NCBI GenBank assembly: GCA_973895155.1
Contig: OZ316895.1
Location: 3,769,659 to 3,833,658 of the forward strand
Length of the DNA stretch: 64,000 nt
Source of the DNA: Marsupella aquatica
Lineage: Eukaryota > Plantae > Marchantiophyta
Direction of reading: 5' to 3'
The notes under the pieces are model-generated. The model was not told the origin of the DNA. It did no database searches and saw only the letters and a list, made by a program, of their open reading frames with translations. Made by a program: the position numbers and the translations under genes. Shown piece after piece: positions 1 to 64,000 of this stretch (position 1 is its first letter; each line of letters starts with the position of its first letter).

Positions 1-190
1 TAGCTTTCTAAAGTGTGACATTGAGAGTATTTGTCAAGAATTAGAGAGATCATGAGTGTCTGAATTTCTCTAGCTTTCCAATGAATGTGACATTGAGATA
101 TTTTATCGAGATAGTACTAAAGAGATCATGAGTTTCTTGATCTTGATCTTTCCAATGAATCAAACATTGACAGATTTCATCAAGTACTAA
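1..190. repeat. Degenerate ~70-bp tandem repeat (about 3 copies)
   Basis: Recurring ctttc..aatg..acattga...agagatcatgagt. Confidence 0.6.
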
Positions 191-626
191 GGAGATTGAT
201 TATTATTCTGTTTTACAATGTGGAGTCAAAAGAGTTCTAACTATATACATTTCTATCAATTGGTTATTTTTTAATACTTGCAAACAATTAAAAAATACAA
301 GCATTTTGATGTAAAACATTGATATATCATTGATGAATGGTAACTTTATTTTACCAAATGACATCTCTTCCTTTGTACTTTGGTTTTTTTACTCTTAATA
401 TTTACGGCATGGCGCCCCAAAAATTATGTTGCTTTTGCCACAAACACTAATGTGTGCTTTTGTTACTGTCAAAAATAGGATCTGTCCTGTTTGTGGCTGG
501 TTTTGATGATGTGGCGCAACCTCATGGCAGGGAATTTGTCAAGGACCTCTCATGGGGGTCCGTAATCAAATTTCCGTGATTTCATCATCCTAGGAAGGAG
601 ACAAACTTTGGTGCTTGCAGCTCAAA

Positions 627-806
627 AGAACAGTAAATGTGTTTTGGGGGATATCCAAAGTTTGGCCATCCAATGATATCCTTCATCTACTGTAGTTTTT
701 GTGTATTAATTTGTGCTCAATAGAACAGTAAATGTGTTTGGGGGGATATCCAAAGTTTGGCCATCCAATGATATCCTTTCATCTAGTTTTTGTGTATTAA
801 TTTGTG
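627..806. repeat. ~95-bp tandem duplication
   Basis: agaacagtaaatgtgttt...ggatatccaaagtttggccatccaatgatatcc...gtattaatttgtg occurs twice. Confidence 0.9.
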
Positions 807-3800
807 TATGGCCAAAGGGATATTTGTCCTTCTTCCTACATTAAGGGTTTCACATGCATAACAGAAATACATTATTACTACTACGGTAGTCCTATGATTA
901 TGTTCTTGATACATACGCTGTTTCATTTCCTTTGGGACGGAAGCTCTTTACTCCACTCTCAAAAATAGTTAGAAAATCTCACAAAACAAAAGGGGTTTAT
1001 GAACCGGTGACATCATTCATGACGTTCTTTCATATGAAGTTCGTTAGATGGAATGGGGGCGGGCGGGGGAGGGGGGAGGCTTCCAAGCTCCAATTGGAAC
1101 AGTAATAATAATGGCGTTTTGTTTTCAAGGTTTTAGACCTTTGGCAGTCGTGGTCCGAAATGCAAGGGCATCCCCTTGTAATGCATTGATCACTCATCAA
1201 CCTTCTGGGTCGTTCTTGGCAAAGTGAGCTCATCGTTTTGGGTGGGTTTTCCCAAAGTGAGCTCATCTGTTTTGGAGCTCTTGCTTTAATTCTGAAAGCC
1301 AGATCGACGCTGCAAAATGATTTTGAACATTGAATACTAGATTATTGATACCTTTGGATTGATCGGGAGTTGAGGGGCACTCCGCTTTATTTTGGGGGCT
1401 GCTCTCCATTCCTATTGACGATGATTCTACCTCATGTGACCCCAGTACCCCACATTTGTTTTTCCCTGAATTATACATTTTGGTGTTTTCTTCTTAAAAT
1501 GTGACCCCACATTTCGTTGCATGCAACTCTCAATGTTATCACAAGTGTCTCCTCAAGCATCATGATTCTGGGTAGGGCCAAGGTTTTTGGATTTTAGAGA
1601 CTCTACGGTAGATAAATTCCTCTTCGTGATCTCAAAGTGGTTTACTCAGGAGCATTACATTTTGTTGTTGCTCAATATGGTTTTAGTACTTTTGCCTTTG
1701 TTGAGACTCTCGAGCTTTTGGCTTTTTGGCTTGTTTTTTCCCCTTTATTGTGTCTCCTTCATTTGGGATCCTGTCCACTTTAGACTCTTTCTATATTTGT
1801 GGTTGATGGATAAATCTCGATTTCTCATGGAGGAAGGAACTCGTTTTCTATGAATTGGAAAGAAAAATCAAAATTTATACAAGAAGGAATAAACAAAGTA
1901 CAATGAAAGGAAAGCAAAATTAGTCCCAAGAGGACAAACACCAAACAAGGAAAAAAGAGGCAAACCCCGGAAACCCAGGAACAAGAAGACTACAAAAAAG
2001 GAAAGGAGTATTACCACTTTGCTAGTGTGATGAACTAATGGTCCACATCTTATGGAGTTGCCCAAATATCTCAAGAGCAAGGCTGGGGACAAGCATGTGC
2101 ATCAAGTTTGCCTCTTTTGTTGTTATCATCTGTGTTGCTGCTGCCCCTGCCATTGTTGCCCCTGTCTTGATGATATCTTGGCACTGAGGGTTGGCCACCA
2201 CAACATCAGCCAAGTTATGTCAGCCATCACAAACCCTGGAAAGCTCAACCCGTAATTGTTGTTGTGGAGTACCAGGGAAATTGAGGACCACCCTCCTGCC
2301 ACACGTGCCTGCCGCATGTGTACCAAGTTGCGGAGAAAACCTCAGAATTAACATCTCTGATAGAATCATGAACAACCAATCATGGTCTCGCCATCCAAAC
2401 TGCACTGACATGGGTGTAGACAACTCCTTTGAAGACATTCACAAATGAAGGATGGCAGGAATGGCCTGAAGCTAGGCCTTTGCACCCTTCCCTTGATTTT
2501 GGGAGAAAGAATCCAAGTTTGGTCCATTTCAAATGTCTTGGTGAGGGTACGCACTAGAGAGTGTGAAAGTGTGTATATGCTCACCTAGGTCAACTTGAAT
2601 AAATACAGGGCCTAAAAACTAATGAGCCAAGGACCAAAGATCACCTAGTGGTTATAAGAACCTGGCTGTAAACCCAGATACTTGTTGTGGCATACCTTCC
2701 CTTGCCAAACACCTTGATTTGGCAAAGTACATACATCATCCGCCACAAAACATTTAATTGTTAAAATTTTGGACACATGTGAAATCTCTAAAGTATTTTA
2801 GTGATACACATGTTACGAATGTTCCACTATTTCAATAGTTATATAAAAACTGATATCCATTATTTCTAAAATTAAAAACAAAAACAGGAGATCAAAAAAC
2901 TTGGCCGTTGCATTAGTGTACAACACCTCCCCAAAGGTGTGCCAATGAGTATAGTCGTGTCATGTCTTCATATGCTGTCTAGTAGACAGTGAACTGGTGT
3001 CTCGTCAGCATTTTCGATTTTGCTTTTAGCTTCAGCACAAGTGCTCATGCCAAGTGGCCCGTCCACTTTGGTCTTACATAAGATTTTATGTATCACACAA
3101 ATTAGCAAACCATACACCTGATCCCACAGGCAGGACACCCAGTGAAGGGAAAAACCACAGGAAGATCAAAGACCCAAAAAACCACACACGAGTGTCTCCA
3201 ACAGAAGTCCACTCCACTAGCAAACTAAAACCAAAATGCTAAATCCCTACTGAGCAGGGAAGTGAAAAGCCTCCTATAGCTCCAGGATAAACCTGCATAA
3301 GGGGGTTACACAGGGGTCACAAAGAGGAATCTGGCTGGAGGCCCTGCAACTAATTGCTTCTCCCCTGCAAAGAATAGTAGTTCTATGTAGAGCAACAAAC
3401 ACCGGTCACTCTTTTTTCACTGAAGAAACAAACATAGCAGAAAATTTGCTGGATTGGATCAAGGGCCTCTTACTCTTTAATATTGGAGATTGAGCTTTCC
3501 TACAAGAAATTTGGGTTTACATCAAATTACTTTTTACTATGTTGGTTGTTTGGTTTTCAAGATTATAATCTAACGTGGTGCGAAGCTGATTTCCACTGGT
3601 ATAAAATTATTAAGTTTTAGGGCTGAGTGACCATGATTGCTACATATATTATAAAAAAAAGGGAGTTGTCAGACCAGATATTTACTCTCTGCAGTACCCA
3701 AACCAAATCCAAAGGGATACTCTTACACGACCCAAAAAACTAAAAACAAATCTTAATTTCCAATAAAAACAAATTTCCATCCTGCCTGTTGCTCTGCCGT

Positions 3801-6800
3801 CCCATGTCATCATTTGCCACTGCATAGTTTTGCATGGCACTGTATGATATATGCCCAATCCTATAGCATGCCACGTCACATATCACCGGAAACGGGCAAG
3901 CAGCATGATTTACATGGGGTGACATGGCACATCCTGACTGGCCGTGATAGCATGGCCCACAATAGGACGAGTTGGCATCAGTCTGGTGACTCATGTTAAT
4001 TGTTCCATCTCCTGACAAGATAACATCCAGATTCCAGAATCTGTGTAGGAACCCATGATTTTTTACTGTTTCTTTGCTTTGGGGGCCTCAATCTTCAACT
4101 CATCAGGTGAAATAAAACGATCCCAGTTTTCTTTTGATTTTTGGTGGGGTCTTGAATGCTTTTCTTGTCAGGTGAAGTAAGAGGATCCCATGCTTCTTTC
4201 TTGTTTTTCTTTTCCATTTTTTAAGTATATATCACAGTGCAAAAGGACAAAAATGTCAACAAGGGAGACAGGGCGTGACATTTTTTGACCCCTTCACGGA
4301 TTGACACTTCTAGCTTCCAATATTTTCTTAAGAGCAAAATGTGATCTTCAATATCTCCCTTGATATCCAACTGAATATGCTCTCTTGGACTGGTTAGAAG
4401 TGGCTTGGAAATTTCTAGTTAGTTTTAAATTATAGTTTTCATCAAGAATTGAATCAGTTCCAAATTCCTATGCATCCCTCTATCACTCCCTGTCCACACT
4501 TAGATAGGGCTTCCAAATGAGCTAACTTTGACATTAGACTTTGATTTTTTCTGAGTTGATTAGAGAATCCTTGAAACATCTTGGGGAAGAGCCTAATAGA
4601 TTCAAATTTCATTGAGCATTGAGAGATCTACAACTGTCTAAAGATGACTATCTTGTTTTCTTATCACACTTTACTCATTTGTGAAATATGTACTATGAGG
4701 GCAGAATAGGGGATCTCACTAGTCTCCATCTGGGTTGCAAGAGTCTCTCGGAGCATTCTCGGAAACATGGAGGTCCATCCTAGCTCCAATATCTTCTTGA
4801 CTCATCAGCTGAAATTAAACGATCCCATGCACCTTTCTGTTTTCTTAATCTTTTTGAGTCTTGAATGTTTTACTCAGTCCCACTTTACTTTTGCGGGATT
4901 ATTGGGCTTTTTGCTCATTAATATCGTGTGTTTTCCCCACTTCTTCTCCCCTTTATTGTGTCTCATGCTTTTGGGATCCTGTCTCCTAGTTTGTCTCCTG
5001 GTTTGGTGCATTTTTCTTTTAAAGTGTGATATGATAGGGGTCACAAACCTGTTTCCCATTTTTTAGTCAGAGGTTGTGAGAATCTACATCTGCTGCCCTG
5101 ATCAAAATACATTTTTTTGGTGAACAACTCCAAAGATTTTTTTAATTGAGACTGGTTTGTCCACGTTCCCATGGATCAACTGGGCGACGACAAACAGTGC
5201 ACATTCTCAGTCAGTGACCCAACCAGCAACATTTTGGTCAGAAGAAACCTCCAAAAGGAACTGGTTTGAGATGCCCAAGTGAGGTAAAGTAAACGAATCT
5301 CATTCTGCTTCCCGAGTTTTTAATCATATACTTTTGGGGGTCTTCAATGCTTTACTCATCAGGTGAGGTGAAAAAAATGTGGTTTTTTAATTATATATAT
5401 TTTGGGGGTCCTGAATACTTCACTCATCAGGTGAGGCAAAAGGATCCCCATGCTATCACATGGAATGGAGTATGGACCTGAGAAAAGCCGCGTACGGTAC
5501 GTCATGACATTTACTTTGGACGATGGACAGTGCCAGTACTTGGAGTTTTCTCATTAATGCCCGAATCTTCCTTTCTGCATGTTCCACACTCGTTTTCTGT
5601 CTGCCCAATTTATTTATTATAATATATTCAATTCAATTCAATATTACCAGCATGTATATTATTATATTAAAGAAGAGTAGGGACGTGAAACCCAATACTG
5701 CCTCGGTTCTCGAGAGACCCCAACACGTGATTCAATGCTATGTAAGCAAGTGTGGGTTAGAGCAGTAATTTGTTCCTAGGATCTTATTAGGGTTTGGGAA
5801 TGAGCTCAATGATGATGCTGAATGAAAAATCTTAAATGGTTTCCTTGTCTGGATCAATTTCTTTTTAGTAAATTGGGAAGTGCACTAAAGGTGAATAGAC
5901 TACTGTCTTTCACTGGAAACTAGGTCCGGGCATTGTATTCCAAATTCCCCAAAAGTAGTTTTTGTTAGAGCACAATGCCCTGTGTAATAGTGAGAACCCG
6001 GCCTTGTGTTTGAATGTTGGCGTTGTATTTGAATGTGGGCGTTCTGTCTGAGTAAAAAGGGTCGTGTTCAAAGAACTACCAAGTCCCAAACTCACTTTTC
6101 AATGAGAAAACACTCTGAATTAGAATCCCTGACCTGTTATTTGAATAAAGGCCTTCTACTATGATAGAGAGAATTGCCTTTCCTCAGTGAAAGCTATGGC
6201 TAAAACTCAAAAGAAGGTCCAGGACACGCTATTTAAATATAACCTCCCCAAGCTTACTATCCCAAGGCAAGGCCATGTATACCAGTTAAATTATATTCAG
6301 TTGACAAGAAGAGGGGTGGCAGAGGCCCATGAGTTATAAAGGTACAATCCAGAACAAAGTCACAAAAGTGGAAATTAGAGGAGTCAAGAAGAACACAAAA
6401 CGAAACAAGGAAAGAAGAGAAAAGGAACCTCAAACAAAAGCAAACAGAGGAGAAGAAAGGAAAAAAACAAGCACCAAACCATGAGAGCCCCTAAACATAC
6501 CATTCTTGTTAACTGAGTGTACAGCGTTTTAAAAATGACAGAGCCCCCACCATTGAATTCCAGTACCTACAGTAGGAGAACGGACTTAAACCTCAAACCC
6601 GCGACAAAAGAACATTAATCAGCAAAACTAACCTCTAAAGACCAGACAAATGGTCAGTACTCTTTACAACAAGTAAACAGTGAGAGGGATGTCTGGAGGG
6701 GAGAGCTGCCAGCAATAAGACCCCTAAACTTATCAAGAGCTAATATGCACAGCCAAAAGTGAAGGGATCTGTGGAATACTTAAGCTCACAAGACCTTCGT

Positions 6801-9114
6801 CATGCCAAACCCTGGCTTCCCAAAATAGTTTAGTCACTTCTGGCTAAATGTTGCCAGTTTGTTTCCGTCCATCAGCCAGTTTCGTCCAAAGCCCAGGTCT
6901 ACCAACTAGAATCTGTCCTTAAATCTGAGGGATCTCCTCCTTGACAGAATGCAACTTTCTTGTGCTTTGTGGTCTCATTGGCGAGTTCCCACCAAGCCCC
7001 AGGCTTACTACCCGTTGTATGGCTTACTTTCCTGGATATAATCTAGTTCGTGCAAATAATAAAAAAGCTTTAAAAATTACACCCAGTGCCAAAATTTGAC
7101 CCCCAAAAAATGGTGGGTTGGAAAATATGGTGGCAGTTTGTCGACAATGAGGAAGCAACAACTAAAATCCAGACACTACAACCTGAAAAACTTTATGAGG
7201 CAAAATGCCCTAGAAGAGGCAAACACAGTTTGGCTCGATAAAAGCAAAATATGAGAAAAAGTAGATCGAGAAAACGCTGTGGACGTGAGAAAATAATATG
7301 ATCAGCTGGAAGCGAGATTTGCACCATCCGGCGTCGAAAACAAAGGTTCCATTACCAAAATATGAACAAAAGAATTTTTGAAAATGGTACTTATTGTGAA
7401 ATGGAGATCTAACCATCAGCAGTTAATCTACTGTAGTAGATTTAAGGTCTTTAACATCTCGTCCTTGTGTTGACGCGAAGTAGATTTTGTCACCCTGACA
7501 AAATAGTGGGGGGGGGGGAAAAAACCTATTAAAATTACACTGGAAAGGTCTACTCGTCTGGTTGCCTCTTACCTGTCAGCAAACTTCGAAACAAAAAATA
7601 AATAAAGCAACGCCCTCTTTTCGTGGTTGCCAGCCAACATGGCTACTCTTTGGACTGTCACTCACTCAGCGATGCTGCAGCTTAGCTCACAGCTCAGCTG
7701 GATCACGAGCCTAGCCTACCGGTAGCGAACAGTGCGCAGCTCAGCTCAGTCGCTCAGCAGCTCAGCTGATGAGTGAGAGCAGCCGAGCAGTGGAGCCAGA
7801 TTTGATTCGCCACCGGTATTCTCGAGAGGAGCAGAGGGAATGGGCAGCAGCAGCTATGGCGCAGAAAGGAGAGGTGAGGTGAGGTGAGGTGAGTTGCTGG
7901 AGAGCGGGTGAGACTCAGAGTGAGCGAGCAAGCAAGCGAGCGAGCGAAGTGAGCTAAATGGCGGTCAGTCCAAGCTGGGACCTCGTCAAACTGGCTAACG
8001 GTCCCGCGTTTGATGGCATTGAGGCGGCGCACGAATGAATTATGTGGGAATCGCGAAACTGACAAACGGGGAGTTTCCGTAGAATCAGGAACCCAAGATG
8101 CATGATGTCGAATATATAAGTAAGGTAGATCAGACTCACAGATACAACCGGTCCATAGCCGTCTGCCAGTTATTGACGCAGGATAGTCTCGGTTTGACTT
8201 ATGACAGTGCCATAGCCTACGTGTGATAATTCGTTTCCATCCGTAATCCCACGAACAGGGTGGTATCCAATTATAGGACAGATTTGGCGAGCGATGGACG
8301 TGGTCTCGGAGTCCTGTCATTCGCTCCTAGATGAGCTACTGAATGTGTCCGTGAGATATTCTGAACACCAACTCTAGTTATTTACATTTGAACTGAATAT
8401 AGACGATTTGCTAGAGAAGATTTCCATCTGAAGGAGTGCTGCATCTGTTGTTTCTAAAATAAGTTTGTATCCACTATGAGCGCATATGTGCTGGATTCAA
8501 TCATTGATGGTATCTGATTTCAGAACGCAATTGCGCCATATGCCCCCGAGACAATTACGTGAATCAATTGGAGTTTGGATCCTCGGTAAAGTTTTGGACA
8601 TGTTTTGCCAGGCATCCCGTTGACGTCACGCCATTGACGGTAAAGATAACGACGAGCTGCTAATGCGAGTATGACACTGTACGTGAATGGTAGTGAAGCC
8701 CAGATCATATCTTTAAGTCGCCACAGTTGTAGGAAACAAGCAATATCGCCATCAAAGAAATATACGCAATGCACATGACCCAAATCCCAAGGAATAAATC
8801 GCATTACACATGAACCAAGTCTCATCAAATTCCATACAATCACAATAGCGAAATGGGTGGGTACCAGAAAACTCCACTTTACTGCAAAGGGAAGAGCCCA
8901 CTCTCCAGGTTACAGAAGTAGGGCTAGGCTATAAACAAACTCCACTTAACTGCGGATGATTCAAAATGTGTACACACCGCAGGAGATCGAGGTGCGAGAC
9001 CGGCTACTCATTCTCTTAACTACGCGAGTCCAGAGAAAGGAGCAGCACCAAGCGCACCGGGGTCTGGAGCAAAAACTAATGAAAATGTTGGAAATGATGA
9101 GGGGTGTCGGAAGA

Positions 9115-9319
9115 AAGTCAATACCCGAACCACTAGCCTTGCAGAGTGGTGAAACCTATGCGCCGCAAGTGTGCAGGACGCACCCAACAACCTACCTCCC
9201 TTTCGATGATGGGGGTAGGAGCAACTACGTACTACGTAGTGAAGGTGGCGCAACCGCACACTCAGGTGCATGTAATGCCTTACCACTTGGCAAGGAACGT
9301 CTGTGGTGCGTTCTTGACT
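9115..9319 (-). promoter_or_regulatory. Conserved HD-ZIP IV 3'-UTR motif pair (stem-loop forming)
   Basis: The minus strand reads AGTCAAGAACGCACCAC (9319-9303), then GTGGTTCGGGTATTGACTT (9133-9115). These match the two partially complementary motifs known from HD-ZIP IV 3' UTRs. Confidence 0.85.
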
Positions 9320-9756
9320 ATTTCCTACAACTCCGAGAGTAGCTCCACAGCCAAGGTGGTCGGTGGAGAGAAGGTCCTCCGGGAGGGGAGGACGGTATGA
9401 TTGAACATTATTGTCGTGTAACCTAAACCTGTTGCGATCCGACTCTGACTACTTAGCTTCGTTCACTGCTGCATCATTCATTTTTCGAGTGCGATGTGAG
9501 GGGCACTCAACACCGTGCTCAATGTGAGCCACGGGTTGAATACACCTCAATATCGCCCCTTAAACCTCCTAAATTCTCCCTGCTGCTGCTGCGACCTCCA
9601 TCGACGATCGATCTGATCCACAATTCTTTCGATCGGGTCGGCTTGGCTCCAACTTCACTGCTATCACTATAGCAGAGCATATAACCAATCCTCCTCTACA
9701 AATTTGCCAGAGATTTCACTGAAAGTGTACCAAACCGATCGCTGCGATCATAATTC

Positions 9757-12700
9757 TCACTGCCCGAGAGACTCGTGATCGCACCCCAGGGCATTCTTGA
9801 TCCTCTGCACAGTGCAGGAGATCAAATTGTTGACAGTAGTCACCGACTCCGCGTTCAGTTTTGCTGAGGGGACGCTCGACACGAGAATCTGAAAAGCTAC
9901 CGTTAACAAGGAGCCAGTCCCCCGCCGTTCCATGCCTCCCCCCCTTAAACTATCAACGCCCAATGTGCGACGGTTGTCTGGCCCGTCAGGCAGTATGGCA
10001 AAGCCCGACGGAAGGAGAGCCACGTGAGCTTGATCACCTCCCTGCAATACTAAATGCATGGCAGGGATATCCACAGGTGCGTATATCACGAGTGATCCAG
10101 AGGGCCCAGATGGGTCAGTGCAGCTTTCCTGCAGAATGAGCATGTTGCTCTGCCCGGGGTTAATTGCCTGCAAGAGTCACGACCACAGAACTTAATCACC
10201 GTTCCAAATCAACTGTCATTTGCCATAACTCCCAACGGACAGTATCACGTAGCCTTCATGCCTAGAGAAGCTACAAATCATTCAGGGAACAATGACGAGA
10301 AGTACTCACATTGACACGCAGCAGGGAGACACTGTTCCCAGGGTCCTGTCCCTTCGCAATATGGGCCATTTCCGCCACTACCCCTCCATTCGACAAGATG
10401 TCCCACTGATGCAACACAAGCGGGAAAACACACATTGAGAAAAACCTTGAACATAGTTGAGGCTTCCGACATGAGGGCGTAAGTTCAGACTGAGGCGGAA
10501 CAAATAAATTGCCAAGAGTCAATGAACAGGAGAAGGAAGTGTCATTAAGGTACCTCATGACGACGACGTTCGTCCCTTAGAAACTCGAAAACGCGTTGTG
10601 GCGATGCAGGCAGCCACAACGAAGTGGCCGCTGAAAGGACTATACCGTGAGGCTCTCCCGGGTTGTCCACACTCTTTCGGGTCATTACGCGAACATCATC
10701 GTCTCCGTTCCCGGACAAGGAATTCCAAGTGTGAACGCTGGACGCAGACACACCTGCGCAGAAATTGTTGGTCATGCGTTGTGCCAATTGGAGCATCGAC
10801 CTTCGTCCCTTAGCGTTGGGCACACCTGCAATCCAACAAGCCTCATAATAAGCATTTTTCCCAAGCTAAAACGAAATGAACGGCATCAACAGCCATCAGA
10901 AACAAGTAACACAACATACCTTTCCCAAGCTAAAACGGGAATGAACGGCATCAACAGCCATGAGAAACACGTGCACAAAACATACCTCCGAGATCTCTAG
11001 GAGAGAGATTGCTGGCGCTCATACTAGCCAAGCGTTCACATTGTCTCTGGAGAGTAGCTAACCAACGTTGGGCGCCGAAAGCCAGCCCACAGTTCACCAA
11101 AGACTTGTAAATCCCGTTCACAGCTCTGTCGTCAACGTCAACGTGCTCTACGCAAGTGATCTTGCTGTATCCATTGGGCATATCTTGGATGAGACATCCC
11201 GAGGGGCGACGACGACACAGCATGAGGGCAGGTGGTGGGTTGTCGCGGAGGCTGTCGATACTGACATCGACTACAGCCCAGACATTATCGGCATGCTGTT
11301 TGCAGTACCGCAGGAAATACATTTCGCGGGTTGGGACGAGTGGCGACAGAACTTGCGTTTCCGCATACATCTGGAGGATAAGGTAACCAATCAGCGGATG
11401 CATTCTTTTGGACTTGGGCAACTGACTTCCAAATATGCAGGAACACAGAAGCTATCCCCATGCATGGCTTCCTTTGACTTGCCCTCAACAGAAGCAGCTG
11501 CTACTACGCTAATCTGTACAATGCACGATGAATGCTTCGATTGCACGATGCATGCTTCACTCACCACTTGTAACGCATTGTCTCTGTTGCCTGCCACTCC
11601 AGTCGACAGGACTTCGACTGTGAGAGCCCGGGACACAAGGCCAGGGAACATCTCTGTCCAACGTTGCTACTCAACACAGAATGGTTCGCGTTAGCAATAG
11701 ATACGCAAGCCCTGTGCAAATCAAAGTACCGACATTGCAGATTTATGAACTGTTGCAAGGGGAAAAGTTGGGTGAAAGTGCGTACATGGTCTAATAGGGT
11801 GTTAACGAGCGTGACTCCATTCATTAAAAGAAGACCTGTGTCTCGCGTGGCCTCGGTTTGCAGACCGAAGGGCTTCGGCCCGATCCCTCGCGGGAAGGAC
11901 CGCATATACTCATCGTAGTTGAGAGTTTCCTTTATGCCAGAGCCTTCAGGTGCAACAACCCAAAGAGGCTCCTGTTCCTGAGCCAAACGGAGGAATTCTT
12001 CCATGGCTGCTGCGGCAAGATCGTAAACCATAGGCTTTTCTGCTTCAGAAAGACCCCCTGGACGGGAGGCTATATCTGAAACAGAAGGGCCCCGCAGCAT
12101 GTCACTTCCACCACCTTGGTGCAACCCAAAGCTGCCACCAACCTGAAGATCCAACGAAGAGTTGGACAGAGGGAGAGGACCCATAGACTGCAGAGGCCGA
12201 CCCATGTATTTCGCGGCCATGGCTGAGACCCTGTCGAGCTGCACCGGGATGTCGAATTCAGTTTTAACACCATGGACAAACCGAACATAGGGAGCAGCAA
12301 ATCAATCACGACCTACTTTCGGTGTATCTCAGAAGTGACGATCCAGATATCAGACTCCCAACATTCAAGTGTAAGTCCATGTCTGCTCTTACCTCTTCTC
12401 TCATGCGGGCATTTTCGAGTCGCAATTGTTGTTCATCGAAGGACATCTCACCCATAGTAGCAGGTCCTCCACAATGAGGGCAAGAGGCATTTTTCATGGC
12501 TTCACGCATGCTGACATTCTCCGAACGCACTTTCTCGTTCTCAGCACGCAACATACTGTTTTCAGCTCGTTCTTGCTGAGCCTGCACGAGAGGTAACGCC
12601 CATGTCAAAGATCGCAATGACACTCAGATGGAAGAGCTCCAATGCAGAGATGCACTGGTATGAGAGAGCAAAAGATGGTTCCTTGTCTCACCTTCATTTG

Positions 12701-13601
12701 AGTCCTCCTATTTTGAAACCAAAATTTGACTTGTCTCGGCTCAAGGCCAAGATCTTTTGAGAGCTCCTGCCTCTGCTTGTCATCTGGGTGGGGACACTCC
12801 TTAAAAAGCCTACAGAGCCAAGTGACGTTAAGTTTAATTCGTGAAGAACACTATTTTCGACCTAGGACTGCAAAATACAGCTTCGGGAAAGCTAATTTCA
12901 AGTAGAGAAGTGCGCAAAACTGTTATTGATAAACTGCACAAGTTGAAGGGCGGAGGACTTTGAAGCCCTTGACTCTGTCAAATGCAAAACAGAGCTGTCG
13001 AATCTTACATTTCCATCTCCTGAATCTGTCTTGGAGTATGGCGATGGTAGCGCTTCTTTGATCGAGGCGGGCGGTCAGGGTCCTGGTCATCTCCAGAACC
13101 ACCCTCCATGTTGTCACTCCCCGACCGGCTTTCATATTCCTCCACGTCCCTCTTCATGTGCTCAGAGTCAGCGCTCTGACTGACCTGAGGTTGGCCCTCC
13201 AGCCCAATCGGCTGCATCAACGTTCACTAGAGATACTCAGTAAGTTTGGATTTGGGTTCGGTTTTGAGGCGAATGCGTTGGGTGCAACTATGTACAACCG
13301 TCTGCCTAGCGAGCTGGTTTTCTTACAGTTCAGTGCAGGGATAAGGTAAGGAGGTGGCGAGCTCTCCTCAGACGAAGGCGAAACATCTACCCAAAAGCAA
13401 ACTCACCGGTGCCAGCGAAAGGCCTGGTGATGTGAAGGCATTCTTCTGAGGGGGACGGGGCGCCATAGCAGCTGGGGGCGCGAGACGCGGAGGGGCCATT
13501 ACAGCGCTTGGCATAACAGCTAATTCGGGGAAATGCTTTGGTCCAATTCCTCCACCGCCACCGTTCGCCTGCACTGTTACGGTCGCTCCTCCCAACCACA
13601 T
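9757..13601 (-). CDS. C4HDZ: Class IV homeodomain-leucine zipper (HD-ZIP IV; ATML1/PDF2/HDG-like) transcription factor, ~807 aa
   Basis: Homeodomain ([26 protein letters not shown]...[10 protein letters not shown]), zipper-loop-zipper with CPHCGGP, START domain ([11 protein letters not shown]..., [16 protein letters not shown]) and SAD domain ([24 protein letters not shown]). GT-AG exons: 13407-13601, 13009-13211, 12692-12809, 12393-12581, 11786-12238, 11565-11666, 10986-11370, 10554-10825, 10310-10405, 9757-10167. Total 2424 nt, in frame. Confidence 0.96.
10857..10969. repeat. 64-bp-period tandem duplication inside an HD-ZIP IV intron
   Basis: tttcccaagctaaaacg..aatgaacggcatcaacagccat at 10857 and 10921. 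Confidence 0.9.
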
Positions 13602-15756
13602 TCCTGAGCTGAAATGACTGTCTGCTCCCAGGGTACCAGCTGACCCTGCTATCCCGCTCTCATCTCTTTCTCTGTCTTCCCAGAAAAACTCCTCGTCGAT
13701 TATCCCTTGACGAAAAATCGTAGCTTCCTGCTTCAGCTCCGGTTCCTGCTTCCACTGCTCCCCGAATAACTCTCCGATTGAAGACGCGATTGTGACGAGT
13801 TGAGAAGAACCGATCCGTGCAAGTCAGCTCACGGCCTGTGTCGGAGGGCCAGCTACAACTAAATATGCTGTGTGGCAGGGGCCTATATCACGCATGGCCG
13901 TCCGTGATTGCAACTTGCTCGTAACGATGTAGAGAATATCACCTTCTTCGAGTGCAATGTAACAACTAACGGCTACACTGTATCTATCGATTCTTAAACT
14001 GCTACACTACTCGAGTGTAGACAGACACATGGAAAATATTACACAATGGGGGTTGGAGGAGGAAAAAGAATAATATTGATAAGAATGAGAAGGCACTGCT
14101 GTCGTCAAGTTCACAAGAGGAGAAAGAGAAATGGAATGGAGAGCAAGGTACTAGAGAGCAAGGGACTAGAGAGAGTGAGGGAGGCAGGTGAAGCGAGTGT
14201 TTCCGAGTCGTCTTAGTTCAGACAAGACGAAGAAGAAACACAGGCCTCACGTGGATTTGCCTCCTACCCTCTCTCTGAACGTCCAGAGAGAAAGAGGGAG
14301 AGAGAAGGCAAGCACCTATCGTGCTAACTCTCCTGTCTCTCTCTTTCTCTCCCTCTCAAAGGGACTTCTACAACGCTTCCAAACTGTACTAACTGGAAAA
14401 CCTAGACGCCCATCAACAAGGGGACGACGAAAGCCTGCTAGAGACCAGGAGTCTACCTACGGGGCTCCGTAATGCACTAGATAGCTATTGGAAGCGAGCA
14501 ACTTCGAGAATCAGAAGAGGGCAGCAGAGAAGATCTAGAAAACTATCGAATCAGAGAGATAGTAATACCGAGCTAGGGACAAAATCTACTAACAATGAAA
14601 GCCGCCACGACCACAACAGAATGATGACCGCAAGAGATCCAACCCAGTAATGCCCACGACGACGGAACTGTCGGTTGCTGCTACTTGCTCCAATCCTTCC
14701 AAGAATTTCCTTTTGCGACACTGAACGAATCTTTACTACACATACACAGCGACACCGCCAATACTCGAAGTGACAATGCACAAGATGGTTGGCACTGCGA
14801 TCGACCTACCTCGCGAGCTGACTAGAGTTTCAGACTTGACTCACGAACAGAGAAACACTCCTGCTAGTAAATCTATGCTACACAAAAACTACTATGGCAG
14901 GTTGATTCAATATCTATCTACTCCTCACAAAGCAGCAGCTCTTGGGCTCTCCTCCTAAACTCCGCTTCTCTACTCTCTCCTGTAATGTGTGTGTGCGTGT
15001 GTCTCGCTCCTCACACTTCCCTTTCCAGTAGCGAGAGCAGCGCTTCCTCGAAAGTTGCAGACTTAAGGGGCGCACAGTAAAGGCCGCAGATTTGGGTAGC
15101 TGTCTGACCCCAGCGGTCAGGCTTACGGAAGCCTCTGAAGAGTGGAGTAATGACCTTGTTTATGATTCCCGAGTGACCAAAACCCAACCCCACCACGAGA
15201 AGTGCTGCGAGCAACCTCTGGATCCACGCTAATAACTCCCCCACCTCCGCCCCCCCTCCTCCTCCTCTCTCTCCCTTCGGGGCTTCGGTCGTTCCCGGCA
15301 CTGCCCTCGCTTGCTTGCTTGCCTGCCTCTGGACTGGACTTTGGATTGATTGCCGATTGCTCGCTCGTTCGTTCGCTTTACTTTGTTCTCTCTCCTTCTC
15401 AACAAAGCCAAAAAGGTGAGACCTTTTTCTTCCTCAATCCGCTCACTCACTCCTCACCTTCCTCCTGAACTTGTCATGCTCTCCTCCTGTGAAACTGTCC
15501 GCAGTCAGCCACCACCTCGAGCTGCAATTGTGCATGCAGACCAACATTCGGGACATGACAAAACGTAGCTGAAACGCCTCCTCCTCCACCACCTGTACTC
15601 CTGGTATTTCCGTAGTAGTGCATCCCTGCCGAGCCTATCCTAGCCAGCCTACGGAAGCTCGCCATAGCCTTGCTTCTCCATCCATCGCTCTAACTCTCTC
15701 TGCTGCATTCATCATGATTGTCTCGCTACATACTTTTTCCTGCTGTCTGGCCACCT

Positions 15757-16150
15757 TTTCCACAGCCATGGCCCATGGAAAGCAAAGTAAGTACAGCAAC
15801 AAATTAACTTGTAACAAGCAAGATTGTCCCAGCAAATTCTGTTTATTTATCATATCTCGCTAGGCTTGGCTCATCTGCCAGTCCAGCTAATTGCTCACCA
15901 GATTCCACAGCCATGGAAAGCAAGAGAAGTACAGCAAGACATTAGCTTGTAAGCAAGAATGTTCTAGAAAATTTTGTTTACTTGTCATATTTCTCTACCT
16001 TGGACTCATCTGTCAGTCCAGCTATTGCTTACCATATTCCACAGCCATGGATAGCAGAGTAAGTCCAGCACTACAATTAACTTGTAAGCAAGACTTTTCC
16101 AGCAAATCATGTATATCATCTATCGCTAGCCTTGGGCTCATGTATCCAAT
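15757..16150. repeat. ~135-bp tandem repeat, 3 copies, upstream of HD-ZIP IV
   Basis: ttccacagccatgg...cttgtaa(.)gcaaga...ctcat recurs at ~15758, ~15903 and ~16037. Confidence 0.85.
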
Positions 16151-16951
16151 ACTATCGTTTCCATTGCAACAGATTTTAATTTATTGTGGTGATTCAGCTC
16201 ATGTGTGAAAAAATCAAAATGTTGGGTTCTTTCTATAGTAAGATTTTTTTCATACATGATGGATTTACATGGCATTTGGCCCAACCGGTACACCCACCAC
16301 CCTTCCATTACACCTAGTGAGAGATTTGGCCTTCAACTAACACCAGCCTGATTAAATTTCTCTAGCAGTAGTGATCATCTCAAAAATCTCAAGAATAGGT
16401 TCAGGAGATGGAGGAGGGTAACAGAAAACCTTGCATAACCTTTGCCTCATCAATCAGTTTAGGCTATTAATTTGCTATATTTCCTTTCAGGGGACTCTTT
16501 CCTTGGAAATATTTTTTGTCCAATGGAATCTACATACTACCAATATACAGGGACATTGGTGCTCTACTTACACCATGCACGTCAGTATATACAGGGACAA
16601 TGGCACAACGTAGCTACATTACACTGGAGTCCTTATCCACAGTTTACTTAAACATCTACATAGTATGCTATGTCCCATGTTTTATACCCCTTACTAATGT
16701 CCCCTGAACGACTCGGTTGAACCCGTCTAATGACCTAGACTTTGCAAAAGGTTACGAAATTCATCATTGCTCCAGTCATCGGAAGCATAAACAGCGCCTA
16801 ATTATGTCCAGATGGCAACCCAGCTTTGCTCAAATTCCCCATTTTCTCTGATATTGTTTTCTTAACCAAACAATTCCATCTGGACGTGATTTGCAAGGCA
16901 TTTTGGCCTAACCCACTCACCCTTTGACCGCCCCGCACACCCAATGACAAA

Positions 16952-17020
16952 GGGGGACTTGAACCTGGGACCTGCTGGTCTCAAGTCCCAATCCCCTGGC
17001 CACTTGAGCTAGAACACTAG
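16952..17020 (-). mobile_element. tRNA-derived SINE-like remnant or tRNA pseudogene
   Basis: The minus strand has a Pol III A box (TAGCTCAAGTGG) and B box (GGTTCAAGTCC) at tRNA-like spacing, but the acceptor and anticodon stems do not pair. Confidence 0.6.
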
Positions 17021-20000
17021 GTTCCACTCAGGTGGTTAGTGCTTCACTATTTTGATCAACATTGTACACTTTTCTTCCCCCTCTTTCCCTATGTGCTGTG
17101 TTGTCCTCCTTAACCAACCCACCTACAGTAGCCTTCTCAAGTGCAGCTACTGAGGTGCTCTAGTTTATTGTACATGTACTAAAACACTGGACCCCAAAGC
17201 AACCTTAACCTCTGGGTCACTATTTTCCGGAAGCTGGTGGTAAGGTTACTATTACCTATTACCCAGTAAGTAAAACTCTGCCTCGCTCGAGGCTCAAGAG
17301 AATGATACAAATGGCTCACAAAACTAGTGAATAATATTTGGGGCACCCCATGGAACAGAAACATTCCCAGGTTTGGCCATGTTTGATGTTCCCATACTGG
17401 CTTCCAAAAGATCTTTCATCAGTTGATGTTTGCACCCACAAGCATGCCTCTCTTTTGCCTTGTCTTGTTTCATTCATTTAGCCTTCTACCCCCCCCCCCC
17501 CCCCCCCCAATCTCAAAACCTTCTTGTGCTCCTCATTCTGAATACACCAACCCATGACCACTTGTGAATAGTCAAAACTTACCCCTACCTATCTTCTACA
17601 GTTTGATGCATCCTGAAGTTTACCATTTATTGGATTAACCTAAGTGAATATCCATGTGTATGCACACGGGAAAGCTCCTTCTACCCAGACTCCCACACCC
17701 GTAAGCAAAGTCAAATATCAAAATCTCTGTTACTAGAGAAATTACTACCTATGGCTTCACTCTAGGGAATAGATCATGAAAAGTAGAATTATAATGGTAC
17801 AGATGTGCCATGGATAGACATAATTGGTCCTTGTGATGTATATGTCGTTAGTGGAGTACCCAAAAAACCTTGATGTTCAGTTTAACATAATTATGCAGAC
17901 CGGGATAATTGAAGGTCCATAAGATGCTGGGATTCAAGGGTAAAACCCTCCAGAAGAAGGAAGTTAGCAGGACTGGTCATTTCATGCAGTGAACTTGCAA
18001 AGAAAATTAAGCAGCGGGCAAACGAAAACTCTGCGAAATGGGAGAATGGTTTCTTCTTTGGCAATGTTGTCCCTGCCTGCGTCCCTTTCCGCATCTTGAC
18101 ATAGATGTTGCCCGCCTGGCCCTGCCTGATTGAAGACAACCCCAATCTTGATGCTCATTAGGAGCTTTGAGGGAATTTGACTGGCAATGTTTTGCCAGTT
18201 GAGTAGTCATTCAATCTCCCTGCAAATTACCACAACAGGTTATTTTTGTGGATTTTGGTGTATGTTCTCCTATTGCAATCTACCTTTGAGATTAGTTTGC
18301 CACCTGATTCAGCATTGGAGTCACCAGCTGTAGGAGCAACCTGACACCATTGTTTGCCAGTCCTGGAACTGCTCTAAATATTTTGCAACCCTGCCAAATG
18401 CCCATTCCCTTTATACTTGCCACTTGCCAGCACAGTAATGTATGCTAGAATTGTGGCGTTGCCATGGTATGTTACCCTTCACCATTTATAATTGCAGGTA
18501 CCGCAAGAAAAAATAGGATACTAGATACAAAGGCAAGGAACCAACATGGGTCAGAAGTACTACCGGCCACAATGCTGCGTAGACAAGGATGAGGTGGAGA
18601 TTAGTCTAATAAATATCCATGTTTTTCCCCTTAGCATTCCCTTTTGTGTGCACATTTAACATGGCTCGGTTTGGTTAATTCAGACAATCTTGGGTTTCTT
18701 GTGGGTTGCTGTATTAAGGATGCCCCACCCCCTGCATTCCTACTCCACGGCTTACTGGTCTGATTAACACTTGCCCCTGCCACCTTTTACTTGGGGCTTT
18801 GCTGAAAACAAAACAAAAAACTAGCCCAGACCATTAGGGCTAGCTCCATGCATCCCAAACTCCCATGCCCATCACTCATAAACAAAGTCTTCCCACAGTC
18901 ATAATATAAATAATATAGTTACCAGAAAATTGTGACCCGATGGCCTCACTCAGAGCTTTACCTATAGATCGATGATGAAAGACTATAGTATAAGTATGTG
19001 TATACTAGATTGAATGCCAAAATTTTCCTTATAAATAGATGGTGAAAACAGTATAGATACAAACTATTGATTTCCTTCAAACACAAGGCCATGGCATGTA
19101 TTCTACTAGTGCCACAGGGTTCTATATTATAGTGTGCCTGAGCCATTGTATAGGAGTCTGACTAGTTTTCCATCGTATGTACTTGCAGGGCATTGTGTTT
19201 AAAGATGGGTGTGGTATTGGAATGCTGCCTTTGCATTTGAACTCCTTGGTGACTGAACTTTGATGTTGTGATGTGATATCTCTTGTGCTACATGTATAGC
19301 AGTTTAGGGTGAAAACTTAACACAAGCTCAGACGCCGTGTTTGAGTTAAAATGTCCTTTTGTGATGGGACCCGATAATTCATTTTTGAATGCAACTGCAT
19401 GGTATGACTGCTGGAATGCTACAACAAGACATTAGGGCATCTCAAACTAGCTGTTACGTGAAGGTTTCCTGTGACCAAAATGCTACGGACTGGGTCGAGG
19501 ACCAAAAATCAGCTGCTCCTGCAAACCATGACCGTCAGTAATTTGGCCGGTCTTTGCACCGTCTTCCGCAAAAAAAATTGCTCTACACAAAATGCATTGG
19601 CACCCTTCAAGAATGGTCGGTGCCCTTTGAAACATTGATGGTGTGCACTGTTCTGCTAGGGTGTGGTGTGACCCGTCTCAAAGCACAACCCGGGCAAGGC
19701 AATTTGACCATAATTCCAGCTTTGGTCATGACCTCACATATTCTTTTGTCACAGCTATATGAAAAGTTTTGGGAATGTGCAGGTTTGAGAAGAATTATAG
19801 TGTACACCAGTTTCACCCTAACACTACCAGTGGATATGTTTCCACAGTCACTATCCAGAAGTTTTGCTATAGTGTAGTCTAACGATAAAGCTTTCTTACA
19901 TAGATCTTATGAGTAAAGTGTTCAATTCAAGAAAAAATATATAAATTGTTCTTCTAGTTTTTACTAGTGTGCCCCACATGCTGCCCGACCCGAAACTGCC

Positions 20001-23000
20001 GGTGTCCGAATAGTCACTTGGGTAGGTGTCAACAAACCAGACCGAGGAGAGAGGGCGCCAACGTGGGCAATTAGTAGTTTAGTACCATTCAAAGAAACCT
20101 ATTCGGAAGAGAGGGATTAACGTCAGAAATAAACTCCAAACAAACAAACGGACCTACAGTAGTCCTTAGGCATAATTATCATCACCTCCGCCATTTCCCA
20201 CTTTGGGGGCCTGCCCTCCTCCATCCTGTCGGTCACTCTCCTACCCGTACGCCGCAGTGGCCTGGGCCACCCAACGCCCGCTAGACACGTTTCCTTAGTC
20301 CCCCTCCTCCCCGGTCCCTTCGTTCCCCTTTGTACCTTTTTCCCAGCGGCCCTAAATCGCATACCTCCAATCCCTCTCTGCCCGCTGGCAACAAGATTCC
20401 TCGAATCCGTCCCTTTCCCGGCCTCCCCCATCCACATCACGATCTCCACTGACCAACCAGACCTCGCCCCCTCTGCCGCAAACAAGTCCCCGCGCTAGTG
20501 CCAATCGCCCGTACAGGGCTTTCTTGATCTCGTTGTTTTTTAATTGTTTTGGAATAAAACATTATTCCGAGGTGATAAATATTATTGTGTGAACCCGGGC
20601 TGCCCCGGCCCCGACACATCGGCCGCGTTCCGTCACTGGATGTCGGGGCCGCGCTAAAACAAACATTCTGAGTTCGGGCACCTAAATTTAGCGGCGCGGC
20701 GGGGACCGGATAAATTTAGACGTGCTGGAATCGCGTCACCGAGACGGGCAGGGAGTAAAGAGGCGGGAGATCGTACAGGTAACTTCCGCCGTCAAGGCGA
20801 GTCGACGGCGCGATCTCCGGGCAGCGGGACAGTGCAACAGTGGGCATAGGGGGTGGGATACTGGGATGCCCGTCTGCCCGGGCGCGTGCTGCCTATCTCT
20901 TTAATAAGGGCCTTGGCAAGGGTATTAATAAAACCGAGGGGAGGATACGCCAAACTAAGCTAGGTGAGATTGCGCCTTCAGGGTTCATCAGAGGGTCATA
21001 ATGGAGCGTACCTTTCCGTACTCTATATGCATTAGAGTTATGGCACGGTAGGAGAAGAATACCTTGTCCTCATTATGTGTGGAATAAAGTTGTCCATTCA
21101 AAAAATAAAGGAGGAGAGGGAGGGAGGAGGTCGCCATCCATCAGCCAGAGGGGGGGAGGGGGGAAAGAGGCCGGGTAATTTTTAATCGGGCTTATTGTTT
21201 TCCTGTCTGTGATGTCAAAGCAATAAATTACTGTCCAAATAGGCCTGGATAATCTGTCCAGAATAAGCTAAGTTTCTGGCCCTCAGATCACTCTAATTAA
21301 AGGGAGACCATCAGATTCTGGCTAGTGGGTTGGAGTCTGTGGGAAACTGGCTAATGGGAGGAAAGTGACTTTGGGTGAAGTGGATGCTGACGAAGTGGTG
21401 GTCCATAGGGGGGAGGTGGCAGGGTAAGTTTTGATTAAGCCTTATCTTTTTCCACCAGGGTGGCAAATATCACCTGGACACATTTACTTGATGTACCCCC
21501 AACATCACAGCTTTCTCCCTGACCGACCTCATGAGGTATTGGGTAGGGTGCTTTGAGGTCTATCAACTGTCTAAACTACTCGTGGCTTTGTCTAGTAACA
21601 TTTTTATATTGTCAGGGTCTATCAAGTAAAAGTCTGACATGGTCTGTAATGTGCAGGTAGGCAAAGATGCTAAGAAAGTTCCTTATCTAATGTTCTAAGT
21701 TAAGTCTCGAGCCCCTTAGATCTACCTAGGTTAGAGGATACCATCAGATTCTGGCTAGTGGGTCGGATTTAGGTAGGAAACTGGCTAGTGTAAGGAAGAA
21801 AGACTATTCCGTGAGTGATCAATTTTGGACCTGAAGGAAAATGCTAGGGGGACGGGGAAAGGGATGGATGGGGTATTTACTGTAGGTGGTGACAATGTGA
21901 TGCACTTCAAAGGATTTTGAGGAAAAGGGAGAAAGAGAGCTAGCATCCAAGAAAGGACTAGTGAGGGTCACAAATAGGCATATCCACACTTTTCCCATTT
22001 ATTCATGTGGGAGAGTCTTCCCATCAATGAGTCCCAAATTCTCTCAACGATCGAGACTTGTGTTTGCCATTGTTGTCCCCATCTGTGTCATACTTTATGC
22101 TCATAAATTCCTCTTTGGCTGGTTCCTGATCATCCCCGTTTTTCCGGTTGGGAATTTAATAACAGACAACTATAAATCACATTTCTCTGGACAAGAGGTT
22201 GGGGCAGCGTAATTTTTAAGGCTCCTCTTTTTCCCAAGATGACTAGTGTCGCCGTGTGTGTAGGAGAAATACTAAAAACATTCCTCATCTAATTTATTTT
22301 AGTAATCTGTAGGGTCGATCTTAATAGATTTAAGAATAATAATTACATTCTGGGCATGGCCACTGGGGTCAGTGGCTAGGTAACTGGCTCATTGCAGACA
22401 AGGACTTGTGAGTTCTTACCAAAAGTGAACGAAGGGTTCAAGTGCTGTGGAATTTGGCAAAATTTGTCACTAAAGTGAATTGAGTTTGGGGCATTTGTGA
22501 CTTTTTCATTGACGCAAAGTAAAGGGACACTTCTTTATCTAGACACCAGACCAAAAATCTTTTGAAACCAAGTTCAATAAATGAGAATCCCTTAAATGTA
22601 GGAACCAGAGTTTGGACATGTTTTCACCACCTTTGGGGATTGTTTAAAATTGTAAACAAAACAAGCACTTGACATGGCATTTCCTTGGGCCCATTGCTTG
22701 CCAAGGAGGATCAGGTGTTCTTGTAACGCAAACTATAGCAATTCTCACTCATAACACCATCCCTATTTCATCTCAAAGCAACAAAAGTAAGCAATGAGCC
22801 CCCTACATCTTGTGAAGCCACCTGAATCTTTGTTTTTTGGGAAAAGGGGGGAAATGTCTGGAATTCATTCACAGAAAAACCGTGAAGAGGCAAAAAAATC
22901 TTTGAGGAAACAAACTGGCATACAGCCTTGAGAAGTTGCCCATGGCAAAAACTTTAATGGGCAAAAAGCCGTTGTGTTGTCCTCCCATAGTGTAATGGCC

Positions 23001-25659
23001 AGTGGCGTTTCAAGGTATATGCTTGATGGGACCCTAGCCAAAACAAATTTATGTGATGGGCCCCTACAATTTTTTGTTACAAATATGGGGTCTAGATGGA
23101 ATCACTATTAATGTATAAACGTGCACTAATAATTCTATTTTTCATTTTGTCTTTTCAATCCCATGATACAGCTTGAGCTATTCCCATTTGGGTCCTGTTG
23201 AACAACCTTAGATGCTATGGGAGGAGCTTTTCTTCGCCCAACAAAAGTGACAGCCAGCAAAACTTCCTATTTACCTATCCTAAATACTAACCTTGTTTCT
23301 TTTTATTAGCTTGAATGTATTGTTCTTTTGAAGAAATAAAGCTTTGAAGAGCTGAGATGACAACTTACATCCTAGCCCAACCATCCAATTGTATGATCCC
23401 ATGTCTGATCAGTTTTTGATGATGAGCTTTGGGAGTTTAATTATCAAAAATTTTAGAAACCATGTGCAATCCAAAATATATATTTTTAATAGAAATTAAC
23501 AATATTTATAAAAAATAGTAAGAAGCAAAAAAAGGTATTATAAACTCATGTTCATAAAATATTCTCTAATATATACCTTTATAAATTAAAATAGGTTATT
23601 AGTATCAAAAATGAAAAATTTTCTTGGAACATTTTTTTATTAAAATAAGTATATTTATAGTAGGCTAGGATCGCACATGGTACCCCAAAATATCCCTTAG
23701 TTAACCCCCCAGTAATGGGCTTGAAGATATGATGCCATCATCAGAGGTTTTTAGGACCAGTATCGTTACTCTTGTCCCCAAACAACAACAACATATAAGG
23801 CCCACTCAATACTTTAAGTCCAACCTAAATACTTTGAAATCTTCAAATAGTCAAGCAAAAAGGTGTCTTAGTATACTCAGGATACTCTTTGCCCCCCCCC
23901 CCCCCAAAAAAAAAAAGAAAAAAACCAAAAACAAACCAAAAACAAACAAATAAACCAAAAACCAGACCTGGAAGCATATTTATGTGAAAAACCAGGAGAA
24001 TGTTGACTAAAGATCATAGGCTTAAAAAGAACAGCCTACTCAAAGTAATGCCCAAAAGAGATGCAGACTAGATTTCGGATGAGAGTGAAGTGTTCACCGT
24101 GAGTAGTGTTGGTACATAATTAGTGTTAGCAACCCAAATTTTGGTGAGCGTGACCTTGAGTCCAGTAACACTCATTCTCGCCAGTTTTTCAACATAGTTC
24201 TTTAATTTCCACTTTGTTTGAAAAGCCAGCACCAAAATGGGCTTCATAACAGAATTAGTGTGGGTAACACAAACTCATAGGTAGAGCGCAACATTTTTGT
24301 TATGGAAGTAATGAGAGTGACACTATCATGGTGAATAGTGTAGTTCATGAGTAGTTACTTGCTTCATCCTTTTTTTACTAGTCTGGTCTTGTACACTATT
24401 TGAAAGAGTAAACGACTTAAGTCTTTGCATGCTTCTACCAATCAAATGGTTATAGTAGTTTTTTTATTACTTATGGCATGGCATGGTAGACAGTGGACTT
24501 GCTACAGTCTGAATAAGTCAGAGGCCACCTGGCTTTTATCTCACAAGTGAGACTACTACATGAGCTCCAAGTCATTTTGCCATCCTGGCTCTGTTGCCTC
24601 AAATGAATGAGTTCTGTATGGGAGACAAAGGGCAGCCAACAAGAGATCAGATGTCCCACACACTCACCCACACATAAGCCAAAAGAAACCCTCACCTGTC
24701 TTTGGTCCCATACCTTTTTTCAAACGTGCAGGTCATGGGGTTGGGTAGAACCAGGAGAAATCCAGATGGTTCAGACTATTGAAATTGAAGCCAGGATGGA
24801 CCACCATGTTGAACACATTGTTCTTGTGAACCACATTTTGGAGGTCCATGGGAGTTTTGCGTCCATACCTTGGTGATTATGAGTCCCAAAAGAATTTTTA
24901 GATTCACATCTGCAAGGCAACTAGAGAAGAAGGAGACATGAAAAAACACAAGCCCAAATATTTCATGTTACCACAAAGAAGATTAATGTAATGAAATCCC
25001 CCCCCCCTGCTAGAGTTTAAGATGACAACTCAACCCAAATGGCCAAAAACTCACTCTCACATTGATAGAAGTGTAGCTCACCCTTTAGCATACTCAAACT
25101 AAATAACTATTTGATTCGATTTTGTGAGACCAACCTATTTGTTGATAAAAAAAACAGTGCCATATGAGTATACGTGGTTTTTCTTTGTGCCATTTGGGTT
25201 TCTCCGGTCCATGCCGGCATCTTGTCAAACGTTAATCTCCATGGGGTCCGTTTCTCACTTTGGCGAAAAAGGACAGTAAAAAAACCTTTAAAAGTCCCCT
25301 AAAGCGCATGAGGCGAGGAGGGGGGGGTGGTGGGCGTCAGAAAAATGATGAGTGCCTCCAAAGCCCATTGTAATTGAGCACCCAGCTGTGATTAGGGACG
25401 CGGCTTTGGGACGCGGCTTTATTAGTTCGCACCGTGTCCTGCAGCGCTGCCTGGCTGGGTAGCAGGCATTGGCTGCCGCGCACTGTACCTTGGGGACTGG
25501 GACTGGGATTGGCGGGCCGCCTGCATGCCTGCCTGCCCCCCCTGCCTGCTCCTCCCACTTCTTCCATCCGTGTCCTGCGGCCCACACGGGCCCTGTCCGT
25601 CCCTCCCCTCCCATCCCCTCCCCCACCGTGCTCTCGCGCATGCGCCACATTGAGTCCCC

Positions 25660-27550
25660 TGCCCAAAGATACCGTAGTGCCATCCTTGCGCCAAACATTG
25701 ATTATTATTGTGTTTACTTCAGTGAACGACTCTCAGTCTCTCATGGGGGCCAGAATAATTTTTTCTCCTTTCTCTTGAGAGTAACGCACAGATGGATCAC
25801 ACCAATGAACCTACTAGCCTCAATGGACTCGTTTCATGTCAAATAACTCAAGATGAGAGTAGTATTCTTCTAAAGGGAATGTGCTGATGAACCACTCTTG
25901 AGAACCTTGCAACCTGAATGGCCCCGTTTTATTTAGGTGAAATGAGATACCATAGTGCCGCTTGCGCCAAACATTGATTATGTTCACTTCAGTGCAGGAC
26001 TCTCACTCAAGGCCAGAATAATTTATTCTCCTTCTCTTGAAAGTAATGCACAGATGGATCCCTCCAATGAACCTACTAGCCTGGATGGACTCGTTTCATG
26101 TAAATAACTCAAGATGAGAGTAGTAGTCTTCTAAGGGGAATGTGCAGATGAACCACTCTTGAGAACCTTGCAACCCGAATGGACCCTTTTCAGGTGAAAT
26201 GACATACCATAGTGCCCCTTGCGCCAAACATTGATTGTGTTCGTAATAGTGGTCTCACTCAAGGCCAAAGTAGTGATATATTCTCCTTTTCTTGAAAGCA
26301 ATGTGCAGATGGATCACTCCCCTGAACCTCCTCACCTGAATGTACGTGTTTCATGTAAATAACTCAAGACTATCTGGAATAGCATTCTTCTAAAGAAAAT
26401 CTGCAGATATACCACTCCTGAGAACATTGCAACCCGCATGGCCCATTTCAATTTTGTAAACTGAGATAACATGGTGTGCCATCCTTGAGCTAAACATTGA
26501 TTGTGTTCACTTCGGTAAACTACTCTTGCTGAAGGCCAGAATAGTAATATGTTCTCCTTCTCTTGAGAGTAATGCGCAGATGATCACTCCTGTGAACGTT
26601 CTAACCTGAATGGACTTGTTATAACTCAATTCGAGAGAATTGTGCTCATCTAACGGGAATGTCCAGATAGACCACTCCAAGAACCTTGTAACCTGAAAGA
26701 CCCAGCTCACTTACGTCAACTAAGATACCATAATGCCATCCTTGCGCCAAACAATGATTGTGTGCTTTTATTGAGAGACATTCACTCAAGGCCAGAATAC
26801 TAGGGGGTCTCAAACCTCAACATTGATGGTCCTTAACTTAGTTATTAAGTTTACGGACAGAAAAGTTGTGGATGATCAAATTCACAATCTATAACTTTTT
26901 TCCATAAAGATGGATCACATGCAATGACCATAAGTCATTGTAGAAGTTACAATCAACTCCATTCAGGTTAGGAGGTTCACCAGAGTGATGATCCATTTCT
27001 GCATTACTTCAAAGAGAAGGAGAACATATTGCATACAAGCAGTGATAGCTTCGTCACAAGTTATGGAGAAGGTTTTTTCAGTAGAACAATATTCCAAAAG
27101 GGAATGTGTATATGGACCACTATTACGAACCTTGTAACTCACTCCCATGAACCATGTAACGAGGATGGACAGATGTTAATTCACTTTCTAACTCGAGGCC
27201 AGAATGTTAATTCACTTTCTAACTCGAGGCCAGAATGTTATTTTGCTGAAAGTGATATGAAGATGGACTTGGCTTCATGTCAGTAAATTGGTAACTCAAG
27301 GCCAGAATGTTATTGTGTCTAACGTAATGCACACATGGACCACTCACATGAAACCTTGTAACTGGGATGGACTTGTTTCATTTCAGTATATTAATAACTA
27401 AAGGCCAGAATCTTGTTGTTTTGAAAGTAAGGCGCACATGGACCACTCCCTTGAACCTTACAACTAATGGACCGGTTCATTTCAGTAAATAACTAAATGA
27501 AAGAATAGTAGTCTCCCAAAAGGAATGCACCAATAGACGGCCCCATAAAT
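25660..27550. repeat. ~265-bp satellite-like tandem array (about 5 copies plus degenerate subunits)
   Basis: cttgcgccaaacattgatt at ~25685, 25961, 26218, 26483 and 26741. Shorter aaggccagaat subunits continue to ~27500, including a perfect 31-bp duplication at ~27173-27240. Confidence 0.9.
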
Positions 27551-28899
27551 CCAACCCCGATGGACCTTACATTTCAGTAAATAGCTCCAGAGTTTTATTC
27601 TGATAAGGAAATGAGCAGATGGACCAGAAAAGTAGGGATTTGTAAAGAATGAAACAGTGCTATTTGAGTAAATGTGGGTTTCTATGGTCCATCTGGGTTT
27701 TTCTGGCCCACCTGAGTAAACGTGACCCATGGGGGCTTGAGTTTCTTATTCTCCTGTTTTCATTTTTTAATTTGCAAACAAATTTATGCATTGGAAAGCC
27801 AGTTTAGACTACCGTAGGATGCCTATGATATTCATATAAGAAGAATTCTTTCAAGGTTTCGCACCCAACCCCACAATAATGTGTTAGTGGGTCCAGTATT
27901 TTTTCATATTTATTGAATTATTTAGTTATTTCAGGAACAGGGTTTAATGTTTCTGTACAGTACTGTAGTTATTTTGTTATTGAGAAAACAGAGCTGGGAC
28001 TAAGCTAGCCAAAACTGGATTTATGGAAATAACGTATTATCAAAACGATTGACACCAAGAGCGAAAGTCTGCCTTCCAGAGATGGTGGATGGAAAAATGG
28101 GGTAGTTTCCAAAATCAAGGAGGAAATCAAATTCCGTACACAATGGAAGAGCTGTATATGAGAGGCAATGCACCCAGGTTGTATTGCAATAGGCCAAAAC
28201 ACGTGGGCTGGCTGGATTGGAGATACGATGCAAAGAGTAGACCTAAAAACATTTAGGTCAGGAGAAACTAACATGGCCACCTCCAGCCTGTCTTTAAGGT
28301 TTTTCCTTTTTGCAAGTGAGGCTAATGTCAGCCTGTGTAAAGGAGAAGATCCTAGGAATTCTCCTTGTTTGATGTCTTGAACTATTTTCTGACCATTGCT
28401 ATTCCTAGATTTAAGGTGGGCCATTAGGGGGACCATTAGATTCTTGCTAATGGTGTATGTGGCAAACAAAAATCTAGCGAATTTCGGCCAAGATGGTGAA
28501 TTTGTTTTATTTTCATCACGGGAAAAATGCCTAGCCACCTGGATCTGAGAGCAAATAAAGTAAATTTCACATGATTATCGCTAGTAAACCGAGTTACCAC
28601 TAGGGTAAACTAAAAAGACATAGGGAGTTGTTGGTGTCTTCATGATCAGTATTCATCAGTTAATGACTTCTGCTCCTACAGCTCTCTGCTGAATTAATTT
28701 GCTCATTGCGCAAATATTAAATACCCAGTAGACATTCCCCAACCATGAACCATTCGTTCGTTTCTGGGCTCATTCATTTAATCATTTCACTCAATCTGGA
28801 GTTAGAGGAAGGGAAGCTGATGAATGGCTTCCCCAACGTGGACACACACGCTCACTCTCCCACTCTGTTGTGGATCATTAATTGATGAAGGTTTGGGGA

Positions 28900-29650
28900 G
28901 GGTTGGGGAAAGGCATTAGGGTGGGCACCACAGTATGGCACATTCATTGCAATAGTTAATTAATTGGGCTTCGATGTCTTATAGTCATGGACATCCTTGG
29001 GGACGATGATGGTAATGGTCCGCGCGGTTCTTTGGGTAATTGGGTGAATGGGTTGAAGTTTGACTCACCAAACTACCAAAGGGAGGGCACACTCATTTCA
29101 TTGGTTGCTTGATTGCTGTTCAATATATTATATTCTTGATAGTAATGGTGTGCTGCTTCTTTGTGTGAATCGGTTGCACCCACAGTAAAGCAGATTCAGT
29201 CTACTACTCTACTTGTTAGTGAAGACATTGATTTGTCTTATATTCATAAACATTCCTACTTTGGGATGATGAAGGTAATGTTCTGCTCCTACTTTCGGGT
29301 AATCGGGTGAATGGGTTTAGGTTTACCGAAGGAAGGCACATTCATTCCACTTTTACTAAACTAATTGCAGTTCAATATCTTCTATTCATGGGCATCTTTT
29401 TGGAATGATGCTGATAATGGTGAGCTGCTTCTTTGGGTGAATGGGTTGGGGGCACACAGTCTAGCACATTCACTCCATTGGGGTTCAATGTCTTGCATTC
29501 ATGGAGATCCTTTGGGATGAGGGTAATGATCTGCTGATTCTTTTTGTGAATTGGTTTGGAATTTTGCGGTCAATGGGTCGGGGTTTTATTCACAAGACGG
29601 AGGGCACATTCATTCCGTTCGTTAATGAATTGTGGTTTGAATACCTTTCT
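28900..29650. repeat. Degenerate tandem repeats (gggtgaatgggtt / gcacattcatt / ttgggatgatg)
   Basis: The motifs recur several times with variable spacing. Confidence 0.65.
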
Positions 29651-31768
29651 CTGGGGTTTAGTGCTTTATTGAAATGTATAAGGGGTTGACTATACTAAAA
29701 TTGACACCCGTTGGTTTCGTAGTATAGTAAATGTGACAAATTGGTGTGCATTTCATTGGGGATGGGAGTAAGACTTTGGCACCCTTTTAATGACTTGTCT
29801 TAAGTCAAGGGGAATTGGGGATATTCTTCTTGGCCATAATCAATGCCTCCTCTATGCACAACTAGCTGGATTTCTCTGAGGGAGGAAATCCATGAATAGA
29901 GTCTATTAACAGGCTAAAAATATACAGAAGTGCACCAAACTCCAGACATTCTAAAAGGATGAAAGCACATCCCATAAGAAACAGAAGGTGCGCAAAGGGA
30001 GCACAATAAGGGCCAACTCGCATGTAAACACTCCTTCACAATGCAGCCCTTACCTCATGCGCCACTTCAGGGAAAAGTGTGATCTGCTATACCAATCAGA
30101 GAAACCAGTACAAGGTCTTCGTTGATCATTCTGTCAGCGACAATCCAGGACGTGCTATGTATAGAAGCTTGAGGTTTGTTTTATTAGCAAAGTAGAGGTC
30201 AGGACCTGCAAAGGCCGGAAAGTTTCCGGACCTTGCCCTTGGGTCCCCACCAGACCTGCAGTCAGGCCTGCCGAAGGAGGGGCTTATGGGATTGCACAAT
30301 TGCCAAGTCTCATCATGACATGTTGCCGTCTAAGGGCCGCATTGTGAAGGACTCTCAACATGCGAGTTGGCCCTAAGCCCAAACACGACAAGAGGAACCC
30401 TAGTCCAAGCCTTAGCAACAAAGTCTGATACAAAAAAGTTGGCATTGGAAACAAAAAAAATAGGCACAAAGAGGAAGTCCTACTGGAGTACTTGATGACA
30501 TTGCACAAGACTTTTGCACAGGTGAAATTTACAGATGTTGCGCATAGATTCAATCAATTTCTCTCATCTTTCTCATATGCTTGTCCAATAATTATGCTAT
30601 CCATGCACAGCAAGGAAGGATAATTAAAAAATTCTTCAAAAGTATAACAAATAACAACAACCGTTTTTCTGGGTGTTTGCACTAATCTAAGGGTGGCTTT
30701 ACAAGAACTTGGGGGCAGCAATTCTTTTTTTTCCTAAGTGAGAGATGCAATCCTAGCCATTCATATGTGGAAACTGGCCACACCTCACTTTACATGAACT
30801 TGAGGGCACAATCATCCCAAAGCATGACCAAACCTAGTCATCTGTCATCTGTCAGTGGGGCCCTTGTGTGTCCTTTTTTGCTGATATGTGCAAGCTTTTT
30901 GTCAAAAACTTAGTCCTCTTGAGGTGGTCTAAAAAATTGGAGCAAATTGCCCCTTATTTTCAGGGAATTGCATTGATTACTTCCAAACCTGACACATTTT
31001 GGCTCAGGCATTTTAACTTTTGTGTAACAAAATGGTCATCATCTTTGCTTTTGGACGGAGAAACACTGAAGGACCCCCACCTTCTTGTAAAGCCCCCCTA
31101 AATGTGTCACTGCCCACATTGGCCCAAACCTAAAAAAATGTTCATATTGCCTCACAACACGGGGCGACTGGCCTTGTTGTGCAGCGTCACCCATCACTAG
31201 CACTATAGCATTCCTCAGCTGGCAACAATCAATATCTTCGTGCTCCATAAAAAAATAACCTGAATTTCTATATCCCATAGATTATTATTATATCTTTGGT
31301 GAACAGGACCAATTTTACTTTATCAAGATATTATCCTAGCAAAACGCTGACTGCGCGGGAGGCTACGATTCAAGAAACGAGTACTGTACAGTTAGTATTG
31401 TATACAGTACTGTACCTGTTGTTTACTTTTCGTACAGCCATAAGTGTGGTTGGGTATCGACCGTACAACACGGTAGGTTACGGTATTTTTACCACTGTAC
31501 AGGACAATTTACTCTACGATGTTTTCGTCTGACTGGGCAGTGGCTCAATCTGCCCGCTCCTATTGTTCCTTTTTGTGTGCTGCCCGAGACGAAAACGAAG
31601 GAGAATTTAAGGATTTGTTTTGGGCTGCCCACCTGCCCAGCCACTTGTTTGTCTGCCGGTCATTGGGCGACGAGAACGAGGCGTAGGGTACCAAGTGTCC
31701 ACTACGATAAAGTAGTGAAAGAAGTGTTTTATTTCTACCATTTCTTTCTATTGGGGGAGGTTGGGGGA

Positions 31769-32495
31769 CCCGGTTTGAAGTGACAGGGCGACGGGCAATT
31801 TGCCGACTTGCCCGGCACGTAAACTCGGCATTTGCCGGACCAAAATGCCCCTATTTGACGGATATTCGCACTTATTCCCCGGCCCGGCCCGAACTCTTTC
31901 CGGCCAAAACCCGGCCTCCTCCCGGACCCTGCCTGTCTTCCTCACCTGGACCCGGCCCGGCCCGGCCCCAGACCCGGCGCCTATGCTCCCGGCCTCCTCC
32001 CCTCCTCCCCGCTGGCCCTGCCCTGCCCGGCCTCCTCCCCTTCCTCCCTGCCGTCAGTCCCTCCTCCCCTCCTCCTCCTGAACCCCTCCTCCCCTCGCGC
32101 ACTCCCCTCCCCTCCTCCCTCCTCCTCCTCGCGAACCTCGCTTCCCTCCTCCCCACCTCCTCCTCCCGAACCCCTCCTTCCCTCCTCCCTCCTCCCCTCC
32201 TCACTAAATCCCCCTCCTGGGCCTCCTGAACTACCCCTCCTCCTTGCCGGCCCTGCCTACGGCCCAGCCCACCCCCGCCCGACCCGGTCCTATGTGGTGG
32301 GCCGGGGCCGGGAGTGTGTAAAGAGGGGAGACCGGGGGATGGGGCCGGGGGACGGGGGTGAAGTGTCAAACTCGGGCCGGGGCCGGGGGATGGGGCCGGG
32401 GGATGGGGCCGGGGCCGGGACCGGGATGGTTTGGGTGCCAACTTGCCGGTTGATGGCCTCTAAAGGCTCTATTTGCCGGGCAAGTCCAAACCGGG
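31769..32495. mobile_element. Non-autonomous TIR DNA transposon (727 bp), 9-bp TIR CCCGGTTTG, 8-bp TSD TTGGGGGA
   Basis: cccggtttg at 31769-31777 and caaaccggg at 32487-32495; identical ttggggga at 31761-31768 and 32496-32503. Subterminal GACTTGCCCGGCA occurs near both ends in inverted orientation. The interior is GC-rich with no credible ORF. Confidence 0.85.
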
Positions 32496-35400
32496 TTGGG
32501 GGAGGCTGGGGGAGGAAGTGGTGGTAACCCATGGCCTGGAGGGCGGTGGGCCATTCGGGTTACAGCCATGACCCCCCAGTGTTCATGGATTGACAACCAT
32601 AAACTCAGTGTAGTTTTGTTCTATTTTTTACCCAATAATTGTGCTTTAGTTTTTATTGAGCTTTTAACTACATTGGCACTTCTGATGCTCTAATTTACAA
32701 TAGTGACATTATTTTTAACCTATATATGAATATGTCACAGTTCTAGTATATTCTCACTTTTGTTATTTTGTTGAGCTTGTAATCTTTATACAAACTGTGA
32801 CATATTTGTAAATATAAAACACATTATGATAATATTATCAATTTGAATATCATTAGTGACAAGATGATTAAAAGTTGAAATTTCATAACCCATATGGGCT
32901 AGCTAGGGGGCCTAAATCTCATAACCCCCAAGGCCAGGCCAGCAAGGGTTTAGGGTTTAGTGAGCTTTAGAACTCTATGCCCAGTAATTCATGGCCTATT
33001 TCATGGGAACTGGTTGTTACCGTCCTTGAGTCATGGGCTATCCTGCATGTAAGCTCCTCCTGTAGTTTTTTTCTTTTGTATGTCTCTGAATGGTTATGAG
33101 CCAGAGTGGACCAGAGTTCCCAGTGTCCACTACAATAGAGGGTAGGGTGGGGGCGGGGTGAGGGTGCGGGAGAACGTGTAACATAATCCATCGGCCCTGA
33201 AAGTGGTTAGCCAAGGGGTTACAAGTTACAACCAGACACCTCAATAGAGGCCATGGATTATTGGGTGTAGAGTCTGAGTACCAAATGTCCACTACTATAG
33301 AGTAGTGAAGTAATGAGAGAAGATTGCTGTCTTCCACTTTTTAAATTTTTAAAAATTTGTTTGGGGTGGCTGAAAGATAACCATGGCTCTGAGGGTAGTT
33401 ACAAACAGTACTCCCCAAAGAAGCCATGGATTATCCAAAACAAGCTATCCATCAGGCCATGGGAAAAATGAGATGACAGGCAGAGAGCAGAAGAGATACT
33501 TCAAATTGTTGGATTCGCAATAAAAAATTGGTGCCAAATTTAAAACACAAGGCTTTACTTCCATGTGCTACATAGCTTCTAACCTACAACGTTATAAACT
33601 GAGAAATGAAATATTTAAGGGCAGTTCCGAAAGCTTGTCTCCTAAAGTTCGTCCAGGGGAGCCACTTTAAAATGTATTAAAACTCACAACAAGAAAATTC
33701 CCTACTTTAGTTCATATTCAACACGACGTGTGATGCAAAGTCTTGTACCGAATTTGGGGTGCTTAGACAGTTCAAACAAACAATGAACAAAACTCAGTAA
33801 ACATGATGGCAAGCTCAGAAAGACCAAAATTGATACAACTTTAAGGAGCATTATGACAACAGAATGGATTGGGTGAAAGGTGTCTATGGGCCCAATGTCT
33901 ACAACATCATCATTCTAAGTAGACTCTTTCATGTGTTGTGTGTCTCACTCTACGTTTGCAACCCTTTCAGGTCTATACTATTCTCACACTTTGTGGTGGG
34001 GGTGGGGGGCATCATTCCTTCTCTCCGTTGATACACTAGGTGCCAACAACATTGCATAAGCACATGATGATATACCCTGATGAAGTGAAAAGGCGACAGG
34101 ATTGTCTCACCCAGACACAAAGCCTAGAGGAAAAGCTGGGCCCTGCAGGGACTATTGATGTACACTGTGCACTGCAATTAGTGCCACTCACATTAATTAT
34201 CGTGATGCAAATTATGGGCTACACTGAAGGATTAGTGTTCCCTAAATTTAGAAATTCATATTTTAGAAACTGTTTTTGGCCCAATGGAACCACGGTAGGT
34301 GCCGAGGTTTGCATAAAACTCCCTGACCTACTATGCATGCATTAGTGGAAAACCATATCCTTCTCTTGTTGTTAGTAACACTAATCTCCCATTCACAATT
34401 ATTAGATGCTAACCCTAATAGCGAGGCATGTAGAAGTAGGTAGTAGTAACTATCCGGATTATACTTTTTGTTGTTTGAAATGGAATTCCTTCATCCGCTA
34501 GTGATTTGTGAGGGCACATTGGCCAATCCGACACACCCCCACATGCCAATAGGTAATACACTCTTGACAATCTCATCACAATATGTTAAAGGCTAGGTGT
34601 CACAGCAACCACAGTAGGAGTAACAGAAAGGAAAGATCCCCTTGTTTTTACAAACCATACTCAAGTAAGCACGTGGTTGACAATTACGCGGTACCTTCGA
34701 CAAATCACCGAGAGGTGGCTCCCTAGAGTTTCATGGCAAGAGTAGTGGGGGTTTCTTTGCAAAGCTGTGGGTGATTCTTCTGCCCATGCCAACGTGTTCT
34801 AGTATTAATCAGGCTTTGTCCCATTCTCCCAACAAGGAAAGGAAACGCCACATATGAAAATATGAGTGCTGAAGTAGAAGGTTTGTGAACTCCTTACTGC
34901 ATTGTTTCCGGGAAGGAATGGATGAAGCCTTCAAGACACTAGCCAGCTACAGGACCCACCTAATTAAATACTTAACTGAAAACTAAACAACCTATCTAGA
35001 AAACCTGTCATTGGCTTCCAAGGAAACAAATTGCAAATGCTTTGGTTCAACTCAACTTTATCTTGATCAATCATTAGTGGGAGGTAGGATGATGACTTCT
35101 CATAGAATGTTTTGTGTCTTACCTTGGGAAGATGGCGACTAAGTTAATTCAGATCATAGGTTATATAGAGTTGCTTTTGGGGGTATGGTACTGTATAGCA
35201 GGGAAGTGGTTTCCTGAAATTCTGGGTCCTCTTTCACAAGTCAAAGTGGGACACCCAATCAATCATTATTACTGAGTGAAAGGTTTTGGTCGCCAGTTAA
35301 AAGTTTTTCTCCTTAGTCTATCCATGGATACAAATGATTACATGAAGTACACTTTTGACAATAATGCAATCTGCAGTGGCAGCAGTGTATTGGAGGAGAG

Positions 35401-37064
35401 CAATCTCACCACAGAGAATATTTGTAGAAATCAAGCGAGACTATAAAGCTGATCTATAATTTTCTTATTATTTTTGCATGTAATAGTCATCCAAATGTCA
35501 CTCATGTGAGACACGGAAGCTACCCAATACCAAAAGGCGGCAGATAGACCATACTTAATAAAAATCCGACCTGGTTTTGGACTATGAGCTAAGGGGGAGG
35601 CGGCTATGGTGGTGTATGGGCAGTAGGATGCAAGGTACAGAGACCGTTCAGTGGCTTTTTGAGTAATATGTTCATTATGACCTAGGTTCAATTAGGATGA
35701 ATGTAATGCCTAAGTATGGTAATCAAAAAATTTAAGATGAAATTAACAGGGTACTCTTACAGGTACTCAATGCAAAATAATACTGTTTTTGCTGTCCAGA
35801 AAAAAAACTATGTTTGAGTTTATGCTTTGTTGCTCTCTCCATCTCTAACTAGAAACTTTTGCAGCTAATGTCATTAGCTAGTAAAACCTTACTTTTGTTT
35901 CTACAGTAGAGGAGGGGGGTAGCATGAAACCTGTCCTAGACAAGAAGCTGCTCTTTTCTTCTTAGGTTTATGGTTAGCTCTAAGTCTTCTTGTTCCTTGA
36001 TGTTGTTCATGTCCTGCAAGACCCTTTCATTTTGTACGAGACACCTTTCGTGCTTGATTGGTTTGATAGTTTTTCCAATCATGAAAGAAATTAGTGAAAG
36101 AAAAACAATAATGTATATTGCTGGTCTTAGAGAAAGAATTGCATATCAGACATCCATGCCAGGGCATGGACATGATTAGGCTTATTAACAAAATCCAGAA
36201 GTTTGACAGTCACTCCCAAATCAGGAAAGAATAAAGCGCCAGAGTCATCTCAAAGCATGCATATCTTGTTTTGTGGGACACACATGCCCTCTTTTTCTGA
36301 AAGAAAAAAGCGCATCCAAATCCTAATCAATAATCATATCCGACATACAAAATTCTCAATAATCATACACATAGAGGCTGGTCTGCTTACAATGCGCCAC
36401 AAACTCCTGAAGAGCCCCACGTAAAATCCCATCCATGCACTATTGCAGCAATTGGCTCTTTTCATTAATTGACCTTAGGACATGTTATCTAGAGTCCCTC
36501 TAGTAGTAGCACGGATTGGCTCGCTGTCCAATTGCTCCCACTCATCAAGTTGACAAAGACAAACCGGGTCTTTCCACTTGACCATCAGCTCATATTTTAT
36601 TCCATAATGGACACAGAAATCCTCCACATATACCTTTTCTCTTACTCCCTCAAAAACTGGAAAAGCTTTGTCCTTCCCAAATGCTTCCATTACATTTCAT
36701 TTCATTACAATATTATAAGTCAACATTGTTTCCACTTCTCCTAGAGCGATGATGATGACGATTTGCTCCTTTCTTAGTAATAACTCCCACTTAATCAGGG
36801 TTCTCCTATGAATGATCTGCTGATGATTTGGAGATTCGATTTGCATTCAAATTGATTTAATACAAGCGGCCTTGGAGTGGTCCCTCCAAATTGGCAGGTG
36901 CCGTGTGATGTGGCGCCAACCAAAGAGAGCCCCTTCTTCTCAGAAATGTGCCCTCCACTAGTCCAGTCCAGTCCAGTCCAGTCTTGGGACGGGGCCAGAC
37001 AGTCATCCCTCTGCTTGTGAAGCGCCTTAGGGGGCCTATGCTCTCTCTGTGGGCCCGTGCTTTT

Positions 37065-37185
37065 TACTGTACCTTGCCTTGTCATAGGGGTAACTTGGTT
37101 CACTTTAACTTACCTGACAATGGTGGTAGTTTGGTTCATATTACCTTACCTTACAGTGGTGGTAATTTGGTTAACATTCTTCAAT
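37065..37185. repeat. ~39-bp minisatellite, 3 copies
   Basis: ttacct...ggta.tttggtt.a recurring. Confidence 0.7.
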
Positions 37186-38254
37186 GACAAAAACTGTTTT
37201 TACTTGCTTACATTTCCTTTTTTACAGTGCTGCACAGCCGGAGCCACGCAAGACAGGGCATAGAATGATCTCGTCATTGTTGGGTTGCTACTTTTGCCGG
37301 TGGTCATTTTGATTTTTCCCTACCAAAAGGATTTTGCTGTCTACTTTTCTCTGGTGGTATGCTGAGTGAGAAGTAGCCAGAACATGTGTTCGTGGCCTGT
37401 TTGGGCTGACCATTCAGTTTTCTGGGGCATTTTGCCTCATACGAACTTTCTCAAGTTATGGTGTCTGGAATTTAGTTTCCTCATTCCTGAAACTGGCCCC
37501 ATTTTTTTCCAGCCCACTGTTTTTGGGCGGTTCAGATTTTGCCCTTTAGAAAAAGTAGAAATAACTTGTGCAAACCAGATTACAACTACAGCACCTGACC
37601 TGAGGAAGGGGAAGGAATATGATGCTTGGATGGACCAATCTTGTGAACCTTGCAACCCATGGATCAGGCTCACTCTTCACCAGTAAAATGTGATTTGCTT
37701 ACAAAAGGAAATACACTATTTGAGTACAAAAACCGTTTTTGCACTAGTGAGACCCGGAGGCTGCAGCCAAAGAGCCAGAAATCTTTCCAATTCTTGAATT
37801 CTTTGGAACTCTCATGGCAAATGGCTGACAGTCATGGGCATGCAGATGAGTCTTGATTGAAATGGGCCTTCAATAATGCACTATGCCATTCTTCTCGGTA
37901 TGTGCATCTTCTTCTCCCAGGTGGTTTCCTTCCTCACTGAAACTCTCGGAAATATATGGTCTGGGTAAGTTCGACAGTTTGATGCAGTCTGTTTTTAATA
38001 GTATTGTGATTTAGTGGTGGTTACTACAAGCAAATGATTGCGCAAATGCTGCTGTGTTATCCTAAGGAGTCTACAGTATGCCCTCAACTCATACATCAAT
38101 GTTCATAGATCACGAATTCAAATTCGATTATCCACGAATACGTCCGAATTTGGTACCAAATCCATTTCTGTTTTTGCACTCCAGTTTAAGCGCAAGGTGT
38201 ATTCCCCGTCCGCTTCTTCTTTCTTAAGGATTCACCCCTACAAGTAGGATTGCT

Positions 38255-38380
38255 TGTCAGTCCAATTCTACTGCTCAAGACAATTTACACATTACCTATG
38301 TACACTGGAACCGAAGCTCACACATGGTCAATGTCAGAAGACATTTCATTATCGTTTCAAGCAGTAGAATTGGACTGACA
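38255..38380. repeat. Perfect 21-bp inverted repeat (hairpin; MIRNA-like or MITE-like)
   Basis: tgtcagtccaattctactgct (38255-38275) and agcagtagaattggactgaca (38360-38380). Confidence 0.9.
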
Positions 38381-39744
38381 CTAAGACTGGCCCCGTTCCA
38401 CCCATAGTTTCTTGAATTCAATACAAGCAGACGAGGAGGTATATTTGGATTGTAGAGTATATGGGGACTACATTGCCTTAAGAGAAGTCACAACAGCTCC
38501 TCGTCCCCTCCGCCCCACAGTATGCGTATGAAATTTCACCTCGGCAAAATGTTTGTAACTACGTGGCTAGAATAACCAAGCTCATCTTGACAAACAATGG
38601 CTACAACGTTTGTTCAGAGAGAGCCGGTGGCTATTTAATTTTGGTCATTAAAAAACCAGAGGTTTACATTCCTCCGTGACTTGCGTTCGTTATCGGACAG
38701 ACAATACTCGAAACTGCCAACTTGGCCATGGTGGCCTTTCAAACAATTCCCAGTTATCCAGTGACTCTTGCTTAACCTTCCTTCCATGAATTTCAACCAT
38801 CTCTGGCCTTCAAGCGGAGAGAAAAAATGAAATTATAGTCCAGAAGACCCAAGCGGGCCATGAGGCCATGAGAAACGTAACGCGACGGCTAACTGCAGAT
38901 GAAAGGAAAGACGACGTACCACTAATTTAAGTACTTCGGTTAGATAACTTCATCCCCTCAGAATTAAATTTATCCATGAACTTAAGAAGATGCAGAGTCC
39001 AGATTGAAGCTTCACATACCTTGGATGCCAGAGAATGAGATGAACATTTCGTGAATAGCTCGTCGAGGGAGTCTCCACGACTCTGGCTAATGATCGCAAT
39101 CTCATCTTCATCACAATTTCTAGTCGTGCTTCGGATTATCCGAATCCCGAGTTTCGTACAAGTATCTGCTCTACCCAAGAAAAATATAGTTGCTAACAAC
39201 ATTTCCTTGCCAATGCTGAGGGATATTGGCATGAACCAGAGATTATTGCACAAAAAGGGAAACTTTGATGCATCTGGTCTTGACATCCATAAAGATTGGA
39301 AAACGGGTAGTATCTAATCTTTCAGGGGTAAAGCATCCATAAACAAACACCTTGAGATACCACTCTCCCAACGAACCTTCTAAACCATGTGGCGCCCAAA
39401 ATAGGACTGGTTTAAACATTAGAAATAAATCCCATTTCTGATGGTAAACCCACTGTCCCTTAACCAGCTTGCAATTACAGGCCACGCGCTTGATGACTAA
39501 GCTTTGATACAATACTGTGCTCATCAGGCTGACTACAAAGTCTCAGCAACAGAATTAAATAAGAATGTGCAATCAATGACCAGCTCCCCGCCTGACCTTG
39601 GTCAACGAGAAGCGGTGACTCAATTCAAACATGAGTGGGGGAGTGATCCATCTTTTGTATACTAATCCCTAATAGTGTCCTGGGAGTCGACATTGAATAG
39701 AATGTCTGGCACTATTTGATCGTAGCTAGCAATGAGCCGTAGGA

Positions 39745-42700
39745 TCATGGGAGATAGAAAGTGGATGACGCCAATTGCAATCTATTTCCATTATCCTTCC
39801 ACTTTGATTGAGGAGTTGAGGCACCAAGCACAAATACCTGTTTGGAAGCTCAAATTAGTACACTCATGACCTGCAGAAGTTTTCAGTTGATCAATTTCTC
39901 AGTGGTAAACTTGGGCAACAAAGAAAGTAAACTACAGAAGCACATGTACCCGCTCCAGTGAGCCGGATCCCAAACAGATCCTAAAACAATTTTGGAACAC
40001 AATTTCAAAAGATTGATAGGGTACATTGGTGCCTCACATTTCCCTTGGAGACACCTGTTAATAGCATAAAATGCATTCCTTTCACCAGGAACTCGTACAT
40101 GTAGTATGTCCTGGCAAATCAACAGAATTGTTCTTCACATAATGTAGTGATGTTCCAAAACCAAACAATGGCCAGTAACAGAAAACTCCCAACAATTCAA
40201 TTTTTTCAGAACAACGAACACTAGAAACTCTCAGTTAAATTACTCCTTTAGTCATAACAAATTGACGTGTTGTAATAAGCATCTGACAATCAGTAGTTAA
40301 GTGGTCACTGAAGTGTACCTTGGGATCCGAGAAGCTTTAGAATTGATTATCCTGGCAGATAACAGCTTTGATCCCGCTGCAAAGTGCACCAGTCATCCAG
40401 TTGGGATGTCAGTAACCAGACCCATGAGTCCATAACTCCAGACTGGATCGTGCTAACGAAAGCTCTGAAGTGTGTACCCTTATCCCAAGTCCAGTCTCTA
40501 CAATCGGTCCCAACGGGACTATGATTCAACATTCACATATTATTCTCGATTTTTAGATTCAGTGGTTCCTACATGTTTGCTTGCAAATGGCCCTGAGGAT
40601 CGTCTACTCCAATTGGATCTCAAGGGAAAAGGTAGTTCGGCTTACATACGTGGAACAAAATTTGGGGCAGCCTCCTTAATGCTTCCGAAATCGGTTATGT
40701 CTTTGGTCTGCACATGCCGTATCCTGTTCGAACTTAGAATAATATCAGGCTGACTAAACTACGTCCACAGGTATGGTGTGTACCGTGAGGCTCTTATTCC
40801 ATTTCACAAATTCACTCACGTACACCGGCCTGTAGTATCCGTTTAGAAAGTTTGCGCAGTGGGCTTGGAAACGAACGTCAGGACGAGTACTTTCATCGCG
40901 TTCCCAGATGCGTCTCAGAATAGTCAACTATGATTCCTCTATGTAGAACAGAGTTCATGCTGAATCCTTTGGAGAAATAATCAGAGAATGAAATTTGGCT
41001 TTCAGTGTACCTCAAAAAAGGAAAGCCGTAATCGCGATACAGGCTTGATGACAATACTGAGCACTTCAGCCCTGTGTCACCAGAATACTGTGATCAGCGA
41101 TGTGTACAAGATTGACGAACAGTATCAGGTAATACATCACCGCCTTGTCAAGATCATTTAACCAAATCTTGATCCTCTCGTGTTACCAGCAGAAGACAAT
41201 AATTGCAACGACATGTCCAGTGAAGTTTCTCCAGGTTCAGTAACCAGAACTGCTCTACAAAGAAGGTGCTACTTTGAATTGATACTAAAAATTGGAGCAC
41301 ATGTTATTCAAATTAGTGCTCCAGAAGGGGCAGAAAATTACCTGTCTGGAGAAGCAAACCGAGCTGCAAAAGGATTATCTTTGGAGCGTTTACCATAAAG
41401 GTCATCATCGCCCTGAAATTCGTACAACACAGCAGCAATGGCAATCAGAAAGATGAGCATCAGCTACACATGCAAAGGGAGAACTTGCAGTTTTCCAGCT
41501 TTGAACAAACCGTTATTGAGGCAGGCCCTAGGTTATTTGCCTATGAAGGTGAAAACGCTTCTCCTTCATCAAATGCTTCACAGAACTCTTCCCCCATTCT
41601 GATCCGACATTGAAAACTACAGATCTAGCCGTAGATATTTACAGATCTAAACAACAGATGGGAGTTTGCTTACTTCATCTTCTTCATATTCTAAAACATC
41701 TTCATAACCAGGAGGAACTCGGAGGACAAAGCCTTCCCCACGGTATTTGTACCATGACTTCACATCCTCTGCAGGCTGCTGCCGTGATTCAGTCGACCCA
41801 AAATCCCCATTTGCGTTTGTCCCAGTGCTTCCATCAGCTGCTAAGTCGTTCCCAGCCAGATCAGATAATATCGATAAGGAGTGGGCATGCGTTGGAACAG
41901 CCAGAACACCTGCCAAAATCCCACTTAAAAGCAGCCATCCCCGCCTAGAAACAATACCCCGGTTTATGCCCTCCTGATCCTGGTGATCACCTGAGAAGGA
42001 TACAGCAATAGCCAGTTTGCAAGATCGGCGTTCACAAAACGAAGCAGGGCTCTTCACACAATGCAGTTTCCTCACTCGGTCACCCCAGACGGAAGATTTC
42101 AGCTCTTCAACAGCTACCTGAGGCTGCAGACATATGACCCACACATGTATATGAAGTGGTTAAAAGATCGCTCGTACTGGGACTTACACGAGGTGCTTCG
42201 AAAACCATATTTCCAAAAGCATGGTAGGCAGCTTCTTCTGCAACACTTGGCCTGATAATTCCCGAGCTAGTGAGGGCTCTAATCAACACTGACGAAATAA
42301 ATAACAAAGGAAAGAAAAAAGAACCCTCAGCTCCTACATAAACGCAATGACATAATCCATAAGTAGAGCCCAGGGACTCCGGCCAACTGGAAATCTATCG
42401 ACCCAACCGCCACAATACGACCCCCAAAAGCAACTCACACCAGATAAGTTGCACTCACGTCTCGGGGGAGAAACGACTGAAAGAAACTAACAATCTATAT
42501 CCCCATTGGCTTCTAGATTGTCAAATCTCTCAAGTGAGGCACTCATTCTACGTGGACACCTCCACCACAATCTCGAGAGAAATACACAGGACCTGAGTTT
42601 TACTTCTGAAGCTTGCAAGGCGTGTCATAGGTTGTACATCAAGGACACTGTTCAGTCTTTCAAATACACTTGGAAAACCAATTTCTACGGTACAGTACGC

Positions 42701-43050
42701 ACAGCCCAACACAGATTTGCAGACAGGTAGCAGAAAATTATTTTTATGCTGGAAAAAATCCTAAGAGTCCAACGGATGACAACGCCAAACATTGGAGACC
42801 ACGAATTATTGTCACGCAGACCACAGAAAAGATTCTATTGAATGACCACTTCTCTACTACAGTAGATACGAACACCGGAAACCCAGCTAAAATGGCAAAA
42901 TAGGGGGGAACGGCACCGGACAGTCCTCGAATCTCCCAAAGAGCGCTCGCTATGGCCTCCCATCGAGATCCACACCTGGGTTGCAGCCGTCTGCGACGCA
43001 GCAACGGATCTGAGAACAGAACCGATGATCGTAGCTGAAACCGCGGCCAT
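39745..43050 (-). CDS. PPD8: PsbP-domain thylakoid lumen protein, PPD8-like (Mog1/PsbP fold), Tat-targeted
   Basis: Twin-arginine signal SRRGWLLL..., then WYKYRGEGFVLRVPPGYED / LYGKRSKDNPFAARFASPDR / AEVLSIVIKP / TKDITDFGSIKEAA / RTYYMYEF / VFVLGASTPQSKWKDNG. Exons: 41674-~42120, 41342-41412, 41011-41071, 40650-40707, 40319-40376, 40038-40110, 39745-39837. Probable first exon 42976-43050 (MAAVSATIIGSVLRSVAASQTAATQ) and possible exon 42188-42251; the 5' structure is less certain. Confidence 0.88.
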
Positions 43051-43659
43051 CTCCAACAAGAACAGCTGCAACGAAGTGATGACAGAGTCGCAACTCCTGC
43101 TCCGCTCTTCCTGGCCAAAAGCAAGGCCTCGTCACTCGGCTGATTCTCTTTGCTTCTGTACGCTAAACCTCAGCTGTTTTGCTCTCGTGCAGCTCAATTT
43201 CCAAACTCTATCGACCTTCTATTCGTTTCCGCTGGATTCCTTTGGCTCAAATTCTTCTTTCGATTTCCTGCTTCGTTCTGACGATTTCCTGTTTCCTTCA
43301 ATCTTCTCTCGATGAAATCCAATTTATTAGTTGGAGAAGAAATTACACTGACAGTCCAAGATCTTCTTCGTCTACCCACCGAGATGCTTGTTTTCTCTGC
43401 TGCTGCGAGATTTGGATCACTGGACCATGGAATGCGATTATTGTACCATGGATGTTGCGAGATTGGATCAGTGGACCATGGATTGGGATTATCGTACTCT
43501 GGATGAAAGGCGGACAGGATAATACATACATTAATTAATTACTAGTGATAACTATGGAAAGTAGTGCACATCTACACCCTTCTCTGCAATTAGTGTTATG
43601 GAAGAGTTATGGAAGAAGGAGCCCAATGCCTCTGAGTCGGAGAGAACATGTTGAGGAGA

Positions 43660-43765
43660 GGGAAAGATATTGAGATGAGATAAAGATATTTATGCAAGAT
43701 AAAGATGTTTATGCAAGATAAAAATGTAGAGGTGAGTTTAGATATTGAGGCGAGGCAAAGATATC
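43660..43765. repeat. ~18-bp minisatellite (aagataaagatrtttatgc)
   Basis: Visible tandem copies. Confidence 0.7.
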
Positions 43766-44476
43766 TTTTGTCACGTGAATATGTTGTGGTCGGGGAGGAT
43801 AATTGTGAGGGTGTAGGGACATGAGATAGCCATCATTGCGTCACAGAGTCCAAACATGACAGAAGGGAATATTTTTTGTTTCAATTTTTTCCTCTTGTCA
43901 TTTAAGTTTTAAGGAAATAAATATTTTCTTTATGTTTTCTTCAAATTGATTTTCAAACTGCCACTAGCCATATAAAAGGGGGAAGTGTCCAAGAATTCTC
44001 CCTTTTTCACATTAGGGCATGTCAAAGAACTCCCATAAGCAAATTCTTATGGCCTTGGGTTTCTGGACATATCATCCCTTATGGGGTTTGAGTTTTTGGA
44101 CTTATCATCCTGAATGGGTTATGTATTTTGGTAGCCCATAACTACTTTGTCCTGGCCATAAAAACACTTAATGTCAGTATCAGCCCTGTTTTGACACTCC
44201 CTATTCCACCCTTTTGTCTCTGCTACACCATTTCAAGGAAAGGGTACTATTTATGGTCAAACCTATTAGTCATGGCTAGTGTTAGATTTAAGAGAAGTAG
44301 AGAACTATGTGAACATGTGTTAGCTTTAGTGCCACTGGGGTTTGTTCTCCACATACTCTAGGTCCATGACTCCAAAGGACATATCATCAGCAAGATTAAT
44401 CCAAATCATTCAAATCATGCTCTTGGGCAGGTCAGAAAAGCTGGCTGCTGGGTTAGGTATGCCTGTTCAATGGGCA

Positions 44477-45125
44477 GGGTTACAACTGCAGCATTGTTTC
44501 GCTTTCTGTTTTATTTATAGGATAAGGACGGTTTCGCTTTCTGTTTTATTTATAGGATAAGGACGGTTTGGTCTGGGTTACTTTACTGGTCTGTAACCCT
44601 CTGATCAGAAAATGAAGAAATGCTGACCAGCAGCGGCCAGGGTTACAACTGCAGGATTGTTTCGCTTTCTGTTTTATTTATAGGATAAGGACGGTTTGGT
44701 CTGGGGTTACTTTGGTCTGGGGTTACTTGTCTGGGGTTACTCGTCTGTCTGGGGTTACTTTGGGTTGGGGTTACTTTGGTCTGGGGTTACTTTACTGGAC
44801 TGAAACCCTCTGATCAGAAAATGAAGAAATGCTGACCAGCAGCGGCCAGGGTTACAACTGCAGGATTGTTTCGCTTTCTGTTTTATTTATAGGATAAGGA
44901 CGGTTTGGTCTGGGGTTACTTTGGTCTGGGGTTACTTGTCTGGGGTTACTCGTCTGTCTGGGGTTACTTTGGGTTGGGGTTACTTTGGTCTGGGGTTACT
45001 TTACTGGACTGAAACCCTCTGATCAGAAAATGAAGAAATGCTGACCAGCAGCGGCCAGGAAGGTTGTCTGTAACACTTTGTTCAGAATGTGAAGAAATGC
45101 TGACCACCAGCAGCCAGGAAGGTTT
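44477..45125. repeat. Nested tandem array: ~208-bp near-identical units containing (ggtctggggttacttt)n
   Basis: ctctgatcagaaaatgaagaaatgctgaccagcagcggccagg at ~44600, 44808 and 45016, with internal 16-bp repeats. Confidence 0.95.
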
Positions 45126-45525
45126 TCTGGACTTTGTGGGAACAGATTTCAGACTAGAACCCCTGCCCAAAGAGTCATTATCATACCTGCCTGGAAAAAA
45201 GATTAACGTGTAAGACTTTCTGGGCACCAAGTAGAAAAGTCTGCACACACTTTCTGGGCACCTAGTAGAAAAGTTTACACACGGGTAACCGTTCTGCCTG
45301 ACAGGAATTCCAGGGTAATTCGAGGAGAGGACGAGGACGTCCACAGCACCTTGAAGAAGAGATTAATCGAGCCACGGGCAGGAACAAGATCAATCTGAAG
45401 ATAACCAGTTGCATATTATCCTGGACGCTAAAATGACCATCGGAAACAAAGTACTTGCTGTGCCAAACCTTTGCAACTGTCGGAGAGACAGCTAATCCTC
45501 GAAGAAAATATTTAGAGAGCTAAGC

Positions 45526-45707
45526 AGCATCCAGACCAATTCTTGGGCTGCCATGCTTTACTCTCATTCATACCAGAAGCACTTTACATTTATTCCACTA
45601 GAAAATGAGTAGACACAGCATCCAGACCAATTCTTGGGCTGCCATGCTTTACTCGGGTTCATACCAGAAGCACTTTACATTTATTCCACTAGAAAATGAG
45701 TAGACAC
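45526..45707. repeat. 91-bp tandem duplication
   Basis: cagcatccagaccaattcttgggctgccatgc...aaaatgagtagacac occurs twice. Confidence 0.95.
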
Positions 45708-46648
45708 CAAAACACCAGACCCACTTCGGCTGTTCTCCAATGTGTCACATTGGAGGTCGAGCAAGTCCTACGTTGCACACTAAATTTGTCTTACGATGTT
45801 ACAATTCTTGGGCGGAAGAGTATGTATATGAGGGTTGCTCCAAAGCACTACTGTCAATCATCCTATGTTCAAGCGGCAAGCAAAACCGAAGACGAAAAAC
45901 TGAAGGGCGACAATTGTCAGTCAGAATGTAGAGAATCAGATAGGTACTTTTGGTAGTTCTCATTTCGAGACACAAGTACTGAAATTAAGTTAGTAATCTT
46001 CTATGCTACAGGAGCTTGGACAGTATCTGCCTTCGAGCAGTGAAGGGTTGGTTTACTGGTAGACACTAAACTTTTTCGGGTGGCTGTGTCATGCTAGTCT
46101 AGGACATAAAAACTACCCAAAACTACAAGCTTGGAACCGTACCTTTGATCTCGTAATCCTCCAATCCCGTCAAGTTCGAGATACGCTACGACTAAAACTG
46201 CCAAGTTGTTCACAGAAATAGCTGGTTAAGTGAAACTGATAAAGCCTAGAAAACCTGGAATGTACTCAGGCACATCTCACCTTTCCTTCCACTTTACGGA
46301 AGAGCTCAGGCACACGCATCCACCACTAGGATCTCAGATAAACGAAGATTTGCTAACTTTGGATGTCTCCGTTATGTCTGGGTGTGCTCGAGCTTCTGCT
46401 TTGAAATTGGATTCAGAAACACTCTGCCACCTCCTGCCTCTGGCCAGCCCTTGCAACTTTATCCAGTAAATGCTTGACAGCAATAAGTGCGAGAAGCACA
46501 AAGGACACAAGCAAAAAACAACAAAAATGGGCGAGATGCCCAAAAGTGAATGGAAGCATGGCCTTCATATTGGACATCTCATTAATGACACATGATCGAA
46601 GTAATTGACAGGAGAACCGTTTTTTTTTCTTAAGATGGTTCAATTTGA

Positions 46649-49529
46649 TCAGTCGAAACTCTGGATTTTCAAGGACGTCCGTTTGAACTTGAGAGGAGTG
46701 GTGGAAATATTCATGTGCTGTCGAGTATAAAATTCTGAAAAGTCTAATCTAAATGAAAGGAATTTCAAGTCTACGTGCTGTTGTGCAGGAAGCTGGGCAA
46801 TGAACCCCTCTAGAAGAGATGAGTACTCAAAAGCTACGTCGTCCATCTCCTCTCCAATCCCTGTCAAGAAGTCTCCCGATGGGGATGTGGACGATGAATT
46901 CCTCACATGAGATCTTGCTAAAGACAGCTCCTTCTTGACCCTATGTCTGGCAATACTTTGGCTTCTGCAGAGGCACGTTGCACTGATTTTAGAAATATAT
47001 CAAAACACATATGGTGCTCAATCTTCAATTATGTTAATGAACATGACGAGCTCATGAATCTCAAAAGCGAATGTACTTAAAGGAGGTGGTGATTTTGGAT
47101 TACCTGGACTCCACTTCTCGTGCGTTCTCGAAAAGGCGGTCAGCAAGTCCCCTGAACCGGAGAATCAGATCGAACAGCGTGAACAGTGTTTTGCATAGCA
47201 GCTGAGATCGCTCACCAAGAAGACCTTTCTCTAAGATTGAGCCAAGGTACTTGTCATGGGCAGTGATCAAGTCATCAAGGTCGTGGGCCTCCTCCATTTC
47301 CTCACAAAAATTTGCCCAAGAAAATTCAAGAACCTCAAACATGATGTAGTATTGTAAATTGGTGACAAAATGATTCATTTCATTTCTAAGTGTTTGGCAT
47401 CGCCTCAGCACCACTGTGAGTGCCGACTTCGCCCGTATATCATCAGTTGCCGTCAGTCGTGCTACAGAGCAATTTGGCTTCATGGTTTGCCATGTCGCAC
47501 TTAGAGCATGTTCTACTCGCTTGAGCCTCCAGAGAAAGTTGAAAATTCTCAGGTATTTCGTCATGACATCCTCTGTGAAAACAGTAGTCAAGGGACCCTG
47601 TGCATGATAATCCAACGAAAACACATCCCATCCTCTGTCCCCGTCGTCGTGGGGCATCATTTTTACTCTTAACTTGTCTAATATGTCACTATCGTCGTAT
47701 TGTGCATTTGAAGCTCTGATGGCACTCTCCAACGTGCCGGAGAGCTTGAATGAGCTAAACGTGTTGGCAGGCATCGATAATTCTGGCCCCACAAGATCCA
47801 TCAAGTACTGGATGAAGTCCCCCTGACCCAAAAGTAAATATCTCTTGATAGCCAGACACTGATCTCGGAATTTGTACCGGTTATACACAATCTCGATGAG
47901 GTGACGATCAATTCTCCGAGCTGCTTCTACTACTAGAGTCTCCAGAGCATCTGTCTCACCGTAGCCAAGACCTCCACCGCCATTGGCAGAAGCTTGACCG
48001 CTTGCCACAGCAGTTGCTGCAGCTTTGGCCCAGTCTTGGTCCTCACAGCAAACCCTTAAAAAATTGATTGACTTCCCAGTTCGTAAAATGCTCTGTGCCA
48101 CGGGTTCTGGTATGAAGGAGGGGAGCATGGACGTCTGCAGCTGGTACCCTTCACGCCAGAGAGCTTCTGATTTGACAGACTGAGCTACTATGAAGAACTC
48201 CCCATGAAGATCATCTACCTCTCCCTCGAGCACCCATCTCCGAACCATCTCAAAAAGTGGGGCACAGACTCTGCGCAACAAGCGCTTCAAGAAGCTCCGG
48301 ATCAAGGGGTCACCATGTTGAGCGTGCATATGAATTGCCCCAGCCATAGCACCCCCTCTCAACGTCTTGCAGTCGTCCACCAGCACAGCCATCAACCGCA
48401 TTCTCATAAGAGGCTCTGCCAGCCAGACTGCCAACCGGCGAAGTGACAGATAGTTTCCCCCATTTCCATACTCCTCATTCGCCATCAAGGGAATTTGGTT
48501 GTGCACTTGTGTCTCCAACACGGCCATCAAGCGGTAGTAATCCCCTAACTCCTCCTGTAGAGCTGCACAGAATGCCTGCCCCACAGTGCCAACTGCTTCC
48601 AGCGGCCCATCCTCCAAACTCTCAGAGATATGATTCCTAACCCGGCGAAAAAGCCACCCAACCTCGCAAAGTCGCCGAACCAGAACCCTCGTTGTTTTCG
48701 CTACTTTGAGAGACTCTTCAATGACAAAGCCGTCCGCCTCTTTGTCAAATTTCACATAGCGTCCATCGATGCCTTGGCAAGCGTAAACCACATCCCGGAC
48801 CAGTGCCCCTTCTGACACTTCCGATTCCAGCTGACAAATCTCCACATATTCTCTGATTGCGAGGGACCTCGCATTCGCAGCATCCTTTGACAGTATGAGC
48901 ACACCACCACCGTGAGCTGCACTGTGGTGGTCCAACCCAGCTGACTGAGGCTTGGCAGGATTCAACAATGTATGATGATGGTGATGCACGGTGCCGTTTC
49001 CGGAGACACGCTGAGGGGATGAGTTTGATCGGAATACACCGTTGGGGAGCTTAGGGTGCTCGAAAGTGTCCGATAGGGTTTGGAGTCCTCCCACCACGCC
49101 AGGGACGGAGAGAGTGGAAGTCAGGCCCACGGCAGAGCCCCTGGTTTGTGACCCTTCTCGTCTCTGGTCCTCTGAGACGGCACGGAGGAGATAGAGCACC
49201 GCCCACCTGTTCTCCACACTACCAGGGCCGGTCTGGGACGCGAAGCGTCTGTGCAGGTCGGCAAATGTGAGCGCATCGGAGGACCTTCCCTCTTGCACCA
49301 GCTTCCGCTTGATAGCCTCTCCCATGGCGACCTCATCGTTGACGAGAGAGGGTGCAATTCGGCTACCGATGATGCGCATTGCGTACTGAACTGCCCTCTC
49401 TGCAACTGCGGAGTTGCCTCCACCATTTTGATGCTGCGGCTGCTTTTCGTTTGAATAGGGCGGCGGAGTGCTGGGCAACACCCTCGCTACCAGCTGCTTC
49501 ACCAGATCCGCAACGACCTCCCCGTCCAT
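46649..49529 (-). CDS. GCP3: Gamma-tubulin complex component 3 (Spc98 family), ~913 aa
   Basis: GRIP1/GRIP2 motifs (LVRDVVYACQGIDGRYVKFD, LCEVGWLF, ILRTGKSINFLR, AIKRYLLLGQGDF, GDRGWDVFSLDY, LKFLSFRLDFSEFY). Two exons, 47104-49529 and 46649-46964, joined by a GT-AG intron; 2742 nt, in frame. Confidence 0.96.
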
Positions 49530-50354
49530 GAGAAACCAATCAATTCCTATCACACTTTCCTCCTCCTTCTTTCATATGACCACCCAATGCCTGTCATCTT
49601 ACTGCTGCGCCATTAGCCCGAATCCATCATTTTTTCTCCAGTCTCCTCAAAACCATCGCCAAAACGCTCTCCTGCATATCCTGGCCCTGGCCTCGTACCT
49701 GCTGCATAGTTCCCGCGTCCATCAATCAGACAGCAGACAAGACGTTCGAAATTGCCAGAACAATGCCATCTCGAACAAGAAGAGGAGAAGAAGAGATGGA
49801 AAGAAGAAGCAAAGCATAAGAAGAAAAACAAGAAGACAATGAGCAAGATGAAGATATAAAAAGAAAGGAGAAGATAAAAGCAGAGCAGACGAGACAAGAA
49901 ACGCACAAAACGCACAAAACGGAATTCGGCACCCAAAACTCAAAACTCTCGCGTGAATGCAAAAATACCTTCAACCTTCCCGACTCCTCGATTCCTTCTT
50001 TGGCCGAGCTGACTATCCCACCCTGCTCAGGCAGCTCCACTCTACTCTCGAAACGCGCGGCACCAGCTCAGAAGTACGATCTGGTCCACCCCCTTCTCAG
50101 TACGTTCAAGACAGAACAACTCCAGCTCCTGATCAACTCTATCTACAGTCAGTCACTCGGAGCAGCACCGCCGTACCAGCATTGTTGTGTTGATCATTCC
50201 CTCGGCCCCCAAGCCTACTCCCAGCGCTAAGACACACATTCTTTCGGCCTAATCGAGTCAAGCCGGTGCTCGTATGACTTCTTCTTCGTATACCTCCTCC
50301 TCCTATCCTGCCTTCTGCGAGCCAACCAACCAACCAACCAAAACCCGATTTGCT

Positions 50355-50370
50355 TGAGAGACTCAGAGAG

Positions 50371-50407
<37 letters not shown>

Positions 50408-50590
50408 GACAAAGTACGAGAGAGAGAGAGAACGAGACAAAGAACGAGAGAGAGAGAGAAAACGGGAGAGAGAAGCGAATTGCTTGCTTGAAGGCGAGAG
50501 AGAGAGAGAGAGAGAGAGAGCAGAATAATTGCTTGATTGAAGGAGAGACCCGAATTGCGAGCGAGAGAGGGAGAGAGGGAGAGAGGCGAG
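50355..50590. repeat. (GA)n/(CT)n microsatellite tract in the GCP3 promoter/5' leader
   Basis: Multiple GA runs ~0.8-1 kb upstream of the GCP3 ATG; typical of plant 5' leaders. Confidence 0.85.
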
Positions 50591-52149
50591 GGCGGGTATT
50601 CAAATTGCCGAACAAGACTCGAAGCGAACGAATCGAAGAAGCTTTCTTCGTGCGTGCGTGCGAGTTTACCACTTTACGGCCTCCAAACGATTGTACCGCC
50701 AAAATGGGACCACTGTTGAGCTTGCTTATTTTCGGACTCCCATGCTCTTAGTATTGCCTATTGAGACTCGTGTAATACGACTAAGGGTCAGGCGGAGACT
50801 CGCTTGACCCACTTTGGTCTTGGCAATGCTTGCATGGACCGTTTAATGTATATTTTAATGAGTCGGCAGGGGGTTACTAGGGTGTAACCCTGTGACCAGA
50901 AAGTAAAGAATAGTTGGTTGGTGGATTACAGAAAGCTTTCTTGAGCGTTTGGGTTCAAACTAAAACCCCAACCCATACCATCTCTATGGTATGCAAGTGA
51001 GGTATGGTAAAGAGTTATTGATCATGAGTTTCTGGGTAACAAATTATGGAAATAGCAAGGACCTCCACAAATTATTACACACCAATAACCTATATTTTGC
51101 ATATATGAGCAAGTTTTGGACTTGTTTGTTTGGTATTTCACTTCTAGTAGTCATGGGTTTAGCATTTAATGTTGTCCTGTAGCTTAGTATGGCTTGGGGA
51201 TTTTTGACTCTCATCACTATGACCCTGCATTAAGAATGTTCAAAAAAGCCCAGGTGCCACCGCTTAGCTTGTTCTCACATTCCGGACAGAGGGTTACAGC
51301 CTAGTAAGCCCTGCTTCATCTCACATTCTGGGACACAGGGTTACAAGCCTAGTAAGCCCCCACCCCCCGGTTTGAACTTGTTGGACAAATTGGGTCATTG
51401 GCGACCGACATCCAACACATGTCGTCCCGATCGATCCCGGCCGGGTAACCGTGGTCGGGTCGGGTGAGAGTTGGGTCGGTCAGAGGGAGTCGACGGGAGT
51501 TGGGGGTGGGCGGTGCAGGCGGTCGGGAGGCAGTAGGTCGGTCAGGGGTTCGGGAGTCCATGGTCGGTCGGGGGGGTCAGTCGGGGGCGGGTATTCGGGT
51601 TTAGGGGGAGGTCGGGTGAGAGTCGGGGGCGGGGGTCAGAGTGAAAGGTCGGGTGGAGGTCGGGGTGAAAGGTCGGGAGCCGGGGGCGGGTCGGGTGGGA
51701 GTCGGTCGGGTGGGGGTCGGGCAGGGGTTGGTTGGGTGGGGGTCGGCGGGAGTCGGTCGGGGGAGGGATCGGGAGTAGATTTAGGGTTCGCGAGGAAAGT
51801 CGGGCGATTAGGGTTTGTGCCGGCCGGGAGGCAGTCGGGAGGCCGAAGCGGGGGGAGAGGGGATAAAAGGGGAAGAGGCCCAACCTCCTCCCTCATTGTG
51901 TTTGTTTTGCAGGAGGAGAGTGGAGAAGGAGGGGAGGAGAAGGAGGGGAGGAGGAGGAGAGGAAGACATAAGGTAAGGTTTTGTTTTTAGTTTTATGTTT
52001 GGTTTATTTTTTGTATGTGTTTAGTGTTTTTTTTTGTATGTTGGTGTTATGTTTTGTATTTTGTATTGGTTCACTTGTGTTTCCTTTGTCATTTGTAACT
52101 TTATTTTTAGATAAATGGAGGGATATAAAGAGAATCCTGTACGTGTGTG

Positions 52150-52465
52150 TTTGGCGCTTCGGCTCGACATGTGGTATTTCGTACAGGAGTCTCTAATATC
52201 ACCTTAACAATTTATGATCATTTGTAAATTGAGTGAAACGTTTATGCCGATAGAGAAACCCATGTACGCAGGCTTGGAGTTTCGGCTCAGCATGTGATAT
52301 TTTGCATGGGTGTCACGATTTGCTGAAAATGTTTTCACTCGATCGACAAATGGTTCTTAAATTATAGATATCACCTAGATTGAAGTAAGAATGTTATAAC
52401 CTTGAAAGAAAAGAAAATTGTTGTGCCTATGTTTGGAGCTTTGGCTCGGCATGGGATAATTCACA
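52150..52465 (+). repeat. Three dispersed subterminal copies of TTGGMGYTTYGGCTC..CATG upstream of the kinase
   Basis: Copies at ~52151, ~52273 and ~52433. Confidence 0.7.
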
Positions 52466-52674
52466 ATTGTATTCTCCCTTCTTTTATCGTTGTGACATTC
52501 AAAACATTAATAAGAATGAAATGAAATAAAAGTATAAAATGGGAGAGATAGTGCGTAACAATTCATCTCGATCCGTGAATTTCAGGGTTTCTTTGTCGAT
52601 AGTTTATTGGAAGAATTATTTTGGAGTGGTAAGGTTTTACTCCTTTCACCACGTATCATTCCGGTGAAGCCACA

Positions 52675-54340
52675 ATGGAGTCTCCTTTTCGTGCAGAATA
52701 TAGACAATTGTTGGAAACGATCACGAAAGTTTTGGATGAGGGGGGTGAACCGGATAGGATTGCTCTGGAGTCACTCAAGAATGCACGAAAGACTCTTGAG
52801 TATGCAGTAACTCCAACCAAAGTGATTGGGAAGAGGAAAAAAAGAGGGGGGAATATTGAGGTCAAACATGTTCGATTCAACGTGGTAGTGGCAATATGGA
52901 AAAGAGTACTGTATCGTTACACTCAACCACATCAATATGAGGCGAATGCGTTTGAGATGGAGTTCACCAGGCACGGTCTGAAAGGATACAAGAAGTTTGT
53001 GAACGAGATAACCCGTTGTATGCGTGAAAGTGTGGAGGATGAAGAGAATTTCACAAGAGAACAGATGGAGGCATTTCTAGTTGATTGTGAGAAACCAGCT
53101 GGATTTATTAACAATGTGGCATTGAACTTGGAGATGAATATTTGGGATGTGTTGATGGCCAAATTGAGTCAGGATGATAGTACTTTACTTGGAAACCCTG
53201 GGATGTATAAGCACAAGAGGAGTTTGTTATCAACTTGGAGTAAAGAGTTGGCAATGGCAAAAGCAGAAAGTAATGTCAAATATGCAAACAAAGTGATGCA
53301 GTTTGGGGATGTCAATATCAAAAGCGATTCAAAAGGAACACGTCCATCACGTGTAGTCCTAGAGGTTAGGAGTATTCATTTCCTTAAGCTTGAGCAGGTG
53401 CAAAATGCAAATTCCATCGGGAAAGGTGTTGAAGGAGACGTTTACACTTGTCACGTTTTAGATTGTCCCCTTATTCCAATGAATGTCACACTGGTTGCCA
53501 AAAGATTCAAAAAAGGTGATAGGCAGAAGAGAATAACAGATGCATTACAGGAAATGCTTATGGGAGGATTGAATCACAAGGGAATTGTTGGGGCTTTGGC
53601 AATGACTATTGATGATCCGCCAAGACTTGTTTATGATCACTACAATGGAGGTGATTTGGGAAGCTTCATAGATAAGTGCGGATTATGGTCAAAGAGCAAA
53701 GGGAAATCATAGGGTATCTCCAACATTGATTTCAAGTTTGTTTCTGAGAAGAAAGTTTTTCTAGAGAACCGTTTGGGAATCTCCTTGGCGTTGCTTGAGA
53801 CGCTACAATATTTGCATGACCACGGACGATTCCATTGTGATCTTCACTTTGGAAATATTCTTCTTCATTTCGACTATGAGGAGGATGTAATTATCAGGGT
53901 GTATATATGTTGACTTATGTGATTTTGGCTTGTCCAAACATAAGTCACAGTGCAAATTACCAGAGAATCGAATGTGGTCTACTCTTGCAGATAAATTTGT
54001 AGCCTATCAAAAACAATATCCATAATTGGCTCCTGAGCTTGTTTCACCCACTCCAGTAGAGTATAGCCAAGCTACTGACATATATGCTTTGGGCAACATT
54101 TTTGAGAGTCTATTTTTAGAGAATTGGGATGGAGCGTCCATGAGGACACGGTGGTTGGGTAGGGGTTGGAATGCCTTGGAACATGGTCCTAAATTGGAAG
54201 CTATGGTTCGTGATATGATGGCCACAGATGTTAAGAAAAGGCATGATTGTGCCTTTTGGAGTTTGAACCTTTAAGGATTGTAGACTATTTGCACAAAATA
54301 GTCCTTATCTTAGGGATTAGAGATTACAAGGTTGATCCAA
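52675..54340 (+). pseudogene. Protein kinase pseudogene (TE cargo) with a long uncharacterised N-terminal region
   Basis: IGKGVEGDVY glycine loop, VAKRF, HCDLHFGN, CDFGL, LAPE, DIYALG. In-frame TAG at 53710-53712, frameshift near 53905 (TA-repeat slip) and TAA just before LAPE. Confidence 0.9.
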
Positions 54341-54472
54341 CAATTACCTCATGAAGGCATTAACATTGACATGGTTTATATGAAGTGATATGCTCATATT
54401 GTTGTATATTTTGTTTTGATCAATATTTGAGTTTGTTCTAAATTTGTTTTTACGTTTGTAGATTGTGCAAAC

Positions 54473-55688
54473 ATGCCACGCTGGGATTTGGAATCTGATG
54501 ATGACAAAGATACAAATATCAAACATGATCCTATAATCATGCAAGATGCTCAAGATGCTTACTACAATGATTTTGATGATGATGATGTTCATGGGAACTT
54601 GCTACATCCAATAATTGGGCCGGAAGATGAGTCACAACCCAATGTTTGTAATATTGCTATGGCCACCCAAAACTCCTTGCAAAACATAACAAAGTTGGAG
54701 GATGGTAGTATCGATTTGGAATAGAATATTGTAGCAAAAAATGTCAAACCTCCTCATGATGAGTGGCCCATCAATGCAAAAGAATTGGAGATTCTGATGC
54801 CCAAAGCAGAGTTCCAGAAATTTGCACGAATGCTTTTTGATGATCCGGAAATGTGGGAAACCAGATCTTGGTCATAGGAGAAATTTACTATCTCAAAGAT
54901 AACATATCGAGCGGTTGCCACGCATTGGCAACAAAGATTTTGAGAATATGCTCCAAACAAGGCAAATGGGAAAATTAGATCTATTTATCCTCCATTTATT
55001 CAATGTTTGATTGGAGAGTTCATTCTGAATTGGAAGGTGGATTACCGTTGGAAAAATAATGATGGCAAGGTGACCCATCAGGTGCATAAATCAGTGCATG
55101 CTATTGCAGCAAATAGAGGCAAAAGTGCAAAGAAAGATGTTCCAATCGGTACTTCCAACAAGGGGTGCAAAAGAAAGATGGATGATGCGCAATAGGGCAA
55201 TACACAACAAAAGGAGAAAACAACTGCTATTTCACAATTTTTTGTGAAGCCTGAGGCATCAACCACAACAAGCAATGTGGAGTACGTCTACCAACAAAAG
55301 AAAACCAAACCTTTCAGGCGTTGGGAGTAGAACTCCACATGTAATCAACATCGATACTTTGAATCCGAACAAGGGTTGAATGAGCATGCAACATGTATGC
55401 AAGAGTTTGGGAGCAAAGGTTGGCGATCTCATTGAGAAGAATCTTTCCACAAAATACGTAGTTGAGCTTTGTGAATCTGGCACCATTGAAAGGTACAAGG
55501 CAAAACTACAAGAGGCTGAATTGAAGATAAAGTTGCTAGAAAAGATGCACATGGAATCGGCAAACAATTTTGAGGTGAAGGCTCGGGGGTTTTACTTCCA
55601 CAAAAATGACATATCACGTGCGACAAAGGATAGGGTCATTTTATTGGTTCTAAGGGAAGACTTAAGAATTTTTGTAGAAGAACAATAG
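54473..55688 (+). pseudogene. Decayed uncharacterised TE-cargo gene (acidic N-terminus, predicted helical or coiled-coil C-terminus)
   Basis: Protein-like reading MPRWDLESDDDK...HDEWPINAKELE...GEFILNWKVDYRWK...AKLQEAELKIKLLEK, interrupted by several TAG/TGA stops. No family recognised. Confidence 0.55.
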
Positions 55689-55859
55689 GGTCTTTTAAAT
55701 TCAATTTTGAGACTTGTAAGAACATTAGGGTCTTTTTAATCCAATTTTTAGAATATTCCAAGAATATTCCAACTTTATAGGGGTTAAAAAATAAAATTCT
55801 TACATTTTAGGGGGTCCAAGGCCTAAAAACGTCGCAGGCGATGGGGAGGTTCCCATATA

Positions 55860-56738
55860 GTGAGACCCCCAAGGGTGAAAGAATACAAGGTTCAATTGTT
55901 TGACAAGATGGAAGAAATCAAGAAGATGACTCAACGACTTGCCCAAAGAGAAGTTCAACATAATGAAGTGGCAGAACTTCAGAAGAAGAACAAAGTCATC
56001 AACGATTTTCAAAATGACATTGCATCTAATCAGCTCATCATAACAAATCTGTAGCACGAGATAGATAATTTCAACCATGGTGATTTGGAATGTGAGTCAA
56101 AGAAAGATGGGTCAGAAGATTTTGTTCACATGTAGATCATTTATCCTACAGGATCCAACAACCTTTTTCCGGATGTGGAGGCTAGTGTTGAAGGCATTCA
56201 AAAATATTTTGATAAGTGGAAAAAGGGTGATAATATGGCAGTATTTGTTCGTGAAAAAGATGACAAGTGTACTTGGTGCCTATATCCATGGGGTCCTGAA
56301 TCTTTCTCCATATTGGGAACTTGTGGTCATATATGACATCATGCTTGCTTGTTTAGATGGTTGAAGAAGAGCAGAAAATGTTGGTGTTGCACACCATTTC
56401 ATCAACGCTAATACGAGCAACGAGGATTGTTGAACCAAATGCCATCAATGGAGAGTCAACAAGCCACTGATGAAATGATAGAAGAGGGTGTAGCGATGAC
56501 GCAAATAGATCCCACTCCAATTGAACACTTTACAATCAATGAGTATAATTTGTCAGATGACGAATTTGACAGGTTGCTCCTAAGTGGTCGATTCAATGAA
56601 TGGAAGGAATATGTTGCAGCCAATCAACCATCAGTAGATGAGAAAAATATGCAACGATCTATTCGTCGTTATCGACGACGTCAAGAACGGGCAAAAGTGA
56701 AAGCAGAAGCAGTAGACTTCAACGGCAAAAGGAATTGA
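55860..56738 (+). pseudogene. Coiled-coil plus RING-H2 E3 ligase-like pseudogene segment (TE cargo)
   Basis: From 56268 the frame reads CTWC-LYPWGPESFSILGT-CGHI*HHAC-LFRWLKKSRK-CWCC-TPF, a C3H2C3-like RING with an internal TGA. It continues in frame (through one more stop) into the 56427-56738 ORF. May be downstream exons of the 54473 gene. Confidence 0.75.
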
Positions 56739-57112
56739 ATCCAATAATCTCTACATTTTGATGTACTTGATCCTTAGAGACTTTTCCTATGCTAGCTCTT
56801 GCAAATAGTCTTTGACAATTGTTTTCAACTTTTAATTGTTAAAGAAAAGTTTGGAGTGACATCATATTTCGTTGAGCTTCTGTGATATGTTTGTGTATCT
56901 TCAAGTCTCGCTAAGTGACAATTTTGGGTTCCACTTCAAGAAAATAGCATTTTGTGCAATATAACCATTTGCAAACGTAGCCACAAACTCCATTAGGCAA
57001 TATGTAAAGGTTGTCTTTAAATAGAGGGACATGAAAAGGTGAAGAATCGTGGTATGTTATCATTGCCCTTGGCCAAACAAGTAAACTGGCAAAATTGGGA
57101 GTAGAGAAATTT

Positions 57113-57420
57113 GGGATCCATGTTTGTTGACCATGGATATTCGTTGTTGTCACTTGCTTCGATCTCCATCAACGTGTAGGTCAAATGTTGTGACGCTGGT
57201 GTCTACTTGCACAAATGACTCCAACAGTGAGGTGCATTCCAAGAATGTAACCTTGGATGTACAGTACACTAATTTCTGTACCCCTTTCGGTATTATATGA
57301 CTACAAGGCGGGAGCCATTTGTGTAACAGACACTAGGGTGGCAAAATGTGACATACAACTTGATGGAGATCGAACAAAGTGACGACAACGGACATCCAAG
57401 GCCGACTGACATGGATCTCT
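57113..57420 (+). ncRNA. Long imperfect fold-back hairpin (candidate miRNA/siRNA precursor)
   Basis: Arms of ~110 nt (57113-57222 and 57311-57420) are inverted copies, e.g. ttcgatctccatcaa / ttgatggagatcgaa. Several mismatches become G:U pairs on the + strand. The hairpin is certain; transcription is unproven. Confidence 0.5.
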
Positions 57421-57432
57421 GACGAAAAGTTG

Positions 57433-58826
57433 TTATTCAGGAATTTTAGAGGAACCACTTTGGATTACAACGTATGAAATTACATCATCACAAGTTCTGC
57501 ACGGCGACAATAACAGTATCAGAGGTGGACTACCATCAACGATTATTTCAAGATCGGTGATTGAACGAAGAAGACTGACACCAGAGGAGTTGAGGGATAA
57601 TAAAAGCAATAGGCCTTTCAATTGGTGGAATTTGGAAGCTATGTTGGACCTCCTATCTTGGACTCTTTCAAGGCTTTTGTGAGCGCCAGCAACCTTTGAG
57701 GGGTGGACAAATCGCGGCAATGTGGAGAGGAATTGTAGCCAACCTTGCCAATCCTTCTGGTCTATAGGTCAGTTACCTTGGGCATCATTGCAGAGTAAAC
57801 TCACAGAAATTGTGAGACCTGAGAAATCGCGCTTGCTCTCTTGTTTGTGTCATTTATGTCCGTAATGAAGGATAGACGACCATGAATGGGCGGAATGAGA
57901 ATTGTAAAATAGATAGGATCATGAAGGGTGGAAAATCCTACTTTGCCGCTGAATTGGTGTTTGGCGTTCTTTTGTGACATTTGCAACTTTAAAAACATCT
58001 TTCATATGAAACAAAAATTGCTTATATTAAACAAAAAATGATATAACAATAACAGTGTTCACAATAGTAAGAAACCATGCTAATATAGTAGTAAAAACAT
58101 ATCTCAAGGTTGTGAAAGGAAATTCCTAGTATTGTTGTTACGATTTTGCTGCAAAGCTTGATTCCACTTTTGTTCTGCAGCCCATGCAACTGCATCACGA
58201 TTGCGAGGTTGTTGAAATCCACCACCAATAGGTCTGTTCGATGTATACGGATTTGTTTCACTAGCTCCCCTGTACTCATTAAAGATTATAGCAGCTTGTT
58301 GCCATGGTGCATATGTGTTATCCGTAGACCGACCTTGTACATCATTGTGTTGTGGAACAAACGGTGATCTGCTTTCCTCCCCCAAATCATGCTTTTCTAT
58401 GGTAGTGTGTTGTTGAACAAAATATGATCTGTTTTGGTCAACATCATTGTGGACATTCAATGATGGATAAGCCCAAGTTGACTTTGGCTGGGAAGACATA
58501 TCAAACTCTAAATACAATGATGCATGATCCTCATCTTCAAGTTGAGACTCGTCAATTGTAGGATACATGTCAAAATTTGTGTCATTCTCCCATTCACCTA
58601 CATCACTTACGTCTGTATCCGATGGAATACGCGTCAAAAAATCATTTTCTTTATCCAATGATAATCCTTGCAGTGCTTCACCAGCATCATCAATTGTATC
58701 AAAATCGATGATGTCTTCTTCTCCAACCTCCGCACGTGTTGAATCATAGCCTTCATTGTCAAAGCACTCCATGGATACTGGCCTAACACCATCAATTAAA
58801 GCTCTTCTTTCCTCATAAAACCCCAA
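57433..58826 (-). pseudogene. Uncharacterised acidic/low-complexity protein gene remnant (TE cargo)
   Basis: Open 240-codon D/E-rich frame at 58104-58826, then a probable downstream exon (57433-~57990) with in-frame stops. No family recognised. Confidence 0.45.
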
Positions 58827-59086
58827 TTTAAGGAAAACCGAACTTTGGAAATTCCGAAAATCACTAAATATTATTATTTTAATAAAAAGGGGGCGACATG
58901 ACGCGTGGCTGCACGTGAAACCCTGAAAATGACTGCAATGTCACATTTTAACCAATCCAACTTGACGGGACCAAGAGACATGCTCACGCGAATAATAATA
59001 ATAGAGAAATAAATCTTTGAGATCCTTTATATATGATAACCAGTATATAAGGAGTTTACAAATAGTTTCTAGAACGACAATACAAA

Positions 59087-59815
59087 TTAATCTGATCTCA
59101 TGCCGACTATTATTTTGGAAGCGTCCAAAATTGGGCGTCTGTTAAATTGCTCTACTAGATATCTATCTCCATGCCTCTGAATCACAGGGTCTTCCCATAG
59201 AGTATGATTATAATCATAATCTCTAAAAATAGATTTAACTGACCAATCTGGATAATCTCTTCCATTGGCAATGACAAGCGGCTCACAAGAGTTTGCTAGC
59301 TTGCTAAGATACAGAATCAGCAAGTTAATCAGGAAACTATCGTCGACCGACCCAAAATATTTGGGCGGAAATAATGATCCAACAACAGGATCTAAACAAG
59401 CATGAAATGCATTGGATTTGATAAGCATTATATTTTGCTGCAGATACGCCTTCGTATAAATTCCAACCTTCTCAAAACACTTTAAAAATATCCGCTTATT
59501 TGATGTCACCCAATCGCATAAGTAACAATGAGACTGATCCCAAATATACTTAAATGAGGCCATTTCCATCGGAGTAAAAATAGATGCTAAAATCTGATCT
59601 AAAAGGTTCTTCCCAAGAGAGGACCAGATCCCTACATCGAAATTCTCAAAACAGAATCTCAAGAATTCGTGAAGATGAGGCCTTGGAAAAACGTATATAT
59701 TCCCAATCCGAATTCCAGTTGAGACCGCCATCAGTCGGGAATGCGGTGCAGTGTAACAGAGTAGATGCTCCACATCTAAAACTATGAGCCCATTTTCTCT
59801 GCTGTAATGAATCTC
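59087..59815 (-). CDS. FCP1/NIF (HAD-like CTD phosphatase) homology module 3, catalytically degenerate
   Basis: LIVLDVEHLL...RPHLHEFLRFCFENFDVGIWSS...YIWDQSHC...FLKCFEKV. The usual IDD motif is replaced by IKS. Open frame after a phase-0 acceptor (tttctctatag) at 59815. Confidence 0.75.
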   Translation of the reverse strand, partial: EIHYSRENGLIVLDVEHLLCYTAPHSRLMAVSTGIRIGNIYVFPRPHLHEFLRFCFENFDVGIWSSLGKNLLDQILASIFTPMEMASFKYIWDQSHCYLCDWVTSNKRIFLKCFEKVGIYTKAYLQQNIMLIKSNAFHACLDPVVGSLFPPKYFGSVDDSFLINLLILYLSKLANSCEPLVIANGRDYPDWSVKSIFRDYDYNHTLWEDPVIQRHGDRYLVEQFNRRPILDASKIIVGMRSD

Positions 59816-59901
59816 CTATAGAGAAACACAAGAAGATGCATGAGCCCGTATGGATGTAGTCACGCGAATGGTCGCGTCACATATTACAGAGAAAACATCC
59901 T

Positions 59902-60609
59902 CTACACTCTGGCCATTGATAAGTGACGTCTGTTGAAGTGCTTGATAAGAACTTGATCCGCATGTCTCTGCACGTACAGATGCTCCCATATATCCTCGTT
60001 CAGATCCCAATCTCGATGTAGATTTCTAATCGACCAGATGGGATAATCGAACTTGTTAGCGAACGCAAGACAAAGCCCTGAATTTGATAGCTTTCGTAAA
60101 TATGGAATGAGGTCATCCCTCAAAAAGACATCATCCAACGATCCTTGAAACGACTTAGCGAACAATGATCCGTATACAGCTGTCTAGCATGTATGGGAAG
60201 GACAGGCATTAATCTGGATTATATTATTTGGTCGATAATCTTGAAACATATCACGTAGTCTCTCGATAGATTTGAAGACAACAGTCTTATAATTTTTCTT
60301 CACATAACCAAGATTCCAGCAATGATCCCGTGTGAACACATATATCAGCTGCGACAGGTCGGTGCTCGACAACACTTCTGAAAGTATCTGATAAACCAAT
60401 TTATCATCGAGAATAGACCAGACCATCACATCAAAATGATCATAACAGAATTTTATAAGATCATGAAGATCCGGCCTTGGAACGACACATAGAGATCCGA
60501 TACGAATTCCGGGTGTCGACTTGAGCTCAGGAGTATATTTTGAAACAGAGCACAGGAAGTTTTCCAGTTTTAAAACTAGAAGTTGACGCGACCTGCTCCA
60601 CTTAGACAC
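59902..60609 (-). pseudogene. FCP1/NIF homology module 2, one premature stop
   Basis: LLVLKLENFL...RPDLHDLIKFCYDHFDVMVWS...VFKSIERL...NIIQINA. The TAG at 60184-60186 is in frame with the 59902-60165 ORF. Phase-0 acceptor (tcatttatag) at 60609. Confidence 0.75.
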
Positions 60610-60833
60610 CTATAAATGAACAATTCGATTCTCATATTATGCAATTGCAAACAACCACGCGACCGGGCGCGTCACTCCCAAAAGTTCAATTTCAATCAAT
60701 TTATAAATAATAATTGATAATAAACAATAAACGTTTATTTATTGGACTTATCCCGAGCTTCTATAGCACGGTCTTTTTCGGCAGATAAGTATTTCATAAA
60801 TTCGTCAAACTTTTCTAAATGGTCTTTATTCCC

Positions 60834-61640
60834 CTAATTACGAATGATCACATTTCTCCTCCAAAGATTCGTCTTATCAATATAATCTTTCTCAAGATTT
60901 TCTTGAGAGAACGTTCGAATCCCATATCCACTAAGGAGCTCGCGGAATGTCAACTTGTCAATTGACATGTCGCATAGGTATGGATATAGTTTCTTTCTAA
61001 AAAATAGGTCATCATCGAGCCCAGAATATGCATTGGGATACAGCGATGAATAGAAGTCATTAAGGCTCGTCTTATATGCAGCGTCATCGATAAGAATGAC
61101 ATTCTCGATGTTGTAATCTTTAATATCGGCGGCAATGTCCGAGAGACATTTGACAAATAAGGGGATGTCATTATTATTCTTCCCAATAAGTCGAGTTGAT
61201 TCTTGTCCCCATATAAATTTAATATGTTTCAAAACTTTGGGTTGAAGTATCAGCCTTACACAAGATAGAATATTCCGTTTGAACATGCACGACCAGATTG
61301 CAATGTCGTATAGATCTGCCACCTTCTCAAGAAATTCCATTAAATCAGGCCTTGGATAGATAACCTTGTGCATCTGTCTCACACCCCTTGACCGAATGGG
61401 CATCCCAGGGCTGATCTTCTCTGACCAGATAAGTACCTGATTCAGATAAAAAATTACAAGTCTCTTATGAACCGGTGACTTCTTTGCCGATGGATTAGGC
61501 ACCATCTGTAATTGTGATTTTTGTGCCGCAGGGTTTGGAGAACATACTAGAATGGTCTGTTTGTTTCCCGCCTCCGGATGATCACCGGACTTCCGGATTG
61601 GTGCCTTCGATACTCGATCAGGGGGTTTCGGGATAGGCTT
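60834..61640 (-). CDS. FCP1/NIF homology module 1 (exon spliced in frame to the Ulp1 exon)
   Basis: LVIFYLNQVL...RPDLMEFLEKVADLYDIAIWS...FIWGQE...FVKCL...NVILIDDAAYK. The acceptor tgttttacag at 61640 reads in frame into the 60834-61505 ORF. Confidence 0.8.
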   Translation of the reverse strand, partial: KPIPKPPDRVSKAPIRKSGDHPEAGNKQTILVCSPNPAAQKSQLQMVPNPSAKKSPVHKRLVIFYLNQVLIWSEKISPGMPIRSRGVRQMHKVIYPRPDLMEFLEKVADLYDIAIWSCMFKRNILSCVRLILQPKVLKHIKFIWGQESTRLIGKNNNDIPLFVKCLSDIAADIKDYNIENVILIDDAAYKTSLNDFYSSLYPNAYSGLDDDLFFRKKLYPYLCDMSIDKLTFRELLSGYGIRTFSQENLEKDYIDKTNLWRRNVIIRN

Positions 61641-61726
61641 CTGTAAAACATTAAGAAATAAAAATAAGTTTATAACGTGAACGGTCGCGTGACTACAAAG
61701 AGAGACACTGAAATGAAGTGTATTAC

Positions 61727-62514
61727 CTGTACAAGACGGTTGTTCAGTGCTGGAATTCTGCCGGAAATGTCAATCATAGCAGCACGGATCCCGGTAACTA
61801 GGTTACTTGCGGACATCGGCTTGCGGAAGTCCATGTCAAATAACGACAAGACTATCTCCCTACGGAATTTCTCAATTTGATCCGCGGCAAAATTAATTTT
61901 GTTTCCTTGACACAAGCACTTGGCGTATCTCAAGATAAACACACCACAACTGTGGCCGTCACTCTGGTGAGGAATATCATTCCGATATATCCGTTTCCAA
62001 CCTGAGAGATCCAAGTTGACACTAGTTCTCCAGCCAATTTTGTCGGCGTAGTACTTCCCAACAATATCTAGCACCCCAGGATTTTGTCGATTATGAACTA
62101 GAGAATCTAGGTACTCCAGCCGTTTCTCCTTCGGATACAAGACTACCAATGACCAATGTTCTTTCACATCATTGTGTACTGGAAAGACCAGTTTGTCGTA
62201 ATCACTGATTTTTAGCGGAAACTCCTTTGTCCAAGTTGCTCTCTCCTCGTCAAAAATGGTAGGATCCATGGAGAGAAGCTCAAAATGTGTGTTTGGAAGA
62301 ATTTGACAAGGTCTGACTTTCCAACTCTATCGAGAATCAGTTCGAGAAAACTCAAATAAGCATTAATTATATCATCGGTGAGCAACTCACGCGGTCTCAG
62401 ACACATCATATGTTTCCTCTTGATCGAGTGTTGTAAGAACTTGATCAACAACTCTTCCATATCCTTAGAAGGATCAAGGCATTGATCTATTCGACTAGCC
62501 AAATTTTCAAAAAA
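61727..62514 (-). pseudogene. Ulp1/peptidase C48 SUMO-protease domain exon, one frameshift
   Basis: LRPRELLTDDIINAYL...FF/NTHF...FPVHNDVKEHWSL...YLDSL...PHQSDGHSCGVF: His-Asp-Cys triad and oxyanion Gln intact. Frameshift near 62295. Acceptor at 62514, donor CAG|GTAATA at 61727. Confidence 0.9.
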
Positions 62515-62665
62515 CTGCAAAAAACAGAGATTTCAGTATGCCTTCAAATAACGTACTGAGGTTGTAGCCTAAGGGTTCTACCTCAGAAAACAGAAACAAT
62601 AACAAATCAATAATAAAATAATGACGTCTATAATAGAAACTTTAAGCTTATAGCTTGCAAATGAC

Positions 62666-64000
62666 CTTTGGATTGGGTGGATCCGGCCTTTTCGCAGCTG
62701 ATCTCTTGGGTGCCTCAATCGCAACAACATCCTTCAGCCCTCCTCGAGACCGCAGTGATCGCTCCATCGGACCAGTTTGCAAAGGTTGGAGCGATGAGGC
62801 GGGAAGACCTTCAAATGGTTGTGGCATTTGATTCAAATATTCCACAATCTGGGAATCCGATTCCAAAATATCCGGTGCCACAATTTCTGCGCAAGTGACC
62901 TCTGCAATATATCGGGGTCGAGACCACGAACCCGGTCGCGTCAAGTCAGCTGTTAGTCTCTTAACAACTTGAGCCGAGTCTGGTGCCAAAAACGTTCCCA
63001 GGTCTTGCACTCGATTCTCGGAAAAGCGGACATTATTGATGATTGTCTCCATTCTGGATGTAGTGGCAGTCTTCTCCTCGGTAATCAAAAGACCCTTCGA
63101 ATATTGCAAAGCAAGGACTGCCTGGACTCGGAGCTACTCCGATGAATATTTATTCCAATCATCCAACGAGATCGTACTTAAGGGTGGATCGTTAAATTCA
63201 AACTCCGGACAAAGAAAATAGTCTAATATTTTCTTCTTAACTGCAACTGAGGGTGAAGAAGGCTTCTTCAAATTCAGCCTTATTTTCGGTAGACGTTGTG
63301 CCTCAGAAATAAGCGAAAGATCCTTGGCCCTCTTGGCCTCCTTCCTCGCTGCCTCCAGTCTTCCGGCTTCTTCTCTCTCCAGTCTTGCGAAATCGACCTT
63401 TTCTGCCTCCAACTTCTCCGCCTCCACCCTCTCCGGTCTTGCGGTCTCGTCCGCCATCCTCTCGGCCCGCACCCTCTCAGCCGCCACACTCTCCGCCTTA
63501 TTTTCCTCTGTCACTAAAAGGACTCTTGCAGCCTCCGCTTTCTCAGCCTGGGCTTTCTCAGCCTGGGCTTTCTCAGCCTGGGCTTTCTCAGCCTGGGCTT
63601 TCTCAGCCTTCGCGTTCTCGGCCTGGGCTTTCTCCGCCTGGGCTTTCTCAGCAAGGACTCTCGCAACCTCCGCTTTCTCAGCCTGGGCTTTCTCAGCCTC
63701 CGCGTTCTTTGCCTGGGCTTTCTTTGCCTGGGCTTTCTTAGCCTGGGCTTTCTCAGCCTACGCTTTCTCAGCCTGGGCTTTCTTAGCCTAGGCTTTCTCA
63801 GCAAGGACTCTCGTAGCCTGGGCTTTCTCAACCTGGGCTTTCTCAGCCTCCGCGTTCTCGGCCTGGGCTTTCTCCGCCTGGGCTTTCTCAGCCTGTGCTT
63901 TCTCATCCTGGGCTTTCTCGGCATCCGCTTTCTCAGCCTGGGCTTTCTCAGCCTAGGCTTTCTTAGCCTGGGCTTTCTCAGCCTCGGCTTTCTCCTTCTT
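62666..64000 (-). pseudogene. Upstream exon of the Ulp1-NIF gene: (AEKAQ)n coiled-coil repeat plus linker; truncated by the window end
   Basis: One frame runs from the repeat through 63514-63134 and 63109-62666, with isolated TAG stops (e.g. 63134, ~63789, ~63954). Donor AAG|GTCATT at 62666 is phase-compatible with the Ulp1 acceptor. Confidence 0.7.
63530..64000. repeat. 15-bp coding tandem repeat (ctgggctttctcagc)n encoding AEKAQ on the minus strand
   Basis: About 30 imperfect copies visible directly. Confidence 0.95.

Follow-up and report, generated by a model that had tools for sequence, protein, structure and literature searches.

What might explain why a stretch of liverwort DNA carries, behind a sharp transposon-like end, genes for a protein kinase and a RING-H2 protein and, converging on them, a coding block with a Ulp1 domain and three NIF domains? 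The window analyzed here is the whole stretch of 64,000 nucleotides, and the initial annotation had read everything from 51366 to its end as one element of more than 12.6 kb. The explanation that we favor, with moderate confidence, is a composite span, in which a younger Ulp1-NIF module has been nested in, or swapped into, an older kinase-RING transposon. Pfam matches agree with the kinase, RING-H2, Ulp1 and three NIF domains previously placed here and with their convergent layout (Table 1), and the coiled coil noted on the minus strand is a 15-nt repeat of the AEKAQ type running off the window end. A check for single-copy cargo by contig depth found both the kinase-RING and the Ulp1-NIF cluster to be multi-copy, not single-copy host genes. 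Three features had been absent from the annotation: broken genes, a missing NIF catalytic motif, and two halves that are unlike in depth and composition. Stops or frameshifts break every gene in the span except NIF3 and the downstream acidic ORF. Rfam gave 0 matches over 44000-64000, and an exact look-up of 10 window ORFs gave an uninformative 0 of 10, the starts being guessed and the kinase reference being without its first codon.

Table 1. Features of the span and of the sister element (positions in the window)
Position	Strand	Feature	Basis or remark
31769..32495		727-bp non-coding sister element, inverted CCCGGTTTG termini, 8-bp duplication TTGGGGGA	
51358..51365	+	Candidate 8-bp target-site duplication CCCCACCC, one copy only	Length assumed from the duplication of the sister element
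51366..51380	+	Left terminus, short terminal inverted repeat CCCGGTTTGAACTTG	Depth step; contigs with other flanks; 14/15 match to end at 32495
51381..51970	+	G-rich subterminal repeats (GGTCGGG) and purine tract	
52675..54320	+	Intronless protein-kinase gene, ~220-aa helical N-terminal region, broken	PF07714/PF00069
54473..56738	+	Gene: acidic region, uncharacterised region, coiled coil, RING-H2	RING-H2 at 56268-56390
55565..55873		Nested very high-copy 309-bp insert splitting the RING gene	55564 and 55874 adjoin in contigs of 4/4 runs
57115..57417		Imperfect hairpin, 90-nt arms, 79%	X2, X4 contigs end at 57118, 57127
58107..58860	-	Final exon of an uncharacterised gene: acidic, low-complexity ORF free of stops	Low-copy, CpG-poor half
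58800..58900		Approximate boundary between the two halves	Depth and CpG steps
59087..59815	-	NIF3: FCP1/NIF-like domain without both catalytic motifs, open in window copy	54% identical to P0014
59902..60609	-	NIF2: domain resembling a pseudo-phosphatase, cut short by a stop at 60186	51% identical to P0035
60735..61640	-	NIF1 exon: proline/lysine-rich linker and NIF domain, premature stop at 60836	44% identical to P0002
61641..61726	-	86-nt GT-AG phase-0 intron, predicted	Would join Ulp1 and NIF1 in frame
61727..62520	-	Ulp1/SENP-type (C48) protease domain; 1-nt frameshift near 62286	Pfam
62650..64000	-	Upstream exon with 4 in-frame stops, encoding a linker and an AEKAQ-type coiled coil (15-nt tandem repeat)	Extends past window end

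That 51366 is an element terminus is now well established. Summed contig depth in X1 steps up about eight-fold, from 20.9 left of 51360 to ~175 from 51367, a step that may undercount the family, because subfamilies with more diverged termini can escape detection. At least seven other X1 contigs begin at the terminus with unrelated flanks, and contigs with different flanks beginning at 51365-51371 are also present in X2 and X4 (organism B) and in X5 (organism C). The loose letters precede 51365 in two X1 contigs and 51366 in five (consensus agreement 0.75 and 0.48, respectively), and one 1065-nt X1 contig spans the junction without a difference. The depth step and the contig starts with unrelated flanks are the decisive basis for calling 51366 a genuine mobile end, and a sharp terminus common to dispersed copies with unrelated flanks is as expected of a TIR DNA transposon. 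The terminus had been described as nearly identical to the end of the element at 31769-32495, which holds for the outer 15 nt only: agreement with that element's right end falls from 14/15 positions to 20/26 and then 28/40. Window matches to the 15-mer at up to three mismatches number 5 against a shuffle mean of 1.82 (6 of 100 shuffles gave at least 5), and the 15-mer match by itself is weak evidence for a terminus. A third CCCGGTTTG end, at 36568, is partnerless. Of the 13 GGTCGGG copies in the window, 11 lie within the subterminal tract. The right end of the large element is predicted to be an inverted …CAAACCGGG followed by CCCCACCC. An empty site was not seen at the junction, which in organism B has about half the single-copy depth, and the other haplotype is not on the flank.

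The kinase gene behind this terminus has stops at 53710 and 54023 and two frameshifts. It nonetheless gives a PF07714 match at E 1e-9 with the stop read through, is 68-70% identical, spread over three frames, to the intact 550-aa protein P0176, and still displays the GxGxxG, VAK, HCDLHFGN, DFG and APE motifs; P0001, P0174 and P0176 were the only relatives found. Predicted folds of a kinase homologue (pLDDT 39.7) and of the N-terminal region (pLDDT 50.5) were too poor for use, and a Foldseek search with the latter found nothing at E 0.001. These low-pLDDT folds speak neither for nor against the MLKL/HeLo-like reading that was considered for the helical N-terminus. The RING gene retains a RING-H2 match (PF13639, E 2.5e-5) and has at least 10 in-frame stops, one frameshift and a nested insert. 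No Pfam match was obtained in the three minus-strand frames of 56775-58000, nor a Pfam or Atlas match for the acidic ORF. That almost all genes in the span are broken would suit a Pack-type origin, a non-autonomous transposon with host gene fragments of no service to it, and such capture is common in plant TIR elements according to the available part of PMC13317346. We consider this origin very improbable: searches turned up no named host gene close to the kinase or to the NIFs, and full-length open relatives at 46-68% identity indicate long conservation rather than recent capture.

In the right half, the Ulp1 domain matches Peptidase_C48 at E 3.4e-17, its best solved relatives are SENP2/SENP1 (E 1e-13), and alignment to these finds the His, Asp, Cys triad and the oxyanion Gln all present. 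By its residues it is predicted to be a C48 protease, with SUMO or another Ubl as the putative substrate. Other Ulp1 copies have one extra base at the frameshift near 62286, and none of 450 candidates at E 1e-10 was a longer Ulp1 relative. The three NIF matches (E 1.3e-13, 7e-7 and 1.1e-9) are of another kind. DxDxT is present in none of the window domains, and the acidic pair of motif IV is kept in NIF1 only, being absent from NIF2, NIF3 and their closest homologues alike; NIF1 homologues have DxN and DD, the window copy YxN. The DxDxT/V motif I plus acidic motif IV of an active FCP1/SCP phosphatase is thus found in no window NIF, NIF2 and NIF3 look like pseudo-phosphatases, and the proposed role of the cargo as erasers of phosphorylation becomes doubtful. 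These domains share the fold family of the UBLCP1/Tim50/SCP-type HAD phosphatases (Pfam NIF), and the NIF clade profile matches UBLCP1 at E 5e-15. Unlike in those enzymes, DxDxT has become DxN in NIF1-type relatives and is lost in the NIF2 and NIF3 types, and three ancient paralogues stand in tandem behind a Ulp1 domain. In a tree built without labelled viral NIFs, the window NIFs and 23 unnamed or unchecked proteins form one 26-row clade (support 98), within which each window NIF pairs with its own relatives. An origin from a Sphagnum-type host gene was dropped, as the tree separates this clade from Sphagnum host NIFs. Of 150 NIF matches the best and the longest, 29 in all, were scanned, and none carried a transposase or Ulp1 domain as well. 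CACGCG is the top 6-mer of 58902..62393, where six of the window's 10 copies fall, five of them in successive non-coding spacers of the Ulp1-NIF block; the shuffle mean is 0.57, and 0 of 500 shuffles gave as many as 6.

Could this block be endogenous giant-virus (NCLDV) DNA that happens to adjoin an unrelated transposon end? NIF1's best Atlas cluster is 78% viral, with Nucleocytoviricota commonest (0.96), the right half lacks CpG depletion, and moss and lycophyte genomes are known to contain NCLDV-like regions (available part of PMC4083422). The top Atlas row does not discriminate, since rows 2 and 3, a bacterial and a streptophyte cluster, both score 0.94. Endogenous NCLDV DNA is recognized by hallmark genes and dense, intron-poor ORFs; here a six-frame Pfam scan of 52000-63503 found no viral hallmark gene, and the predicted gene structure includes a canonical GT-AG intron in phase 0 as well as other spacers resembling introns. 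The depth of the kinase arm, moreover, tracks that of the terminus in X1. Viral contigs scanned with NIF1, P0001, P0017 and the terminus pattern contained no relative, which is weak evidence, and metagenome contigs searched with NIF1 and the kinase alignment contained no related locus. A viral origin is very unlikely.

The composite reading draws its main support from the boundary near 58.8 kb. Between adjacent bins there, depth rises from 112 to 993 in X1, 605 to 5506 in X3, 469 to 2272 in X4 and 4008 to 7190 in X2, a step of 4-9 fold in X1, X3 and X4. Relative to single copy it is ~4-15x to the left and 30-59x to the right; in X1, where the single-copy reference GCP3 has a depth of 22.5, summed depth is 87-327 for bins 51820-58803 (nested insert excluded) and 670-1318 for 58804-63450, with the caveat that summed contig depth is not copy number. 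The CpG observed/expected ratio is 0.53 left of the boundary and 0.94 right of it, with a change point at 58601-58894 (support interval 58193-59318) and a likelihood ratio of 29 against a maximum of 13.3 across 200 permutations. The CACGCG motif ends at 58902, close by. In X1 the Ulp1-NIF half is covered by single collapsed contigs with depths of 460-700, of which one is 98% identical to the window copy, whereas among the matches listed the terminus-bearing contigs have a depth of 10-22 and the kinase contigs, 87% identical, 19-20; the young, amplified Ulp1-NIF subfamily of X1 thus apparently lacks the terminus.

The claim of a single element of more than 12.6 kb thus stands as to its mobile left terminus and multi-copy clusters, and is called into question by the changes in depth, CpG and CACGCG at ~58.8 kb. 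A unitary reading, in which a single pair of CCCGGTTTG ends encloses kinase, RING, Ulp1 and NIF genes, with a conserved Ulp1-NIF core and a faster-changing left arm, is credible but less probable than a composite. The halves are contiguous and converge tail to tail, and a search for a terminus between them found none. The depths of the kinase and Ulp1-NIF bins are alike in X2 (8,616-16,013 and 6,174-12,535 per bin, organism B) and within about two-fold in X4; the X2 figures are expected if both halves often travel together, and kinase relatives lie near the 85% cut-off of the depth comparison and may be undercounted. Subfamily termini can also diverge beyond recognition, as those of the sister element do after 15-26 nt. 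Against a single element are the coincidence of the sharp depth steps in X1, X3 and X4 with the CpG step, and the 98%-identical amplified X1 subfamily of the right half, which has no terminus or kinase counterpart among the matches listed. At the internal boundary, terminal repeats or a target duplication were not clearly recognizable, and a look by eye for Helitron, CACTA and Kolobok-type ends gave nothing convincing. One CACTA 5-mer is present at 58862, against about 0.5 expected by chance per 300 bp, and the letters after it are unlike the usual CACTA terminus. A predicted phase-0 acceptor could link NIF3 to the acidic ORF across the boundary.

How would a composite span have arisen? The outer element would be a multi-copy plant DNA transposon with kinase and RING-H2 genes, of which the decayed left part is seen here, and from ~58.8 kb a second multi-copy block (coiled coil, Ulp1, three NIF) would follow as a younger nested element or swapped module. 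Cut-and-paste movement of the outer element presumably relied on a DDE-type transposase whose gene lies beyond the window; this enzyme would bind the short CCCGGTTTG ends and the G/C-rich subterminal repeats and leave 8-bp duplications; the same transposase or a relative may also mobilize the sister element. The cargo genes are probably the element's own accessory genes and not freshly captured host fragments, given that the kinase motifs are retained in intact relatives (46-68% identity) and that every NIF type has relatives of its own elsewhere. Most likely they would regulate the element itself and relieve its silencing: the Ulp1 domain may strip SUMO from chromatin or transposon proteins, the dead NIF domains may bind phosphorylated partners as adaptors or decoys, and CACGCG intron motifs could tag the element for the Ulp1-NIF protein, in the manner of the non-coding motifs in VANDAL/VANC. 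An anti-silencing role for the cargo is suggested by analogy.

No transposase was seen when 52000-63503 was scanned in six frames read through stops: the profile search of the interior that had been proposed found neither the KDZ transposase (PF18758) nor a CxC domain, and MuDR and VANC likewise had no match in the scanned part. Among known systems, fish Zisupton, of the KDZ group, has short TIRs and a SUMO protease that is part of the transposase protein. The 8-bp duplication of this group fits the sister element and is inferred only for the large one. Dileera (KDZ group; PMC12730594 section 3.1.1) and KDZ1 (10.1101/2025.05.19.654958) share 8-bp duplications and a size of ~11 kb, and KDZ group genes are multi-exon (PMC9297572); the available parts of the KDZ literature (Zisupton, Dileera, Kyakuja) describe no kinase, RING or NIF cargo. 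The KAONASHI/VANDAL MULEs (VANC/KIU), in the available parts of PMC13317346 and PMC2528002, resemble the window in having Ulp1 as a plant transposon accessory gene, short motifs in their non-coding parts and a proposed anti-silencing role. They are, however, non-TIR elements of flowering plants, whereas here the outer element has short TIRs and a putative 8-bp duplication, and Ulp1 is predicted to be fused to NIF domains. The sister element likewise ends in inverted CCCGGTTTG, unlike non-TIR MULEs; Ulp1 does sit in an accessory gene, as in MULEs, though its tie to the 51366 terminus is uncertain. CACTA elements with Peptidase_C48 are reported in the available part of PMC2528002, and PMC12973397 (Table S6, as available) has the domain in 77 of 775 active CACTA clusters. 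This cargo is like the window's, and CACTA ends and 3-bp duplications are unlike the outer terminus. hAT termini begin (C/T)A(A/G) and those in the window CCCGG, so that only the duplication length fits hAT.

The annotation had found the cargo combination unfamiliar from described plant elements, and in the literature searched neither kinase + RING nor Ulp1-3xNIF turned up as transposon cargo. The available supplementary workbook of PMC12973397, which surveys active TIR elements across 1007 plant genomes, has no NIF entry and places kinases in at most four clusters per superfamily. Ulp1 cargo is a recurrent, unexplained feature of transposons. A fusion of Ulp1 with three ancient NIFs would be a new type of accessory gene, as would a dedicated family of intronless kinases, the finding being worth less if the halves are merely nested dead elements. 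If the proteins do target SUMO or phosphorylated polymerase tails, they would offer a testable handle on silencing resistance in little-studied plant lineages. A bolder proposal, which we think unlikely, is a giant (>12.6 kb) plant transposon family, possibly of a KDZ type so far undescribed from land plants, with a toolkit of kinase, RING E3 and a polyprotein (SUMO protease, one atypical and two dead CTD-phosphatase domains) whose anti-silencing action would be aimed at its own copies through the CACGCG intron motifs; this would explain the block's escape from CpG loss. Within the left half, the bin of the 309-bp insert reaches a depth of 40,797 against 22.5 for single copy in X1, and the hairpin is possibly a nested fold-back element.

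The terminus at 51366 is a genuine mobile transposon end. As the initial annotation had proposed, it resembles the right end of a duplication-flanked 727-bp non-coding sister element in the same window, with 14 of the outer 15 positions identical; the similarity fades inward (20/26, then 28/40), and the 15-mer match alone is weak, equally many loose matches being found in 6 of 100 shuffles. The 8-bp duplication of the sister element falls within a 10-bp tandem unit. The window is land-plant DNA, as its HD-ZIP IV-type and gamma-tubulin complex component genes indicate. Evidence beyond it came from protein searches and from contigs of coded public sequencing runs (X1-X5; X1 perhaps sequenced from the source itself, X2 and X4 from organism B, X5 from organism C). 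The terminus is accepted as real because contigs aligned over 51290-51470 show a depth edge and differing flanks. In X1, depth goes from 20.9 on the flank to ~175 from 51367; seven contigs carry unaligned letters ahead of 51365 or 51366, and the five of them at 51366 agree poorly in these flank letters (0.48). The edge, again with differing flanks, recurs in X2 and X4 (a second study) and X5 (a third), the four runs from three studies being partly non-independent. The exact junction is present without any difference in contigs of X1, X2, X3 and X4, and its depth in organism B is about half of single-copy depth.

The cargo is present yet mostly dead in this copy. Profile matches confirm the kinase and RING-H2 that had been read on the plus strand, though both genes are broken. 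The convergent minus-strand set is present too: a coiled coil formed by a 15-nt repeat and, recovered with Pfam, an Ulp1 domain (C48 SUMO-type protease) and three NIF (FCP1/CTD-phosphatase-like) domains. The kinase is 68-70% identical in alignment to an intact 550-aa protein, P0176, one of only three relatives turned up by searches (with P0001 and P0174); its best matches among solved structures are weak and tyrosine-kinase-like (E 5e-7). The RING gene is interrupted by at least 10 stops and by a high-copy insert of 309 bp absent from other copies; no inverted ends were found when searched for in the insert, whose true limits may fall within the tabulated interval because unaligned contig ends concentrate at 55582-55797. 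The C48 protease retains His, Asp, Gln and Cys, its nearest solved relatives being SENP2/SENP1, and is frameshifted; stops lie within the repeat, linker, NIF1 and NIF2. A predicted 86-nt GT-AG phase-0 intron would join Ulp1 with NIF1. The spacers ahead of NIF2 and NIF3 have phase-0 acceptors, yet their donors are non-canonical in the window copy, leaving a single Ulp1-NIF polyprotein plausible. A six-frame Pfam scan of 52000-63503 with stops read through recovered the cargo domains and no transposase.

Features of the candidate transposon and of the surrounding window
Feature	Position	Strand	Remarks
HD-ZIP IV-type gene, multi-exon	9760-12301	-	START and PDF2_C domains
Tandem array, ~260-bp units	25666-27510		inverted segment 26945-27030; related piece at 37615
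Two small MITE-like elements	30009-30374, 30690-31099		inverted arms 44 nt (89%), 26 nt (88%)
Sister element	31769-32495		inverted CCCGGTTTG ends, 8-bp duplication TTGGGGGA
Gamma-tubulin complex component gene	46600-49571	-	~810 codons in single exon
Intronless kinase gene	52675-54320	+	complete set of usual catalytic motifs; two stops, two frameshifts
Second gene, downstream of kinase		+	C-terminal coiled coil and RING-H2 (PF13639, E 2.5e-5, reading through stop)
Nested insert	55565-55873		X1 bin depth ~1,800x single copy
Ulp1-NIF block		-	order: 15-nt repeat coiled coil, linker, C48 protease, three NIF domains

Do the two arms belong to one element? In X1, summed depth, which is not equivalent to copy number, ranges from 87 to 327 across the kinase-RING arm (nested insert excluded) and from 670 to 1318 from 58804 onward, against 22.5 for a single-copy gene (GCP3), and the identity cut-offs may miss diverged kinase copies and termini. 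The step between neighbouring bins is 9-fold in X1 and X3, 5-fold in X4 and <2-fold in X2. Collapsed X1 contigs of depth 460-700, one 98% identical, span the right half; among the contigs listed, those at the terminus have depth 10-22 and those of the kinase are 87% identical. At 58.6-58.9 kb the CpG observed/expected ratio climbs from 0.53 to 0.94 (likelihood ratio 29 versus a maximum of 13.3 in 200 permutations), the window background being mostly 0.3-0.7. Six copies of CACGCG lie in the right half (shuffle mean 0.57; six reached in 0/500 shuffles), where the motif is the top 6-mer (family-wise, roughly p < 0.05), with five of the six copies in successive spacers and the last toward the boundary, at 58902. 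We lean slightly toward a mosaic in which an older kinase-RING element is combined with a younger Ulp1-NIF module. Of the single element with all cargo envisaged initially, the mobile end and multi-copy cargo stand, but the halves differ in depth, CpG and CACGCG. One unit carrying kinase, RING, Ulp1 and NIF together is a less likely reading: the depth step and CpG shift oppose it. No terminus was evident at the boundary near 58.8 kb and in organism B kinase depth nears that of Ulp1-NIF, both of which, along with the copies that the cut-offs may miss, tell against strict nesting. Over 52984-54147 and 55894-57057 (parts of kinase and RING), X2 is far deeper than X4 relative to single copy, both being labelled organism B, possibly through a sample-specific amplified subfamily in X2.

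Judging by their motifs, the three NIF domains are unlikely to act as ordinary phosphatases. DxDxT occurs in none of the three; NIF1 relatives have DxN and retain the motif-IV acidic pair, and both motifs are gone in NIF2, NIF3 and the nearest relatives of each, so the proposed role as erasers of phosphorylation is doubtful. In a quick tree (SH-aLRT support only; 159 rows, made up of the three window domains and 156 others that came from 150 hits and a pair of named Sphagnum proteins), the window NIFs share one 26-row clade (support 98), separate from Sphagnum host NIFs. Within the clade, P0002/P0005 partner NIF1, P0035 partners NIF2 and P0014 partners NIF3; each having its own relatives, the triplication is therefore old and retained in other organisms. 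Viral DNA is a highly improbable reading of the span. For the clade itself the clusters in Atlas, a protein cluster resource, point in more than one direction: the top one consists largely of Nucleocytoviricota (0.96), while bacterial and streptophyte ones are nearly equal (0.94), and labelled viral sequences were not among the tree rows. NCLDV-like regions exist in a moss and a lycophyte, described in a main text that, in the part available, mentions no kinase, phosphatase or SUMO (PMC4083422). Of the NIF relatives looked up, those with a plant name all belong to Sphagnum, and no flowering plant is named among cargo relatives looked up, from which the host may be a seed-free plant. NIF clade members P0002-P0014, P0016, P0019, P0026, P0028 and P0034-P0036 have a common C-terminal extension; every one looked up lies on a short contig from Logan, ENA or JGI, and the clade may mark related elements across many little-studied plants.

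How might such an element work? A mobile end, multi-copy cargo and conserved intact relatives are observed; captured fragments without function would be a very unlikely explanation. TIR elements are moved by a DDE transposase that recognises their ends and subterminal repeats and whose cutting stagger sets the duplication length, which from the sister element would be 8 bp for the outer element. The cargo would be accessory genes long retained: Ulp1 may remove SUMO from proteins of chromatin or of the element, phosphorylated partners may be bound by the dead NIF domains, and proteins of host or element may be modified or turned over by kinase and RING. Zisupton elements have short TIRs, 8-bp TSDs and a SUMO protease. 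An 8-bp duplication would also fit hAT, but the CCCGG ends of the window elements are presumably at odds with it. Dileera and KDZ1 have 8-bp duplications, as in the sister element (PMC12730594; 10.1101/2025.05.19.654958, as far as the accessible parts of each go); Zisupton-related literature includes PMC9297572 and PMC3706591. According to the accessible portions of the sources, Ulp1 is frequent cargo of MULE and CACTA elements (PMC2528002, PMC12973397), in 120/1846 and 77/775 clusters (Table S6, PMC12973397), whose workbook gives kinase domains in no more than four clusters of any one superfamily and lists no NIF. In VANDAL elements, Ulp1-bearing VANC proteins are described as hypomethylating copies via non-coding motifs (PMC13317346, in part). 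The CACGCG intron motif and absent CpG loss of the Ulp1-NIF block fit this analogy; young age or foreign origin accounts for the CpG content equally well. The combination, noted earlier as unfamiliar from described plant elements, is likewise undescribed in the literature searched, which lay outside most subscription papers and Repbase. What is seen, from the left end to 64000, is a dead, composite copy behind a real transposon end, with an unusual, apparently undescribed accessory-gene set.

A third CCCGGTTTG end lies at 36554-36568 (-; 12/15 match), and neither partner end nor duplication was found on searching for them. A GGGTTAC(A)-rich family of dispersed repeats occupies 44470-45120, 50870-51355, 32560 and 33220, with unaligned contig ends at 50870 and 50904; both CCCGGTTTG elements lie within or adjoin it, which may reflect target preference. 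The 5' end of the gamma-tubulin complex component gene is ~1.8 kb away from the transposon terminus.
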